This document shows positions 1 through 63,885 of a stretch of DNA of 63,885 nucleotides, in pieces. This DNA is from an uncultured virus (IMG/VR IMGVR_UViG_3300027704_000010) (Duplodnaviria > Heunggongvirae > Uroviricota > Caudoviricetes), in the IMG/VR virus record IMGVR_UViG_3300027704_000010; one strand, 5' to 3'. The notes beneath the pieces are model-generated. The model was not told the DNA's origin. It saw only the letters and a list, made by a program, of their open reading frames with translations, and searched no databases. The number at the start of each line of letters is the position of its first letter. The stretch's first letter is position 1. A program made the translations under genes and the position numbers.

Positions 1-1
1 G

Positions 2-121
2 AAATCTGTTCCTAGTAATTTTAATAATTTGAAACAGATTGAAATGGGTACTAGTCACAACGAAGTGCTAGTTAATTTTGAAACGGTTGAAATTATAAAA
101 AGGGAGATGTTTGGTGAATAA
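2..121 (+). CDS. 3' end of an ORF truncated by the window edge
   Basis: Open frame from base 2 to TAA at 119-121 (KSVPSNF...SHNEVLVNFETVEIIKREMFGE), overlapping the next gene start. Confidence 0.55.
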   Translation, partial: KSVPSNFNNLKQIEMGTSHNEVLVNFETVEIIKREMFGE

Positions 122-326
122 TAACCATAGCTTAAACGATACCTTAGAAGAAGAACTTCGTCTTATGCTTGTTGACAAGAACAACGAATGTAATCAACTA
201 AGAGCCGAAATTAAAACTTTAAGAAGATCAGTTGCTGAAGAACAAGAAGGCAAATATAGAGCCTATATCAAGTTTGCTGATTTACAACAACAAATACATA
301 CAAATAAGAATAACGAAACAGCTTAA
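111..326 (+). CDS. hypothetical coiled-coil protein
   Basis: 71-aa ORF, GGGAG RBS upstream, heptad-rich. Confidence 0.6.
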   Translation: MVNNNHSLNDTLEEELRLMLVDKNNECNQLRAEIKTLRRSVAEEQEGKYRAYIKFADLQQQIHTNKNNETA

Positions 327-1867
327 CTAGTTGGTTTGTCTTTGTCTGCATGGCCTATGTAAGGCTCTCGAGTCAGTAATGGCTCTATAATACTAGTAAC
401 AGTATCTTTATTACCATCTCTCTCACCGTCAGTGGTCAACGGATTATCTTCGCTAGTTGCTTGAAAGTCATATTCCCACCCTGGTGTTTCTATTGGCTGG
501 TCTTCATGTGCTATTGTCGGTATAGCCAAAGCGGCTTTACTGTTTTCTGCCTGTGTTGCACTACCACCATCATTGAGATGCACCGTACTGCCCACTACGT
601 TTACTTTATTACCTGCTTGTATATTTGTCTCACCGCCTGCCTTAATATGCTGAGTTTCTGACGCTGTACTAAACATGTTAGACTTAGCATTTAAATGCAT
701 GTCAGCGCCAGCGGTTGCAAGTAGTGATCGTCTGGCAGTTAAATGCATACTGCCTAACTCGTCTACTTCTAACACAAAGTCTTTCATAACTTTCATAGTA
801 GCTTCTGCGCCAGCGTTAATGTTGAGTACGCCACGTTGATTGCCGTCCTCGTCTTGTTGTTCATGTGCTTCGCCATAAACACCTGCATTAATATTTACAG
901 ATGTGTTGCCTTCTAGATTTAAATTTTTGTCTGCACGAATATTGATGTTACCTTTAGCTCTATACGAAATATCTTTTTCACTATATATTTGTATGTCGCC
1001 GTCTCCACTCATCTCTACCCACGCAGTACCTTTTGCATTTATTATATAAATTAGTCCGTTAGTGTCGTCCATTAATACTTGGTTGCCACCTGCTGTTCTA
1101 ATTCTTATATTTTTACTGTCGCCGTTGATGTCGCCATCGTCCATCACAAAACTGTGTCCACCTGTTCTGTGTGTGCCGTCTTTTTTACCTGTAGTTAAAT
1201 TTACATCTTCTGCACCAGGAGTAGATATACCAAATACTGCACTAGGTGATTCTCTTCTTGCACTAGATGACGATAAGCCTCTGAGCTTGTCATTTATTAA
1301 GCCTTGGTCAAGAATAGGTTTTGTTATATATGGGTTAACTGGTCGTGTAGCATTAACACCGTGATTTATTTGGTCTGTTTGTCTATTAACTTCTGCAACT
1401 GGCAATTTTTGGTCTGTGCCAAAAGTTCTGCCTGCGGCATTACCAGGTACCATGTTAGCCATTTGATCTGGTAGTAAACATCCTAGTACAAATGGTAATT
1501 TAGATTTGCCGTCAGCAAAACATACTAATACCCAGTTACCTACATCAGGCGGTACCATCCACATGCCATATGTTTTTTGTGTTTCGACATACGATGCTAA
1601 ATTGTCTCCAATTCTGTTAGCCGGGGTACTTCCACCAAACGGAGTACTCCAGAATGCATTAACCCAATTACTCGGATTATCTCTATCTTTGCCTAACGAT
1701 GGAATATACACTGTTAGTCTGCCACTGTTAGTATCGTCTTTAGGTCTAACAATAACTTCGCCTAAATATACACCGAAATCTAAATCAGCATTTTTAGTCA
1801 TTTCCGCAGTGGGATTATTTCTACTAACTTTAAACTTATCTGCTCTATAATTTCCGCGTAAACTCAT
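323..1867 (-). CDS. baseplate hub/central spike protein (T4 gp5/VgrG-like, no lysozyme domain seen)
   Basis: N-terminal OB-fold motif GMWMVPPDVGNWVLVCF, GGHSFVMDDG, C-terminal beta-helix-like repeats; baseplate gene context. Confidence 0.8.
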   Translation of the reverse strand: MSLRGNYRADKFKVSRNNPTAEMTKNADLDFGVYLGEVIVRPKDDTNSGRLTVYIPSLGKDRDNPSNWVNAFWSTPFGGSTPANRIGDNLASYVETQKTYGMWMVPPDVGNWVLVCFADGKSKLPFVLGCLLPDQMANMVPGNAAGRTFGTDQKLPVAEVNRQTDQINHGVNATRPVNPYITKPILDQGLINDKLRGLSSSSARRESPSAVFGISTPGAEDVNLTTGKKDGTHRTGGHSFVMDDGDINGDSKNIRIRTAGGNQVLMDDTNGLIYIINAKGTAWVEMSGDGDIQIYSEKDISYRAKGNINIRADKNLNLEGNTSVNINAGVYGEAHEQQDEDGNQRGVLNINAGAEATMKVMKDFVLEVDELGSMHLTARRSLLATAGADMHLNAKSNMFSTASETQHIKAGGETNIQAGNKVNVVGSTVHLNDGGSATQAENSKAALAIPTIAHEDQPIETPGWEYDFQATSEDNPLTTDGERDGNKDTVTSIIEPLLTREPYIGHADKDKPTS

Positions 1868-4350
1868 CCGCCTGTACTCCTGTCCGCTTTGGACTCATTA
1901 AATGTTTCTAGTTGTCGTGCGTTGACGGCGTCTGCTTCTGCATTAGGATCAAATCCATCATCTGCTGGACCGGCTAAGTAGCCATCTCCGTAATCTATAT
2001 CTACTATGTCGTACTCAGATAAATTTAGTGCTGTATTCTTTTTAGCATTTACTTCTATTTCAAACATGCCATTACTAAATGTACATGTAGTTGCCATGAT
2101 TTGATATACACCGCTTATAAAGTAAGCCGTGCCTGCTTTCTCAAGATACCCTGTGTTGTTATCTTCATCATCCATATCAGGATCTATTACCCTCGGAGTT
2201 TGCATTGTAAATAGAAAATAGTTATCATTGCCGGTATACGATATGGAATCCATAGTGGTTGCCTTTCCAATGTTGTCTAGTTTCGCTGACATGCCTTTGC
2301 CTTTCTGCGGGTCCGTTGGCTTCTCGCCTAAGTACCATACATCGCCTCTAATTTTTAATCCTAAATCAATTAATATACTTGCATCATTGACATTTTGGTA
2401 CATGTATCCAAACAATGTTGCTTTAGGCGTGCCGTCAACAGTATTACCTGATGTGGACACAATACTCTTAGTATAGTCAAATCCCGGTTTAGTAACTGCC
2501 ATCTTTAACGAGTTCATTGCTTGACGAGAACTAAGTTCGCCAATAACAATTTCACTGCCGCCGGCATTGTCAATAAGATCCGCTCCATACAAATAGCCAC
2601 TCGGCTCTGGCTTGTACGGTGGGTCGTTTTGCGTTGGCGTCGGATCCGATGATGTAGGGGTGCTAGGATCTGCATTGGCTTCTTGGGACCTGAAATACCC
2701 TAGCGGATCATTGCCTCCGTTATTCAATAATACCATAGCTTCTGCTAAATTCCTTTGTGTCTGTTTATTTTCTTGTAGAGACTTTCTTTCAGAAGCACTT
2801 AACTGTAGTTGGTCAGCAACTTCATTCTGGTATGCAGAGTTATTTAATTTCTTGGTTAGTGCGTCTGTGTTTTCTTGTGCCGCCGCAATCTTAGCCTTCT
2901 TTTGTGAATTGTTGAGGTCGTCATCAGTTGTCGGAGTTCCTGGTGCGTTAGGATTAGTAGATGCATCACCCATCAATCCTCCTTGCGGAGCACCTAGTAA
3001 TAGTTGTCCTGCTTTATAGCCAATAGTTGCTTCTAAAATTTGGTCATTTTGTCCAGTATACAAATAATGATATGCTTTTTTTATTTTCAGTTCATTTATT
3101 CGAGTGTTAATATTTTCTTTAGTAGTATCAAATTCACCCGGGCCACTGGCTAGTGAGTCGTCTGCTGTTTCATAAAGTATAGGTTTATAAGTTACTTTCT
3201 TTGCGTAAGTATTTCTTCTATGGTCATAGTCTAGCCACTCAGTAACCGCTTCTATTCTGTACCATGTGGTAAATGTTTGATTCATGTCTAGACCGTCTTT
3301 GTCTATGGTAGGATCAGTGAAGTCTGTCTTTCTTGTGATTGCCTTTAAAAAGTCATCATTCATTACTAGCAATGTTGTAAGGATCTTATGTAAGTTAGTG
3401 CCTTGCTTTAGTTGTATTCTGTTTCGTCTCCAAACTCCACCGCTGGCTTCTATACCACCATCTAAACTGTCTGGATTGTCTTCTAATATTTTATCGTATT
3501 CTTCTCTGGTCTTGATTCCCATGGAATCTGCATTCATTAATCTGTTTACTTGTTCAGCTTGTTTGTAGTTACTATAATTTAAATTGCCGTCTCCATCGAG
3601 CATCAACACAAGATTAGAGAAGTCAAACGATACTTCATCTTGTACAGCATGTTCTTTATAGTTGTCTTCTCTGAACTGTTTAAGTGTATCTTCTAAGGAT
3701 TTCATACATTCTACAATAGTGCTACCAGTCATACTGGTGTCAGCTGGAATTGTATAAAATGTATCCGAGTATGCGGTTGATTCGGTTTGTACGAACGTAA
3801 CATCATATGTGCTACCAGCATCATTAATGTTTACATCGATAGTCGCAATTTCTAATTGCCAACACCATGGCCCATCGATAGAAACAGGTTCGCCACCGGA
3901 TTCATTATCGTCTAAATCCTCTGTGTATCCTTTAAAGTTCAATTCGAGAAATACAGGTGCATTAGCAAACATACCGGCTTTGATGCCTAGCACTTGTTTT
4001 GCCATCTGTATCTGGTCTAGTAAGTCTGCGGCGCCGGGCTGTATAAGTGTAAAAGAACCGTTGGTCACAAATACACCTGCTCCGGACCTAACGATATTTA
4101 ATTCTACATTTTCTATTGCTACACCAGTTACACTAGTCTGAGCAATAATAACTGTTTGTTCTGGTGCGGCTTTTAAGGCTCCGTTTTTATATCCGCCGCC
4201 GTTGCCGTCATCATCGGGTATCATGTAAAGTCTAAAATTATATGATGCGTTATTGAAAGCATCTAGTTTGTTACCGGCTACAGCACCAATCCATCGGTCT
4301 TCCTTTATAGGAGTTTCAGCTGTCTCTTTGTCTTTGGAAGATCCAAACAT
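1864..4350 (-). CDS. putative baseplate hub protein (gp27-like position)
   Basis: 828 aa between LysM and gp5-like genes; IRGDVWYL and ISGVYQI..T..FSNGMF motifs typical of hub proteins. Confidence 0.55.
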   Translation of the reverse strand: MFGSSKDKETAETPIKEDRWIGAVAGNKLDAFNNASYNFRLYMIPDDDGNGGGYKNGALKAAPEQTVIIAQTSVTGVAIENVELNIVRSGAGVFVTNGSFTLIQPGAADLLDQIQMAKQVLGIKAGMFANAPVFLELNFKGYTEDLDDNESGGEPVSIDGPWCWQLEIATIDVNINDAGSTYDVTFVQTESTAYSDTFYTIPADTSMTGSTIVECMKSLEDTLKQFREDNYKEHAVQDEVSFDFSNLVLMLDGDGNLNYSNYKQAEQVNRLMNADSMGIKTREEYDKILEDNPDSLDGGIEASGGVWRRNRIQLKQGTNLHKILTTLLVMNDDFLKAITRKTDFTDPTIDKDGLDMNQTFTTWYRIEAVTEWLDYDHRRNTYAKKVTYKPILYETADDSLASGPGEFDTTKENINTRINELKIKKAYHYLYTGQNDQILEATIGYKAGQLLLGAPQGGLMGDASTNPNAPGTPTTDDDLNNSQKKAKIAAAQENTDALTKKLNNSAYQNEVADQLQLSASERKSLQENKQTQRNLAEAMVLLNNGGNDPLGYFRSQEANADPSTPTSSDPTPTQNDPPYKPEPSGYLYGADLIDNAGGSEIVIGELSSRQAMNSLKMAVTKPGFDYTKSIVSTSGNTVDGTPKATLFGYMYQNVNDASILIDLGLKIRGDVWYLGEKPTDPQKGKGMSAKLDNIGKATTMDSISYTGNDNYFLFTMQTPRVIDPDMDDEDNNTGYLEKAGTAYFISGVYQIMATTCTFSNGMFEIEVNAKKNTALNLSEYDIVDIDYGDGYLAGPADDGFDPNAEADAVNARQLETFNESKADRSTGG

Positions 4351-4649
4351 TAGTTTGCTAGCCTGTCTATTACTTCCTTAGAGGGTACGAATATTATTAA
4401 ACCTGACACAAAGTCTTCTATAGGGTCTACTAATGCATCTGGGTTTCTTAATGCAAACACCCACCATAGTTGGACCGTTCCATATAGTTCGTATGCTAGT
4501 AAGTCAGGGCGTTTTGCGTATTTAGGTTCTACTGAATACTTTCTATCTGCTCGACTTTTTGGAAGTTTAGGCAAATCGTTTACGTCAAGAAATAATCCTC
4601 TTGTGGAAGCTCTGCGTAAAAAACTGTCTTTGTTAACCGTGTTAGCCAT
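4350..4649 (-). CDS. baseplate wedge subunit, LysM-like (T4 gp53-like)
   Basis: RPDLLAYELYGTVQLWWVFALRNP motif. Confidence 0.8.
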   Translation of the reverse strand: MANTVNKDSFLRRASTRGLFLDVNDLPKLPKSRADRKYSVEPKYAKRPDLLAYELYGTVQLWWVFALRNPDALVDPIEDFVSGLIIFVPSKEVIDRLAN

Positions 4650-5395
4650 TAGATAAATCCATCCGATAGTCCCTTGCCACTAGTAAATCTTTGCAAGTTA
4701 AATTTCTTTCTTGTTTTTCTATATGTGTATTGTGGTGCAAGTTCTATCATTATACTAGTTTCCGTTGGCATCATTGTAGTTTTACCTTTGTATTTAACCG
4801 GAACGTAATCTACGTTGGGCGGTAACTGGAAGTTATAGTTTCGTATGATAACTGGAACTTTGTTAAACCCAAATTCTCCTAAGTATTCAAATAATAACAC
4901 TGGAGGAGGAGTTCCAAAGAATCCACTCTTAACAGCACTATCACCATAGAATGCTTTAGTAACACTTCTTAAAAAATGAAATATTGCTAACATATATTGT
5001 GCTTCGTCTGTAGTATTTGCTGTGAACGTTCCTGTGATAGGTATCGTTGTAGGTCTACTATTAATGTATGTATAAAACGGATAGTTCGATCCATGTTGGG
5101 TAGACTCATTATAATCTACTGAAGCCGCAAGGAAGATATCCGGAGTAAAAGGAAACACAATTCCGCCTCTCTCTTGCAATGGTTTTAGTACACTATCAGT
5201 AATTTCTTTAGAAGGATCATCGGGATCTACTAGACCGTATGCCCATTTCTCTCCGCCTTTCTTAGGTCGGATTCTTGCTCGCCAGTCTATTTCCCCAAAT
5301 TCTGTGCCGTCGTTGCGTTTCATGAATTGATTAAATTCTTGAGAACCGTCTTCGCTGTTTACACTAGGTTGGGTATTTGATGTTTCATTTGCCAT
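4649..5395 (-). CDS. baseplate/tail tube initiator (gp48/gp54-like)
   Basis: IVFPFTP and GTPPPVLLF..LG motifs; start moved to ATG 5395, which has an AAGGAG RBS and a late box upstream. Confidence 0.65.
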   Translation of the reverse strand: MANETSNTQPSVNSEDGSQEFNQFMKRNDGTEFGEIDWRARIRPKKGGEKWAYGLVDPDDPSKEITDSVLKPLQERGGIVFPFTPDIFLAASVDYNESTQHGSNYPFYTYINSRPTTIPITGTFTANTTDEAQYMLAIFHFLRSVTKAFYGDSAVKSGFFGTPPPVLLFEYLGEFGFNKVPVIIRNYNFQLPPNVDYVPVKYKGKTTMMPTETSIMIELAPQYTYRKTRKKFNLQRFTSGKGLSDGFI

Positions 5396-5412
5396 ATTGT
5401 GCTCCTTCGTTG

Positions 5413-5430
5413 TATTTATCAAGATAAATA
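5413..5430. promoter_or_regulatory. back-to-back late promoter boxes (TATTTATC-AA-GATAAATA)
   Basis: Perfect inverted repeat of the GATAAATA motif that recurs before structural genes. Confidence 0.6.
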
Positions 5431-5470
5431 ATAGCACGTTTTAATTATTAGTACGATTATTAGAAAACAG

Positions 5471-5499
5471 TTGACTTTGTCTTGCTTAGGCACTATAAT
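5471..5499 (+). promoter_or_regulatory. sigma70-type early promoter for gp55-47-46
   Basis: TTGACT-17 nt-TATAAT. Confidence 0.8.
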
Positions 5500-5521
5500 A
5501 CTGTTTAACTAAGGAGATTAT

Positions 5522-6394
5522 ATGGCTCACATTACACCAAAAAAGGTTAATTATTTAAACAACAAAGACATACTAAAGCAGATTCATGCTAGTAAGATGT
5601 CGTATTGTTATGTGCAAGATGACAAGTACATGAACCCAGACATCATTTTAATGGATGTCAACGAAATTAATAAAACTACTATTAAACAGGCTCAAGAGAA
5701 TAGGTCAGCAAAACTACAATCAGAAGGCTACCAAACTGCTATGAAAGAAGGCGGTTGGGATAAGAAGCCTAAGCAGAAAGACTTTGCAGTTGATCCGCTT
5801 TCTCTTGCAGTAGATGAACTAGTGTTTAGAGTTATGGGATATGACCATATTCCAGATGAACCGGGTAGAAAGAAAACTACTAAAACAGTTGCTGATACAA
5901 AAGCAAAACTAAATTTCCCTCCATTTAAACATTATATAGTAGATGGTGCTGGAACAAATCCTAGGGAAGTTGCTAGAAGTCATTGGGTAGGTGGACTACA
6001 CAATGGTCATTTTAGTGTTGACCACGGAAAAATTACAAATACCCTCGGTAGCATGTTTATGAAACTTGTAGAGCGTTACAGTCAAAGAGGTAACTGGCGA
6101 GGTTACACTTATGTTGACGAAATGCGTGGACAAGCATTAGTACAACTTGCTCAAATAGGATTGCAATTCAACGAAGCAAAATCAGACAATCCATTTGCAT
6201 ATTATACCGCTACAGTTAATAACAGTTTCACTAGAGTGTTAAACTTAGAGAAACGTAACCAATCAATTAGAGACGACATCTTAATCGAGTCTGGTCATTT
6301 ACCAAGTTATGGTAGACAGATTGCATACGAGAATGAGATGAAAGAACTTCGTGCGATTGCAGAAACTGAAGTAGAAAATACATCAACTGAGTAA
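5522..6394 (+). CDS. gp55: late-transcription sigma factor (T4 gp55-like)
   Basis: NYLNNKD, NWRGYTYVDEM, KSDNPFAYYT..VNNSF motifs; upstream of gp47/gp46 as in T4-like phages. Confidence 0.88.
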   Translation: MAHITPKKVNYLNNKDILKQIHASKMSYCYVQDDKYMNPDIILMDVNEINKTTIKQAQENRSAKLQSEGYQTAMKEGGWDKKPKQKDFAVDPLSLAVDELVFRVMGYDHIPDEPGRKKTTKTVADTKAKLNFPPFKHYIVDGAGTNPREVARSHWVGGLHNGHFSVDHGKITNTLGSMFMKLVERYSQRGNWRGYTYVDEMRGQALVQLAQIGLQFNEAKSDNPFAYYTATVNNSFTRVLNLEKRNQSIRDDILIESGHLPSYGRQIAYENEMKELRAIAETEVENTSTE

Positions 6395-6402
6395 CAACCA
6401 CT

Positions 6403-7422
6403 ATGGCAAACCTTTTTGAAAGGGCCGCGTGTTTCACCGATATACATTACGGCTTAAAACAAAACAGTAGACAACATTTAATAGACTGCGATAACTTTAT
6501 AACGTGGTTTATTAAGGAAGCGAAAGCACGGAATTGCGAGACTTGTATATTTCTGGGCGACTGGCATCATCATAGAGCAAGTATTAACATTGCTACTATG
6601 AACTCTACTATCAAAGACTTAAAGCGATTAAACGATGCATTTGAAACTGTGTACTTTATCACTGGAAATCATGACTTGTTTTATAGAGAAAAGCGTGACT
6701 TAAACAGTATCGAGTTTGCTAGAGATATGTCTAACATTGTTATGGTAGATGAACACTTCCTACAAGATGATGTTGCTATCGTTCCATGGTTAATCGGAGA
6801 CGAACACAAAGATGTTGCTAAAGTAAAATGCAAATACATGTTTGGACATTTCGAGTTACCATACTTTAAAATGAATGCAATGATTGAAATGCCGGATCAC
6901 GGTGGTATTAGAGCAGACATGTTAAGTGGTCCAGAATATGTATTCAGTGGTCACTTCCACAAACGTCAATATAAAGGCAACATACATTACATCGGTAATG
7001 CTTTCCCACATAACTATGCAGATGCACAAGATAATGAACGTGGTGCAATGTTTTTAGAATGGGATGGCGAGCCACAATATGTTAATTGGGCAGAGTGTCC
7101 AAAGTATGTTACTATAGGGTTACGTCAGTTACTTGAAGCGCCTGAAAAATATTTAGATTCACAAACTCATGCAAGAGTTAAACTAGATGTAAACATCAGT
7201 TACGAAGAAGCAAACTTTATTCGTGAAACATTTGCAGAACAATTTAAAGTTAGAGAGATACAATTACTTCCTGTTAAAGAAGAAGAGGAAGCCTTCGAAG
7301 GTGGTGAAATACAATTTGAAAGTGTTGACCAAATTGTTATACAGCAATTAGAAACAATCGAAAGCAACTTAGTCGACACCGGCGAGCTTGTTAAAATTTA
7401 CAGAAGTTTAGAGACCTTATAA
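6403..7422 (+). CDS. gp47: recombination endonuclease subunit (gp47, Mre11/SbcD-like)
   Basis: Metallophosphoesterase motifs DIH, GDWHH, GNHD, GHFH. Confidence 0.92.
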   Translation: MANLFERAACFTDIHYGLKQNSRQHLIDCDNFITWFIKEAKARNCETCIFLGDWHHHRASINIATMNSTIKDLKRLNDAFETVYFITGNHDLFYREKRDLNSIEFARDMSNIVMVDEHFLQDDVAIVPWLIGDEHKDVAKVKCKYMFGHFELPYFKMNAMIEMPDHGGIRADMLSGPEYVFSGHFHKRQYKGNIHYIGNAFPHNYADAQDNERGAMFLEWDGEPQYVNWAECPKYVTIGLRQLLEAPEKYLDSQTHARVKLDVNISYEEANFIRETFAEQFKVREIQLLPVKEEEEAFEGGEIQFESVDQIVIQQLETIESNLVDTGELVKIYRSLETL

Positions 7423-9192
7423 ATGCTTACTATAAAAAACGTAACAGCAAAAAACTTTATGAGTATTGGCAACAATACCCAGGCGGTTACATTTGATACC
7501 GAGCAACTAACACTAGTCCTAGGACACAATTTAGACTTAGGTGGCGATGGCAGTAGAAACGGTACAGGTAAAACGACAATCATTAATGCATTAAGTTATG
7601 GATTATACGGCGAAGCGTTAACAAACATTAGACGTGATAACTTAATTAATAAAACAAATGCTAAAGGCATGATTATTACTGTTGACTTTGATATCAACGG
7701 AAACGAATATAGAATTGAACGTGGCAGACGTCCTAACACTTTAAAGTTTTTTATAGATGGTGTAGAGAAAGCTGATGACGAACAGCAAGGCGACAGTAGA
7801 GAAACACAAAAAGAAATAGAACGTATTATAGGGTTCCCTCATAATATGTTTAAGCATTTGATTGCATTGAATACATACACTGAACCGTTCCTTAGTATGA
7901 AAACTAATGACCAACGTGATATGATTGAGCAGTTACTAGGCATCACTGAGATTAGTGAAAAAGCAGAGCTACTTAAAGAGCTACTTAAAAATACCAAAGA
8001 CAGCATTAAAGACGAAGAGTCTAGAATACAAGCAGTACAGAATGCTAACAAGCGTATTGAAAAGAACATTGACGACATTGAATTGCGTAGGAAAGCATGG
8101 GACAATCAACATAGCGTAAAATTAAAAGACTTACAAGCATCATTGGATGCATTAAGTGAAACTGATATTGATTCCGAACTAGACAAGCACAGAGAATTAG
8201 ATATTGTTCACAAACAGTATTCAAAAATGCAAGGCTTACAAAATGAGTTAAAGCAACTACAAACTAGTAGCAAACGTAATGCTAGTACACTTGTTAGTAT
8301 ACGAAGCGATATCGAGAAAGCTGAATCAGGTGTATGCCCGGCATGTGATCAAAGTACAGCACACTTGGATACTCATGAAACGTATACCGCAGAGCTTAAA
8401 GAAAAAGAAAAAAAAGAGCTATCGTATTCTACAGAATTAGAAGGCAAAATAGCTGTGTTAGAGCAAAGCCTAACTGACATCGGAGAACTGCCTGAAAGTC
8501 CTATTACTTTTTATAACAGCATGGAAGATGCTTTACAGCATAGACATAATTTAGATACTATCACAGAGCAACTTGCTGAACGTAAAGAAGAAACTAATCC
8601 ATATTCTGACCAAGTAGTTACACTTAGAGAAACTGGCTTGGAAGAAGTTAGTTATGAAGGCATTAACGAGTGGACTAAATTAAAAGACCATCAAGACTTT
8701 TTGTATAAACTATTAACAAGCAAAGACAGTTTTATAAGAAAGAAAATTATCGACCAGAACTTACAATACTTAAACTACAGACTAAATTATTATTTAGAAA
8801 AGTTAGGCTTGCCACATGATGTTAGATTCAACTCAGACTTGAGTGTAGACATTACTGAATATGGCAGAGACTTAGACTTTGATAATTTAAGTAGAGGCGA
8901 ACGTAACAGATTAATACTTGGCATGAGTTGGGCATTCAGAGATATTTATGAAAGTCTTAACCAACCAATGAACTTAATGTGTATCGATGAACTTGTTGAC
9001 TCTGGTATGGATACAACTGGTGTTGAAGCGGCACTGGGCGTACTTAAAAAGATGGGAAGAGAATCTAAGAAAAATGTATTCTTAATTTCCCATAAAGAAG
9101 AACTGCAAGGAAGAGTTAGTAATGTATTGTATGTTGTAAAGGAAGGAGGTTTCACTTCTTATGCCAATGACATCGAAATATTGGATAACTAA
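7423..9192 (+). CDS. gp46: recombination ATPase subunit (gp46, Rad50/SbcC-like)
   Basis: Walker A NGTGKTT, CPAC zinc hook, LSRGE signature, IDE Walker B, ISH. Confidence 0.93.
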   Translation: MLTIKNVTAKNFMSIGNNTQAVTFDTEQLTLVLGHNLDLGGDGSRNGTGKTTIINALSYGLYGEALTNIRRDNLINKTNAKGMIITVDFDINGNEYRIERGRRPNTLKFFIDGVEKADDEQQGDSRETQKEIERIIGFPHNMFKHLIALNTYTEPFLSMKTNDQRDMIEQLLGITEISEKAELLKELLKNTKDSIKDEESRIQAVQNANKRIEKNIDDIELRRKAWDNQHSVKLKDLQASLDALSETDIDSELDKHRELDIVHKQYSKMQGLQNELKQLQTSSKRNASTLVSIRSDIEKAESGVCPACDQSTAHLDTHETYTAELKEKEKKELSYSTELEGKIAVLEQSLTDIGELPESPITFYNSMEDALQHRHNLDTITEQLAERKEETNPYSDQVVTLRETGLEEVSYEGINEWTKLKDHQDFLYKLLTSKDSFIRKKIIDQNLQYLNYRLNYYLEKLGLPHDVRFNSDLSVDITEYGRDLDFDNLSRGERNRLILGMSWAFRDIYESLNQPMNLMCIDELVDSGMDTTGVEAALGVLKKMGRESKKNVFLISHKEELQGRVSNVLYVVKEGGFTSYANDIEILDN

Positions 9193-9197
9193 TATGC

Positions 9198-9623
9198 ATG
9201 ACACCATGGACTTATGAAGGCAAAACAGTAGACTCACTTCCAGACGATTGCGAGGCATTTGTCTACTTAATTACTAATACCACAAACGATAGAAAGTATG
9301 TAGGTAAAAAGTTAGCCAAATTTAAAACAACTAAGCCTCCACTAAAAGGCAAAAAGAACAAACGTCGCGGAACGAAAGAATCGGACTGGAAAACTTATTG
9401 GGGAAGTTCAGATCATCTAAATGCTGATGTATCAGAGCTAGGAGAAGGTAAGTTTACAAGAGAAATAATTTGGTATTGCCCCAGTAGAGGCGTTGCAAGT
9501 TATCTCGAAGCCAGAGAACAATTTGAAAGGCGTGTATTAGAAACCGATGATTACTATAACGGTATTATTAACGTTAGGGTAGGCGGTTCAAAAATTCTAC
9601 GAGAAGCATTGAAAGATAGATAA
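9198..9623 (+). CDS. GIY-YIG family endonuclease
   Basis: FVYLITN...KYVGKK, YWGSS, YYNG motifs. Confidence 0.8.
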   Translation: MTPWTYEGKTVDSLPDDCEAFVYLITNTTNDRKYVGKKLAKFKTTKPPLKGKKNKRRGTKESDWKTYWGSSDHLNADVSELGEGKFTREIIWYCPSRGVASYLEAREQFERRVLETDDYYNGIINVRVGGSKILREALKDR

Positions 9624-9641
9624 CTAACTATTGCATAACAA

Positions 9642-9688
9642 CACAGACACCAAGTCACAGCAAGGCACACCACAGACACCAAGTCACA
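9642..9688 (+). repeat. 18-bp direct repeat CACAGACACCAAGTCACA x2
   Basis: Exact copies at 9642-9659 and 9671-9688. Confidence 0.9.
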
Positions 9689-9689
9689 C

Positions 9690-10040
9690 TACATAGGACT
9701 ATACACCAGCCCCACCCGAGGCCAATATCGGACTCCTCGACAAACCTGAACAAGGTGCGAGAATTGGAGATGTATAGCGGTAAAGATACAAACACACGAC
9801 AAACTGTATTAAAAGGATGTAGGCAATGAGAAAAAGCAACCTACAAGTTTGTGTAACTAAACTCTACAAGGTTACATAAATTTCCGTGAGATGAGACGGT
9901 AGTGTATGGGGACAGAAAGCTCACTGGTTCCTTATAGCACCCGAGTTAGAGATGATGATGGCTCATATGATGTCGACAGACACTATATTTTCCGAACAGC
10001 TTCTCCTTGCAATAGGAGAAGTATGACTCCAACTATATGA
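9690..10040 (+). ncRNA. candidate large structured ncRNA
   Basis: No long ORF; hairpins at 9818-9845, 9847-9881 (G-U pairs), 9884-9899 and 10000-10021; TTGGAG(9764)/CTCCAA(10027) long-range complement. Confidence 0.5.
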
Positions 10041-10283
10041 TATCGCATTAATTAACTAATTAGAAACTTTCTAACAAGAACTGAAATGAATGTAATGAAT
10101 GAAGTTAGTAGTTGGAAAAGATACGAAGTATCTAAAAAGCTAATTGTAATTAATTGTAACAAACATATATAAACAGTTCTAGAACTTATCCAATTAAGAT
10201 AAATATATGTAAGAATATAACATAAGGTTATATTAGTATTAGAGCACTCGCTCGTAGTTGATACGCAATCCAAAGGAAAAAAC

Positions 10284-11561
10284 ATGTACAAGTATATACT
10301 CACGGCTTTTTTAGCCACTGTGTCTACATCATCATGGGCAACAGACTATGTGTCAGGCGTTGCTGATATTATTAATAACAATTGTGTAGTATGCCATAGA
10401 GCAGGTGGCATAGGACCAATGAGTTTTGAAACGTACGAACAAGTTAGACCATGGGCTCCTCTTATAAGTTATAAAGTAATGACAAGAGAGATGCCTCCAT
10501 ACGCATACGATCATGGAATTGGCATACAAGACTTGCAAGGAGATTGGCGTCTATCTCAAATGGATATAGACACAATTGTGGAATGGGTAGATAAAGGAAG
10601 CCTACGAGGTGATCCTGACATAACGGTGCAGACAGCACAACTACCAGATCCAGAAGCATGGAGTTTCACTGAGCAGTTTGGCTTACCCGATACAGTTATA
10701 CCCAGTGTAGCAATAGACATTCCTGCAAGTGGTAACGACTTATGGCATAAGCATTTAGTTCCGACTGGACTAACAGAGGATCGTTGCATAAAAGCAGTAC
10801 AAGTTAAGCCACGTGGCGAAGCTAAAGCAGTAGTACATCACGCCAACAGTAGTATTATAACTGAGAGCGGTAACCAGGGCATGTTAACAGAATATGCAAT
10901 GGGTAAATGGGGTGAGATAGTACCAGAGGGTGTGTGCAGGACTATTCCAGCAAATGCAGAAGTAAGTTGGGACATTCATATGTACCCAGGTGGATTAGGC
11001 GCAATGGCTCCTGGGAGTGTAATCAAAGACAATGTAGTAGAGATAGGACTTTGGCTATACTCACAAGAAGAAAGTGAAACATTAAAGTATAAGCAAGACT
11101 TATCGTTGTATCGCTTAGGTGACCAAGACGATATAGTTATTGCTCCGAACGGTTATCACATGACACAAGGCTTCCACAGTTTTGACCATCCTGTGAGATT
11201 AGACAGTTTTCAACCACACGGGCATTTAAGAATGAATGCCGCAAGTTTGGAAATATTCTATCCTATCACAGGCAAAACAGAACAAATTAGCCAAGTATCA
11301 AATTGGAGTGCAACATGGCATCACAGTCATTTATATGCTCCAGATGTAGCACCGCTAATTCCAGCTGGTGCAGTTATTGTATTGAAACAATGGTACGACA
11401 ACACATCAGATAACCCAAACAACCCAGACTCTGATATGTGGGTAATGGGCGGTAGTAGAACAGGGGACGAAATGACCCACGCCTGGTTAGCTATAACACA
11501 CTTAGACGAAGAAGGATACACATCACTATTAGACAAACGGAGAGAAAACGGTGCTGACTAA
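10284..11561 (+). CDS. secreted cytochrome c / copper type II monooxygenase (PHM/DBH-like) fusion
   Basis: Signal peptide; CVVCH haem-c motif; VHHA...DIHMY CuH-like and PHGH...DEM CuM-like ligands; GATAAATA at 10198. Confidence 0.75.
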   Translation: MYKYILTAFLATVSTSSWATDYVSGVADIINNNCVVCHRAGGIGPMSFETYEQVRPWAPLISYKVMTREMPPYAYDHGIGIQDLQGDWRLSQMDIDTIVEWVDKGSLRGDPDITVQTAQLPDPEAWSFTEQFGLPDTVIPSVAIDIPASGNDLWHKHLVPTGLTEDRCIKAVQVKPRGEAKAVVHHANSSIITESGNQGMLTEYAMGKWGEIVPEGVCRTIPANAEVSWDIHMYPGGLGAMAPGSVIKDNVVEIGLWLYSQEESETLKYKQDLSLYRLGDQDDIVIAPNGYHMTQGFHSFDHPVRLDSFQPHGHLRMNAASLEIFYPITGKTEQISQVSNWSATWHHSHLYAPDVAPLIPAGAVIVLKQWYDNTSDNPNNPDSDMWVMGGSRTGDEMTHAWLAITHLDEEGYTSLLDKRRENGAD

Positions 11562-11745
11562 AATAGCAAAAACTTTAATACTAGTAGTAACTTTAACGGC
11601 ATGTAGTAGTGTGCCGTTAAAGTTTTCAATAAATCAACAATCACAGTTTGATTACATGCCAGATCCAATAACATGGAATAGGAACATCTTCACTTGTAGA
11701 GCTCAGCCACAATGTAATGCGGCTGATTTGTTTAACAGGTTTTGA
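11551..11745 (+). CDS. small lipoprotein
   Basis: Lipobox LTAC after a hydrophobic stretch. Confidence 0.6.
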   Translation: MLTKIAKTLILVVTLTACSSVPLKFSINQQSQFDYMPDPITWNRNIFTCRAQPQCNAADLFNRF

Positions 11746-11843
11746 TGACTTATGGAATTATGATGTCGCTATGTATTTTTATTAACATTGCGGTATATGT
11801 AATGATAGGCATGTATTTTGAAGGACATGAAGCTTTTAATTAA
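11745..11843 (+). CDS. 32-aa single-TM protein
   Basis: TGATG coupling with the upstream ORF; MTYGIMMSLCIFINIAVYVMIGMYFEGHEAFN. Confidence 0.45.
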   Translation: MTYGIMMSLCIFINIAVYVMIGMYFEGHEAFN

Positions 11844-12390
11844 TTATGGTATTTAAATATGCTACGGTATCGAAATAGTTCATCCGTAAATTAATTGAAA
11901 ACATTTTAGAACTTACATCGATATCTCTGTGGTCACATCCATGTGATAGTTGTACATTTAATGCCATGACTTGACCTGGCATAATATACTTAGATTCATT
12001 TTCCTTCCCATGCGTTATATAGATAGGGTGATCCTCTAGATTGAATAACATATTGCACTTACGAGTAAATGGATTGCCCCAACCTAACAGATAGTCATTA
12101 TGATTTATAACATGTTCGTTTGCAGGAACAGTTTCAAATCCAATACTATGCTCCGCTAACACTTGTATAGGACTTAACAGTTCTTTAACTTTTTCCAAAC
12201 ACGATAAATCTGAAAGCATTAGTATGTCTTGTACTATGTCTGTACGATCTGGATCCTTGTGCATGTAGTATTTGCTTTCGGGTATAGTGTTAACAACTTC
12301 CTGCTCTAGTTCTAGTATTGCAGGTATGTCTAATTTAAAATTATATACGGTGCTGAACTTACTCATTGATGTTGTCTCTCTAGTGTACAT
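11836..12390 (-). CDS. putative 2OG-Fe(II)/cupin oxygenase-like protein
   Basis: HxD (HND) and distal H (LNVQLSHG) in a jelly-roll-like pattern. Confidence 0.5.
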   Translation of the reverse strand: MYTRETTSMSKFSTVYNFKLDIPAILELEQEVVNTIPESKYYMHKDPDRTDIVQDILMLSDLSCLEKVKELLSPIQVLAEHSIGFETVPANEHVINHNDYLLGWGNPFTRKCNMLFNLEDHPIYITHGKENESKYIMPGQVMALNVQLSHGCDHRDIDVSSKMFSINLRMNYFDTVAYLNTIIN

Positions 12391-12466
12391 TAACTGTATT
12401 TATATGCACGGAGACTAGCTATTACCGATTTTTTAGTAAAAGTTACCAGAAAAACTGGTAAAAAAC

Positions 12467-12495
12467 TTGACATAGAAGCAGTTTCCTAGTATAAT
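12467..12495 (+). promoter_or_regulatory. sigma70 early promoter
   Basis: TTGACA-17 nt-TATAAT, perfect consensus. Confidence 0.85.
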
Positions 12496-12526
12496 ATACA
12501 CTTAGTTTAGCAAAAAGGATAACACT

Positions 12527-12844
12527 ATGATAGAGATACTACAAGAAGTAACTGACTGGGGCAAGTACTCTGTTAACAATGGGATTTACCATGTTAATGG
12601 TGCTGGGCAACTAGTTGCATACAAGCCATCCGAAACTGCTGAACTTAAAACGTTTAAGAATCCGTTAAAGCAGTTTAGCAAAAGCAGACGTAAGTTTGTT
12701 AAGTTAGGTGAGGCAGACGAGCAATTAGCAGATGATGTTGTTGTTGTTCAAGGCAGTAACGGTAAGACTTACACGATACAGGACGGTAAATGTAGTTGTC
12801 CTGGCTACACATATAGGGGAAATTGTAAACATGTTAACAAATAA
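12527..12844 (+). CDS. SWIM zinc-finger protein
   Basis: CSCPGYTYRGNCKH. Confidence 0.75.
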   Translation: MIEILQEVTDWGKYSVNNGIYHVNGAGQLVAYKPSETAELKTFKNPLKQFSKSRRKFVKLGEADEQLADDVVVVQGSNGKTYTIQDGKCSCPGYTYRGNCKHVNK

Positions 12845-12860
12845 AAAGGGGAATACGCAA

Positions 12861-15215
12861 ATGATTAATTTCTGTGCAATACTTTTATCATTAGGCTTAG
12901 GTGCATGTGCAAGTGGCGGCGGCAGTACAACTGCACCCACCCCAACTGTAGTAACACCTCCAACAACGGTTACTACATCACCTGACAAGCGAATACAGTT
13001 TGAGACTTTTTCAGATAACTTTGAAAATACTAATAGTGCGTTAGGTTATAACAATGTGTCTTATGGTGTAGGCGATTATAATGATACAACTTGGGTTAAC
13101 GGCAAATACACTGTTGAAGACTTTGCATTTTTGCAAGTTACTATTAATGGTAGTCACGGCGGCAAAGACTTAAACAATCCAGACTCAGACGAATATACAG
13201 GTCCAGGTGCTTGGATGACCAATGCAAGTTATGTTATAGAAAATGATATCAACCAAGATGGACATAACGACTTTGTTGTGTGGGTACAAACATTCGGTGA
13301 CCGAAATACGATACCTGGCACACGAGCATTACAATTTATTAATGACGGCGAAGGACACTTTGCATTAGATTGTAGTGTGTTTGATAACGGAGTATGTCCG
13401 TTAGTGTATGGACAAGATTCGACTATGACTAACATGGGTTGGTATAACGGAGAAGATGCGCCTGTACAAGAATACAACATGGGTATTGCACACCAATACG
13501 ATTTAAACGGCGACGGTAATAAAGACTTGTTTAACACAGGTAACTTGTGGTTAACTGATAATGGCAAATTTATAAAGTCGCATGATAACTTGCCAGACTT
13601 TATGCTTTCAAACAAAAATAAAGATGGGGTCGAAGTTGGATTGATGGTTCATGACCATGCTGTAGGTGATTTAAATGGAGACGGCTTTAATGACATCTTT
13701 ATGCCTAACACAATACCCGTTGCTGATATGGGTACGAACGGTGGGAACGGATACAAGTTCTTTATGCTAAATGACGGATCAGGTAACTTTAAAGACACTA
13801 GGTTCAAAGTAGGTCATGATACTCACTTTGCGACATCTACAACAATAGCAGATTTTGATGGTGACGGTTTTGGAGATATTGCACTAGGCTGGAGTCAAGG
13901 CGCCTATGTTTCCTTAGGTGGAGATAGTGTAGGTGGCATTTATTGGGGCAACACTGAATCAGATTACACAACAGACTACACCGCATTACCTCCTGGGTAT
14001 TATGAATATAATATTGCATTCGATATGCAGGCAACGGATGTTAATGCAGACGGCTTACTAGACTTAGTTATAGCAAACACAGACGGCGAAAATTATTATC
14101 AAGGGCATGTGTTACAGTTCTTAACTAACAACGGCGACAGAACATTTGACCATGCGGCATTTAGGGCCGAAGAGTTAATAGAAGGAATTAACAACGGCGT
14201 GAACCACATTTATATACTAGACTTCAATCATGATGGCATTGACGATATACTAGTTACTTCACAAGACCGAGCGTATGCTATGATTAACAATGGCGATGGC
14301 ACTTACACAGAAACTAGCCAGTTTGCTGTACCAGATAATAATCCTGTATTTAATATGTTATTCCCTGTTGAAGTAGATGGCAAATATGATTACGACTTTA
14401 TTGGTGCAAATATTATGCAACCATCAGACACACAAACAATTACTAGTTTCTTTATTAGTTTAGATCCACCGTCGCAGTTACAAGAAATGAGATCAGAACT
14501 ACTTAATAAGCCATTGCAGTACGCACAGACTATTGCTGATAATAAAACATTGTTCCATAATATTAAAAATGCAACACTTAGCGACAATGTGTTTATGGCA
14601 AGAAATAGTGTTACAGGTATTCAAGGTTACTCGCACAATTTTGATAACATAGGTGTTACAGTAGGCAACACATCTAACGGTGCATTAGTATACTTGGACA
14701 AGCAAACAGGACAATTCCATTACGGTTTAGGTTATATGACAGACAAGATCGGTGCTAACAGTAACGGCAAATGGTATGGCAACGGTACTGCTGAATTAGA
14801 TGTTTCTACACTAAATGCATTTGCAGAATATACTACTCCTATACTACCTAACCTACATGTTACAACGGGCCTAGCAATGTATAAGACGTCAGTACAAGGC
14901 TTTACAGAAGAAAACAGTCAGTACAACATCACAGTAAAAGACTTTACTTTAAACGATGCAGAATTATATGTAGATGTAACAGGTATGCACACATCAGTGT
15001 ACGGAAATACATACTTAACATTAGGTACTAGTATGCACCAGAGCTTGAGTAATACAAGCATTGTGTGGGACGGTGGATTGGTATCTGAATTTAGTAACAA
15101 TGATGTTGCATTTAGGACTACACTAATGCACACATATAAAATGTTCTATGCTAAAGCAACTACTAGTTCAGTTGATGGCGACACATTAGAAATAGGATTT
15201 AACTTACAGTTTTAA
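12861..15215 (+). CDS. lipoprotein with FG-GAP/VCBS repeats and C-terminal autotransporter-like beta domain
   Basis: Start at ATG 12861 gives lipobox LGAC; repeated DxNxDGxxD motifs; amphipathic C-terminus ending LEIGFNLQF. Confidence 0.7.
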   Translation: MINFCAILLSLGLGACASGGGSTTAPTPTVVTPPTTVTTSPDKRIQFETFSDNFENTNSALGYNNVSYGVGDYNDTTWVNGKYTVEDFAFLQVTINGSHGGKDLNNPDSDEYTGPGAWMTNASYVIENDINQDGHNDFVVWVQTFGDRNTIPGTRALQFINDGEGHFALDCSVFDNGVCPLVYGQDSTMTNMGWYNGEDAPVQEYNMGIAHQYDLNGDGNKDLFNTGNLWLTDNGKFIKSHDNLPDFMLSNKNKDGVEVGLMVHDHAVGDLNGDGFNDIFMPNTIPVADMGTNGGNGYKFFMLNDGSGNFKDTRFKVGHDTHFATSTTIADFDGDGFGDIALGWSQGAYVSLGGDSVGGIYWGNTESDYTTDYTALPPGYYEYNIAFDMQATDVNADGLLDLVIANTDGENYYQGHVLQFLTNNGDRTFDHAAFRAEELIEGINNGVNHIYILDFNHDGIDDILVTSQDRAYAMINNGDGTYTETSQFAVPDNNPVFNMLFPVEVDGKYDYDFIGANIMQPSDTQTITSFFISLDPPSQLQEMRSELLNKPLQYAQTIADNKTLFHNIKNATLSDNVFMARNSVTGIQGYSHNFDNIGVTVGNTSNGALVYLDKQTGQFHYGLGYMTDKIGANSNGKWYGNGTAELDVSTLNAFAEYTTPILPNLHVTTGLAMYKTSVQGFTEENSQYNITVKDFTLNDAELYVDVTGMHTSVYGNTYLTLGTSMHQSLSNTSIVWDGGLVSEFSNNDVAFRTTLMHTYKMFYAKATTSSVDGDTLEIGFNLQF

Positions 15216-15448
15216 TCCATCCAGTCTTGACTCTTGTCACCGCTCTTCATTTTGTTGTAGCGGTTTAAGGTCTTTATAAGTTCTTCACGCTCAGATGGAC
15301 TCAGGTGCCAACCCTCAGTATACGAAACGGCACCCTCACTAAAAATAGCCAGCTCGGCTACTTGTTTAGAAATTGCTTGACCTTCTTTCTCGAGTTTACC
15401 TAAGTAGGCTGAAATTTCTTCAGGCTCGGCTGACCCTAGGAACCCGTG
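15212..15448 (-). CDS. gp51-like chaperone extension, reachable by -1 frameshift from the gp26-like gene
   Basis: 78-codon open -1 frame with no ATG/GTG/TTG near its start; GAVSYTEGWHLSPSEREELI motif; slippery T-TTT-TTC at 15454-15448. Confidence 0.65.
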   Translation of the reverse strand, partial: HGFLGSAEPEEISAYLGKLEKEGQAISKQVAELAIFSEGAVSYTEGWHLSPSEREELIKTLNRYNKMKSGDKSQDWMD

Positions 15449-16314
15449 AAAAAATTTACAGGATCAAAGTTAATAGTAGAATTAAATGTGTTATCACATT
15501 CTTCATTGCTACATTCAACTTGCACCTCGTTATTAACACCCTTAGCATTAATGCTATTGATAAATGCTTCAATTTCTTTTCCAACGTTGTTATCAGTATT
15601 CTCTAAAAACTCTCTAATAACTTTTTTGTCTTTAATAACAGCATCTTCGCCCTTCTCATCTTGAAAACTAACACTATAAATAGCATCAATCAATAACTCG
15701 AAGTTTAAGTCTGCTAGTTTAACAAAACTAGTATTAAATGCTTTTAGCCTTTCCATGTCGTCGTCTAATGCAGAAATACTTTGCATACTTCTTGTACTTT
15801 GGAAACTGGCAACACCTGCCTTAATAGTGTTCTTATAACTAAATGGCATACCTGAAATAACAAGTCCGTTTGCAAGAGTAACTTCGTAGACATCGTCTAG
15901 TTCTTCCATTGTCTGCAAACTTTGTGCAACACTTACAGTTACGTCAGTAGTAGTTTCGCACTTTGGACACTTAGCGGCAACATCAACATCATCACCACCA
16001 CTTGCACCTCTAATTGCAATTAGTAATGCATCTACGTCAGCACTATATAAATCTCTTGCATTTTTAATTTCTGGTACACATGAATGGATCAATGAAGCAA
16101 CTGCCTCACCGTTTAATAAAGCATCTGGATTTTTTAATAACAACTCATCTTTAGTAGTCATTGGATAAATTGCTAATTCTTGGGTACTATCATCATTGAA
16201 TACGACAATACCTTCGTCATAAAATTTACCACCACTAGGGATTTTTGTGAATATCTTTGGTGCTCTGAAGTAGGCACTTAACGGATTCTGCGTTTTGTTC
16301 ATATTTTTGCTCAT
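15436..16314 (-). CDS. baseplate hub assembly chaperone (T4 gp26-like)
   Basis: IPSGGKFY, YPMTTKDELLL, LLIAIR, CPKC and C-x4-C motifs, ends NFF. Confidence 0.8.
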   Translation of the reverse strand: MSKNMNKTQNPLSAYFRAPKIFTKIPSGGKFYDEGIVVFNDDSTQELAIYPMTTKDELLLKNPDALLNGEAVASLIHSCVPEIKNARDLYSADVDALLIAIRGASGGDDVDVAAKCPKCETTTDVTVSVAQSLQTMEELDDVYEVTLANGLVISGMPFSYKNTIKAGVASFQSTRSMQSISALDDDMERLKAFNTSFVKLADLNFELLIDAIYSVSFQDEKGEDAVIKDKKVIREFLENTDNNVGKEIEAFINSINAKGVNNEVQVECSNEECDNTFNSTINFDPVNFFTGS

Positions 16315-16337
16315 TAAAACTCCTGTTAATTCTTTAA

Positions 16338-16394
16338 GATAAATACGTTTGTAGTTAAATTTTTATCTAATGATTAACTTAGTACTTATTTATC
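16338..16394. promoter_or_regulatory. pair of late promoter boxes serving the divergent gp26 and tape-measure genes
   Basis: GATAAATA at 16338 (+) and at 16387-16394 (-). Confidence 0.55.
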
Positions 16395-16426
16395 TACATT
16401 AAAACTAGTTTTAAAGGAAATACTGA

Positions 16427-19400
16427 GTGGCAGTTGAATTTAACATAGAAGGACAGAATTTTCGTTTCCCAGATTGGGCAACAGAATCCACCATGGAAGA
16501 AGTATCCAAAGTACTTCAAGAGATTGCAAAAAATAACGGTGTGTCAGACAAAGACCTTAAAGCACTAGTAGAGAACAATAAGAAGATGCATTTAGCAATA
16601 ACTAACAATGCAAAAGACGAAAAAAGTTCTGACAAAGCTAGACAGGAAGAGGCTAAAGAAGCCGGCGGGTTCTTACAAGAAATGATTAGGGGCATCAAAG
16701 GTAACGAAGATGCTATCAGAGACGGCAATAAAGTAGACAAAAAGGAATATAAATCCTTTGCTACTAAAGTTATAGACGACTTTGAAAACACAGGCGAACA
16801 ACTTGTCGGAGCAGTAGGCTTTGTTGGCGGAGGCGTATTTAAAGCAGGTATGCTACTTGGCGGCGCGGCAGTAACAGGCGCAGGCTTTATTAGTAAAGCA
16901 ATGATGGGCGCCGGCAGTGCAATTAACGACCTTACTTCAGTTGGTATTGGGTTTAACAGTACTTACACTGATATGGGTAAAACTACTACCCAAGCAATTG
17001 GACAACTGGGTGCATTGGGCGACGGTTTTGCAGGTGCGGCACAGAGAATGGCAAATTCTTCTAGTGTAATAGCAACTCAGGGCTTTGGTAGATTTACTGA
17101 CACAATGAAATTTGCGGCAGACACGTCAGAGGAACTTGGTTTAAGTTTCCAGGACAGCATGGATCGTTTTGGACAAGCATTAGATAGACGACAAGCAATG
17201 TTAAACTTGGGTAATGTTGACCAGGGAAGATTAAACCAACAAGTAGCAAGAACAACAAGATTACAACAAGCATACTCAACAGCAATTGGTGTGAGTACAG
17301 CAGAATTACAAAACTTTGTAAGTCAGCTATTAGACGAAGGTCAATTAACAGCAACACTTCTGCAATTTAACGATGCAGTACGAAGTGATGTTATTGGCGG
17401 CATAGAAGTATTTGCTTCTGGCATGGCGGCTATGGGCGGAAAAGCAGGAGCCGATCTTGCAACAGCATTCCAGGAAGCGGCGAATACAAGTGCTATTGGA
17501 ATGAGCCAAGCGGCTATTGGTATGGTAACAGCATTACCTAATCTTCAAGGCCCGATGAACGAATATATAACAGCAGTACAAAACGGCACATTAAGCCAAG
17601 ACCAAGCACAAGGAATGGTAGAAGGTCTAACGTCGACACTAGGCAATCTTAGCCACAGTGAAAAACAACGTATCAGAGCAATGGCTAACATTGGCGACGA
17701 ATCAGCAAAAACTATGGCAAACGCTATAGCACAGTTTGAACAGTCCGAAAGCAAAATGAAAGATATTAATAAATCATTAGGCACAGGCTTTCAAATGGAC
17801 TTAGTACAAAAGGGTACTAACCAATTTAATAAAGTAATGGCACAGATATCAGGCGGAGCCCAGAATGCATTCTACAGTTTATTCTCAGATCCAGAAGTAA
17901 CAGGAGCAATATCAGACGGCTTCAAAGAAATACTAGACATCTTTGGCTTTGGCGTAGACGATATGAGTGGAGCCGCAATGAGTATGGGCGACAGAGTAGG
18001 CAAAATGGCGACAACTTTAGCTAAATGGATTAAAGTAGCGGCAGATCAATTAGCAGACTTTGCCCAATATATCAAAACAGCTTTCGATAAAGACGGCTTC
18101 GCTGGAGTGATTCAGACACTGTTAGGAGACATAGGCTCAGCAATAACTTCTGGCCTATTAAAGTTGCTAGCCGCGGCAGTTCCTGTGATAATTGCATTGT
18201 CGACGGCGAAAGCCCTTGCAGTTCAGGCAGTTACCGGAAAAGTACAAGCCGGAGTTGGTGGAGCACTTGCAGACACGATAAAGAATAGAGTATCAAGTAG
18301 CGGTGCCACATCAGTTGGAAGCGGCTTGGAAGCGGCAGGCAGTAAAGCCACTGATATCACCGAATCAGCATTATCCGGAGGCGGCAAAACAGGCGGCTTC
18401 CTACAAAGAATAGCAGATGGCGTTAAGAAATTTGGCGACACTAAAGTACTTAAAGGCGCGGCGGCAATTGCATTATTAGGTGCATCAGTTGGATTAGCGG
18501 CTGTAGGACTTAAACAGTTCAATGATGTAGAGTGGACTTCAATTGTAAAAGGCACAATTGCACTAGGCGGATTGGCGGCACTAGCCACGGTGCTAGGTAA
18601 AGCATCAGGATCGATGCTCACAGGAGCGGCGGCGATAGCACTATTAGGATTATCAATTCTTCCATTAGGCAAAGGACTCCAATTAATGAAAGATGTTGGT
18701 CTTAAAACAATTGGCGTGTTGGCGGCAGGACTTGTAGTATTAGGTATAGCGGCGGCAGGACTTAGTTTTATATCACCATTTATTATAACAGGCGCAATAG
18801 CCATTGGAGCATTGGGTCTTGCATTAATACCATTAGGTCTTGCTATGCAGTTAATTAATGAGCCTCTTAAAAACTTCGGCCCTAGCTTATCAGCACTGGC
18901 AGACGTTGACGGTGGTGGACTAATGAATACAGCAGGCGGATTATTGGCAGTAGGAGCCGCTATGACGCTAATGGCCCCTATGTTACCATTTATGCTTATT
19001 GGCTCTATGGCAGGACCTGTTATGGAGAGACTAGCAGATTCATTATATGCATTTAACCGTGTGGATATGAAAAACTTGAGTATGGCTGGCGGCGCAATGA
19101 AGTCACTTGGTGGCGGCATGAGTGCTATGAGCGGCGGTACATTAATGAGCGGTATCAAAGACGGCATCGGAGCATTGTTTGGAGCAGACAGTCCTATAGA
19201 AAAAATGAAAAAGTTTATCGACGGACTTGCTGGCATTAGTGTAAAGCCGTTATTAATTATAGCTAAAGGGTTTGTATTATTACAACAGGCAATAATAAAA
19301 CTACCTGTAACATTACTTAACACAATGGCACGAATGAATGAAATGAGCGACATGTTCCTACTGTTAGCAGAAGAATCTAGATTCATAATGATATTTGGAA

Positions 19401-20464
19401 GTAACATAACTAAGTTCGCTGTTAATATGAAACATGTTGGAGACTCGTTTGAGAAAATGGGCGACGACCCATTTGTTATATTCGACAATTTAGAAAGCCA
19501 ATCTAAACACATGGGAATGTTTGCCACAAGTACAGCACAACTTAATGAAGCATTAGGTAATTTCGACGGAGCCGGTATTGGTCAAGGGTTCTACATAATG
19601 GGCGATGGCATAGCCTATCTAGCACAGCAAATAGCCGATATAAACTTCGCAGATTTATTAAAAATAGCGGCATTAGGATTAATAGGCGGTAGTAGTTCAG
19701 CAGGAGCCAAGCAAGTAAACACAGACATGTCAAACGTTCCTACTAGTAAAGCAGGACAGAAAGCACTACAAAAAACTAGTGCGCCATTAGTAGAAAAAGG
19801 TATAACTAAAACACCAACAGTTATCGAAGATCTCTTGAGCGAAGATGACTGGGGTATTGCTAGTACATCGTTAAAAGAGTTAACAGAAAGACTACAAACA
19901 GCCACAGCCGCCCTCGAAAAAGGCCCCGACATTGATTCGATGGATTATATGGATGACGAACAAAGGCTTAAGAACGATGTGATGTGGGCAAAGATGGACA
20001 TTAGAAGTAAGAAAGATCAGATGGCTGGCGGAACTGGCAGTTTTGCAGAGACAACAACAACGGGCATAGGAAGACCAGAAGCTTTGCCAATTGGTGAGAC
20101 TTCGGACTATGATGATGAAGACATCTTCGACTCTGTGCCGATACCTACGGCAATAGATAGGTCACCGGCTGGCAGAGCCAAACGAAGAAGAGAACAGTTA
20201 GAGAAGAGAAAGGGTGGCGACTTAACTGGATTTAATGGCAACACTGGAACAGATGTTGACACAGCCGCACAATTCCCAGAAACTAAAAAGCAAAAAGATA
20301 CCAAGCCCAAAGTAGATACTACTATGGACGACTTCAATTCAAAACCAACCTCAACAACCCCAACTCCTAACGAAGATAGGATAGGCGAACTAATATCATT
20401 ACAGACCGAAAATAACAAGCTATTAAAGGCTCAAATCAAAGCTACTAAAGTTCTAAACGACTAA
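16427..20464 (+). CDS. tail tape measure protein
   Basis: 1345 aa, Ala/Gly-rich helical with central hydrophobic repeats; adjacent to the chaperone gene. Confidence 0.75.
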   Translation: MAVEFNIEGQNFRFPDWATESTMEEVSKVLQEIAKNNGVSDKDLKALVENNKKMHLAITNNAKDEKSSDKARQEEAKEAGGFLQEMIRGIKGNEDAIRDGNKVDKKEYKSFATKVIDDFENTGEQLVGAVGFVGGGVFKAGMLLGGAAVTGAGFISKAMMGAGSAINDLTSVGIGFNSTYTDMGKTTTQAIGQLGALGDGFAGAAQRMANSSSVIATQGFGRFTDTMKFAADTSEELGLSFQDSMDRFGQALDRRQAMLNLGNVDQGRLNQQVARTTRLQQAYSTAIGVSTAELQNFVSQLLDEGQLTATLLQFNDAVRSDVIGGIEVFASGMAAMGGKAGADLATAFQEAANTSAIGMSQAAIGMVTALPNLQGPMNEYITAVQNGTLSQDQAQGMVEGLTSTLGNLSHSEKQRIRAMANIGDESAKTMANAIAQFEQSESKMKDINKSLGTGFQMDLVQKGTNQFNKVMAQISGGAQNAFYSLFSDPEVTGAISDGFKEILDIFGFGVDDMSGAAMSMGDRVGKMATTLAKWIKVAADQLADFAQYIKTAFDKDGFAGVIQTLLGDIGSAITSGLLKLLAAAVPVIIALSTAKALAVQAVTGKVQAGVGGALADTIKNRVSSSGATSVGSGLEAAGSKATDITESALSGGGKTGGFLQRIADGVKKFGDTKVLKGAAAIALLGASVGLAAVGLKQFNDVEWTSIVKGTIALGGLAALATVLGKASGSMLTGAAAIALLGLSILPLGKGLQLMKDVGLKTIGVLAAGLVVLGIAAAGLSFISPFIITGAIAIGALGLALIPLGLAMQLINEPLKNFGPSLSALADVDGGGLMNTAGGLLAVGAAMTLMAPMLPFMLIGSMAGPVMERLADSLYAFNRVDMKNLSMAGGAMKSLGGGMSAMSGGTLMSGIKDGIGALFGADSPIEKMKKFIDGLAGISVKPLLIIAKGFVLLQQAIIKLPVTLLNTMARMNEMSDMFLLLAEESRFIMIFGSNITKFAVNMKHVGDSFEKMGDDPFVIFDNLESQSKHMGMFATSTAQLNEALGNFDGAGIGQGFYIMGDGIAYLAQQIADINFADLLKIAALGLIGGSSSAGAKQVNTDMSNVPTSKAGQKALQKTSAPLVEKGITKTPTVIEDLLSEDDWGIASTSLKELTERLQTATAALEKGPDIDSMDYMDDEQRLKNDVMWAKMDIRSKKDQMAGGTGSFAETTTTGIGRPEALPIGETSDYDDEDIFDSVPIPTAIDRSPAGRAKRRREQLEKRKGGDLTGFNGNTGTDVDTAAQFPETKKQKDTKPKVDTTMDDFNSKPTSTTPTPNEDRIGELISLQTENNKLLKAQIKATKVLND

Positions 20465-20476
20465 TTTCAAAAAGAC

Positions 20477-20505
20477 TTGACATTATTTCATTAAAGTGAT
20501 AAATA
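20477..20505 (+). promoter_or_regulatory. portal promoter (TTGACA-17-TAAATA containing GATAAATA late box)
   Basis: Motif seen directly. Confidence 0.55.
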
Positions 20506-20526
20506 TACGCATATAAAGGAACTTTT

Positions 20527-22221
20527 ATGGCAACTTGGCGAAAATATTTTAATGCAACATCATCAAACGGAGGAATGCCTTCGAACATTGATGGGCAGTC
20601 AGCTGGACAATTTGGTGCGGCTCGGTTTAGCAGTTGGTTACCTGAAGTATATGCAGGCAGTCCTAACAGACTTATGCGTTATATTCAGTATGACCAAATG
20701 GACAACGACTTGGAGATCAATGCGGCACTAGATATTATTGCAGAATTTTGCTCACAAGATGACGAGTACACTAAACTACCATTCATATTCGAGTTTACAG
20801 AAGATCCTAGCGAAACAGAAATGAAAATTCTTAGCAAAACACTTGATCAATGGTGTAACAACAACGAGCTAAGAAGACGAGCTTTTAAAATGGTAAGGAA
20901 CACTCTTAAATACGGAGACCAGTTCTTTATTAGAGATCCAGAAACTTATAAACTATTTTGGGTTGACCCAGCAAACATTGAAAAGGTTGTTGTTAACGAA
21001 AGTGAAGGTAAGAAGATTGAAACTTACTTTATTAAAAACTTAGACGTTAACTTTGAACAAATGTCGGCAACAAGTGCCGCGGCATTACATGCCAGACCAT
21101 ATGGCGCAGGTGGCGGCATGATGGCAGGCGGCAATGTTGGAACTAGTGTTAGTAACTATTCGCCTATGGGCGGAGACCAAGGTGCTACAACAGGTAGTCC
21201 AGTTGATGCACAGCATGTAGTACATATTAGTTTAACAGAAGGCATGGATCATTCATGGCCCTTTGGCATTAGCGTATTAGAGCCAGTATTTAAAGTTTTT
21301 AAACAAAAAGAATTATTAGAAGATAGTATTATTATTTACAGAGTTCATAGAGCACCTGAAAGAAGAGTGTTTATGATTGACGTTGGTAATATGCCTCCTC
21401 ATAAAGCACAACAGTACTTAGAACGTGTTAAGTATGAAGTACAGCAAAAACGTGTACCTAACAAAAACAAAGACGGCAACAATGTTGCAGATGCGGCTTA
21501 CAATCCAATGAGTATGTTAGAAGATTACTTCTTTGCTCAAACGGCAGACGGTCGTGGTAGTAAAGTTGATACATTGCCTGGCGGTGAGAACTTAGGTCAA
21601 ATTGACGACTTAAAATACTTTAACAACAAACTGCTAAGAGGATTGAGAGTACCAAGTTCATATTTGCCTACTGGCCCAGATGATGGAACAGCGGCAACAA
21701 CTGACGGTAAAGTAGGCGTTGCATACATACAAGAATTTCAATTTGCTAAGTTTTGTCAAAGACTACAAAAGCAAATTATACGAACATTAGATAGAGAATT
21801 TAAAATGTTCTTAAACTATAAAGGCATTGAGCTTGATTCAAGTACATTTAAATTAGAATTAACAGTACCTCAAAACTTCAGTTCATACAGAGACTTGGAC
21901 ATGAACCTTCAAAGAGCACAGCTATTCGGCAGTTTAGAAGCAGTACCGTATTTAAGTCAGCAATTTAAACTTAAGAAGTACTTAGGCTTAACGCAAGAAG
22001 AGATGAAGGATAACGAGCATTATTGGAAGATGGAGAATAAATACAATACAGACGGCGCAGAAGATGTAGGCTTACGAAATGTAGGCGTTAGACCTGGCCC
22101 AAGTGCTCCGTTAGACATAATGGCACCGGTAGAAGACATACCAGCACCAATGGATGATGTAATGAGTCCAGATGTTAGCGGAATGGAACCTGGTTCAGAA
22201 ATACCAGATGGAAACTTATAA
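20527..22221 (+). CDS. gp20: portal vertex protein (T4 gp20-like)
   Basis: LEDSIIIYRVHRAPERRVFMIDVGNMP, MLEDYFF, LPGGENLGQIDD. Confidence 0.95.
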   Translation: MATWRKYFNATSSNGGMPSNIDGQSAGQFGAARFSSWLPEVYAGSPNRLMRYIQYDQMDNDLEINAALDIIAEFCSQDDEYTKLPFIFEFTEDPSETEMKILSKTLDQWCNNNELRRRAFKMVRNTLKYGDQFFIRDPETYKLFWVDPANIEKVVVNESEGKKIETYFIKNLDVNFEQMSATSAAALHARPYGAGGGMMAGGNVGTSVSNYSPMGGDQGATTGSPVDAQHVVHISLTEGMDHSWPFGISVLEPVFKVFKQKELLEDSIIIYRVHRAPERRVFMIDVGNMPPHKAQQYLERVKYEVQQKRVPNKNKDGNNVADAAYNPMSMLEDYFFAQTADGRGSKVDTLPGGENLGQIDDLKYFNNKLLRGLRVPSSYLPTGPDDGTAATTDGKVGVAYIQEFQFAKFCQRLQKQIIRTLDREFKMFLNYKGIELDSSTFKLELTVPQNFSSYRDLDMNLQRAQLFGSLEAVPYLSQQFKLKKYLGLTQEEMKDNEHYWKMENKYNTDGAEDVGLRNVGVRPGPSAPLDIMAPVEDIPAPMDDVMSPDVSGMEPGSEIPDGNL

Positions 22222-22424
22222 TGAGATTAACAGAATTTTACAATCCAGAAAATGACAGGTCAGTTGGCAGATCTCTTGACGATACTAGAAAAACTAAACT
22301 TACTTTAAAAACACTGAACAAGTTAAGAAAATATAGAGAAATTAAAAAGTCAGAGAATTTAGAACAGCGTGAATTTGCATCACTTATGTATGCCAAAGCC
22401 GCTGAAGCAACTCCGGAATTTTAA
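22221..22424 (+). CDS. small head-operon protein
   Basis: 67 aa coupled to portal; RKTKLTLKTLNKLRK. Confidence 0.65.
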   Translation: MRLTEFYNPENDRSVGRSLDDTRKTKLTLKTLNKLRKYREIKKSENLEQREFASLMYAKAAEATPEF

Positions 22425-23252
22425 ATGAAGCTAGCCGTTTGCGGTTGCTCATGGTCCTCAGTAGATCCACAGCATAAAGGAATCGAATTCGGTTCTTTAA
22501 TATCCTCACACATAAATGCAGAATATTACAACTTAGCTAAACCTGGTTGTAGTAACTTTGGCATTGCACTACAAGTAGACTATGCATTAAAACACTACGA
22601 TCCAGACGTGTTTATTATAAATGCTACAACAGTTACTAGAGAAGAAATCAAACTTAAAGACTCGCCACGTTACGATCCTGAAAAAGGCTGGGATAACGTA
22701 GATTTTAACCATGTGCTGATAGAGAAGTATAGGGACGAACATGCTCCCGGCTATGGCAAAGGATATGCTCCTACGATAATGATAGACAGTTACGGCAGTA
22801 TCTTTAATGAAGATATAGATAAGACTTTAGCAGACAATAACATAGTACAACGATACGAAAGAGCATTTACTAACAATAGTTTTGAAGCACTAAAAAAGCA
22901 TTTTTTGTACATATATGATGCTGATGTACAGAGACACAAACAGCAAATGATATTAACCTATGCCTTACAAAAATTGCAATTAAAAGGCAAAAAAGTTATA
23001 TTCTCACCCAACACATTTGACTGGGCAGAAGGATATGATATGGTGTCTAGGGATCCTTATGCTAAGGTATGCACTAAATGGGATATACCCAATACCATGC
23101 TACAGCAGAAAGGCATAGCAGATTATTTGTCAGTGTGCGATGACTTATGGGGCGGATGGGAAAATAGTCCAGGCACACAATATGACCACCACTTGCCGTT
23201 AGAAGCACACCAAGCCTATGTTGAAACACTAAAACCGTATTTAACAACGTAG
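22425..23252 (+). CDS. SGNH/GDSL-hydrolase-like protein
   Basis: VCGCSW, NLAKPGCSN, terminal DHHLPLEAH. Confidence 0.5.
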   Translation: MKLAVCGCSWSSVDPQHKGIEFGSLISSHINAEYYNLAKPGCSNFGIALQVDYALKHYDPDVFIINATTVTREEIKLKDSPRYDPEKGWDNVDFNHVLIEKYRDEHAPGYGKGYAPTIMIDSYGSIFNEDIDKTLADNNIVQRYERAFTNNSFEALKKHFLYIYDADVQRHKQQMILTYALQKLQLKGKKVIFSPNTFDWAEGYDMVSRDPYAKVCTKWDIPNTMLQQKGIADYLSVCDDLWGGWENSPGTQYDHHLPLEAHQAYVETLKPYLTT

Positions 23253-23458
23253 TTTTCTTAAACGTAGCAAAGTATAAATATTCTTTACATATACACTATA
23301 ATCACACATTTCATTCCAAATGGGCTTGTTTTAGCCTATAACTATTCAAAAACCCCACCACCGTATAAGTATTACACATATTAAGATGTAAATACAATTT
23401 TTGCTGTATAACAGCATAAAAAACATTCATTTTATACTATAATTATAGGAGCTCAATA

Positions 23459-24211
23459 ATGTCAGAACGCAATAAATTAGAACAAGTTCTCGAACTACTA
23501 CTTGCAGAAGATAACGAGCGTGCCGAAGAGCTACTTCACGAATATGTCGTTGAAACTGCTCGAGCCGAGTACGAGCGTATCTTAGACGAAGATGAAGTAG
23601 TCGAAACTGAAGAAACTGAAGAAGAAGCAGTTGAAGAGTCTGAGGAATCAGAAGAAGAAGCAGTTGAAGAAGCTATTGATGATAGCGATCCAGAAGCAGA
23701 TTTTGTTAGCGATGTAGCAGATACAGACGCTGGAATTGATGACGATGAGATTGGCGGATTCGGAAGCGAAGAAGAAGCTGGTGAAGAAGAAGATTTAGAA
23801 GACAAAGTCGACAGTTTAGAAGACGAACTTGAAGATTTAAGAGCTGAATTTGAAAAATTACTTTCAGGCGAAGAAGAAGGCGAAGGCGAAGAATTGCCAG
23901 TAGACATGGACATGGAAATGGACATGGAACAGCCAGAAGAAGAGTCAATTGAATATGATTTAGACGAGGAAGTTGAAGAAGACGAAGAAGTAGTTGAAGA
24001 AGCTACTAAATTGTCTGACACTGTAGCGGCACCAAAAGGTGGCGAAGCAGACAGCAAAGAATCCCCTTTAACTAAAAAGCCAAAAGCAACTGTAGTAACT
24101 GGAGCAGGAACACCTGTTAAAGCTAACGACGGCGGCGAAGGCAAAAAAGGCGAATCAGCTAAAGACCATACACCAACTGATAACATCAAGGTTTTGCCTA
24201 AAAAGGCATAA
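23459..24211 (+). CDS. acidic prohead core protein
   Basis: Extremely Glu/Asp-rich; sits before the prohead protease; AGGAG RBS. Confidence 0.65.
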   Translation: MSERNKLEQVLELLLAEDNERAEELLHEYVVETARAEYERILDEDEVVETEETEEEAVEESEESEEEAVEEAIDDSDPEADFVSDVADTDAGIDDDEIGGFGSEEEAGEEEDLEDKVDSLEDELEDLRAEFEKLLSGEEEGEGEELPVDMDMEMDMEQPEEESIEYDLDEEVEEDEEVVEEATKLSDTVAAPKGGEADSKESPLTKKPKATVVTGAGTPVKANDGGEGKKGESAKDHTPTDNIKVLPKKA

Positions 24212-24234
24212 CTGAACTTTAAGGTATATTAATA

Positions 24235-24861
24235 GTGCGTAAGTTATACGAATATATGAGTCCAGAAGCCAGTAAGATTCAATTACTTGAATCTAATGAC
24301 GGAAAGGATTTATTTATGGCTGGTTTATTCATCCAAGGCGATGTTAAAAATCAGAATGGCAGGGTTTATCCAAAAGATGAAATCCAACGTGCTGTTGAGA
24401 ACGTTACAGCAAGATTATCAACTGGTGAGACTGTGATGGGTGAGTTAGATCACCCAGAAGAGTTACAAATTAACCTAGACAGAGTTAGTCATATCATTAC
24501 AGAAATGCAATGTGATGGCAGTGATGGAATGGGTAAATTGAAAATTATCGATACACCGATGGGAAACATTGCAAGAGCTTTATTAAAAGCTGGTGCAAAG
24601 TTAGGAGTAAGTAGTAGAGGAAGTGGTAATGTTAATGAGTCAGGTCGTGTGTCTGATTTTGATATCATTACTGTTGATATTGTTGCTCAACCTTCGGCGC
24701 CCGATGCTTATCCAAAGACAATTTATGAGTCTTTGTTTAATATGGAAGGCGGTAGCATGTTACATGAGATCGCTAAAGACTATACACACGGAAACATTGG
24801 TGCTGAGAAGCATCTAACTAAACAAATCATTAATTTTATTAATGAATTAAAATTGAGGTAG
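24235..24861 (+). CDS. gp21: prohead core protease (gp21)
   Basis: NQNGRVYP, GELDHP, GVSSRGSG, DIVAQPSAPDA. Confidence 0.93.
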   Translation: MRKLYEYMSPEASKIQLLESNDGKDLFMAGLFIQGDVKNQNGRVYPKDEIQRAVENVTARLSTGETVMGELDHPEELQINLDRVSHIITEMQCDGSDGMGKLKIIDTPMGNIARALLKAGAKLGVSSRGSGNVNESGRVSDFDIITVDIVAQPSAPDAYPKTIYESLFNMEGGSMLHEIAKDYTHGNIGAEKHLTKQIINFINELKLR

Positions 24862-24870
24862 GAGACTACT

Positions 24871-25980
24871 ATGGCAGTAAATTTTGAGGACCTGATCGAG
24901 TCTAGTGATATTAACGAAGAAGTTCGTACAAGTATCGTTGAGGCATGGGAAAGTCGTCTTGCCGAAGCCAAAGAACAACTTACAGCAGAATTAAGAGAAG
25001 AGTTTGCTCAGAGATATGAGCATGACAAAGGTCTTATTGTTGAAGCAGTTGACGGTTTTATTCATCAGCGTATCGAAGCAGAAGTTGCCGAGATTGCTGA
25101 AGATAAAAAAGCTGTTGCTGGTGAAAGAGTTGCTTATAAAAAGGCTATCAGTGAACATAGCACAAAGCTAAACAAGTTTGTGTCTGAACAACTAGCAAAA
25201 GAGATTAAAGAGTTAAGAGCTGAACGTTCTAACGTTGCAGAACATGTAACTAAACTCGACGATTTTGTTGTTGAACAGCTGGCTGGAGAGCTTAAAGAAT
25301 TCCATTCAGACAAGCAGGAACTAGTAGAGCAAAAAGTGAAAATGATGAGAGAAGGCAAAAAACAACTTGCTGAATCAAAATCAGACTTCATTAAACGTGC
25401 CGCTGATACAGTTGAAAAAACAGTAAACGCTATTGTAAAAGAGAACGTTTCCAGTTTTAAAGACGATATTACCGCCGCAAGAGAAAACGATTTTGGTCGT
25501 AGAATATTTGAATCATTTGCAAATGAGTATCGTTCAAGTTACTTGAATGAAACCTCTGATGTAAAAGACTTACAGAAAGAAATCGCAGACGTTAAGAAAA
25601 CATTAGAAGAAACTAAAGCCCAAGCGGTAGCCACTGCTGAAGCAAAATCACTAGTTGAATCTAAGTTGAACGTAGCTAATGATTTAATGAATCGTAAAGA
25701 TGCATTAAGTGAGCTACTTAAACCTCTTAGCAAAAGCAAAAAAGAATTAATGGTAGATTTACTCGAAAGTGTAAAGACTGAGAACTTAGAGAAGCAATTC
25801 AATAAGTATCTCCCATCTGTTTTAGATGGAGAAGTTCCAGCAGTAGAGAGTAGGAAAGCAATTAATGAATCAGTTGTGTCAACACACACTGGTAATAAAA
25901 ACGTTCAGCCTTCATCGGAAGATGAACAGGACGTGGTTGAAATTAACCAAATCCGTAAATTAGCCGGACTTTCAAATTAG
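24871..25980 (+). CDS. gp22: prohead core scaffold (gp22-like)
   Basis: Long coiled coil between protease and capsid; ends IRKLAGL. Confidence 0.8.
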   Translation: MAVNFEDLIESSDINEEVRTSIVEAWESRLAEAKEQLTAELREEFAQRYEHDKGLIVEAVDGFIHQRIEAEVAEIAEDKKAVAGERVAYKKAISEHSTKLNKFVSEQLAKEIKELRAERSNVAEHVTKLDDFVVEQLAGELKEFHSDKQELVEQKVKMMREGKKQLAESKSDFIKRAADTVEKTVNAIVKENVSSFKDDITAARENDFGRRIFESFANEYRSSYLNETSDVKDLQKEIADVKKTLEETKAQAVATAEAKSLVESKLNVANDLMNRKDALSELLKPLSKSKKELMVDLLESVKTENLEKQFNKYLPSVLDGEVPAVESRKAINESVVSTHTGNKNVQPSSEDEQDVVEINQIRKLAGLSN

Positions 25981-25990
25981 GAGATAAGAA

Positions 25991-27130
25991 ATGGCAGAAT
26001 TATTTGAGAGCAATTGGTCAGCTACCAAAGACGCACTTTTAGAAGGACTTAACGGTTCTAGAAAGAGTACTTTGGACGTAGTCCTGGAAAACACTAAAAG
26101 ATATATTCAGGAATCAGCATCAAGTGGTGCTACACAGGCTGGCAACGTTGCTACATTAAACAAAGTAATGTTACCTCTAATCAGAAGGGTTATGCCTTCA
26201 GTTATAGCTAACGAACTTGTGGGCGTACAGCCTATGAGTGGCCCAGTTGGGCAAATCCACACACTAAGAACACGTTATGCCGAAGCGGCAACTGGCGTGA
26301 ACCCAGGTGATGAGGCTCTTAGCCCATTTAAGATTGCTAACGCTTACTCAGGAAATCCAGACGCTACTGCAAGTAGTGAAGGAACTGCTGGTAAGAAATT
26401 AAGCATCCAAATCTTAAAACAAACAGTTGAAGCAAAAACAAGACGTCTATCTGCAAGATGGACATTTGAAGCGGCACAAGATGCTGAATCAATGCATGGT
26501 CTTGATGTTGAAGCTGAAATTATGCAGGCATTGGCACAAGAAATCGTAGTAGAAATTGACCAAGAAATTATTGGTTCACTAAGATCTCTAGCTGGCGCAG
26601 GTACTACCCTAGACTTTAACGCAGTAACTGGCACACAGACTTACGTCGGTGACAGACATGCGGTATTGGCTATTGAGATCAATAGAGCGGCGAATAGAAT
26701 CGCGGCTAGAACTAGACGTGGCGCTGGTAACTATATTGTTGTTTCACCTGAAGCACTTACAATATTACAATCAGCATCTACTTCAACGTTCGCAAGAACT
26801 ACTGAAGGTTCATTCGAAGCACCTACTAACACTAAACTAGCTGGAGTCCTTAATGGCTCTATCAAAGTTTTTGTTGATAGTTATGCGGCTGATGGAACTA
26901 AAGTACTTGTTGGATACAAAGGTTCATCAGAAACTGATGCTCCTGCGTTCTATTGTCCTTACATCCCATTAATGTCAACAGGTCCAGTAATGGATCCAAG
27001 CACATTTGAACCAGTAGTTTCGTTCATGACCAGATATGGTTACATTGAACTTACTAACACTGCTTCATCTTTGGGTAACGCGGCAGACTACGTTGACGCA
27101 ATAACATTGTCAAACGTTGCATTCCAATAA
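25991..27130 (+). CDS. gp23: major capsid protein (gp23-like)
   Basis: LIRRVMP, GVQPMSGP, EAKTRRLSARWT, YCPYIPL, FMTRYG. Confidence 0.95.
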   Translation: MAELFESNWSATKDALLEGLNGSRKSTLDVVLENTKRYIQESASSGATQAGNVATLNKVMLPLIRRVMPSVIANELVGVQPMSGPVGQIHTLRTRYAEAATGVNPGDEALSPFKIANAYSGNPDATASSEGTAGKKLSIQILKQTVEAKTRRLSARWTFEAAQDAESMHGLDVEAEIMQALAQEIVVEIDQEIIGSLRSLAGAGTTLDFNAVTGTQTYVGDRHAVLAIEINRAANRIAARTRRGAGNYIVVSPEALTILQSASTSTFARTTEGSFEAPTNTKLAGVLNGSIKVFVDSYAADGTKVLVGYKGSSETDAPAFYCPYIPLMSTGPVMDPSTFEPVVSFMTRYGYIELTNTASSLGNAADYVDAITLSNVAFQ

Positions 27131-27161
27131 GATTTATCTTAAAGGTCTAAAGAAACAAATT

Positions 27162-27189
27162 AAAAGCACACTTAGGTGTGCTTTTTTTT
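27162..27189 (+). terminator. Rho-independent terminator after capsid gene
   Basis: AAAAGCACAC-TTAG-GTGTGCTTTTTTTT. Confidence 0.85.
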
Positions 27190-27263
27190 GACTTGAAAAA
27201 AATCCCGCAAGAAAGATAAATACAACTAAAGCAATTATTTAAATTTGTAGGATTTAGAATATA

Positions 27264-30200
27264 ATGACAAAACAATCGAATTTTAACCCAGAATCGGATC
27301 TGAAAGTAAAAGGTAGTTTATCCGTAGACACCCATTTGGCGGTCACAGGTAATACTGTAATAACAGGAACGTTACAAGTTACAGGCGATACAACTTATCT
27401 TTCAGACACAGTAACACTTAACAATGCAAATGGTTATGTAATTAACGCTGACGCTGATTCAGGCACAGCATTCTTAGACATGCGTACTAACGTAGCAGAC
27501 GCTAATGTGAGACTTGAATACGCTGGCGCAACTAACACCTTGCTAGTTAAAAATGATGATGGCACAGTTACTACACTGGGCGTAACAGGTGATGTCACAG
27601 CAAGTGCTACAATTACTGGTGCTACATTTACAGACGGCACAGCGACTATTACGGGCGGCGTAGGCACCGGTTTTACAAGTTTTACTTCAACAGAATTTGT
27701 TGGACACTTAACAGGACCAGTAACTGGTACAGCCACAATTGCAGACAAATTTACAAATGACAGAACATTAGCACTCACAGGTGATGTTGCAGGTAGTATT
27801 GCACTAGGACTTAATGCTACAAGTTCAGCACCAAGCATGAGTGTAACAATACAAGCAAATTCAGTTGCATTAGGAACAGATACAACGGGTAACTATGTTG
27901 CAACAATTACAGGCGGCACAGGTTTAACGTCTACTGTAGTTACAGGTGAAAGCGTAACTCCAACTATTAACTTAGATAACACGGCAGTTACTCCAGCAAC
28001 TTACGGAACAGCAGGATCAACAGGAACATTTACAGTTGACCAACAAGGCAGAATAACAAGCGGTGTAACAACACCTATAGTAATTACAGCATCACAAGTT
28101 TCTGACTTTACAACAGCCGCAGAACTACTTTTAAGTATCAGTGATGCAGGCGGAGACGGAAGTTTAGCATACAACAATACAACAGGTGTATTTACATACA
28201 CTGGCCCAAGTGCTTCAGAAGTAAGAGCACACTTAACAGCTGGAACAGGCTTAACAGTTACTAACGGTGAATTTGTACTAGATAATACAGCAGTAACAGG
28301 TGCAAGTTATGGTAGTGCAACAGCAATACCTACATTCACTGTAGATGCACAAGGCAGACTAACAGCGGCGGCAGATTTAAACATTGCAGTACCAAGCTCA
28401 CAGATTACAGATTTTGCAGAATCAGTTGACGACCAAGTTAATACACTATTAGTTGCGGGCACAAACTTAACCAAAGTTTACGATGATGCGGCAAATACAT
28501 TAACGTTGGATACTGGATCAACAGTTATATTAACTACTGGTAACCAAAGTTTAGCAGGCACTAAGACATTTACAGGCTCTGTGGACTTAACAGGAGCAAC
28601 TACAACGGTAGCAACACCTTCAGCTGATGCACATGTGTCAACGAAAAAATATGTAGATGACGAAATTGCAACTATTGTTGGTACAGCCGGAGCAACATTA
28701 GATACGCTAGGCGAAATTGCAACAGCATTAGGCAACGATGCCGCTCTTAATACAACATTAGTAAACTCTATAGCAACAAAACTTCCATTAGCAGGCGGAA
28801 CAATGTCCGGTGCTATTGCTATGAGTACAAATAAAATTACTGGATTAGGCACTCCTAGTGCAACAACAGATGCTACAACTAAGGCATACGTTGATACTGC
28901 AAATACACAGATGGAAGCGTATGTATTGCTAAAACAATCAATAGAACGAGGCCATACTAATACTACTACGGCATTGAAAGTTAATAGAGCAATTAGAGTA
29001 GATTCTCCTTCCATGAATTGGAAAAACTTATCTGACGCATCATATACAGCAAATAACAATATTAATTTAGAAACAGAAGTTGACGGGTTAGATGGCGGCA
29101 CACCAGGAGTAAGTTTTACACCAGTATTAAGTGGAACTGAACACGGTCTAATAACTATAGGCAAACAAGGCGGAATAACTCAGCAAATACAAGGTAACAA
29201 GGTCATATCAGGATCACTAAGGATTGCACCAGGTATAGATGTTAATAATGCCGCAAATGTCGATAACCAGGGTAGCGGTGTTTTAACAATTAACGGCAAT
29301 GTGGTTAACAGCAGTACAACACTTGTAACCGCAGGTAGCTTTGTAGTAGGCAACAAGTACACAATTGCAGTTGTAGGAACAACTAATTATACATTAGTTG
29401 GTGCCGCAAATAACACTGTAGGCACAGTCTTTATTGCAACAGGTGTTGGTGCAGGCACAGGTAGAGCAACACATCATAACAATCAATGGCTAACAAACGT
29501 AAACCATTCATTCTTTAAGCACACAATCGCCGTCGGCGAAAGTGCGTTATCCATCTTAGGTGGTAACATTTATTACAGTACTAAATCATCTGAAATTACA
29601 CCTTACTTAGTAAGCGATACTAGTGGTGCAGGATCAATATCAACAGCTAGTGGCATCGACACTACTAAGAAACTTGGCGTTGACCAAGCACATTTCCAAA
29701 CATTCGGTAACAGCACAATGTATATTGGTGATATTGGAAATGTAGCAACATATACAACAGTTCAATATGGTGGAAGTTCTTATACAACTGGCAATAGACC
29801 ATTAGAAAGATTAACAATTGACGGCGGTATAGTACTTGGAGCCAGACAAGCAGACGACTCTATTTTAGTTAACGGTACTGTTTTCTTTGACAATGACAGA
29901 CTTAAAACTGTAGAAGGCGGTATTATTAAAAACGTAACAACAGCAACAGTTGATACGGTTAATTATACAACAGGCACAGGCAGAATAGCAATAAATGATT
30001 ATCAAGGTGGTGAAAACTATCTTGCCGCTCTTGCACAAGGTACAGACATATCAATAACTAAAGTAAGTAATGTTGCGGCAAACGTTATTACTATTAGTTC
30101 AAATACATCAAGCATTGTTAATACAGCAAAAAGTTCTTTGAGTGCCACAGGTGCTAACATTAGTTACGATGGAGCAGGAGCATTTACAAGTACTGTAGGC

Positions 30201-32528
30201 GCATTGACAACAACTAATGTTGCAGAAGGTTCAAATTTATACTTTACAGATGAAAGAGTAGATGACAGAGTTAGTTCTTTACTAGTTGGCGGAGCAAACG
30301 TAACTTTAACTTACAATGATGCCGCAGGCACATTAACAGTTGATGCAGATTTACTTGGCGATATTACAAGTGTAGTAGCTGGAGCAGGTATGACCGGCGG
30401 AGCAACTACAGGTGATGCAACACTAAACGTTATAGGCGGAAATGGTATTACTGTTTCAGCTGATGCAGTAATAACAGACGATACTTACATAAAAAACTTA
30501 TTCAATGCATCTGGTTCTCAATTAAGTTACACTAACGGTATATTTACAAGTACCGCAGATAATTATAATGCTTGGAGTTTTACAACAGATACAGCAGGCA
30601 ACCAAGCAGTTAGTAGCGCCGGCTTAGTTAGTATACTAGGCGGAACAAACATGGATGTTACCCATAGTGGTAGCACAATTACAATTTCAACACTTGCAGA
30701 TATAACAGGTATAATTGCTGGCTCAGGTATGACCGGAGGCGGAACAACTGGTTCTCCTACACTAAACGTTATAGGTGGAAAAGGCATTACTGCTAGTGCA
30801 AATGAAATTGCATTAGACTTTACAGATTTTAATACAAGCAATATTACAGAAACTACAAACTTATATTACACAGATGCGAGAGCAGATGCAAGAATTACAG
30901 CATCAAGTACAAGTGCTTTAAGTGAAGGAACAAATTTATATTACACAAATGCTAGAGCAGATGCAAGAATTACAAATGCACTTATAGATGAAGATACTAT
31001 GGTAACTAATAGTGCTACTAAATTACCTTCACAGCAATCTGTTAAATCATACGTTGACACGAAAGTGGCGTCTATCATTGGCGGATCGTTAGATTTAAGT
31101 AGCAAAGATACAGATGATTTAAGCGAAGGTAGTTCAAATTTATATTATACAAATGCTAGAGCAGACGCTAGAGTAGACGCAGGTTTTACTGCTAAGTCCA
31201 CAACAAATTTAAGCGAAGGCACAAACTTATATTACACAGATGCGAGAGCAGATGCTAGAATTACAGCATCAAGTACAAGTGCTTTAAGTGAAGGCACTAA
31301 CTTGTATTACACAAATGCAAGAGCAGATGCTAGAATTACAAATGCATTAGTTGACGAAGATAATATGGCATCAAATAGTGCTACTAAACTTCCAAGTCAG
31401 CAAAGTGTTAAAGCATACGTTGATTCACAGGTAGCAAGTAAAGATAATACAGACGAAATAACAGAAGGTTCGACTAATTTATACTTTACAAATGCAAGAG
31501 CAGACGCTAGAATAACAGCGGCTAGTACAAGTGATTTATCAGAAGGCACGAACCTTTACTTTACAAATGCTAGAGCAGACACAAGAGCAAATAGTGCTTT
31601 TGATACTAAATTTGCGGCACAAACCACAACTGGTTTATCAGAAGGAACAAATTTATATTACACGAATGCAAGAGCAGATGCAAGAATTACTAACGCATTA
31701 GTTGACGAAGATAATATGGCATCAAATAGTGCTACTAAACTTCCAAGTCAGCAATCAGTAAAAGCATACGTTGATTCACAAGTAGCAAGTAAAGATAATA
31801 CAGACGAAATAACAGAAGGTTCAACTAACTTATACTTTACAAATGCTAGAGCTGATGCAAGAATTACAGCGGCTAGTACAAGTGATTTATCAGAAGGAAC
31901 AAATTTATATTACACGAATGCAAGAGCAGATGCAAGAATTACCAAAGCGGCAATTGATGCTCTTAATGTAGATGCAGATACATTAGATAGTATTAGTAGT
32001 GCAAGTTTCTTAAGAAGCGATGCGGCAGATACGCATAGTGCCGACATTACCCCTAGCACAAACAATACAATTAACTTAGGTTCTGCTTCTAATAAGTATG
32101 CAAATGTTTATGCAACGACATTTAATGGTGTTGCAACCACAGCCCAGTATGCGGATTTGGCAGAAAACTATCTAGCAGATGCAGACTATCCACCAGGCAC
32201 AGTATTAGTACTAGGCGGAGAACAAGAAGTAACAGTGACAACTGAATTCAATAATTCTAAAGTAGCAGGTGTTGTAAGTACAGACCCAGCACACTTAATG
32301 AATTCCGCACTTTCCGGGCAATTTGTTAAAGCAGTTGCACTTAGAGGACGAGTTCCTATAAGAGTAGTTGGTATAGTTAGCAAAGGTGATGTGCTAATAA
32401 CTAGTTCTACCCCAGGCGTGGCAATGGTCAGTTCCGATCCACACTTTGTAGGTGCGGCATGCATTATTGGTAAAGCAATATCCAATAAAGAACATGCTGG
32501 CGAAGGCATTGTAGAAGTACTAGTTTAA
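27264..32528 (+). CDS. long virion fibre protein with C-terminal autoproteolytic chaperone-like domain
   Basis: Thr/Gly-rich; DATTKAYVD, VDAQGR and EGTNLYYTNARA repeats; YADLAENY C-terminal module; GATAAATA at 27215. Confidence 0.8.
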   Translation: MTKQSNFNPESDLKVKGSLSVDTHLAVTGNTVITGTLQVTGDTTYLSDTVTLNNANGYVINADADSGTAFLDMRTNVADANVRLEYAGATNTLLVKNDDGTVTTLGVTGDVTASATITGATFTDGTATITGGVGTGFTSFTSTEFVGHLTGPVTGTATIADKFTNDRTLALTGDVAGSIALGLNATSSAPSMSVTIQANSVALGTDTTGNYVATITGGTGLTSTVVTGESVTPTINLDNTAVTPATYGTAGSTGTFTVDQQGRITSGVTTPIVITASQVSDFTTAAELLLSISDAGGDGSLAYNNTTGVFTYTGPSASEVRAHLTAGTGLTVTNGEFVLDNTAVTGASYGSATAIPTFTVDAQGRLTAAADLNIAVPSSQITDFAESVDDQVNTLLVAGTNLTKVYDDAANTLTLDTGSTVILTTGNQSLAGTKTFTGSVDLTGATTTVATPSADAHVSTKKYVDDEIATIVGTAGATLDTLGEIATALGNDAALNTTLVNSIATKLPLAGGTMSGAIAMSTNKITGLGTPSATTDATTKAYVDTANTQMEAYVLLKQSIERGHTNTTTALKVNRAIRVDSPSMNWKNLSDASYTANNNINLETEVDGLDGGTPGVSFTPVLSGTEHGLITIGKQGGITQQIQGNKVISGSLRIAPGIDVNNAANVDNQGSGVLTINGNVVNSSTTLVTAGSFVVGNKYTIAVVGTTNYTLVGAANNTVGTVFIATGVGAGTGRATHHNNQWLTNVNHSFFKHTIAVGESALSILGGNIYYSTKSSEITPYLVSDTSGAGSISTASGIDTTKKLGVDQAHFQTFGNSTMYIGDIGNVATYTTVQYGGSSYTTGNRPLERLTIDGGIVLGARQADDSILVNGTVFFDNDRLKTVEGGIIKNVTTATVDTVNYTTGTGRIAINDYQGGENYLAALAQGTDISITKVSNVAANVITISSNTSSIVNTAKSSLSATGANISYDGAGAFTSTVGALTTTNVAEGSNLYFTDERVDDRVSSLLVGGANVTLTYNDAAGTLTVDADLLGDITSVVAGAGMTGGATTGDATLNVIGGNGITVSADAVITDDTYIKNLFNASGSQLSYTNGIFTSTADNYNAWSFTTDTAGNQAVSSAGLVSILGGTNMDVTHSGSTITISTLADITGIIAGSGMTGGGTTGSPTLNVIGGKGITASANEIALDFTDFNTSNITETTNLYYTDARADARITASSTSALSEGTNLYYTNARADARITNALIDEDTMVTNSATKLPSQQSVKSYVDTKVASIIGGSLDLSSKDTDDLSEGSSNLYYTNARADARVDAGFTAKSTTNLSEGTNLYYTDARADARITASSTSALSEGTNLYYTNARADARITNALVDEDNMASNSATKLPSQQSVKAYVDSQVASKDNTDEITEGSTNLYFTNARADARITAASTSDLSEGTNLYFTNARADTRANSAFDTKFAAQTTTGLSEGTNLYYTNARADARITNALVDEDNMASNSATKLPSQQSVKAYVDSQVASKDNTDEITEGSTNLYFTNARADARITAASTSDLSEGTNLYYTNARADARITKAAIDALNVDADTLDSISSASFLRSDAADTHSADITPSTNNTINLGSASNKYANVYATTFNGVATTAQYADLAENYLADADYPPGTVLVLGGEQEVTVTTEFNNSKVAGVVSTDPAHLMNSALSGQFVKAVALRGRVPIRVVGIVSKGDVLITSSTPGVAMVSSDPHFVGAACIIGKAISNKEHAGEGIVEVLV
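30830..31945 (+). repeat. tandem LSEGTNLYYTNARADARI repeats including a ~300-bp near-identical duplication at 351-nt offset
   Basis: GTTGACGAAGATAATATGGCATCAAATAGTGC at 31350 and 31701. Confidence 0.85.
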
Positions 32529-32646
32529 TAACTCGTAAACCAGTCCAAACTCCAACAAAACGATAAATATGTGCAATAGGGAAAACCTTATTGACTGACT
32601 ACGCGAGTCAGACTATATAACATATAGACAACATAGGAATAATAAA

Positions 32647-35600
32647 ATGGCCACAGCAATTCAATGGAGACGAGGCACCACTACCCAACACAGTAGCTTT
32701 ACTGGTTTGGCAGGTGAGATCACAGTCGATACAGATTTAAACACCGTTATAGTCCACGACGGAAGTACAGCAGGCGGACACAGAATAGCAAAATATACAG
32801 AAGTAACATCAGCGGCGGCAGGCGACATTAGTTCGGTTGTAGCTGGAGCAGGTTTAACTGGTGGAGCAACTACTGGTGATGCAACAATTAATGTTATTGC
32901 TGGAGGCGGTATTACTGTTTCAGCTGATGCAGTATCACTTAATGCTTCTTCAGGAACATTTACAACAGGTGTGCAAACATTCTTAGCAGGTGGAACACTT
33001 GCAGGACACATTATACCATCAGCAGACGTTACTTACGATTTAGGTTCAAGCAGTAAGCAATGGCGTGATGTATATGTTGGTCCAGGATCACTTTACATTA
33101 ACGGACAACAAGTACTTCAAGACAATTCAGGTACAATCCAAATTAGTGCTGATGCAAACCAAAACGTTGGAATAGTAACATCAGGATCAGGTGACGTAGA
33201 ACTTAACGCATCTGGAACAGGTGTAATTAATATCCAATCAGCAATTACAGTTGATGCAGGACAAACACTTACTGGTACTGGCGGCTTAACAATGGCTTCC
33301 AACATTAACTTAAACAGTAATTCAGTTAACAACTTACCAGCTCCTGGACATGCAGGTGACGCCACTAACAAAACATACGTTGATGGTGCAACTTACTTAA
33401 CAGGTGGAACTGGTATTACAAATAGTTCAGGAACCTTTGCAATTGATGCCACAGTAATTACAACTACTGGCACTCAAACAATCTCAGGCAACAAGACGTT
33501 CTCAGGAACAACTACCGTAAGCGGTACTTTGAACTCCTCAGGCGCTCAATTAAATATTGCTGATAACCTTATAACATTAAATTCAGACGCAACTGGCACT
33601 CCAAGTGAAGATGTTGGTCTTATTGTTGAAAGGGGCGATTCAACTAACGTTCAGTTCAAATGGATTGAAGCGGCAGATGAGTGGTCATTCACAAATGACG
33701 GTTCAGCTTACCAAGGTCTTGTTGGACATGCAGACTTTAGTGCTGTTACTAGCGGAGACGGAAGTCTTTCATATAACAGTTCAACAGGTGCGTATACATA
33801 TACTGGCCCAACTGCGGCAAACGTTAGAGCACATTTAAGTGCTGGAACAGGCATGTCATTTAGTGGTGGAGCATTCGCTACAACAATTACACAGTATACT
33901 GATGCACTAGCTAAAGCATCTATTACTGTTAATGATGCAGGCGGAGACGGAAGTTTAGCAATTAGCAACGGTGTAATTACTTATACTGGACCTAGTGCGG
34001 CTGAAGCCGAAGCACAAATTAATGCACATTTAAGTGGTGGAACAGGTATTACTTATACAGACGGTGCTATTAGTGTAGATGCTACAGTAGTATCAACAAG
34101 TGGTACTCAAACTGTTGCAGGTGCTAAGACATTCAGTGATAACATGATTATCAGTGGTAACTTAACAGTTAACGGTACACAGACTATTGTTAATACTGAA
34201 ACATTAACTATTGATGATAACATGATTGTTCTTAACAATAATGAAGCTGGCACTCCAAGTGAAGATTCAGGTATTGAAATAGAACGTGGAACATCAACTA
34301 ACGTTAAACTACAGTGGAAAGAAGCTAGTGACAGATGGGAAATGTTTGATGGTTCAAGCACTTATCCACTTGCTAGAACTACAGCAGATTTAACAGAATC
34401 AGGTAACTTATACTACACAGATGCTAGAGCAAATGCTCGAGTGGCGGCGGCAACCGGTGCTAACTTAGATTTAAGTAGCAAAGATACTGGTGACTTATCA
34501 GAATCAGGTAACTTATACTATACAGATGCTAGAGCAGATGCCAGAATAGCGGCGGCTGACACTGGTGATTTATCAGAAGGTAGCAACGAATACTTTACTA
34601 CTGCTAGAGCAAGAGCAAGTATTAGTGAAGGATCAACTGAATTAGCATATAACAGTACAACTGGTGTGTTAACATTTACACAGGGTAGTACTTCAGGTGT
34701 ATCAGAAGGTTCCAACCTTTACTACACAGATGCTAGAGCAGATGCAAGAATTGCCAACGCAAGTACAAGTAATTTAAGTGAAGGCACAAACCTTTACCAC
34801 ACAACTGAAAGAGTACAAGATATTGCAGGCGCAATGTTTACTGCAAATACAGAAAGTGGAATTACAGTAACATATGATGATGCTGACGGTACAATTGACT
34901 TAACAACAAGTATTGCAGGATTTAGTACAAGTAATTTAAGCGAAGGTTCAAACCTTTACCACACAACTGCAAGAGCTAGAGCAAGTATTAACGGTGGAAC
35001 AGGTATTACTTATAATGCTTCTACTGGTGCTATTAGTTTAACAGACACTGGTTATGTAACAGGTGTTACAGCAGGAACTGGTTTAAGTGGAGGCGGTACT
35101 TCAGGCACTGTTACACTAAACGTTTCAGGCATCACAGTTGCAGAACTAGACGGCGGAGCAGTTCAGATAAGTTCAGAATCATTTGCTGATAATAATACTA
35201 CGTTGATGACATCAGCGGCAATTCAAGATAAAATTGAAGCATATGGATATTCAACAACAACAGGTGACATTACAGGTGTTACAGCAGGTGCAGGTTTAAC
35301 TGGTGGCGCAACAAGCGGATCAGCTGACTTGGCTATTGGCGCAGGTACTGGTATTACTGTAAATGCAAATGATATTGCAGTTACATTAACACCATTTAGT
35401 ACAAGTAATTTAAGTGAAGGCACAAACCTTTACTATACAAGTGCTAGAGCAGATGCTAGAGTTAGTGCAGTAGTAACCAATGCGTTTGTTGATGCATTGA
35501 ATGTTGATGCTGATACACTAGATGACTTAACTAGTTCTCAGTTCTTAAGAAGCGATGCTAATGATTCACACAGTGGAACAATTACTCCTTCTTCAAACAA

Positions 35601-36048
35601 TGCATTAAACTTAGGATCAAGTGGACTTAAATATGCAAATGTTTACGCAACTACATTCCAAGGTAATGCAACTTCGGCGCAGTATGCGGATTTGGCTGAG
35701 AAATACGAAAGTGATGCAGAACTAGAAGCAGGCACAGTTGTTATGTTTGGTGGTGATAAAGAAGTTACAGCATGTGATAGTGAAAACTGTCATGCAGTAG
35801 CAGGTGTTATCAGTACTGATCCAGCTTATATGATGAACGCAGGAGCAGAAGGTCAATTTGTAGCATTAACAGGAAGAGTACCTACTAAGGTTACTGGTCC
35901 AGTTGCTAAAGGTGACTTAATGGTTTCCGCAGGTAACGGTATGGCTAAGGCTAATAACGATGCACAGGCAGGAAGAATGATTGGTAAAGCAGTTGGTTCT
36001 TCAGAAGGCGGAGAAGCTGTTATAGAAGTACTTGTTAACTTGATGTAA
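32647..36048 (+). CDS. virion fibre protein (Mtd-N/hyaluronidase-like N-terminus)
   Basis: IQWRRGTT..HSSFTGLAGEITVDTD N-terminus, same repeat family and YADLAEKY C-terminal module as the previous gene; GATAAATA at 32562. Confidence 0.8.
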   Translation: MATAIQWRRGTTTQHSSFTGLAGEITVDTDLNTVIVHDGSTAGGHRIAKYTEVTSAAAGDISSVVAGAGLTGGATTGDATINVIAGGGITVSADAVSLNASSGTFTTGVQTFLAGGTLAGHIIPSADVTYDLGSSSKQWRDVYVGPGSLYINGQQVLQDNSGTIQISADANQNVGIVTSGSGDVELNASGTGVINIQSAITVDAGQTLTGTGGLTMASNINLNSNSVNNLPAPGHAGDATNKTYVDGATYLTGGTGITNSSGTFAIDATVITTTGTQTISGNKTFSGTTTVSGTLNSSGAQLNIADNLITLNSDATGTPSEDVGLIVERGDSTNVQFKWIEAADEWSFTNDGSAYQGLVGHADFSAVTSGDGSLSYNSSTGAYTYTGPTAANVRAHLSAGTGMSFSGGAFATTITQYTDALAKASITVNDAGGDGSLAISNGVITYTGPSAAEAEAQINAHLSGGTGITYTDGAISVDATVVSTSGTQTVAGAKTFSDNMIISGNLTVNGTQTIVNTETLTIDDNMIVLNNNEAGTPSEDSGIEIERGTSTNVKLQWKEASDRWEMFDGSSTYPLARTTADLTESGNLYYTDARANARVAAATGANLDLSSKDTGDLSESGNLYYTDARADARIAAADTGDLSEGSNEYFTTARARASISEGSTELAYNSTTGVLTFTQGSTSGVSEGSNLYYTDARADARIANASTSNLSEGTNLYHTTERVQDIAGAMFTANTESGITVTYDDADGTIDLTTSIAGFSTSNLSEGSNLYHTTARARASINGGTGITYNASTGAISLTDTGYVTGVTAGTGLSGGGTSGTVTLNVSGITVAELDGGAVQISSESFADNNTTLMTSAAIQDKIEAYGYSTTTGDITGVTAGAGLTGGATSGSADLAIGAGTGITVNANDIAVTLTPFSTSNLSEGTNLYYTSARADARVSAVVTNAFVDALNVDADTLDDLTSSQFLRSDANDSHSGTITPSSNNALNLGSSGLKYANVYATTFQGNATSAQYADLAEKYESDAELEAGTVVMFGGDKEVTACDSENCHAVAGVISTDPAYMMNAGAEGQFVALTGRVPTKVTGPVAKGDLMVSAGNGMAKANNDAQAGRMIGKAVGSSEGGEAVIEVLVNLM

Positions 36049-36063
36049 GAGTTTACAAACAAT

Positions 36064-36094
36064 AAAAAAGGGAGTTTTTTAACTCCCTTTTTTT
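36064..36094. terminator. bidirectional terminator
   Basis: AAAAAAGGGAGTT-TTTT-AACTCCCTTTTTTT. Confidence 0.85.
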
Positions 36095-36098
36095 GTGA

Positions 36099-36233
36099 TT
36101 AAAGCTTCTGACTTTGATTCATGACATGCCAGATATTTCCTGACTTCATGTATTTGTCAAATTCTTTAGAAAGATTGGTAACCGATGTTCCGAACTTGGA
36201 TAACATGGCTACTATTCCTGTTGGATTCGCCAT
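36099..36233 (-). CDS. 44-aa hypothetical protein
   Basis: AGGAG RBS; MANPTGIVAMLSKFGTSVTNLSKEFDKYMKSGNIWHVMNQSQKL; ends at the terminator. Confidence 0.65.
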   Translation of the reverse strand: MANPTGIVAMLSKFGTSVTNLSKEFDKYMKSGNIWHVMNQSQKL

Positions 36234-36300
36234 ACTTTTCTCCTAAAATGTGATAACAAACTTTAACTTACTTGTCGTAACTTCATCCTATAGTAGGAAC

Positions 36301-36341
36301 TGTTACAATCAATCTACAAGTATGTTACAATTGTGTTACAG
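36301..36341 (-). promoter_or_regulatory. four 11-bp-phased TGTAAC-type repeats (PhoB/OmpR-family-like operator)
   Basis: GTTACA/TCTACA ending at 36307, 36318, 36329 and 36340 on the + strand. Confidence 0.5.
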
Positions 36342-36423
36342 AATGTATTTATACAAACGAGTATTTTTACCAGGAAATATGTGATATTGCATAACAGTTG
36401 TTACATAGAAACTAAACCCAAAC

Positions 36424-36431
36424 GATAAATA
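36424..36431 (+). promoter_or_regulatory. late promoter box heading the curli operon
   Basis: GATAAATA; further boxes at 42085, 42629 and (GC)TAAATA at 47849. Confidence 0.55.
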
Positions 36432-36493
36432 GTAACGAGTAGACAGTAACACACACACTTAAAGTAGCAACCCTTAAAAGGTGTGTATATAAT

Positions 36494-36790
36494 ATGGAAG
36501 AAATATTTGGATTGATCGCTGAAGTAGGAGCCCCCATCGCCGGAAGTCTAGTAATGGGATTCTTTATCTTTATGGTAATAAAACAAATTCTCGAGGGTGT
36601 TGTAGACCAGGTCAAAACTTTGACTATGTTTTGCACATCACTAGAAGCGAGAGCAAGTACTATGAGTAACGAAATGTTAAAAATAGACTTGCTAGTTAGC
36701 AGTGCCTTAGACCTCAGACCTGACATAGATCGAGTTTCGAGAGCAGATAATTTTGTCGAAGATGGCAAAGTGGATGCTAGGAGAGACTAA
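36494..36790 (+). CDS. small membrane protein (single TM plus coiled coil)
   Basis: N-terminal TM GAPIAGSLVMGFFIFMVIK. Confidence 0.7.
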   Translation: MEEIFGLIAEVGAPIAGSLVMGFFIFMVIKQILEGVVDQVKTLTMFCTSLEARASTMSNEMLKIDLLVSSALDLRPDIDRVSRADNFVEDGKVDARRD

Positions 36791-37089
36791 TGGATATTGC
36801 ACAGGCGATTAATGACTTTGGATTTCCAATCGTGTTATGCGTTGGACTCGGTTACTTTATATATTATATATGGTGGTTTATTGGAGAAAAGATAGATCCC
36901 GCTCTTGGCGACATGCATATAGCACTAATCAGAGTAATAGATAAAATGCGTAGATTAGACCAAGATTTAATTAGGCTACAACAGAAAGTTGATGTTGTGT
37001 TAGAATACAGAGCTAGACAACAAGTGCTAGACAATGCAGAACAAGAAACTGCATTAAAAACATTAAAACAAAAGCAAACAGGAAAGTAA
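36790..37089 (+). CDS. small membrane protein, paralogue-like to previous
   Basis: GFPIVLCVGLGYFIYYIW TM then coiled coil; coupled start. Confidence 0.7.
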   Translation: MDIAQAINDFGFPIVLCVGLGYFIYYIWWFIGEKIDPALGDMHIALIRVIDKMRRLDQDLIRLQQKVDVVLEYRARQQVLDNAEQETALKTLKQKQTGK

Positions 37090-37090
37090 A

Positions 37091-37606
37091 ATGAAAATTA
37101 CAGGTACACACTTAGGTATGTTGGTTATGGTCGGATATTTTATAATGTCTTTGGCTAATAGTGACCTTTATGCCGATGAACTAAAGTTTAAGTTCAAGTC
37201 TCCGTCATTTTCTGGTAACGGGACAGGAGCACATTATTTAACAATTGAGAACCAGGAGAAGTCACGAAAAGATAAGATTAAAGAAGACATAGAATCTGCG
37301 TTAAAACGAGCAGAACGTGACAATGATAATTCGACAATTAATAAATTTATTAGAAATTTGGAGAGTAGAATTTATTCACAAATTTCTAAAGGATTAGTCG
37401 ACAGCATGTTTTGTGATCCAGCAGTAGTTATTGCATGTACAAATTCAGATTCAGGTAGTTTTGAAATTGAAGGAAATACTGTTACATACATTAAAACAGT
37501 TAATGAAGATGGGCTATCTATTATTAGAATGACTATTGTTGACCCTGACGGAACAATAACAACTATTGAGATTCCAATTGGAATCGGCAACATTGGCGGC
37601 GGTTAA
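37091..37606 (+). CDS. csgF: curli assembly protein CsgF
   Basis: Signal peptide followed by ELKFKFKSPSFSG (CsgF L.(Y/F).F.NPSFGG-type motif), FIRNLESRIYSQIS; directly before csgG. Confidence 0.82.
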   Translation: MKITGTHLGMLVMVGYFIMSLANSDLYADELKFKFKSPSFSGNGTGAHYLTIENQEKSRKDKIKEDIESALKRAERDNDNSTINKFIRNLESRIYSQISKGLVDSMFCDPAVVIACTNSDSGSFEIEGNTVTYIKTVNEDGLSIIRMTIVDPDGTITTIEIPIGIGNIGGG

Positions 37607-38616
37607 TGAAACTGTCTAATTACATACTGTTCTTTGTCGGCGCAATGTACTTAACTGGGTGTGCTAGTATATCTATACCCGGTGATACAGCATGTAATAC
37701 GGACTTTCTCGAATGCGTAGAAGAGCCGAAGCAAGTAGAATTACCCACATATCGAAAATTACGATATTTACCACCTAGCGAAACAATGCCAGTGGTAGCT
37801 GTTTATCAGTTTACTGACCAAACAGGACAAAGAAAAAGTCAAGATGGTGTCGCTAGTTTTAGTACAGCGGTCACACAGGATCCGAAGAGCATATTGATTG
37901 ACGCCTTGAAGGCGGCAGGTGCTCACGAAAACCCAAAAGGAACATGGTTCCGGGTAGTTGAACGGGGTCTTGGCTTAGATAACTTAGTGAGGGAAAGGCA
38001 GATAGTTCGTAGTACACGCGAACAATATCAGACTGAAGAAAAACCTCAACAAGCAGTACAGCCATTGTTATTTGCTGGTATGATACTCGAAGGAGGTGTT
38101 GTAGGTTATGACACTAATGTAGAGACTGGCGGTAATGGTGCAAGGTACTTAGGTATTGGTACTACAAACCAATATAGAAGAGATAGTGTTACTATATCAC
38201 TTAGAGCAGTAAGTACGCTCACCGGTGAAGTAATACTGAATGTACAGACATACAAAACTATCCTTAGTACAGGAATGGCAGGAGACGTATTCAAATTTTT
38301 AGACATGGATACACGATTGCTTGAATTGGAAAGTGGCATGACACAGAACGAGAGCGTAACTTATGCAGTCCGGTCGGCGATTGAAGCCGCAGTATTGGCA
38401 TTGATACAACAAGGTGATGAAAGAGGATATTGGAAAATTGTGTATCCGGAGAATTGGCAAGAAGAAGTAGATCAGCAAGAACGAGCTTACTGGATGAAAG
38501 TCAATAATCAAGAAATTTTGGATACAAATGTAGACGAGAAGCCTACGTCATCACAGAATACTTTTTGGAAAAAAATATTACTAAAAAGTGAACCCATTAA
38601 TGGAGAAGAAAAATGA
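37606..38616 (+). CDS. csgG: curli secretion channel lipoprotein CsgG
   Basis: Lipobox LTGC; VAVYQFTDQTGQRK, FSTAVTQ, WFRVVER..LDNLVRERQIVR, EGGVVGYDTN, GARYLGIG. Confidence 0.93.
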   Translation: MKLSNYILFFVGAMYLTGCASISIPGDTACNTDFLECVEEPKQVELPTYRKLRYLPPSETMPVVAVYQFTDQTGQRKSQDGVASFSTAVTQDPKSILIDALKAAGAHENPKGTWFRVVERGLGLDNLVRERQIVRSTREQYQTEEKPQQAVQPLLFAGMILEGGVVGYDTNVETGGNGARYLGIGTTNQYRRDSVTISLRAVSTLTGEVILNVQTYKTILSTGMAGDVFKFLDMDTRLLELESGMTQNESVTYAVRSAIEAAVLALIQQGDERGYWKIVYPENWQEEVDQQERAYWMKVNNQEILDTNVDEKPTSSQNTFWKKILLKSEPINGEEK

Positions 38617-39443
38617 AGACAAACGTAATAAAGAAATTTACACTACAAGTCTTCGCTATAGTAAGTGTAATAATAGGAAGTCAGGCTCTAGGTGCAACGG
38701 ATAACGAAGTACTACTAGACCAAGAAGGTGACAACTTAATATTAACAATATTACAAGCTGGTAACAGTAACAGAGTTTCTGGAGTGGCCTCAGGGTCAGG
38801 AGATTTAGTTGTAACTGGTAACAGTTTGATAATTGATATCATACAAGACGGTAACACAAATAAGTTTTTTGGAGACTTAATATTTGATGGATCCGGAAGT
38901 TCAGTAATGGACTTTTATCAATTAGGTGATAGTAACGTCTGGGATTTACAGATCGGTGCTAACTCTAATAGTGCAGATAATACAGACATGCTAGTAGACA
39001 TTCAGGGCGACGGCAACACATTTGATGTTGGCATAGCTCACAGTGCCGCGGCGGAAAGCACTAACTTTGATTTAGATATACTTGGTTCTAGGAACAATTT
39101 TACTGCAAGTTTCAACAATACTACAGCTTGGGCATCAGCATCAGGCAATAACGCTGTTGGCGGAATTAAAAGTACTGGAACTGGCACATCTGCTTTAGCA
39201 GGTATTACAATTGATACTAGTAACGTTGTATGGAATATGGAAATTATAGGAGACGACAACAAATTTGCTACTAAACAAAGTGGTAACGGTGGTCATTCCT
39301 TAACAGTAGTCTTAGACGGCAGTGATGGTGATTTTCAATTCATACAGGACATGACAGCAACATGTAGTCCAACGTGTGAAGGTATAATTAACATAAATCT
39401 AAATAGCGAAAATGCATCAGTTCTTATTAAACAGACTGATTAA
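38613..39443 (+). CDS. curlin-repeat protein (CsgA/CsgB-like)
   Basis: Signal peptide; repeated Q-x-G-x-x-N (QAGNSN, QDGNTN, QLGDSN, QGDGN). Confidence 0.7.
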   Translation: MKTNVIKKFTLQVFAIVSVIIGSQALGATDNEVLLDQEGDNLILTILQAGNSNRVSGVASGSGDLVVTGNSLIIDIIQDGNTNKFFGDLIFDGSGSSVMDFYQLGDSNVWDLQIGANSNSADNTDMLVDIQGDGNTFDVGIAHSAAAESTNFDLDILGSRNNFTASFNNTTAWASASGNNAVGGIKSTGTGTSALAGITIDTSNVVWNMEIIGDDNKFATKQSGNGGHSLTVVLDGSDGDFQFIQDMTATCSPTCEGIININLNSENASVLIKQTD

Positions 39444-40584
39444 CATAACAGCAGTATTAGTACTGTTGCTTACACCAAATCTGAGTGCCGCTGAGAGCAT
39501 CGGCGGCATTATTGAACAAAGTGGAGCAACTGGAAGTATTGTAAGGTTGTCAGGCGAAGAACTGGCGGCTAATATTTTAGCCAATATTGTAAGTTATGAT
39601 GAAGTAGAAACAACAAATGGGAGACTAAAAATTGAGTTTCTCGACAAAACCCAGGTTAGTCTAACAGAACACACTTACATGGAAATAGACGAATATGTAT
39701 TCGACCCAGATCCAAGTAAAAGCAAGATGGCATTAAATTTTGTACAAGGAACAGCTAGGTTTGCCACGGGCAGTTTAGGTCTCGTAGCAAAAGAAAATAT
39801 AACAATCCTGACCCCTACCGCAAGTATAGGGATTAGAGGAACCGATTTTACTACCACAGTCGATGAACTGGGTAGGAGTCTAGTGATATTATTACCGGAC
39901 GAAGACTGTACTAATACAGTAGCATTAGAAGAAGGGTGTGCTCCAAGTGGTAGCATAACGGTAACAAATCAAGGCGGCACAGTAATATTAGATGAAGCCT
40001 ACCAGGCAGTAATGGTAAGCACATTTGAAACAAGCCCTACACAGCCTGTTGTGTTGGTTGATTTAGATTTAAATATGATAGATAATATGTTTATTGTAGC
40101 AGAACCAAAACAGATTACAGAAGCAAAAGAAGAACAAGTACAAGAATTAAAAGGCGACAACGGATTATTAGACTTTGATGGCTTAGATGCAAATGCAATT
40201 GAGCAAGATGTTTTAGCAGATACAACAGAAGATTTAGACTACACGGAATTGGATATAGATTTATTAAATGTAGACTTCCTAGTAGACTTATTAGACATTG
40301 TAGAAAAAACTACTAGTGGATTAGATGAAAAAGGCGGAGACTCAGGCAGTGGCGATAATAAATTAATAGGTGCTGTATACGGAACCAATCCTGGAAATCA
40401 ATTTAATATTATTCCAGACTTAGATGGCAAAGTATTTTTTCTCAGGCAAGTAAGCAATAAAATTAGTATTAAATTACGAAAAGGTTCTGTCGCACAGCTA
40501 GATATAAAAGACGGAGATTTAGGAGACACTATTATATGTTTAAGTAGTTGTGAAAACATATTAATAAGTATAACACAAGAATGA
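39412..40584 (+). CDS. secreted FecR-domain protein
   Basis: Signal peptide; DEVETTNGRLKIEFLDKTQVSL, GTARF, TPTASIGIRGTDF. Confidence 0.8.
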   Translation: MHQFLLNRLINITAVLVLLLTPNLSAAESIGGIIEQSGATGSIVRLSGEELAANILANIVSYDEVETTNGRLKIEFLDKTQVSLTEHTYMEIDEYVFDPDPSKSKMALNFVQGTARFATGSLGLVAKENITILTPTASIGIRGTDFTTTVDELGRSLVILLPDEDCTNTVALEEGCAPSGSITVTNQGGTVILDEAYQAVMVSTFETSPTQPVVLVDLDLNMIDNMFIVAEPKQITEAKEEQVQELKGDNGLLDFDGLDANAIEQDVLADTTEDLDYTELDIDLLNVDFLVDLLDIVEKTTSGLDEKGGDSGSGDNKLIGAVYGTNPGNQFNIIPDLDGKVFFLRQVSNKISIKLRKGSVAQLDIKDGDLGDTIICLSSCENILISITQE

Positions 40585-41522
40585 ATATAGAAAAAAAATT
40601 AAATGACATGAAGCCAAAAGATACTCCTCTGTTAGTATTAGGATATATCTTATTGGGTATGATGCTATTATTACCAGCAACAGCAAAAGCAGACAATGAA
40701 GTGGTGCTAGATCAGGAAGGTGATAATGTGGTTGTAGATATAATGCAAGCCGGCGCTATTAATAAAATAGATATAGTACTAGGATTGAATAATAATACTA
40801 ACAATACACTTAAAATAGGCCAAGGACACTCCGAGGGCGCCGAAAGTAACAACGTGTTTTTTAGTGTTGATGGCACCCACAACACTATGCAAATAGAACA
40901 GCATGGCAGTAATAACGAAGTTGGCTGGACTAATGCCTGGGGCACTGGTATTGGGTTTGGCGGCGACTTAGACGGAAATAGTAATCAGATATACTTCCAT
41001 CAAAATTGTACTCGTGGCGCAAGTTGTGGCAAATCAGATATAGGATTTCATATCAAAGGAAATTCTAATACAGTTCGATATGGTCAAGGAGTTTGGTTTG
41101 GTTCTGGCGGCAGTATATCGAGTACCACATTTTACGATGATGGCGACGAGGGCGGAAACCATACAGCAACGTTAGACATTCACGGTAACAATAATACTCT
41201 TGTTGGAATGCAAAGAAACGGTAGTCTTGATACTTATGATGGTCATACTGCAAATTTATACTTGTATGCAGATGACAACACACTTTATGTCAATCAACAA
41301 ACAGATGGAGCAAAGACATTAAATTATTCCTCTTACGTTGATGGTACCGTTGGTAGTATAACTCAACAAAGTAATGGTGCTCACACAGCCACAATAGTGT
41401 TGAACGGAACACAACCTAGTAATTTGACGCTATTACAAAGCTCGAATTCAGCAAAGTCATACTCACTTACTCAGACGTGCCACACAGTTGGCGGCTGTTC
41501 TATTTCAGTTACTCAAGATTAA
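40581..41522 (+). CDS. second curlin-repeat protein
   Basis: Signal peptide; mature N-terminus DNEVVLDQEGDN nearly identical to the first curlin; QAGAIN, QHGSNN repeats. Confidence 0.68.
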   Translation: MNIEKKLNDMKPKDTPLLVLGYILLGMMLLLPATAKADNEVVLDQEGDNVVVDIMQAGAINKIDIVLGLNNNTNNTLKIGQGHSEGAESNNVFFSVDGTHNTMQIEQHGSNNEVGWTNAWGTGIGFGGDLDGNSNQIYFHQNCTRGASCGKSDIGFHIKGNSNTVRYGQGVWFGSGGSISSTTFYDDGDEGGNHTATLDIHGNNNTLVGMQRNGSLDTYDGHTANLYLYADDNTLYVNQQTDGAKTLNYSSYVDGTVGSITQQSNGAHTATIVLNGTQPSNLTLLQSSNSAKSYSLTQTCHTVGGCSISVTQD

Positions 41523-41525
41523 TAC

Positions 41526-41554
41526 TTGACAAGTCGTTAAATAATTGCTATAAT
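41526..41554 (+). promoter_or_regulatory. sigma70 early promoter
   Basis: TTGACA-17 nt-TATAAT. Confidence 0.8.
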
Positions 41555-41561
41555 TAACGCT

Positions 41562-41762
41562 ATGAGACACATGATCAAGTGGTTGAAGATATCAGCTGGT
41601 ATAAACATATACCTTAGCTTCATACTAACATTAGTATTAGTAGCACTTATGGTGGATATCGGTTTAGATAGTTATTGGCATGGCGCAGACTTCAAAAACA
41701 GTATTATAGAAGAACTGCACAAAGCACAGAATAATCAACTAGATGAAAACCACACAGGCTAA
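41562..41762 (+). CDS. small membrane protein
   Basis: One TM helix; directly after the promoter (near-leaderless). Confidence 0.6.
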   Translation: MRHMIKWLKISAGINIYLSFILTLVLVALMVDIGLDSYWHGADFKNSIIEELHKAQNNQLDENHTG

Positions 41763-42081
41763 ACTCGCCACTGCGATTTCTAAATATAAGAAATCTACAC
41801 AGTTATTACTCACGATTGTAGCAATTCCACATTTAGTTATAATCTCTTTGATGTTCCCTATGCTAACAGTAACCATTATGGCAACATTTATGCTGACTGG
41901 ATTAATGTATGCTTGGTGTGAACTGATATACCAAATAGAAAATTCCCAAAGAAGTCAATTAATGTTCCTCATACAAACAACCACAAACGAACACACTAGA
42001 CAAATACTGCGTATGGAACTTTGGGAAATTGAAAAACACAACGGACTTTCAGGCACGTTTGACCCATACCACATCATTTAA
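41743..42081 (+). CDS. membrane protein (2 TM)
   Basis: Hydrophobic 45-aa stretch; overlaps previous ORF. Confidence 0.6.
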   Translation: MKTTQAKLATAISKYKKSTQLLLTIVAIPHLVIISLMFPMLTVTIMATFMLTGLMYAWCELIYQIENSQRSQLMFLIQTTTNEHTRQILRMELWEIEKHNGLSGTFDPYHII

Positions 42082-42143
42082 TTAGATAAATACTATATGT
42101 AATAATAGCAGATGGCTTTATTACCTTATATAAGGAGACGGAT

Positions 42144-42422
42144 ATGAATAATTTAGTATCTTTTTTCGGTTTAATTCTTTTATCAAGCATCGTAGGATGT
42201 GCCTCAGTTAGTGGCGCCTGGAATGCTGGTACAGAGATTGTCACAGGAACAGTTGACTCTGTTGTGGGCGGAGCCGCCACAATGGCAGTAGCGATTACTG
42301 ATGATGTTCGAAACATTGCAGACGTAACTATTGACACAGCACAAGGTGTTGTTAAAACAGTTGCAGAAAATGTTGATAAACAAACTGATGAATTACAAAA
42401 AGACAAAGAGCCGGGAAAGTAG
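42144..42422 (+). CDS. lipoprotein with a -1 frameshift extension to 42547
   Basis: AAGGAG RBS; lipobox IVGC; ends CCG GGA AAG TAG (GGGAAAG heptamer). Confidence 0.75.
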   Translation: MNNLVSFFGLILLSSIVGCASVSGAWNAGTEIVTGTVDSVVGGAATMAVAITDDVRNIADVTIDTAQGVVKTVAENVDKQTDELQKDKEPGK

Positions 42423-42592
42423 GTAACTTTTCTCTTTTCAGAAAAGAAAAGGAAAAGCAACTCACAGCACAGGAATTAGTCTTACTTTTCAAACAGAACC
42501 AAGAGAAGTTAGAAAAATACTGTACAACTAACCCAAAGGAATGTTAGCAATAATCGATAGATAGACGATTAGATGCGATAAATGTTAGCACT

Positions 42593-42617
42593 AAAGCACT
42601 CGCAAGAGTGCTTTTTT
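42593..42617 (+). terminator. Rho-independent terminator
   Basis: AAAGCACTC-GCAA-GAGTGCTTTTTT. Confidence 0.85.
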
Positions 42618-42725
42618 GTTTTTTAAACGATAAATACTTGTACATAATAACACAGGGTTTACTTATTACACAACACACCCACACATAACTGTCCCACTAA
42701 AACACAGTACCCTAAAGGAGAAAAA

Positions 42726-44177
42726 ATGAAGATAAGAATCTTATCAGCATTAGCCTTGATTGGGTTAATGACGACAACTGGTACAGTACAGGCCCAGGCC
42801 ACCGGCACATGTACAGCAGGTACCCAGTATTGTGAAGCAAGTACATCGGATACTACAAGTACAACCACAACTACTGCGAATAATACGAATACTTCGACGA
42901 ACACGAATACTTCGACGAACACGAATACCAACGCGAATACGAACACGAATACCAACGCGAACACAAACACGAATACTTCGACGAATACGAATAATTCGAC
43001 GAATACGAATAATTCGACAAATACAAACACCAACGCGAATACGAACACGAACACCAACGCGAATACGAACACCAACACGAACACCAACGCGAATACGAAC
43101 ACGAACACGAATACCAATACCAACAATAATACCAACAATAATACCAACGCGAATACGAACACGAATAATTCGACCAATACTAACAATTCGACCAACAGCA
43201 ACACCAATAATAATACGTCGACAAATAATAACACCAACGCGAACACGAACACGAATAATAATACATCGACTAGTACCAACAACAATGTGTCGAGTGGTGG
43301 AACAAATAACACCAATGCTAATACGAATAATAATACCAACACCAACAATAGCACTTCGAACAATACCAACACCAATAATAACACTAGTGATAGCACGGTA
43401 AACAGTACTTCGAATAACACTAATACGAACAATAGTAATATTGATCAGAACGTGAATTCAAATAGTACTAGTAACAATACCAACACCAATAATAACAATA
43501 ACAACTCGACCAGTGATAATACTAATAACAATAATAATACATCGACTAGTGACAGTAATGTAACAACTGACAACACGTCAGAAAGTAACAATACCAACAC
43601 CAATAATAATACTAATAAAAACGAAAACATCAACAAGACTGACCAGACTATTAAGCAAGAGATAACAACTAAGGCTCCACCTGCTAGTGCTATTGCACCA
43701 AGCATTGGTTCTAGTTACTCACAAGACTTATGTACAACTGGTATATCAGGTGCTTTCCAAGGACAAGTATTTGGACTAAGTGGCGGTAAATCAGTTAGAG
43801 ATATGAACTGTGAACGTATAAAGTTAAGTAAAACTATATACGATATGGGCATGAAGGTTGCGGCAGTTAGTTTAATGTGTCAAGACGAACGTGTATTTAC
43901 AGCGATGGAAATGGCTGGAACACCTTGTCCTTACATGGGAGCAATTGGCGATGCGGCTACTAAGCAATGGGCAGAGAATAGCGATGAACGAGCAGATGCT
44001 AAACGTGGATGGTTCGGCAGAAAGAAAAACACAAGGTCATCGGCTAAAGTAGACTCGAATGTACTTAACACAGGCGAAGACTTTGATAAGTTCATGAAAA
44101 AATGTCGTAAGAAAACAGGCAAAGGCAAGAAGAAAAGTTCGGGCCAATGTGAGGCAGAATGGGAATCAAACGCTTAA
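42726..44177 (+). CDS. secreted Asn/Thr low-complexity protein with Cys-containing C-terminal domain
   Basis: Signal peptide (VQAQA), ~250 aa of NT/NS repeats, then APPASAIAP..DLC..DMNCERIK..MCQD..TPCP. Confidence 0.8.
   Translation: MKIRILSALALIGLMTTTGTVQAQATGTCTAGTQYCEASTSDTTSTTTTTANNTNTSTNTNTSTNTNTNANTNTNTNANTNTNTSTNTNNSTNTNNSTNTNTNANTNTNTNANTNTNTNTNANTNTNTNTNTNNNTNNNTNANTNTNNSTNTNNSTNSNTNNNTSTNNNTNANTNTNNNTSTSTNNNVSSGGTNNTNANTNNNTNTNNSTSNNTNTNNNTSDSTVNSTSNNTNTNNSNIDQNVNSNSTSNNTNTNNNNNNSTSDNTNNNNNTSTSDSNVTTDNTSESNNTNTNNNTNKNENINKTDQTIKQEITTKAPPASAIAPSIGSSYSQDLCTTGISGAFQGQVFGLSGGKSVRDMNCERIKLSKTIYDMGMKVAAVSLMCQDERVFTAMEMAGTPCPYMGAIGDAATKQWAENSDERADAKRGWFGRKKNTRSSAKVDSNVLNTGEDFDKFMKKCRKKTGKGKKKSSGQCEAEWESNA
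42878..43620 (+). repeat. degenerate (AAT/AAC-ACG/ACC)n coding repeat
   Basis: Recurrent AATACGAAC, ACCAACGCG and TCGACG units. Confidence 0.85.
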
Positions 44178-47100
44178 TAACAGCACTTGCTGTAGGCGTA
44201 CTAACTTTATTTCCTACAGTATCTGAAGCCGACGGAGGATACACGACTGATAATACTGGCTATCCTTTAGTAAATCTTGTTGGCGACTATTATCAGGGTG
44301 GCAACAGCAACGGTTCAATACTATGTCAAGGCGCCGCAGATGAAACAGGTTGTAATATAGCATTTGCTATTGGCTTTGATTTTGACTGGCATGGCGAAAC
44401 ATTCACTCACGGCTTAATGAGTACTAATGGTTGTTTAAAACTGTTGAAGTCAAGTGCGTTTAGCAGTAGTGATTACTGTAGTTATGATGTAAAGCATCTA
44501 AGTGCCTCTTCAGGAATGAACGATACACTATTCCCTTTCTGGAGTGACTTAGACTTAGGCACAATATACGATACCCAAGCACCGGTTAATAGCACAATGC
44601 TCTTTAATAACTCGGGCAACTTTGCTACATTTGGCTGGTACTATATGCGTGAGTATGGCGTAACAGCAGATACGGATAAATTTGATCCAATGTATCCAAA
44701 CGCACATAATACGTTTGAGGTGGTGCTTTTAAATCAAAACTGTACAGATTGCCCAGGCAACACAGATGACGAAAACGATGACTATGCTTACATATACGGT
44801 AACTTAGAAATTAGTCACAGTAATGTTTTAATTGGAGAAAAGAAAAACTCGAACTCCTTTACTGAAGCATACTTTTTTAGTGATAATAGTTGGTGTGCAG
44901 ATTGTATAAACCCAAATGACGGCACTCAAGGACGACACCTTTTTATATGGGACGACTATGACCAAGGAAACGTAGAAGGCGGAGCAATATACAAAGACGG
45001 TAATGGCGTACAGCCTGCAGAGTGTGAGAATAATCCTCTTTTTAGCACATCATGTAGTTTATATAGTATAAGTTTCTTAGCACAACAATGCCTCTCCGAT
45101 AGTTCATATAGTCCAGACTGTGACGGATACTTTGGTGACTTAGAAGACACATATTTAGAAGAAAATGCATGTTACGAAGATCCGAGCTTACCACAATGTG
45201 CCGGATTAGGTATTTTTGAAACTTTCAGTGATTATGATTATGCTACAGGAGAAGCGTATGACTTTAATTATAACCCACAAGAATTTGGCAACATGGACGG
45301 CTATGATCCTAACACAGGATTAGTTACGCAAAGTGATGGTTCGACAATTAGTATAGATGGCTCTTATTATTCCGATGGATATGATCCTAATGTGGATTAT
45401 GATAGCATGAATAATACGTCCGGCGATAACTTTTATTTGAATGAAGATGGCATATATGTTCCTGACCAATACGACCCAATGCAAGATGACGATATAAAGT
45501 TTGAATATTTAAGTGAAGAACAACAGATGTTAGTTGGTCAAGGTTTAAGTATGCAGGAAGCCACACTAATTACAATGGGCCAAGGTGACCTACTAGCATT
45601 AGGACATGATCCTAACATACAATTTCAAGGTAACAACCCAGGCGACTTAGTTTATGAAATTATAGGACAAGACGATTACAACTATGAAATGCATGACGAG
45701 TTTATGTTGAATGAAGCAGAAGAAAACGGCTGGGTAGATGGATATACAAGCAGTGATATATGGAGTACAGAAGAATACCAGCAACAAGAAGATATGTGGG
45801 AAGCAGAGTTTGAAGCAGAGTTTGGACCAGACGCATACAGCTGGACATCAAAAGATTGGTATGAATACGATCTAAAAGAATTTGGACAAGATCAAGTAGA
45901 TGAGTGGTACGGCAAAGAAGTAGTATTTGACGAGAGTGGAGAGATGGATTGGGAATCATTTGACATGCTAATGGATGAAGAATACGCTTATGAAGTGTAT
46001 GAAGTTTATTCAGACGAAGAAGAACTGATGTACGAAGAAATGATAGCAAAGGATTTTGAAAAATGTCCTACATGTGAGCTTGAAGAATTTTTTGACTTAT
46101 CGGAAGATGAACTAATAGCATTTGAAAACGAAAGAATGTATGAGGAAGAGGCATACTTTGACCTTGATCCAGAAGAGGCATTCGAAGCCTTTATCAAAGA
46201 AGAAGGATTGGAGGACATATTAAGTGCAGACGAATTAGACGACTTTAGAAATGAAGTGTATGCTGACATAGAACTGCATGAAGAACAGCATGAAGAACAA
46301 TTTCAAGAAGGCCCAGGCGATTATCAAGTAGCAGAATCTACTACACCCAAGGCACAAGAACAACGACAAGAACAACGACAAGAACAACAAAAAACAGACA
46401 CCCAGTTTCTTAGTAATGCTGGTTCAGGTGTAATGAGTGTTAGTGTAGCACAATTTAATTTAGACTTTAACAGTAGCGACGGTGGTAGTACACAGGAAGT
46501 TGTTGAAGAACTTATTGCTGATATTATTGATGACGGCTCAGGTAGTATTGATGACGGCTCAGGTAGTTTCGACGATGGATCAGGCAGTAGCAATAGCAGT
46601 GGTAATGACGGCAGTGGTAGTTATGCTCAAAGCAATGACGGTTCAAGCCAGTCACAAAATTCAAATGGTAGCCAGGACAGCGGACAAGGAATGTTAGCAC
46701 AAGAAGATACAAGTGGTGATAGTTTCTTCCAAGAACAAATAGAGCAAAGCATGGGACAAGAAAGTTTCAGTGCTACAACAAGTGTAACAGAATCATTTGA
46801 TACTGGTGCATTTACAGTTGCTGAAAGTTCAGCTGATGCCCAAACAGTACAACAAGAAGAAACACTACAGTTTGTAGAAAACTTCGATGACGGTACAAGT
46901 GGCATAAGTGGAGCAGACATACAGTTTGAAGATGAACTAACCACAGCATTAAGTAGTGGCACAGGCTTAACAGAATTCCTAAGCCAAGCACCGGCAGATT
47001 ACAGTAGGTTTGAAGTTGAAGCACCTACGTTCCAAGAGCAACGACAATCAGACGCAGTAGAAAGTTTAGCAGATACAATGGGAGCAACAGTTGCCGCCGC

Positions 47101-47383
47101 AAACTTACAAGCAGAATTAGACACAATACAAGCAGGTAATGAGGACTCCAATGAATATGGCGACCAAACTATTGCTGTTGCTTATATTGGTTATACAGCA
47201 GGCTTTAGTGAGTACACTAGCCAAATACAATTAGCAGACCAACAAGCATGGTATGGTAGTTCGCAAGTGTACAAAGGACAAAAGAATGTTGATAACGTAC
47301 AGAGTTTTTACATGATGGCTGGAAATACTCAAGAGAAACTAAAAGAAATGATATACAGCCAATATAAATTAAAAGAAAAATAG
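44159..47383 (+). CDS. large secreted acidic protein (nidogen/NIDO-like N-terminus, Cys motifs)
   Basis: Signal peptide; IGFDFDWHGETF..MSTNG and LFPFWSDL; C..(N/D)P....C motifs; Asp/Glu-rich middle. Confidence 0.65.
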   Translation: MGIKRLITALAVGVLTLFPTVSEADGGYTTDNTGYPLVNLVGDYYQGGNSNGSILCQGAADETGCNIAFAIGFDFDWHGETFTHGLMSTNGCLKLLKSSAFSSSDYCSYDVKHLSASSGMNDTLFPFWSDLDLGTIYDTQAPVNSTMLFNNSGNFATFGWYYMREYGVTADTDKFDPMYPNAHNTFEVVLLNQNCTDCPGNTDDENDDYAYIYGNLEISHSNVLIGEKKNSNSFTEAYFFSDNSWCADCINPNDGTQGRHLFIWDDYDQGNVEGGAIYKDGNGVQPAECENNPLFSTSCSLYSISFLAQQCLSDSSYSPDCDGYFGDLEDTYLEENACYEDPSLPQCAGLGIFETFSDYDYATGEAYDFNYNPQEFGNMDGYDPNTGLVTQSDGSTISIDGSYYSDGYDPNVDYDSMNNTSGDNFYLNEDGIYVPDQYDPMQDDDIKFEYLSEEQQMLVGQGLSMQEATLITMGQGDLLALGHDPNIQFQGNNPGDLVYEIIGQDDYNYEMHDEFMLNEAEENGWVDGYTSSDIWSTEEYQQQEDMWEAEFEAEFGPDAYSWTSKDWYEYDLKEFGQDQVDEWYGKEVVFDESGEMDWESFDMLMDEEYAYEVYEVYSDEEELMYEEMIAKDFEKCPTCELEEFFDLSEDELIAFENERMYEEEAYFDLDPEEAFEAFIKEEGLEDILSADELDDFRNEVYADIELHEEQHEEQFQEGPGDYQVAESTTPKAQEQRQEQRQEQQKTDTQFLSNAGSGVMSVSVAQFNLDFNSSDGGSTQEVVEELIADIIDDGSGSIDDGSGSFDDGSGSSNSSGNDGSGSYAQSNDGSSQSQNSNGSQDSGQGMLAQEDTSGDSFFQEQIEQSMGQESFSATTSVTESFDTGAFTVAESSADAQTVQQEETLQFVENFDDGTSGISGADIQFEDELTTALSSGTGLTEFLSQAPADYSRFEVEAPTFQEQRQSDAVESLADTMGATVAAANLQAELDTIQAGNEDSNEYGDQTIAVAYIGYTAGFSEYTSQIQLADQQAWYGSSQVYKGQKNVDNVQSFYMMAGNTQEKLKEMIYSQYKLKEK

Positions 47384-47393
47384 GAGAAATAAA

Positions 47394-47846
47394 ATGGCAG
47401 AAGTAGAATATGCAGGTGTAAAAATGAGTGGTTCAAAACTTATGATTATGCTTCCTTTACTTGGTACTATAATCGGTGGACTATGGGGAGGCTTTGAACT
47501 CTACAGTAGACTACTTGAAGCAGAAGAAACATTAGCAAACTTACAACCAGAAGCAATTCAGACTGAACTAGTAAGACTAACTGAACTTACTGAAGTTATT
47601 AAAACGGATTTGAGAGCAGATATTAATTCAGCTAGAGACGAAGTTAAAGTAGCAATGGACTTATCAAGGGAAACTGAAAAAACATCAGCTGACACACAAA
47701 GAGAAATTAGAAATGATGTGTATGCTATGGAACGTGATATGAATACACGTTTTAAAGAGATGGATGCAGAAACTAGAGAGTTAAGAAAAGAGCTGGAAGA
47801 CAAGATAATGACTATACTTGAAAATCCACTCAACGACACTGAATAA
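47394..47846 (+). CDS. membrane-anchored coiled-coil protein
   Basis: TM LPLLGTIIGGLWGGF then heptads; AGGAG RBS. Confidence 0.7.
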   Translation: MAEVEYAGVKMSGSKLMIMLPLLGTIIGGLWGGFELYSRLLEAEETLANLQPEAIQTELVRLTELTEVIKTDLRADINSARDEVKVAMDLSRETEKTSADTQREIRNDVYAMERDMNTRFKEMDAETRELRKELEDKIMTILENPLNDTE

Positions 47847-47861
47847 CAGCTAAATACTGTT

Positions 47862-49958
47862 ATGAAATTTTTATATAGTGGTTATGCAGTATTGATATCT
47901 ATTGTGTTGCTACTTGCATTGCGAGTAGCAGATCCAACGGCACTACAGAGTGTTAGAGGGCAAACATTTGATGCATATCAACAGTTAGATGAAATTAAGC
48001 AAAGCCAGGATGTTGTACTATTAAACATCGGGGAAAAAAGTTTAGCAGTTAATGGTCAATACCCTTGGCCCAGACAATACTATGCACAACTGGTGATAGA
48101 TGTTGCAGGAGCCGGAGGCGGTGTGCTAGGCTGGACTATTATGTTTCCTGAAGCAGATAGATTCGCCGGAGATGAAATATTTGCTAATTACTTGATGGAA
48201 AATAAAGTTAATGTGCAAGGAGCAAGACGTAATCCTATTAACTTTAATGTATTAAGTCAAGCAACTAGTACAAGAGGCATTAAAACATCAGGCCCACATA
48301 TAGGAACAGGCACAATCGGTCCTGTGCCAGCAAAAAATTATTTACTAAAGTGGCCCAACTTAGTTACAAACATTCCGCTACTAGAAGCAGTAGCAAACGG
48401 CAAAGGCGTAACAGCGTCAGCGCCACAGCCAGATAATCAAACACGAACATACCCATTAGCAATTACAGTTGGCGATAGACTGTATCCTAGTTTTGCTATT
48501 GAAATGCTAAGGGTAAGTAAAGGTCAAAAAAGTTATATAGTTAAAACTAGCGAATTAGGAATACAAGAAGTTACAGTTAAAGGATACGATCCAATTGTAA
48601 CACAGTCAGACGGCACAGCATACATTCGCTTTAATAATACATTCGAGGAAATTGAATACTTAGGAGCCGAAACTCTGACCCATCTTGCAGGCAAAATGGT
48701 TATAGTAGGTGTTACAGCAGAAGGTATTGCAAATCCTGTGCCTACACCAAGAGGCAACTTGTATCCACAGCAAATACACGCTCATATGCTACAAAACTTT
48801 ATAGATAGCAGTAACATTACCAGGAACGAGTTAAGTGCTGTGTACGAGCTTCTGTGTGCGTTACTGGGCATGATATTAATAGGTCTAGCAATATATAAAT
48901 CGCACATTTGGGTAGGTTTAGTGACCACAGTTACTATTATAGGCGGAATTGTATATTATAGTATATATTCTTATACTGCAAACTTAGTATTATTTGATGC
49001 TACTTTTCCAGCAATAGCAAGTTTCTTAATATTTACACAGGCAAGTTTTAATAACTTCTGGATACAATTTAAACTAAGAGCTGAGATACAAAAACAATTT
49101 GCCGGTTACGCCTCTCCTACAGTGGTTCGTATGTTGCAAGAAAACCCAGAACTAATTAAGCAGGGTATGAAGAAGGAAGTAAGTATATGCTTCTCAGATT
49201 TACGTGGATTTACCCCATTAGGCGAGAGCTTTGGCGATGATGTTAAAGGGTTAACAGAAATAATGAACGGGTATATGGATGCAATTACACAACCTATACT
49301 AGATGCAAACGGCATGGTGATTAAATATATCGGTGATGCCAGTATGCATATACATAATGCTCCAATGGATGATCCAGACCACCCTAAGAGTGCGGTGGAA
49401 ACAGGCATATTAATGCTCAGGGCAGTAGAGAAATTCAATGATAAAATTGTTAAAGAAGGCAGACCACCCATTGGTATGGGTGCTGGTATTAATACTGGGC
49501 TCGGTTATATTGGGGAAATGGGCTCCACTGCCAGGCACAGTTACGACATACTCGGAGATGCAGTTAGTACCGCGGCAAGAATAGAAAGCAAATGTAAAGA
49601 GTACGGATGTTTACTCCTTGTGGGCGGTGATACATATAAACATACTAAGAATAATTTCTTTTATTTAAAAGTAGATGACTTGCAAGTAAAAGGTAAAAGC
49701 GTTGGCATAGAAATATATACTGCATTAGATATTAAGCTAACTAAGTATGTTAAAGGCAAACAACTACATGCACAAATGCATGAACATTATCGCAATCAAG
49801 ATTTTGATAAAGCAATTAAATTATGTAAGCAATTATCTAAAACGTTTGACGGCAAAATGAAAGGCTACTATACTATGTGGATTGAACGCTGTGAATTTCA
49901 AAAGACACAAGACTTGCCTAAGGATTGGAACGGAATTATGATAGCCACAGGCAAATAA
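47862..49958 (+). CDS. CHASE2-domain class III adenylate cyclase
   Basis: GQYPWPR and D..FA CHASE2 motifs, three TM helices, FSDLRGFT, IKYIGDA, GINTG, YDILGDAVSTAARIES. Confidence 0.9.
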   Translation: MKFLYSGYAVLISIVLLLALRVADPTALQSVRGQTFDAYQQLDEIKQSQDVVLLNIGEKSLAVNGQYPWPRQYYAQLVIDVAGAGGGVLGWTIMFPEADRFAGDEIFANYLMENKVNVQGARRNPINFNVLSQATSTRGIKTSGPHIGTGTIGPVPAKNYLLKWPNLVTNIPLLEAVANGKGVTASAPQPDNQTRTYPLAITVGDRLYPSFAIEMLRVSKGQKSYIVKTSELGIQEVTVKGYDPIVTQSDGTAYIRFNNTFEEIEYLGAETLTHLAGKMVIVGVTAEGIANPVPTPRGNLYPQQIHAHMLQNFIDSSNITRNELSAVYELLCALLGMILIGLAIYKSHIWVGLVTTVTIIGGIVYYSIYSYTANLVLFDATFPAIASFLIFTQASFNNFWIQFKLRAEIQKQFAGYASPTVVRMLQENPELIKQGMKKEVSICFSDLRGFTPLGESFGDDVKGLTEIMNGYMDAITQPILDANGMVIKYIGDASMHIHNAPMDDPDHPKSAVETGILMLRAVEKFNDKIVKEGRPPIGMGAGINTGLGYIGEMGSTARHSYDILGDAVSTAARIESKCKEYGCLLLVGGDTYKHTKNNFFYLKVDDLQVKGKSVGIEIYTALDIKLTKYVKGKQLHAQMHEHYRNQDFDKAIKLCKQLSKTFDGKMKGYYTMWIERCEFQKTQDLPKDWNGIMIATGK

Positions 49959-50585
49959 TTATTCGTCCGGAGTCCAGTTTCTAAATTCCGTAAATAATTT
50001 TGCATACTCAAGTAAGTCTGTGCGTAACGTTTGCAAATGTTTTAATTCAAACGGAATATTTAATCCGGCAGTAATATAAGCAGGATGATAAAAATTTAAA
50101 ATTATATCTACACGTTCTCTGTCTTTAATTATATCTTGTATTACTCTATGATAAAAGTTTGGATCTGTTATTAAATCAGACAGCCATTGGTGATGACTAC
50201 TTGAAGCATTACCCACATACGCCATTTCTCGAACATCAAATGTTAACGCTCTTATAGGATTGATGTTATGTCGATACTTATTCATCACCGGTGGATAGTA
50301 CCATCGTTGATCTCGAGTAGTCTGAGTAGATAGAAACGCTTTATACTCGTTTACTAAACTTTTATACAAACCTTCACTACTAGATTGAACAGATACTTTA
50401 TACTGCTCGATTAAGTTATCAGCTATATTTTGGTGATAACTCTCTAACTCATCGTAAATCTTTAGTAAATGGGGTATTGTCCACGTACCGTTAAAAAACG
50501 ATGTAGGTATAGATTTGTGTTTGTGGTATTTGTTCAGCTCGGTGGTCAGTCTAACTACATCAAAATTTATAATATCTTTTGACAT
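49959..50585 (-). CDS. hypothetical protein
   Basis: Open frame; probable ATG at 50585 preceded by a GATAAGTA box. Confidence 0.6.
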   Translation of the reverse strand: MSKDIINFDVVRLTTELNKYHKHKSIPTSFFNGTWTIPHLLKIYDELESYHQNIADNLIEQYKVSVQSSSEGLYKSLVNEYKAFLSTQTTRDQRWYYPPVMNKYRHNINPIRALTFDVREMAYVGNASSSHHQWLSDLITDPNFYHRVIQDIIKDRERVDIILNFYHPAYITAGLNIPFELKHLQTLRTDLLEYAKLFTEFRNWTPDE

Positions 50586-50596
50586 ACTAGTACTTA

Positions 50597-51088
50597 TCAC
50601 ATATTGATTTTTAGGATGGTATGTAGTTTATCTGTGCCTTTATTTCTGCCAAGTGTAGACCTTGCACCGTCATGTAACGGCTTGGGCCACTTGCCGATAT
50701 CAACCCAGGCATACCCGGCACTTTCATCGTTTAACGTAGGAATAAACTCACTCGGCACAACAGCAACGAAACTGTAATACATAAAGTTTTTGTTTCTACT
50801 TTGATAAACATCTATAGGATTTAATTTTTGTAGTTCTGGAACGAACCCAATTTCTTCTTCTAATTCACGTTGTATACATTCAAATGGAGTCTCACCATTA
50901 TCAATCATGCCACCCCAAAAACCCCAAGTATTCTTATGACGCTTATCACTATTCCTTAATTGGAATAAGCATCGTCCAGTGTCTTTAGCAAGAAACAAAA
51001 CTCCTGCTCCAGCAATCCCTTCGAATGTTTTTACAGGTTCAGTTTCCAATATCCTGGGTTGTACTGACCTTCGTGTGTGCTTGTCCAT
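50597..51088 (-). CDS. NUDIX hydrolase
   Basis: GG...GE...CIQRELEEEIG Nudix box; start uncertain. Confidence 0.88.
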   Translation of the reverse strand: MDKHTRRSVQPRILETEPVKTFEGIAGAGVLFLAKDTGRCLFQLRNSDKRHKNTWGFWGGMIDNGETPFECIQRELEEEIGFVPELQKLNPIDVYQSRNKNFMYYSFVAVVPSEFIPTLNDESAGYAWVDIGKWPKPLHDGARSTLGRNKGTDKLHTILKINM

Positions 51089-52467
51089 GAGGCGTTCTCG
51101 TATTTGTATTGTTTGTTTGTGTATAAGTTTTTAACGTATTGTACTGTAGTTTGAGCACTAGCATCAAGCGATACAATCCATTTAGCACCATCGTATTCTA
51201 TAATATCGTGAACATCTGCATTAAAGATGCCCCAGTTGTCTCCAACAATTTCATTAGTAAGCAAGTATCGTTGTCCAGTTGCAACTGCAACTAGTGTGCC
51301 GTCTCCTGGATAATTATTAAGCGGATTAACAATTCTTGTTACATCAGTTTGTGTTGTACTAGGCAATGTATCACTGTCTAATGTGAACACTAACTTAGCA
51401 GTATCTGTCACTGACCTGACAATAGTTCCTGTGATTAACGAGGCACTTTCAAGGTCATTATTGATATTTAATTGTAGTGTACTTCCAGCCGTTAACGGAA
51501 TATCTGCAAGGTTTACAGCATTCGAGCCAGCAGATCCACTGCTAGTTTGAGGTGCTAACACTTCTAATAAGTCATTCCAATTTGCTTTCACGGTAGTTCC
51601 GTCATCGTAAACACTTTGAGCTGGAGTACCAGTTGGAGCACTTTTAAATAGTGTTGCTTCAGCACCATCTATACTTACCCAATAGTTATTTGGTGTAATA
51701 GTTTGAATTTCCATATCACCGTCTATGGTTCTAAAGAAGTCGTAAATATCTGAATCGTACCCTAAGTCGCCTGTGCTATCTGTCTTGTACACATTAGCAG
51801 TAATAGAGTTAATAATTTTTTGACGTTTAACTGCCGCCGGCGGACTTAGCCATATAGGCATAACAAATGTCAGCGTAGCAACATCGAGCGTTTCATCGAC
51901 ACCAGCTGGAATACTTCTATTACTCCACTGTATATCAGTTAATTCAACTTCGAATATATTAGCCCAATCCAACGGATTTGAGTTTTGTTGTAACTGCAAA
52001 CTTGGATTGAATAATATTAAAATTTGTTCTAACAACTGTAGTTTCTGGTCAGTATTACTACTCCAAATATCTACTTGCATTGTTAAGTTGTAAGGTACAG
52101 GCATTATTCTGTCTGTACTATATAAGTTTCCTTTTCCAGTGCCGTACGTTGAAGTATTAGTATCGTATGCCCTTTCAGCCACTTGCACTTTGGAAACTAG
52201 TGTTGGATCTTGTGTCCTGTCTCTAGCAATTAATAAACTTTGTATACTACATGCAATAAATGGAGTGCTGTTAATCATGTTCTCGCCACCCTTAGTAAGG
52301 ATGTGAGCAACCATTCGGCTCATGTCTGAATATCTAACAGGAGCTTTGTTATAATATGTAACACCGCCACGTTTACCTTCGGAAACTTTAAATTCACCAA
52401 AGATCCGCATGAACTGTAGTAAGTATCTTCTTACCTGTGCGTCATAAAAATAATCCATATTTGCCAT
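51031..52467 (-). CDS. tail terminator/sheath stabiliser (T4 gp15-like)
   Basis: YFYDAQVRRY..QFMRIF, MPVPYNLTMQVDIW, QLLEQILILFNP. Confidence 0.82.
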   Translation of the reverse strand: MANMDYFYDAQVRRYLLQFMRIFGEFKVSEGKRGGVTYYNKAPVRYSDMSRMVAHILTKGGENMINSTPFIACSIQSLLIARDRTQDPTLVSKVQVAERAYDTNTSTYGTGKGNLYSTDRIMPVPYNLTMQVDIWSSNTDQKLQLLEQILILFNPSLQLQQNSNPLDWANIFEVELTDIQWSNRSIPAGVDETLDVATLTFVMPIWLSPPAAVKRQKIINSITANVYKTDSTGDLGYDSDIYDFFRTIDGDMEIQTITPNNYWVSIDGAEATLFKSAPTGTPAQSVYDDGTTVKANWNDLLEVLAPQTSSGSAGSNAVNLADIPLTAGSTLQLNINNDLESASLITGTIVRSVTDTAKLVFTLDSDTLPSTTQTDVTRIVNPLNNYPGDGTLVAVATGQRYLLTNEIVGDNWGIFNADVHDIIEYDGAKWIVSLDASAQTTVQYVKNLYTNKQYKYENASWTSTHEGQYNPGYWKLNL

Positions 52468-52468
52468 A

Positions 52469-53491
52469 CTAGTCTGCCTTCGGTTTCACTATTTTACTGA
52501 GATTAGTTTTAACTGAATCAGTTGTACCATCAGTATTAATTCTTTGGTCATCATTGTTAACAAACGAAGTAAGTATCTTGTTAGCCGCCGACCATGCCTG
52601 TGTCTTATCATCACTAACCCTACGCCAAACACTCAAGTTCTTTAAGAATAATCTGTGCGGTGAAAAGTCTGTTCTTAGGAAGTAATCGCCTTCGTTTGCA
52701 TCTGCCGGGAATGTTGCGCCACTGCCAACTATAACTGCTCCGTTTGGAGGAGTGCCATCGACATTAGGAAGATAAATTCCAGGTGCGTCACCTTCTACAT
52801 ACAAATGACCACCAGCTACATAGTCTGCATCATACGGTGTTTCAGCCGCCGCCAATGCTTGAACTTTATCTGATATAGCAATTTCTGTGCTGTAAGTACT
52901 TAATATATTTCGTAAATCGTCAGCACTTTCACCAGTGCCAAGTATATCTCTGTACTCTGGACTGTCTGTTATGTTAGTTAGTTTCACTCTCCACAAGTGG
53001 GGCCACCATCTTGCATCGTAGCCTTCTGCTGGTCTGCCTGCATCACTAACAACAAAATATCTATTAACGGCTTCACCGCCACCAAGTAATAAGTCATCTC
53101 GTAAATGAGGTAGCTCAACAACATCACCTGCCATTAAACGTCTGCCTAATAAACTAGCTAAGGTATTCATATGGAAAGTCATAAACAATGAGTCATTGTT
53201 AACAAACAGTCCAAACTGTGTTAAGTCAAACTCTGGATCACCGGGAGTATAACTGCCACGTAATTCGTAGATATCAGTATCATACTTCCTGTCTCTGTTT
53301 TCTAAAAACAGTACATCTTGTATATACAAGTCTCCTGTTCCGGTACTTGCAGTGGTGTCATCAGTGTATGTTCCTATGTATTTGTGTACATAGACTCCTG
53401 TTCCACCCGCGTTGATATTCTCGGCAATAATTCTATCTTGAAAATCATAGTCGTTTGTTTTGTTCTTGTTCCATAAACTTAATCTAGGCAT
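52469..53491 (-). CDS. neck protein (gp14-like)
   Basis: FLENRDRKYD, LTQFGLF, GDVVELPH; start MPRLSLW at 53491 with GATAAATA at 53497-53504. Confidence 0.7.
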   Translation of the reverse strand: MPRLSLWNKNKTNDYDFQDRIIAENINAGGTGVYVHKYIGTYTDDTTASTGTGDLYIQDVLFLENRDRKYDTDIYELRGSYTPGDPEFDLTQFGLFVNNDSLFMTFHMNTLASLLGRRLMAGDVVELPHLRDDLLLGGGEAVNRYFVVSDAGRPAEGYDARWWPHLWRVKLTNITDSPEYRDILGTGESADDLRNILSTYSTEIAISDKVQALAAAETPYDADYVAGGHLYVEGDAPGIYLPNVDGTPPNGAVIVGSGATFPADANEGDYFLRTDFSPHRLFLKNLSVWRRVSDDKTQAWSAANKILTSFVNNDDQRINTDGTTDSVKTNLSKIVKPKAD

Positions 53492-53518
53492 AGCAGTATT
53501 TATCACTTTCTAAAGTTC

Positions 53519-53547
53519 TTGACACAAGACGTGATAACTACTATAAT
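53519..53547 (+). promoter_or_regulatory. sigma70 promoter of tRNA-Ser
   Basis: TTGACA-17 nt-TATAAT. Confidence 0.8.
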
Positions 53548-53557
53548 GTCTACATAC

Positions 53558-53647
53558 GGAGAGTTGGCTGAGTGGTCGAAAGCGCCTCCCTGCTAAGGAG
53601 GTATATGGGTAACTGTATCGAGGGTTCGAATCCCTCACTCTCCGCCA
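53558..53647 (+). tRNA. tRNA-Ser(GCT)
   Basis: GGAGAGT/ACTCTCC acceptor, CCTCC-CTGCTAA-GGAGG anticodon arm, long variable arm, GTTCGAATC, encoded CCA. Confidence 0.95.
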
Positions 53648-53652
53648 CTTAC

Positions 53653-54126
53653 TTAACTAGCTGATGTAATTAAACTAGCCATAAAGCCTATTATACCACC
53701 ACATGCTGTTATGCCCACAGCAATAGCACCCATATCAAACCAGAACCTTCTAGACTCTGCCTTGAGCGTTGCCGCCCGCATTCTAGCTTGTTGGATTGCT
53801 CTGCGTTCTTTCATCATATCTTCATAGAACCCAGCTTGTCCTGAATATATTAAAAACTCTCTGAGTTCCTTCTCAAGATTTGCCATTTTATGTTTGGCGG
53901 CTGTTATTTCTAGTGCCTGTGCTTCTACACTACTGCCACTGAATAACTTTTTAATCATTGGTTGATTTTGACCGTATTGGCTAGCACCTATTATCTGATC
54001 CTTAGCATCAAAGAACTTACCAAAATATCCAGCAACATCTTCTATTTCTCGACCCGCCGCGACTGCTCGTTGAATGCCCTTGAAGGCGGCATTTGCCAGG
54101 CTAATTGCCCCTGCTATCTCTATCAT
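53653..54126 (-). CDS. hypothetical protein with C-terminal TM helix
   Basis: 157 aa; AGGAG RBS; GATAAGTA box at ~54161. Confidence 0.7.
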   Translation of the reverse strand: MIEIAGAISLANAAFKGIQRAVAAGREIEDVAGYFGKFFDAKDQIIGASQYGQNQPMIKKLFSGSSVEAQALEITAAKHKMANLEKELREFLIYSGQAGFYEDMMKERRAIQQARMRAATLKAESRRFWFDMGAIAVGITACGGIIGFMASLITSAS

Positions 54127-54195
54127 GTGCGTCTCCTACGACCCGTATGACCTACAATAGTACTTATCTAAACCACAAATACCGGTAAAAAACGG

Positions 54196-54223
54196 TTGAC
54201 TTACCAGCAAAATACTGTATAAT
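54196..54223 (+). promoter_or_regulatory. sigma70 early promoter
   Basis: TTGACT-16 nt-TATAAT. Confidence 0.65.
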
Positions 54224-54257
54224 AGTATACATATTAACGCAAAGAGGCAGTAGTTAC

Positions 54258-54536
54258 ATGGCATATTACACTCATACAGCAGATCCAATAGGCGTTTTCA
54301 CTGAAAAAGAATACGGAAATTACTTTGAATTTAGTAATAATCCAGATAATTTTGCATTTTGCGAAGACCACCCACATGTTGTATGGGTAGGATCTCATGG
54401 AGTTGGGGGAGATAGCGGACGCCGTTATGCTACTGTTAAGAAGACAGTTGCTTATGTGGTAGTTGGTGAAGACGAGTTTGGACTTCCTGTTGTTGAGAAG
54501 TGGAATATCAAACAGCGTAAAGATTATTTCGTATAA
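54258..54536 (+). CDS. hypothetical early protein
   Basis: GAGG RBS, 92 aa. Confidence 0.65.
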   Translation: MAYYTHTADPIGVFTEKEYGNYFEFSNNPDNFAFCEDHPHVVWVGSHGVGGDSGRRYATVKKTVAYVVVGEDEFGLPVVEKWNIKQRKDYFV

Positions 54537-54539
54537 CAG

Positions 54540-54706
54540 ACAAGCACATTAACTCTGTGCTAGTAGTAAGTTGTTCCTTCTATGATAGAACTTAGGGTAG
54601 TTCCTAAGAATTGGAACACGATGACAGTAGTCCGTACACTTGGGTACGATAGTTTGAAGCGGTGGAGAACTGAAGATCTCGGTTCCGGGAAGCTGTTAAA
54701 ACACCA
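54540..54706 (+). ncRNA. candidate structured RNA upstream of tRNA-Trp
   Basis: Five hairpins, including a multibranch closed by TGTTCC/GGAACA. Confidence 0.45.
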
Positions 54707-54718
54707 ATACTTATTTAT

Positions 54719-54793
54719 GAGTTAGTGGTCTAATGGTAAGATGCAGGTCTCCAAAACCTTGCGATTGGGGTTCGAATCCTTACTAGCTCGCCA
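54719..54793 (+). tRNA. tRNA-Trp(CCA)
   Basis: GAGTTAG/CTAGCTC acceptor, CTCCAAA loop, GGTTCGAATCC, encoded CCA. Confidence 0.9.
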
Positions 54794-54814
54794 AATTGAA
54801 ATAGGATAGATGTA

Positions 54815-55210
54815 ATGACAGATACAGATTATCGTATGATACGCAATGCAATGAGAACCCCAGACGGCACATTATTGCAAAGCCGACACCGGCATGATTA
54901 TGTTACTCACAAGGATAAGAACGGCAACGAGTACATGGTTGATGGTGGATTAAGTTATATTCGTTCCAGTGCCAACGGTGACGAAGAATTGTTGACCGTT
55001 ACACTTGCAGATTCTCATGAACAGGTTAGAGAGTCATGTGATTGGGGAACATATGGCATTGCCGGCGATCAACCGCTGTCATATATTACTTTGTGTGACA
55101 TGACCACTGACCACATTGAAGCCGTCATTAAGAATGTGCCGTCAATCAATCCAGCAATTAAAATTGCTATGCAGAACGAGTTGGAGTATCGCAATGACAA
55201 TGCCAAATGA
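54815..55210 (+). CDS. hypothetical phage protein
   Basis: QSRHRHDYV..MVDGGLSYIR motif common in phage ORFs. Confidence 0.7.
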   Translation: MTDTDYRMIRNAMRTPDGTLLQSRHRHDYVTHKDKNGNEYMVDGGLSYIRSSANGDEELLTVTLADSHEQVRESCDWGTYGIAGDQPLSYITLCDMTTDHIEAVIKNVPSINPAIKIAMQNELEYRNDNAK

Positions 55211-55403
55211 AAGGTGTAATGCTGTAAATAACACAAGGCAGTTCCTTGTAGACTTAATGGATCCCAAGAAAACTCCACGAGTACCGAGTGCTGTACGAAA
55301 AGAAGCATATCGTTGCCTAAAGCATTACCCTGGTGAATATCATATGGAAGAGGCGGAAAAACAAGCACCTAAAATATTTGGGGATTGGAATAGTGGATTA
55401 TAA
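55194..55403 (+). CDS. small conserved protein (BPSL0761-like)
   Basis: MTMPNER..AV..TRQFL..TPRVP..LKHYP. Confidence 0.6.
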   Translation: MTMPNERCNAVNNTRQFLVDLMDPKKTPRVPSAVRKEAYRCLKHYPGEYHMEEAEKQAPKIFGDWNSGL

Positions 55404-55719
55404 TCCCGACAACTGGGTAATATTAAAGATCAAAGAAGGCAAAGGTACATTCCCCTTCTACAAAGTTCTAGCAGGATGGAGTGGTGGTTACTTAGATGGT
55501 GACAGTTGGCGAATGAACAGTGGTATTACTCTTGTGTTTGATCGTGAAGATGAAATTCATTTTCATGGTGAAAGCGGATCACTCTACAGATGCCACAAAG
55601 AAGGTTATGGTTTGCGTATGAATAACGCAGGTGTCTATAACCAGTTAAGAGAACGACAGCAATTCAAAGGGCAAGTACAGTTGATGCCCGAAGATACTGA
55701 TTGGAGTAAACTAGTATGA
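55393..55719 (+). CDS. hypothetical phage protein
   Basis: YNPDNWV..YKVLAGWSGGYLDGDSWRMNSGI; GTG start at 55393. Confidence 0.7.
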   Translation: MDYNPDNWVILKIKEGKGTFPFYKVLAGWSGGYLDGDSWRMNSGITLVFDREDEIHFHGESGSLYRCHKEGYGLRMNNAGVYNQLRERQQFKGQVQLMPEDTDWSKLV

Positions 55720-55799
55720 ATGGATTTAGAAGGTTACAAGAGCGTCTAACTGCTGAAGGTTGGTATGTTGGTTGTGGAGAATCATTTTACGTTGACTAG
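55716..55799 (+). pseudogene. 27-codon coupled ORF, possibly truncated at a junction
   Basis: ATGA overlap, MNGFRRLQERLTAEGWYVG then a short tail into the iscU RBS. Confidence 0.3.
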
Positions 55800-55808
55800 G
55801 AGAGCCGT

Positions 55809-56186
55809 ATGGCCTATAGCAAAGAAGTACTTGATCATTATGAGAATCCTAGAAATGTCGGCACAATGGATCCAAACGACCCAACTGTAGGCACTGGCAT
55901 GGTAGGAGCACCAGCATGTGGTGATGTTATGAGACTACAGATAAAGGTAGAGAATGATATAATCACTGATGCGAAGTTCAAGACTTACGGCTGTGGAAGT
56001 GCTATTGCATCTTCTAGTCTTCTTACTGAATGGGTCAAAGGCATGAATCTTACTGATGCGAACTTAGTAAAGAATACTGAACTAGCCGAAGAACTTGCTT
56101 TACCACCAGTTAAGATACATTGTAGTGTGTTAGCTGAAGATGCCATTAAGTCTGCGATTAAAGATTACAAGGACAAGGGTTTATAG
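55809..56186 (+). CDS. iscU: Fe-S cluster scaffold protein IscU
   Basis: DHYENPRNVG, APACGDVM, FKTYGCGSA, LPPVKIHC. Confidence 0.95.
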   Translation: MAYSKEVLDHYENPRNVGTMDPNDPTVGTGMVGAPACGDVMRLQIKVENDIITDAKFKTYGCGSAIASSSLLTEWVKGMNLTDANLVKNTELAEELALPPVKIHCSVLAEDAIKSAIKDYKDKGL

Positions 56187-56189
56187 ACG

Positions 56190-56223
56190 AAAAAAAAGAC
56201 AATCTGTGAAGACTGTCTTTTTT
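56190..56223. terminator. terminator (pairs best on the minus strand)
   Basis: Minus strand: GACAGTC-TTCACA-GATTGTC-TTTTTTTT. Confidence 0.7.
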
Positions 56224-56355
56224 AAATAGTTTGCGTGACTGGTAGGAACCCCACCTGCATACTTGATGCTACACCAGTTATTCCTTCTGTGAGTTGTTTA
56301 TAAACGATCACACTTGCCTCTTGTCTAATTAAAAACATTAACACGCACCCATACT
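56224..56355 (-). ncRNA. candidate late-expressed small RNA
   Basis: TATAAATA (56365-56358) upstream, terminator downstream, ends paired TGCGTG/CACGCA, no convincing ORF. Confidence 0.5.
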
Positions 56356-56390
56356 GCTATTTATACAATTAAAAAACCCGAAAGTGACAT

Positions 56391-56825
56391 ATGTTATATT
56401 CTACCTATAGGAAACCGAGAAAATTAACAAAAAAGATACTAGATGACACTCTAGCTTTTGCTGAGGCGTACCTAGATTTACCATACTCCACATACCTCAG
56501 CATAGACTTTCTAGTTCAAGAGCATGATCAGCACTTTGGATTCTGTATGGATATGGATAAGAAAGAGTTAGAATTCTCTATAGAGATAAATAGGAACACC
56601 AGCACAGAGCAGATGCAAGCAACACTGTTTCATGAGTTAGTCCATGTTAAACAATACATCGACGGAAGACTTGTGTCGGGTGAAGGAAGAAGTCCTTCTA
56701 CGTGGTTCGGTATACCAATTGATGACGAATATGATAAATTGCCATGGGAGATCGAAGCATTCGCCTTAGAGAAAGAAATGTTAAAGGAGTTTATGTTTGG
56801 AGGTAGAATACCTAATGGACATTGA
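56391..56825 (+). CDS. zincin-type metallopeptidase-like protein
   Basis: HELVHVKQY and PWEIEA. Confidence 0.75.
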   Translation: MLYSTYRKPRKLTKKILDDTLAFAEAYLDLPYSTYLSIDFLVQEHDQHFGFCMDMDKKELEFSIEINRNTSTEQMQATLFHELVHVKQYIDGRLVSGEGRSPSTWFGIPIDDEYDKLPWEIEAFALEKEMLKEFMFGGRIPNGH

Positions 56826-57132
56826 ATTTTTAGATATTGTGGACGGTGACATCAACATGGCAATACCATTGTACATAATGGCATTGCATTCACATTACGA
56901 ATCGGATAACCCACTTATAACGGATTCGTACTTCGAAAAATTAACAAAGAAAGTGCTTGACAATTGGGACAAATTAGTGCATAATCATAAGTATAGAATC
57001 GCAAATGAAAGTGGGCGATTAAAGTTTTCGGGTGAGTATCCGAGAGGAATTGAGAACGTTATTAGATCATTAAAGGAAGCATATTATGGGAAAGACTCGA
57101 CTAGAAACAGCAGTAGACGAAGCATTACATGA
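56812..57132 (+). CDS. hypothetical protein resembling NAD-ligase domain Ia
   Basis: HYESDNPLITDSYFEKL. Confidence 0.45.
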   Translation, partial: LMDIEFLDIVDGDINMAIPLYIMALHSHYESDNPLITDSYFEKLTKKVLDNWDKLVHNHKYRIANESGRLKFSGEYPRGIENVIRSLKEAYYGKDSTRNSSRRSIT

Positions 57133-57268
57133 AGCTAGAATACTTGAATGCGCTTATGATAAATATGACGAAGAGAACGTAAAGAAGACTGCAATTCGTT
57201 TATCTGGCGCACCAGCAGAGTTTGTGAATATGATATTCAATCAGAGTTATAGGCGACTATCTCTGTGA
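57086..57268 (+). CDS. hypothetical protein
   Basis: AAGGA RBS, 60 aa. Confidence 0.5.
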   Translation: MGKTRLETAVDEALHEARILECAYDKYDEENVKKTAIRLSGAPAEFVNMIFNQSYRRLSL

Positions 57269-57681
57269 GTATGCACATGATCAAGGGCATTTATGCACCA
57301 TCTAGCAAGAAGCGCAAAGCCAAGAAGTTGGATATGGCAAAGATGGAAATTGAATGGCGTAGGTACAATAAAGAAATGCGTAGGGGTAACCTACACAGAC
57401 TTCAGTTTGCAAGTGTTGACGAATACGTAATGTATCGTTCAGGAAAGCTAAAACTTAAAAAGAAGGATTTTGTACCCTATGCCCCGAAAGAGACGTATCG
57501 CCAACAAACAAAAGATTATGCAAGCCTCTCGGAGGAGACAATTCCGGATGTCTGTGCAAAAAAGGAGCGACCCGTCTATACAGGAAGCTATATTATTGGA
57601 ATCGCAACGATGCACAAATCGAATGCAGTCCCAGTCGGAAGAGGTGACGACCCAAAACACTACGCCCAAATGAGGAGATAA
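57265..57681 (+). CDS. conserved T4-like phage hypothetical protein
   Basis: YTG..IIGIATMHKSNAVPV motif. Confidence 0.7.
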   Translation: MSMHMIKGIYAPSSKKRKAKKLDMAKMEIEWRRYNKEMRRGNLHRLQFASVDEYVMYRSGKLKLKKKDFVPYAPKETYRQQTKDYASLSEETIPDVCAKKERPVYTGSYIIGIATMHKSNAVPVGRGDDPKHYAQMRR

Positions 57682-57682
57682 G

Positions 57683-57841
57683 ATGATGACAGTAACAGTA
57701 AAGAAAGGTTTAAAGTATTACGAAAGTGATGTGAGTCAAGACGATCAAAAGTACACCGGATGGTATTGGTGTAGTGATAGAAAGGCTTTCTATCGTTGGG
57801 ATCAAATGCGTAATGAACCTGCTTTTAAAAACAAGGATTAA
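57683..57841 (+). CDS. 52-aa hypothetical protein
   Basis: GAGGAG RBS; YTGWYWCSDRKAFYRWD. Confidence 0.6.
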   Translation: MMTVTVKKGLKYYESDVSQDDQKYTGWYWCSDRKAFYRWDQMRNEPAFKNKD

Positions 57842-57843
57842 TT

Positions 57844-58029
57844 ATGAATGATAAATTAGAAATGACGGATGCACAGATGTTAAGTAGACTAAGATCAATG
57901 GCATACTGGGTATCTAAAGAGCCGTGGGGACCAATCGCTGATAGATTTGAAGAGATGTCTCTGAAACAACTCATGGATTTAGAAGTTAAAGTGATGTCAA
58001 CACGAGCTAATAGCCTCAGTAAGGGCTAA
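57844..58029 (+). CDS. hypothetical protein
   Basis: AAGGA RBS, 61 aa. Confidence 0.55.
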   Translation: MNDKLEMTDAQMLSRLRSMAYWVSKEPWGPIADRFEEMSLKQLMDLEVKVMSTRANSLSKG

Positions 58030-58085
58030 CAGCATATTATAAATAATAACATACAGACTATAATCCTAATTAAAGTGTAGATGGA

Positions 58086-59213
58086 ATGCAGAAATTCAAA
58101 AGGTGGCTAAACGAAGTGGCAACATTCAGTCCTAAAAACTTTCCCTCAGGACCTGGTAACAATAAAGATTTTACTGGTGCCGGAGAAAGAACTACGTATG
58201 CCCCAACCTCTCTAAACGACTATAAATTCAAAGAAGGGTTTGTGGTTTCTAAGCCTACTAATATGTACCGAGAAGATGGTAGTATCAGACGGCAAATGAA
58301 GAAAGATGAGAAGGTATGGTTTACTCTGCCTGCAACACTACATCGTTCAACAGAGTTTGGAATCACTAAACGCTCAACTCTTGCACCAGCTTCTCTTGTA
58401 GGATTTGATCAGAAGCCAGACGGCTACATAGCAATTAGTTCAGTTATTAAGCCAGCAGGTGCCAATCAGGGACGTGTAGGATCTGGTTCAGCTACGCAAG
58501 ATATGGTAGCACAGCATGTTAAAGATATGGCATACAAGAAAGGTATTGAGGTAGAATCGGAGTTCAAAACTGCAAAGCCTGGTTCAACTATTCCCGATCT
58601 AGTAATGACTATCGCTAAGTCTGTCGTACAGTTCGAGATTAAGGGTGCTAATAATAGAACAGCTCCTATTACATTCTTTGACAAGTCAGTGAAAAGAGCA
58701 GGACGTAAAATTGATCTGATAGAAGAGATCGCTGATGTTTATATCAAGTTCTTGAAGGTCAAGAAAGAAAAGCCTGTGATTACTAAGTTCAGCGAAAAGG
58801 GTGACTTCTCTCAAGCTGGTAGTGTTAGTACTCTTATGAAAAGAGGCAAGTTTCCTCTAACCTTTGTAGGACTCATAGACTTTTTTCATGCACGTGACCC
58901 ATCTATCGGATTAGCAGGTGATGAAGGTGTAGTAAAGTCTGGTAAACTTCCAAAAGAGTTTGCTATCAACGACAGCACGACTTTAACAGGTTTACGACAA
59001 GTTATCTTAGATCACTTCAAAGACGGTGGAGATGATTACTTCGTCATACATAATAGATCAGGAGATGATGTTGAAATATATTATGTCGGAGGCGGCAAAG
59101 CAAAGAATGTTTTAAAAGCGCCAGCTCTTCCTAAGTTCAAATCATTTGTGTTAGCAACATACGGTGGTGCCTCTGGTGGCGCTACAAGAGTAGGATTAAA
59201 GATAAAACTATGA
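58086..59213 (+). CDS. PD-(D/E)xK nuclease-like late protein
   Basis: IPDLVM...QFEIK; TATAAATA at 58038. Confidence 0.5.
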   Translation: MQKFKRWLNEVATFSPKNFPSGPGNNKDFTGAGERTTYAPTSLNDYKFKEGFVVSKPTNMYREDGSIRRQMKKDEKVWFTLPATLHRSTEFGITKRSTLAPASLVGFDQKPDGYIAISSVIKPAGANQGRVGSGSATQDMVAQHVKDMAYKKGIEVESEFKTAKPGSTIPDLVMTIAKSVVQFEIKGANNRTAPITFFDKSVKRAGRKIDLIEEIADVYIKFLKVKKEKPVITKFSEKGDFSQAGSVSTLMKRGKFPLTFVGLIDFFHARDPSIGLAGDEGVVKSGKLPKEFAINDSTTLTGLRQVILDHFKDGGDDYFVIHNRSGDDVEIYYVGGGKAKNVLKAPALPKFKSFVLATYGGASGGATRVGLKIKL

Positions 59214-60442
59214 AACGTTTAGCAACATATATAACCGAAGACAAAAATGTTCATATGGAACACCTCGAAGACAATCTGCTAAATGCTGGTGTTGATGGTG
59301 CCCGTGAGTCTATTAACTATCTACGTGCATTGCGTGATATGTTAGCAGGTGATTCGAAAGCCGCTGTAAATGTCACAGTGAAGTGGGATGGTGCACCCGC
59401 AGTATTTGCAGGCAAAGATCCTTCTGATGGCAAGTTCTTTGTTGCTAAGAAGGGAATCTTTAATAAGAATCCTAAGGTCTATAAGACTATGAAGGATATC
59501 GATGATGATATCGCAAAGGGTGATTTGAATGTTAAAATGAAGTTGGCACTGAAGCATTTGCCAGCATTGAATATTAGAGGGGTGATTCAAGGTGATTTCC
59601 TATATGCGAAGAAAGATTTACGAAAAACGAATATTGATGGAGAATCGTATATTACTTTCCATCCTAATACCATTGTTTATGCGATACCAGCGAAAAGCAA
59701 ACTTGCTACACAAATCCTCGGATCCGAGATCGGTGTGGTTTGGCACACTGAATACAGAGGTAAATCTTTTGAATCAATGTCTGCAAGTTTTGGAAAGGAG
59801 ATCGCAAGCAATCTCAAAACGAACAAATCAGTATGGTCAGTAGACGCAATATACAAAGACTTATCAGGCACAGCCACAATGACTAAAGCTGAGACTGCTC
59901 TAGTTACTGCTAGCCTATCTAAGGCAGGCAAACTGTTTAACACAATTAAACGAGCAACATTCGATGGCATTACAGAAAATCCAGAGTTGTTGGTTCGTAC
60001 AAAGACCTTCATGAATGTTCAAGTTCGTGCAGGCGCAAAGATTGAAAATCCCTCAAAGTTCGTAACTGAGTTAATGGATTACATCTATGCATACTATCAG
60101 AAAGAGATTGATAAACTGAAGACCGAGAAGGGTAAAGCTGGTAAAGAAGCAAAGCGCAAGGAAATATTATCCTATTTCTCTAATACTGACAAAGCACAGA
60201 TCGTGGCTCTGTTTACTCTATACAACCAGATCATAGATGCTAAGTTGACTATCATACGTAAGTTAGATAAAGCAAAGAACGTAGGTACATTCCTCAAGAC
60301 TGCTGATGGTTACAAAGTGACGGAGCAAGAAGGTTTTGTTGCTATTGATCGTATGGGTAAGAATGCGGTTAAGCTAGTCGATAGACTACAGTTCTCTAAA
60401 GCCAACTTCAATGCTGATGTCATAAAGGGCTGGCAGAAGTAA
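59210..60442 (+). CDS. conserved T4-like phage protein (DUF6267-like)
   Basis: HMEHLED, TVKWDGAPAVFAG, QGDFLY, FHPNTIVY, EGFV, KLVDRLQFSKANF. Confidence 0.75.
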   Translation: MKRLATYITEDKNVHMEHLEDNLLNAGVDGARESINYLRALRDMLAGDSKAAVNVTVKWDGAPAVFAGKDPSDGKFFVAKKGIFNKNPKVYKTMKDIDDDIAKGDLNVKMKLALKHLPALNIRGVIQGDFLYAKKDLRKTNIDGESYITFHPNTIVYAIPAKSKLATQILGSEIGVVWHTEYRGKSFESMSASFGKEIASNLKTNKSVWSVDAIYKDLSGTATMTKAETALVTASLSKAGKLFNTIKRATFDGITENPELLVRTKTFMNVQVRAGAKIENPSKFVTELMDYIYAYYQKEIDKLKTEKGKAGKEAKRKEILSYFSNTDKAQIVALFTLYNQIIDAKLTIIRKLDKAKNVGTFLKTADGYKVTEQEGFVAIDRMGKNAVKLVDRLQFSKANFNADVIKGWQK

Positions 60443-60564
60443 TAGTTACCAAACGCATAACGAGTATGCCCAAAATTCATTGTTAAAAGCGATGCAAATT
60501 TAGTTTTCCTGTATAAATATATGTGTTAGAACAGTCTAACAACGACATATACAGGAGAAAAATA

Positions 60565-60786
60565 ATGTCACAACTAACTACGGTATTATCTGATTGGTTC
60601 AGCATCACAGACACATTCAAAAGAATCTCGGCTAAACTATCAGAAGCAAGTCGCACTCGTAAGACAATCAACACACTCAATAAACTTACCGATAGAGAAC
60701 TAAAAGATATTGGTTTGCATAGAGGAATGATTCATACAGTTGCTAATCAAGTACACACTAATCCTAATTTAGGTGGCTGGGTATAA
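60565..60786 (+). CDS. DUF1127 small protein
   Basis: RKT..LNKLTDRELKDIGLHRGMI; AGGAG RBS; TATAAATA at 60512. Confidence 0.82.
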   Translation: MSQLTTVLSDWFSITDTFKRISAKLSEASRTRKTINTLNKLTDRELKDIGLHRGMIHTVANQVHTNPNLGGWV

Positions 60787-60965
60787 TGACTACTATGAAT
60801 GTATACTATTGCACTTTTTGTTCCTGGATATCACGTAGACTAGATGGCATATACGCTACACTTGAATCAGTGGGTGCCGCAAGAGCCGCTTCTCAGTTAG
60901 CTAGAATGGGATATCACGAACAGGCAAAGGCTTTGATGTTGATGCGCCAAAATGGGAAGCTGTGA
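60786..60965 (+). CDS. 59-aa small protein coupled to DUF1127 gene
   Basis: TAATG overlap; GAARAASQLARMGYHEQAKALM. Confidence 0.65.
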   Translation: MTTMNVYYCTFCSWISRRLDGIYATLESVGAARAASQLARMGYHEQAKALMLMRQNGKL

Positions 60966-61092
60966 ATAGACTAATAATAATACTAATGATCGTGACCATA
61001 ATGAGTGATTCATCATCTGCTAGACAGAAGAAACTCTTACTTCAGCCAGCTCGACTATTCTCTCATATAAATAGACTATAAGAGTCTAATAT

Positions 61093-61118
61093 AAAGCAGG
61101 CTTTTAATGCCTGCTTTT
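61093..61118 (+). terminator. Rho-independent terminator
   Basis: AAAGCAGGC-loop-GCCTGCTTTT. Confidence 0.65.
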
Positions 61119-61143
61119 CGCATTTTAAAAAAGGAGAAATAAT

Positions 61144-61305
61144 ATGAATTGGTTAAAAGGAAGATTTTTAGAAAGAACCAGTCTAGACGCTGGTGTTATT
61201 GTAGCTGGTTGTGTAGCAATCATTCTATTTGGTGGTATCGTTAAGATTGCAGCCTGGGCTGGTCTAGCATACGGTATCTGGACATTTGTTAAATCGGAGA
61301 AATGA
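61144..61305 (+). CDS. 53-aa two-TM membrane protein (holin-like)
   Basis: AAGGAG RBS; MNWLKGRFLERTSLDAGVIVAGCVAIILFGGIVKIAAWAGLAYGIWTFVKSEK. Confidence 0.65.
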   Translation: MNWLKGRFLERTSLDAGVIVAGCVAIILFGGIVKIAAWAGLAYGIWTFVKSEK

Positions 61306-61847
61306 AAATGAGTACGTTTGAAGAAATGACTAAGAAAGAACTAGAGGCTTATGGACGTGAGATGGGCATTGAACTAGATCGCAGATTCAGCAAGTCGGAT
61401 TTAATCGCTGAACTAGAAGCTTTTGAAATGTTTGATGAGCCAGCTGTCATAGACGAGATCACTGTCGATATCGAAACAGAACTTGACGAGATTGATGCTC
61501 TTGATCATCCATTATTTGGTGACGTAGCTAGAGTAGATGAAGTAGGATTTCGTGTTGATACTGATCTACCACATGGTGGTCCAGAGAATGATCCATTAAT
61601 ACAAGACACTATTGATATTCCTATCCCTGCTCCTATCATCGATGAAGTAGATCCAGCTATAGCCGAACAAGAACAAAAAGATCGAGCCCGTGCCCTTCAG
61701 AACATAAATGAAGACGCAGTACAAGCTGAAGCTAGAACAATTGCTTCACGTCTGGGTCTAGAAGAAGCACAGACAGAATATGATATGCTTAAAGCTCACT
61801 CAGAAACGTTGAGAGCCGCATACAATGTTGCAGTTGAAGACCTGTAA
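61302..61847 (+). CDS. hypothetical acidic protein
   Basis: MTKKELEAYGREMGIELDRR N-terminal motif. Confidence 0.65.
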   Translation: MKMSTFEEMTKKELEAYGREMGIELDRRFSKSDLIAELEAFEMFDEPAVIDEITVDIETELDEIDALDHPLFGDVARVDEVGFRVDTDLPHGGPENDPLIQDTIDIPIPAPIIDEVDPAIAEQEQKDRARALQNINEDAVQAEARTIASRLGLEEAQTEYDMLKAHSETLRAAYNVAVEDL

Positions 61848-61953
61848 GTAGTTACCTTATTATATAAATAAAGATGAGTCACCACGATTGGTGACTCTTT
61901 TACACCAAACGTTTGTAGTTAGACTCAGGTAAACCTACGATAAAGAGGAAATA

Positions 61954-63885
61954 ATGGAAAAAGTAATTGGACAAAAGTCAGACGAAAAGGCTATCGCTGA
62001 TGAGCCCGAAGAAGAAAAGCCAGTAAAGACAAAAAAGAAAAGCGTAAAACAATCTAGTGAGGACGAACTCCTCAACAAGAACGCTATAGAAATCAATCCA
62101 AGATTGGAAGAAGCTGTCATGAGAACTGTTGTTCTCGGTTGGGGCAGAATGAATCCTATTACATCTGGACATGGAATTCTAGTAGATAAGATCAAAGACG
62201 TTGCTAGAAAGAACAAAGCAACTCCTCTCGTTTACATATCACACAGCCAAGACCCTAAGAAAAATCCACTCGATTATGACGATAAGATCATGATCGCAAA
62301 GAAGGCGTTTGGCAACAACATAATTCAAAAATCCAAATCTAGAACTATTATCCAGATCATGCAAGAACTGGAAACTAGGTTTGAGAAGGTCATCCTCGTT
62401 GTAGGTGACGATAGAGTTAAACAATTCGAAACTCTACTCAACAAGTACAACGGCAAAGACTACACACTAAAAGAGATCGAAATACAGTCTGCTGGTAAAA
62501 GAGCAGATCCAGATTCCGACTCAGCTAAAGATTTATCCGCTGCCAACATGTCTGCTTCTGTAATGCGTAAACTGGCATCCGAAGGTGACTTAGCTGGATT
62601 CAGTAAAGGTCTACCAAAGAAACTTAAATCTGATGCACAAGATATCTACGACATGGTTCGTGGTGGCATGAAGATCGCTGAGATGATGGAAATTGACGAA
62701 CTCGATGAAGCAATGGACATGCAACAAAGGCGTGCCCGTTCACTACTAATGCGTAAGTACAAAGGTAAGATTGCCGCTGGTCGTAAGCGTATGGCTAAGA
62801 AAGCCGCTACTATGGACAAGCTAAGATCAAGAGCAAGAAAAGCCGCTATTAAAATTATTCGTAAGAAAATCGCAGGCAAGAAGGGCGTGAACTATGCCAA
62901 GCTTGGACCTGGCGAGAAGATGATGATTGACAAACGTGTAGAGAAGAAGAAGTCTGCCGTTGATAAGATTGCTAAGAGACTCCTACCTATAGTGAGAAAA
63001 GCTGACATAGCAAAGAGAAGCAAGGTCAAAAAAGAAGATTTTGATATGGAGTTTGACAACTTTTTGAACGAGTCATTTAACAAGGACTTCGAACAGTTCA
63101 TAGAAGAACATGCTACAAAGCGACACCACAAGATGTTAAACGCAGACGGTACTATCAAAATAGACAAACGTTTTCGTGCATTCCGTGCTAAGAAGGACGC
63201 AGAGACTCAAATTGATGAGATTACTATTAATACCGATGCAGAGAGAACTCTAAAGAAACAGCACAAAGATGATCGCCAGAACATGAGTCGAGATCATGAG
63301 CGTGAGATGGACGGGTTACTAACACGTGAACTGCGTAAGAAAGTGCGTCAAGTCAATAACAACAAAGAAGAGTTCGTAGACGAAAATGCTTTGATCAATT
63401 TTATTGAAGAGACCGCTAACGATATCTTTGACCAAGTAACATTAGATGAGCAGAAGATTGAGCAAAGTTTAGAAGCCAAGTCGATTAAGTCTGGAGTTGA
63501 ATTAGAAATCATTCAGCACGTATACGAAGAGGCTATGGAAACATACGTTGAATCGGATACTATGGACATTCATCAATGGGCATTCTCATGCGTTAACGCT
63601 AGTATTGCTAACATGGACGAAGGCAAGAAGGGTGGACTATGGGATAACATTCATAAGAAGCGTAAGCGAATTAAGGCTGGCTCTAAAGAGAAAATGCGTA
63701 AGCCTGGTACAGACGGTGCTCCCACTAATGACGATTTCGAGAACGCAAGATCAGAGGGCTATTCATCTGACAGAAGTAAGAAGACTAAAGATACTCTTGC
63801 AAAACATGATAAGAGAATGATTAACAAGTCTAGAGAATCTATCAAGAAGTACGGCAAGAAGGAAGATCAAGAAGTTGAAGAAGCT
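61954..63885 (+). CDS. cytidyltransferase-like (HIGH-family) large late protein, runs off the window
   Basis: Not in the ORF track (no stop); WGRMNPITSGH, SQDPKKNPL, VVGDDRV, SAGKRADPD, MSASVMR; TATAAATA at 61863. Confidence 0.8.
   Translation, partial: MEKVIGQKSDEKAIADEPEEEKPVKTKKKSVKQSSEDELLNKNAIEINPRLEEAVMRTVVLGWGRMNPITSGHGILVDKIKDVARKNKATPLVYISHSQDPKKNPLDYDDKIMIAKKAFGNNIIQKSKSRTIIQIMQELETRFEKVILVVGDDRVKQFETLLNKYNGKDYTLKEIEIQSAGKRADPDSDSAKDLSAANMSASVMRKLASEGDLAGFSKGLPKKLKSDAQDIYDMVRGGMKIAEMMEIDELDEAMDMQQRRARSLLMRKYKGKIAAGRKRMAKKAATMDKLRSRARKAAIKIIRKKIAGKKGVNYAKLGPGEKMMIDKRVEKKKSAVDKIAKRLLPIVRKADIAKRSKVKKEDFDMEFDNFLNESFNKDFEQFIEEHATKRHHKMLNADGTIKIDKRFRAFRAKKDAETQIDEITINTDAERTLKKQHKDDRQNMSRDHEREMDGLLTRELRKKVRQVNNNKEEFVDENALINFIEETANDIFDQVTLDEQKIEQSLEAKSIKSGVELEIIQHVYEEAMETYVESDTMDIHQWAFSCVNASIANMDEGKKGGLWDNIHKKRKRIKAGSKEKMRKPGTDGAPTNDDFENARSEGYSSDRSKKTKDTLAKHDKRMINKSRESIKKYGKKEDQEVEEA

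Follow-up and report, generated by a model that had tools for sequence, protein, structure and literature searches.

A curli-type (T8SS) secretion cassette with a FecR-fold protein and a CHASE2 nucleotide cyclase in a probable jumbo marine phage

Does a viral block of secretion, fibre and signalling genes represent a known cassette, and what could it do in the infected cell? The window analyzed here, 63,885 nucleotides of an uncultured virus (IMG/VR record IMGVR_UViG_3300027704_000010), encodes on the plus strand between 36494 and 49958 two small membrane paralogues, CsgF, CsgG, curlin 1, a FecR-fold protein, curlin 2, and a CHASE2 cyclase (Table 1). The genes overlap tightly within 36494-41522, and an insert of 6.3 kb separates curlin 2 from the cyclase. 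The csgG-to-cyclase distance is 10.26 kb here compared with 2.5-8.3 kb in other loci. Every gene named in a first-pass annotation of the sequence was recovered at its position on the plus strand. When Pfam scores in bits were compared with the curated cut-off of each family, CsgF, CsgG, FecR, CHASE2, and Guanylate_cyc all lay above it. The carrier, a large T4-like phage of marine origin, is probably a jumbo phage. Its portal is nearest to that of the Pseudomonas jumbo phage PA5oct (52%); the nearest record is 81.5 kb long and rated 23% complete, and another related record has 339.8 kb.

Table 1. Positions of genes and control elements in the window
Feature	Position	Strand	Evidence or remark
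gp55-type late sigma gene	5522-6394		
Palindromic terminator-like hairpin	36064..36093	.	13-pair stem, then T run
GATAAATA late-promoter-type box	36424..36431	+	63 nt 5' of the first gene of the block
Small membrane protein 1, 98 aa	36494..36790	+	phrog_18771 at 3e-23
Small membrane protein 2, 99 aa	36790..37089	+	phrog_18771 at 8e-21
CsgF	37091..37606	+	Pfam CsgF 43.9 bits (cut-off 25.8), 3e-11
CsgG lipoprotein, outer-membrane channel	37606..38616	+	Pfam 164.2 bits (cut-off 20.8), 3e-48
Curlin-repeat protein 1, 276 aa	38613..39443	+	Pfam Curlin_rpt 17.7 bits, under cut-off 20.7
Exported FecR-fold protein	39412..40584	+	Pfam FecR 38.8 bits (cut-off 24), 1e-9
Curlin-repeat protein 2, 313 aa	40581..41522	+	Family profile; no Pfam hit
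Perfect sigma-70-type promoter	41526..41554	+	TTGACA, 17 nt, TATAAT, with TG; 12/12 matches
Accessory small membrane protein, 66 aa	41562..41762	+	Homologue in 13/82 loci
Accessory membrane protein, 112 aa, two hydrophobic segments	41743..42081	+	Homologue in 12/82 loci
GATAAATA box	42085..42092	+	5' of the 92-aa gene
Accessory small lipoprotein, 92 aa	42144..42422	+	Lipobox IVGC at residue 16; homologue in 23/82 loci
Terminator-like hairpin with T run	42593..42614	+	
GATAAATA box	42629..42636	+	5' of the inserted cassette and cyclase
Passenger gene 1, Asn/Thr-rich, 483 aa	42726..44177	+	phrog_20531 at 2e-16
Passenger gene 2, acidic, 1074 aa, N-terminal hydrophobic segment	44159..47383	+	
Passenger gene 3, membrane-anchored coiled-coil protein, 150 aa	47394..47846	+	Homologue after the gene 1-2 pair in 9/79 other loci
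CHASE2 class III nucleotide cyclase, 698 aa	47862..49958	+	Pfam CHASE2 + Guanylate_cyc

CsgG aligned with the E. coli CsgG chains at E 5e-45, has a lipobox (LTGC) at residue 16, and is 48.5% identical to the protein of Pelagibacter phage HTVC008M and 43.7% identical to that of Methylophilales phage Melnitz. In this alignment with the E. coli protein, the Phe of the constriction loop was kept and the Asn and Tyr were not. In CsgF the motif FKxPSFSG directly follows a signal-peptide-like N terminus, and at least 80% of the 55 phage CsgF sequences compared retain it. Neither CsgE nor CsgC was found in the module or in three related phage records, which agrees with the first-pass annotation, where no csgE, csgC, or csgD was evident. 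The two small membrane proteins are paralogues, protein 1 having a hydrophobic N-terminal segment and a helical tail, and each was present in 74 of the 75 loci with at least 1.5 kb of upstream sequence. Neither matched a histidine-kinase Pfam family, and the "histidine kinase" label given to these proteins in PMC9599517 is unsupported here.

The two curlin families are paralogues (hhalign probability 99.8, E 1e-30), and curlin 1 has invariant Q/G/N columns spaced about 25 residues apart. Searched against the PDB, both family alignments matched 8c50, the solved curli CsgA, a Pontibacter curlin-repeat protein (2e-4 for curlin 1 and E 1.3e-9 for curlin 2), and curlin 2 also matched E. coli CsgA (8enq, 0.027). 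Curlin 2, which the first-pass annotation had expected to fold as a beta-solenoid, indeed models as one that is nearest to curli CsgA (pLDDT 76.7, 22 short strands). The top structural match of the predicted fold was 8c50_A (Z 22.2), followed by an unrelated beta-helix (Z 16.3). Foldseek returned nothing from the PDB at E 0.001 or better for this model. This result, the Pfam score of curlin 1 below the cut-off, and the absent Pfam hit of curlin 2 were all counted against our main reading. Both curlins carry a C-terminal Cys pair that, if oxidized in the periplasm, might impede transit through a narrow channel.

The FecR-fold protein consists of the FecR domain, an acidic disordered linker, and a small C-terminal beta domain with a curlin-like last strand. 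Residues 60-227 of its model were superimposed on the C-terminal signalling domain of PupR (6ovm_R) with Z 15.2 and an rmsd of 3.0 over 137 aligned residues, and Foldseek matched the model to 6ovk_R at E 1e-4. No cytoplasmic anti-sigma part was found in the protein, and neither an ECF sigma factor nor a TonB-dependent transducer gene adjoins it. The FecR gene invariably stands between the two curlin genes, overlapping each of them. A C-terminal motif, hydrophobic-x-hydrophobic-x-Q, was present in 46/48 phage FecR proteins, 21/28 curlin 2 and 29/46 curlin 1 sequences, and in 20 of 1322 other ORFs, at least 13 of which are unrecognized module proteins. It was absent from all 75 bacterial FecR ORFs and present in all 4 phage-type FecR ORFs from MAG contigs. 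Using hhalign, the FecR C terminus was placed onto that of curlin 2 at a probability of 3.5 and E 0.012. The C-terminal domain was modelled as a small sandwich and not a solenoid, with matches only at Z ~3.

The cyclase scored 115.2 bits for CHASE2 (cut-off 26.3; 5e-33) and 56.9 for Guanylate_cyc (21.9; 3e-15), with hydrophobic segments at 1-17 and 323-389; it is 51% identical to the Melnitz cyclase. It has the metal aspartates, the Arg, and a Lys/Asp substrate pair, the canonical adenine-specifying pair. D446, K488, D492, and R573 were invariant in 45/45 sequences, and D562 and S569 were found in 22/45. Ser569 replaces the transition-state Asn, as it does in those 22 of 45 phage sequences, which could leave the enzyme with low or altered activity. 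A search of five related phage records, of which one is 91% complete, yielded no cNMP-binding protein, so a readout would have to come from the host.

The first-pass annotation had also stated that the block is preceded by the same boxes as the structural genes, and this proved correct. The window contains 14 copies of GATAAATA, where 3.9 are expected, and none of 100 shuffles reached that count; the box precedes three units of the block as well as portal, fibre, baseplate, and virion genes. TATAAATA was not enriched in the window (9 versus 7.7 expected). In 43 of 52 distinct related loci, a NATAAATA box precedes the first module gene at a distance of no more than 160 nt, the background being 0.048 per 160 nt. 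The hairpin at 36064..36093 stands 3' of the upstream tail-fibre gene and delimits the block as a separate unit, and the sigma-70-type promoter stands 5' of the 66-aa gene. The predicted terminator at 42593-42614 divides the cyclase, which in this phage has its own late box behind it, from the T8SS operon; this was counted against the main reading. RNA-library contigs from three studies, at least 99% identical in X15-X17, cover parts of the operon, with DNA carry-over possible.

Two proposals on the intervening genes did not survive. The 66-, 112-, and 92-aa proteins had been suggested as substitutes for CsgE, CsgC, and CsgD, but they are accessory, and their rarity among the 82 loci and their own promoters make them poor candidates. 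The large secreted proteins had been taken for parts of the module. However, the 483-aa/1074-aa cassette was located in 80 viral loci, and a T8SS gene was nearby in only one, the window's own contig. It is an independent cassette widespread in marine phages: gene 1 is found in cultured pelagiphages, and gene 2 lies immediately 3' of it in 67/80 loci. The protein of gene 1 has an N-terminal hydrophobic segment and, in the alignment, a highly conserved Cys-containing C-terminal domain. The 1074-aa protein had no Pfam hit; its N terminus appeared NIDO-like, which is a lead only (Atlas score 0.93).

Co-occurrence was counted in those viral loci whose sequence continues for at least 5 kb beyond csgG on the downstream side, 58 in all. 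FecR was present in 58/58 and the cyclase in 56/58, so the expected association of both genes with csgFG held; both cyclase-less loci carry the insert and run off the fetched DNA. As the first-pass annotation had stated, FecR genes also adjoin CHASE2 genes in bacteria. Of 75 bacterial FecR loci, 14 had such a pair, the output domain being a cyclase, an SpoIIE phosphatase, or HD, which fits a self-contained sensor pair. Bacteria lacking curli genes have such pairs, too.

The cassettes of HTVC008M and Melnitz have the same gene order (small membrane pair, CsgF, CsgG, curlin, FecR, curlin, cyclase) and likewise lack CsgC, CsgD, and CsgE. In contrast to the pelagiphage/methylophage cassette, the present one has the 6.3-kb insert and a cyclase late box behind a terminator, and its carrier is not of the HTVC008M type. 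With enterobacterial CsgBAC-CsgDEFG it shares the CsgG lipoprotein channel, CsgF, and secreted Q/G/N-repeat beta-solenoid subunits. The phage lacks CsgE, CsgC, and CsgD, and its subunits, which carry a Cys pair near the C terminus, have about 10 or more rungs and so far exceed the enterobacterial ones in length. A periplasmic FecR-fold domain is common to FecA-FecR-FecI and PupB-PupR, whereas the phage protein is exported whole, without an N-terminal anti-sigma domain, ECF sigma factor, or TonB-dependent transducer, and its acidic linker and C-terminal domain were unmatched in the sampled bacterial relatives. In Sinorhizobium meliloti, according to PMC13001267 and PMC5498481, the CHASE2 receptor cyclases CyaD1/CyaD2/CyaK work with the outer-membrane barrel NsrA and the regulator Clr, and the signal is taken via this beta-barrel. 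CyaD1 without CHASE2 makes cAMP constitutively, and the FecR-domain gene SMc02177 is a Clr target (PMC5498481). CHASE2 with a class III cyclase and a FecR-domain protein in the cAMP regulon recur there, but the system is cellular and has no curli genes, and no Clr/CRP-type reader was found in the phage records. The window cyclase has Asp/Ser compared with Ser/Asn in eight parsed bacterial CHASE2 cyclases. PMC5192318 describes a Burkholderia LysM-FecR + CHASE2 kinase operon, in which an exported FecR-domain protein is likewise encoded directly beside a CHASE2 receptor; unlike the phage cassette, it has a histidine kinase output with a response regulator, a LysM domain, and no secretion genes.

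We read the block as another copy of the known viral T8SS (curli) + FecR + adenylate cyclase cassette, broken by passenger genes, with the sensor-cyclase working as proposed here (probability roughly 0.6). The proposal builds on the demonstrated gene identities, folds, conserved order, strict co-occurrence, and late-type boxes. Late in infection, the gp55-type sigma would transcribe 36494-41522 from the GATAAATA box at 36424. The CsgG lipoprotein and CsgF would assemble in the outer membrane of the host into a curli-type channel, through which the two Sec-exported curlin-repeat proteins would pass to form beta-solenoids on the cell surface. In the periplasm, the exported FecR-fold protein and the CHASE2 domain of the membrane cyclase would constitute a two-part sensor with cytoplasmic cAMP as its output. 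The cyclase would be expressed from the second late box (42629), along with an unrelated three-gene cassette that landed in a variable slot of the module.

The fibre proteins could instead be the signal itself. Docked by its curlin-like C-terminal strand, either to curlin subunits or to the CsgG/CsgF channel, the FecR-fold protein would inform the CHASE2 cyclase of export, of growing fibres, or of contact at the surface, as FecA reports to FecR. The overlapping position of its gene between the curlin genes, the shared motif absent from 75 bacterial FecR ORFs, and the FecR fold of PupR, a periplasmic domain binding an outer-membrane transducer, argue for such signalling, and NsrA upstream of CHASE2 cyclases is a precedent (PMC13001267). 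We nevertheless consider it unlikely, given the poor FecR/curlin-2 C-terminal alignment, the modelled sandwich with its low-scoring matches, and the position of the cyclase outside the T8SS transcription unit in this phage. Quite improbable is a repurposing of CsgG/CsgF as a gated outer-membrane pore that times or executes lysis, a role proposed for Melnitz (PMC9004378). The late-type promoters would suit it, one podovirus-like contig has genes for Rz-like spanins some 3 kb upstream of its module, and the passenger cassette is near endolysin or holin genes in 5/16 other loci and near a peptidase M15 in HTVC023P. A bare pore, however, would make superfluous the curlin genes with their signal-peptide-like N termini and the CsgF constriction-region motif, all of which are conserved across the phage lineages. 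An outer-membrane pore does not depolarize the inner membrane, no lysis gene was found within the block, and the premise of missing fibre genes in the Melnitz paper is contradicted by the annotation of the Melnitz record and by PMC9599517.

Import of larger nutrients or cofactors through an ungated CsgG pore, along the lines of PMC7029224 and PMC9599517, we hold to be very improbable. The CsgE gate was not found and the name FecR hints at iron, but the FecR-fold protein has no anti-sigma part, neighbouring ECF sigma factor, or TonB-dependent transducer, and its bacterial relatives pair with CHASE2 receptors and not with iron transporters. CsgF and the curlins would be superfluous for import, and the conserved N-terminal motif of CsgF suggests that it plugs the channel. 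We give hardly any credence to a Pycsar-type cyclase whose signal controls abortive infection or blocks competitors. PADLOC PycC models do match the catalytic domain (best E 4e-16, 57 bits), but this equals the general Pfam cyclase score and so reflects the shared fold. The substrate pair is the adenine-specifying one, the five related records yielded no cNMP-binding effector, and the enzyme, with its periplasmic CHASE2 sensor, is a fixed part of a secretion operon.

The reading as a T8SS-FecR-cyclase cassette places this locus in a published family. The first-pass annotation had presented phage fibre subunits with a sensor-cyclase as new, but viral T8SS clusters with fibre subunits, FecR, and adenylate cyclase were published in 2022 in mSystems (PMC9599517), after partial reports of the region (PMC7029224, PMC9004378), and the genes are annotated in GenBank for Melnitz (MZ577097) and in part for HTVC008M (KC465899). 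The aggregation and superinfection ideas are also in PMC9599517. Beyond the main text of that paper lie the probable jumbo carrier, the identity of the CHASE2 sensor, the curli-free bacterial FecR+CHASE2 pairs, the Ser in place of the transition-state Asn, the curlin-like C-terminal strand of FecR, the independence of the passenger cassette, and the doubt on the "histidine kinase" label of the small proteins. For the infected cell, we infer secretion and fibre formation giving a surface amyloid, contact between FecR and CHASE2, cAMP as the product and output, and an effect on the host.

The published order, small TM protein(s)-csgF-csgG-curlin-FecR-(curlin)-cyclase, was found in a single block of the window, flanked by the fibre genes on one side and a convergent tail module on the other. 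The gene content proposed for this block in the first-pass annotation was confirmed, and CsgF, CsgG, FecR, CHASE2, and the cyclase domain all exceeded the curated Pfam cut-offs. In the Methylophilales phage Melnitz (MZ577097), CsgF, CsgG, a curlin repeat, a FecR domain, a curlin repeat, and an adenylate/guanylate cyclase are annotated in that order, and the Pelagibacter phage HTVC008M (KC465899) has the same arrangement. The interpretation of the block as a curli secretion system linked to FecR-CHASE2 signaling holds in outline, but it has already been published, and its extension to the inserted genes did not stand. The reading frames from the first gene through curlin 2 overlap or abut. No match to the block was obtained by megablast among 50,697 phage records; relatives were found at the protein level only.

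One report describes csgF and csgG in pelagimyophages and proposes "sibling capture" (PMC7029224, 2020), and another proposes a lysis-timing pore for Melnitz (PMC9004378, 2022). For podo- and myovirus T8SS regions, PMC9599517 (2022) describes CsgA/B-type fibre genes, FecR, a "histidine kinase," and an adenylate cyclase. It further gives alphaproteobacterial affinities, an ocean-wide distribution with the cassette at all 65 stations surveyed, transcripts, and hypotheses of aggregation, superinfection, and import. In a full-text literature search, PMC9599517 was the only paper combining CsgG, phage, adenylate cyclase, and FecR. Its main text contains neither "jumbo" nor "CHASE2," and "jumbo phage" together with CsgG was found in one review only.

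The carrier is a T4-like myovirus with a gp55-type late sigma factor, gp46/47-like nuclease subunits, portal, and major head protein; the same window also encodes baseplate and tail-sheath proteins and two giant fibre proteins. For the portal, the closest cultured relative was the Pseudomonas jumbo phage PA5oct (52% over 93%). The nearest record, G001, was 100% identical over 6.6 kb and thus represents the same phage; it comprises 81.5 kb and is rated 23% complete, and a related carrier record comprises 339.8 kb at 91% completeness. The carrier is probably a jumbo phage. The two very large fibre proteins have C-terminal tail-fibre families in common, and Mtd_N and BppL_N domains were assigned to the N terminus and interior of the second. 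Two GATAAATA boxes, back to back and outward-facing, lie between a virion-protein gene and the late sigma gene, which are divergent, so that the late sigma gene itself has a late-type box.

Features of the block, of its surroundings in the window, and of related loci
Feature	Position	Strand	Remark
Virion-protein gene	4649-5395	-	
Paired GATAAATA boxes	5413-5430		
Late sigma gene	5522-6394		
Two very large fibre proteins, 1754 and 1133 aa	27264-36048		
Whole block	36494-49958	+	
Two paralogous membrane proteins, 98/99 aa	36494-37089	+	phrog_18771
CsgF, then CsgG		+	Pfam above curated cut-offs
Curlin 1, 276 aa		+	Curlin-repeat protein, under Pfam cut-off
FecR-domain protein, 390 aa		+	Pfam above cut-off
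Curlin 2, 313 aa		+	Second curlin-like protein, without Pfam match
Three small membrane or lipoproteins, 66, 112, and 92 aa		+	
Asn/Thr-rich protein, 483 aa; acidic protein, 1074 aa; membrane-anchored coiled-coil protein, 150 aa	42726-47846	+	
CHASE2 class III cyclase, 698 aa		+	Pfam above cut-off for CHASE2 and cyclase domain
Cyclase residues 555-569 (alignment A4)	49524-49568		Two covarying active-site types
Unit 1, seven-gene T8SS-FecR operon	late box 36424		Predicted signals
Unit 2, 66- and 112-aa genes (41562-42081)	perfect sigma-70 promoter 41526-41554		Predicted signals
Unit 3, 92-aa lipoprotein (42144-42422)	late box 42085; terminator 42593-42614		Predicted signals
Unit 4, 483-, 1074-, and 150-aa genes and cyclase	late box 42629		Predicted signals
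~118-aa protein of HTVC008M-type loci	L048 12610-12969; L052 4109-4468; L060 5507-5866; L075 7709-8065; L076/L077 12574-12930		
Loci of the 483/1074 cassette	L164-L242; HTVC023P gp45-gp46 (L243 5770-7845); Mosig genes 202-201 (L244 1250-3915)		All annotated hypothetical

Relatives of CsgG were found in 108 viral stretches, from which 80 loci were retained; loci L004-L006 belong to the same phage population as the window. The co-occurrence of the FecR and cyclase genes with csgFG, on which the first-pass annotation depended, extended to related phages. With at least 5 kb available downstream of csgG, FecR was present in 58/58 viral loci and the cyclase in 56/58. The two misses, L004 and L028, contain the large insert of the window and end before the expected cyclase position. 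Upstream, CsgF was found in all 75 loci with at least 1.5 kb of sequence and each small membrane protein in 74 of them; the genes for the small proteins lay elsewhere in the locus in 7 loci.

Bacterial loci were collected by a FecR-profile scan of species genomes, FecR-centered and with two peptide patterns, which yielded 79 loci, almost exclusively from alphaproteobacteria. The possibility that the linked module as a whole is of bacterial origin was rejected on this sample: csgFG occurred in only four of the loci, which contain the whole module; three of these are flanked by phage genes (terminase, spanins, integrase), and the fourth is close to viral loci. The latter, L087, is a 6.8-kb contig filled by the module and is 75-92% identical to the viral locus L075/L079. 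At the other 75 FecR loci, no csgG, csgF, or curlin was found within 10 kb. A CHASE2 gene was located within 10 kb at 14 of these 75 (10 cyclases, 3 SpoIIE phosphatases in Pelagibacter genomes, and 1 HD domain), which bears out the expectation that FecR genes sit beside CHASE2 genes in bacteria. The pairing of FecR and CHASE2 is a bacterial one, independent of curli. The literature on S. meliloti CyaD1/SMc02177/NsrA (PMC13001267, PMC5498481) and on the Burkholderia LysM-FecR/CHASE2 kinase (PMC5192318) agrees with such a pairing.

In SAR11 isolate and single-cell genomes (L090 3205-12463, L103, L110), the organism's own FecR-domain proteins adjoin a CHASE2-SpoIIE phosphatase; a FecR/CHASE2 sensor of different output is therefore already present in a possible host class. 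One podovirus-like contig, assigned to the bin of a Pelagibacter MAG, has Rz-like spanin genes (L085 3363-4195) about 3 kb 5' of its T8SS module. In L086, the module adjoins an integrase, a hint that the carrier is temperate.

The secretion genes themselves were clearly assigned. CsgG scored 164.2 bits against a Pfam cut-off of 20.8, matched E. coli CsgG chains at E 5e-45, and has the lipobox LTGC. At the position of its loop that aligned with the E. coli constriction, and that we take to be the constriction residue, 43 Phe, 16 Leu, and 1 Tyr were counted in 60 phage sequences, and the neighboring residues were variable. CsgF scored 43.9 bits against 25.8, with a weak match to CsgF in the PDB (E 0.28). 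The motif FKxPSFSG directly follows its signal-peptide-like N terminus and is kept in at least 80% of 55 sequences. A CsgG channel lipoprotein and a CsgF with its N-terminal segment, the features expected of type VIII (curli) secretion, are thus both present. No enterobacterial-type CsgE gate, CsgC chaperone, or CsgD regulator was matched within the module. The absence of csgE and csgC noted earlier was upheld there, and both were also missing from three related records, one of them 91% complete. According to PMC9599517, CsgE, CsgC, and CsgD are missing from alphaproteobacterial operons as well.

The two putative substrates were analyzed with alignments from related viral loci containing 46 curlin-1 and 28 curlin-2 homologues. 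The invariant columns were almost only Gln, Gly, and Asn, at a spacing of about 25 residues. Curlin 1 fell just under the Pfam cut-off and curlin 2 had no match. In profile searches of the PDB, the curlin-2 family matched the Pontibacter curli subunit 8c50 at E 1.3e-9 and E. coli CsgA (8enq) at 0.027; the curlin-1 family matched 8c50 at 2e-4. An hhalign probability of 99.8 shows the two families to be paralogues. As modeled with AlphaFold2, curlin 2 consisted of a stack of 22 short strands (pLDDT 76.7, pTM 0.75). Foldseek of this model against the PDB returned nothing at E 0.001 or better and weak beta-helix rows only. In an exhaustive VIA search, 8c50_A ranked first (Z 22.2, 223 aligned, rmsd 8.7), followed by unrelated beta-helices at Z 16.3 or less. 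Because 8c50_A was the top match, a failure to fold as a beta-solenoid is not the case for the modeled curlin 2, and the curlin-like proteins are predicted to be solenoids, as the first-pass annotation had assumed. HTVC008M-type loci encode, between FecR and the cyclase, a protein of about 118 aa whose C terminus combines a Cys pair with the terminal strand seen in the curlins; it may represent a minimal curlin-like protein.

The FecR protein (Pfam 38.8 bits; 4m0h_A at Z 13.8) was modeled with a pLDDT of 73.5 in three parts, an N-terminal domain, a disordered acidic linker, and a small C-terminal beta domain. As modeled, the N-terminal domain matches PupR in its periplasmic cell-surface-signaling domain (6ovm_R at Z 15.2; 6ovk_R at a Foldseek E of 1e-4), and it also matches a Bacteroidales anti-sigma factor. 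The periplasmic FecR-fold domain is common to the phage protein and the FecR/PupR anti-sigma regulators. Unlike these, however, the phage protein has no cytoplasmic anti-sigma domain or membrane anchor; only a signal-peptide-like N terminus precedes its FecR domain. No partner ECF sigma factor or TonB-dependent transducer was found within the block.

The FecR protein and the curlins have a C-terminal ending in common. The pattern hydrophobic-x-hydrophobic-x-Gln closed 46 of 48 phage FecR proteins, 21 of 28 curlin-2, and 29 of 46 curlin-1 sequences, compared with 20 of 1322 other ORFs, mostly unrecognized module proteins, and none of 75 bacterial FecR ORFs. This ending raises the idea that the phage FecR protein is a hybrid whose curlin-type strand tethers it to the curlins or to CsgG/CsgF, and that fibre export, growth, or contact is passed through the CHASE2 cyclase to cAMP. 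Comparison of the FecR C-terminal domain with curlin 2 by hhalign gave a probability of 3.5, and with curlin 1 an unrelated local match at 14.5. VIA of this domain within the full-protein model gave only sandwich matches at Z about 3. Since neither the profile nor the fold tests for a curlin relationship were significant, the common ending is a lead and not a finding. We consider the hybrid unlikely. If true, it would amount to a signaling chain built by the phage that runs from the outer membrane into the cytoplasm and informs the infected cell, or the phage late programme, of the state of the cell surface.

The cyclase has the layout of a CHASE2 receptor. Its CHASE2 domain (Pfam 115.2 bits) is flanked by hydrophobic segments at residues 1-17 and 323-389 and so lies between an N-terminal TM segment and a TM cluster, followed by the output domain. 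In an alignment with CyaB (3r5g) and others, D446, K488, D492, and R573 were present in 45/45 phage cyclases and D562 in 22/45. We take these positions to be the two metal-binding Asp, the substrate Lys and Asp, and the transition-state Arg; on this assignment both metal aspartates, the substrate Lys, and the Arg are kept in all 45. The transition-state Asn is replaced by Ser569 in the cyclase of the window and in 22 of the 45 phage sequences overall. Two covarying active-site types were accordingly distinguished among the phage enzymes. The type Asp562 plus Ser569 comprises 22 of 45 sequences (window, Melnitz, and 20 others). The type Ser/Thr plus Asn comprises the other 23, from HTVC008M-type and podovirus-type loci, and was also found in the 8 bacterial CHASE2 cyclases parsed (of 10). 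A Pycsar function was considered, as PycC models matched the catalytic domain at 4e-16, but it was rejected because no cNMP_binding effector domain was found in five related phage records.

The label "histidine kinase" used in PMC9599517 for the two small proteins heading the module was likewise dropped. None of 52 family members matched HisKA/DHp or HATPase Pfam families at E 1 or better. Among 1.8 billion proteins, the family (alignment A7) had 1012 representatives at E 0.001 or better; the best 150 of these were all short (68-209 aa) and stand-alone, none being part of a long protein. Of the unexplained components of the cassette, these two small membrane proteins show the highest conservation.

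Expression signals were predicted for four units. Of 52 distinct loci, 43, among them HTVC008M and Melnitz, have a NATAAATA box at most 160 nt upstream of the gene that opens the module (expected, 0.048 per 160 nt); judged from these boxes, late expression of the module is conserved across loci. The sigma-70 promoter inside the late region matches the consensus at 12/12 positions, has an extended -10 TG, and stands directly 5' of the 66- and 112-aa genes, which suggests early expression of these two genes by the host polymerase. The 92-aa lipoprotein gene has its own late box and terminator. The RNA-library contig covering it had a depth of 22, the top contig depth in the block, and stems from a related strain (11 other letters and 2 gaps in 442 bases). 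Small late lipoproteins block receptors in other phages, a possible role for this one too.

Across loci, both the length and the content of the slot separating curlin 2 from the cyclase are hypervariable. The first-pass annotation had included the inserted genes in the curli module; they proved to form a cassette of their own. The Cys-containing C-terminal domain of the 483-aa protein is near-invariant among its closest relatives and widespread. It occurs in the cultured Pelagibacter phages HTVC115P, HTVC202P, Mosig, HTVC023P, Baldr, and HTVC033P as well as in Roseobacter phage CRP-207 and Ralstonia phage RSP15. A 1074-like gene lies immediately downstream of the 483-like gene in 67 of 80 viral loci, and T8SS genes are nearby in only one of the 80, the window's own contig. 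On this ground, the 483-, 1074-, and 150-aa genes are read as a passenger cassette and not as curli components. The first two proteins, Asn/Thr-rich and acidic, have N-terminal hydrophobic segments. The N terminus of the 1074-aa protein had no match in Pfam or in cultured phages, and its only match was an Atlas lead to NIDO (0.93). The neighborhood was surveyed with 71 of 142 flanking ORFs from 16 loci against PHROGs. Endolysin/holin families were found within about 3 kb in 5 of the 16 loci, and 4 have genes for tail fibres or fibre assembly immediately upstream; HTVC023P encodes a peptidase M15 three genes downstream. The three-gene cassette is widespread among marine phages of various types and may constitute a system related to the envelope or to lysis.

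Positions 36400-42700 (6.3 kb) were found near-identical (96-98%) in 14 marine DNA runs from 10 studies, eight of which runs may be the window's own source. RNA-library contigs from four libraries of three studies covered parts of the small-protein/CsgF region, curlin 1, FecR, accessory genes, the insert, and the start of the cyclase. Contigs of libraries X15-X17 were at least 99% identical to the window, and those of X18 were more divergent and look like a related strain. None covered csgG (37461-38434) or most of the cyclase; such contigs carry no information on absence, starts, or strand. They are compatible with transcription of the block but are no proof of it.

The module would provide a late-made, curli-type export channel with two solenoid substrates, and FecR and CHASE2 would form a periplasmic sensor that produces cAMP. 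The FecR protein is to be read as a partner of the CHASE2 sensor and not as an iron regulator, and the "histidine kinase" label is to be given up. The C-terminal ending common to FecR and the curlins offers a concrete hook for a coupling of secretion to cAMP. Suitable for testing are the cultured pairs Melnitz/OM43 strain H5P1 and HTVC008M/SAR11 strain HTCC1062. The window's copy adds no new principle; what it extends is the carrier range, now with a probable jumbo phage. Ocean phages commonly have the cassette, which would equip the infected cell with a channel for secretion, fibre proteins for its surface, and a second-messenger sensor.
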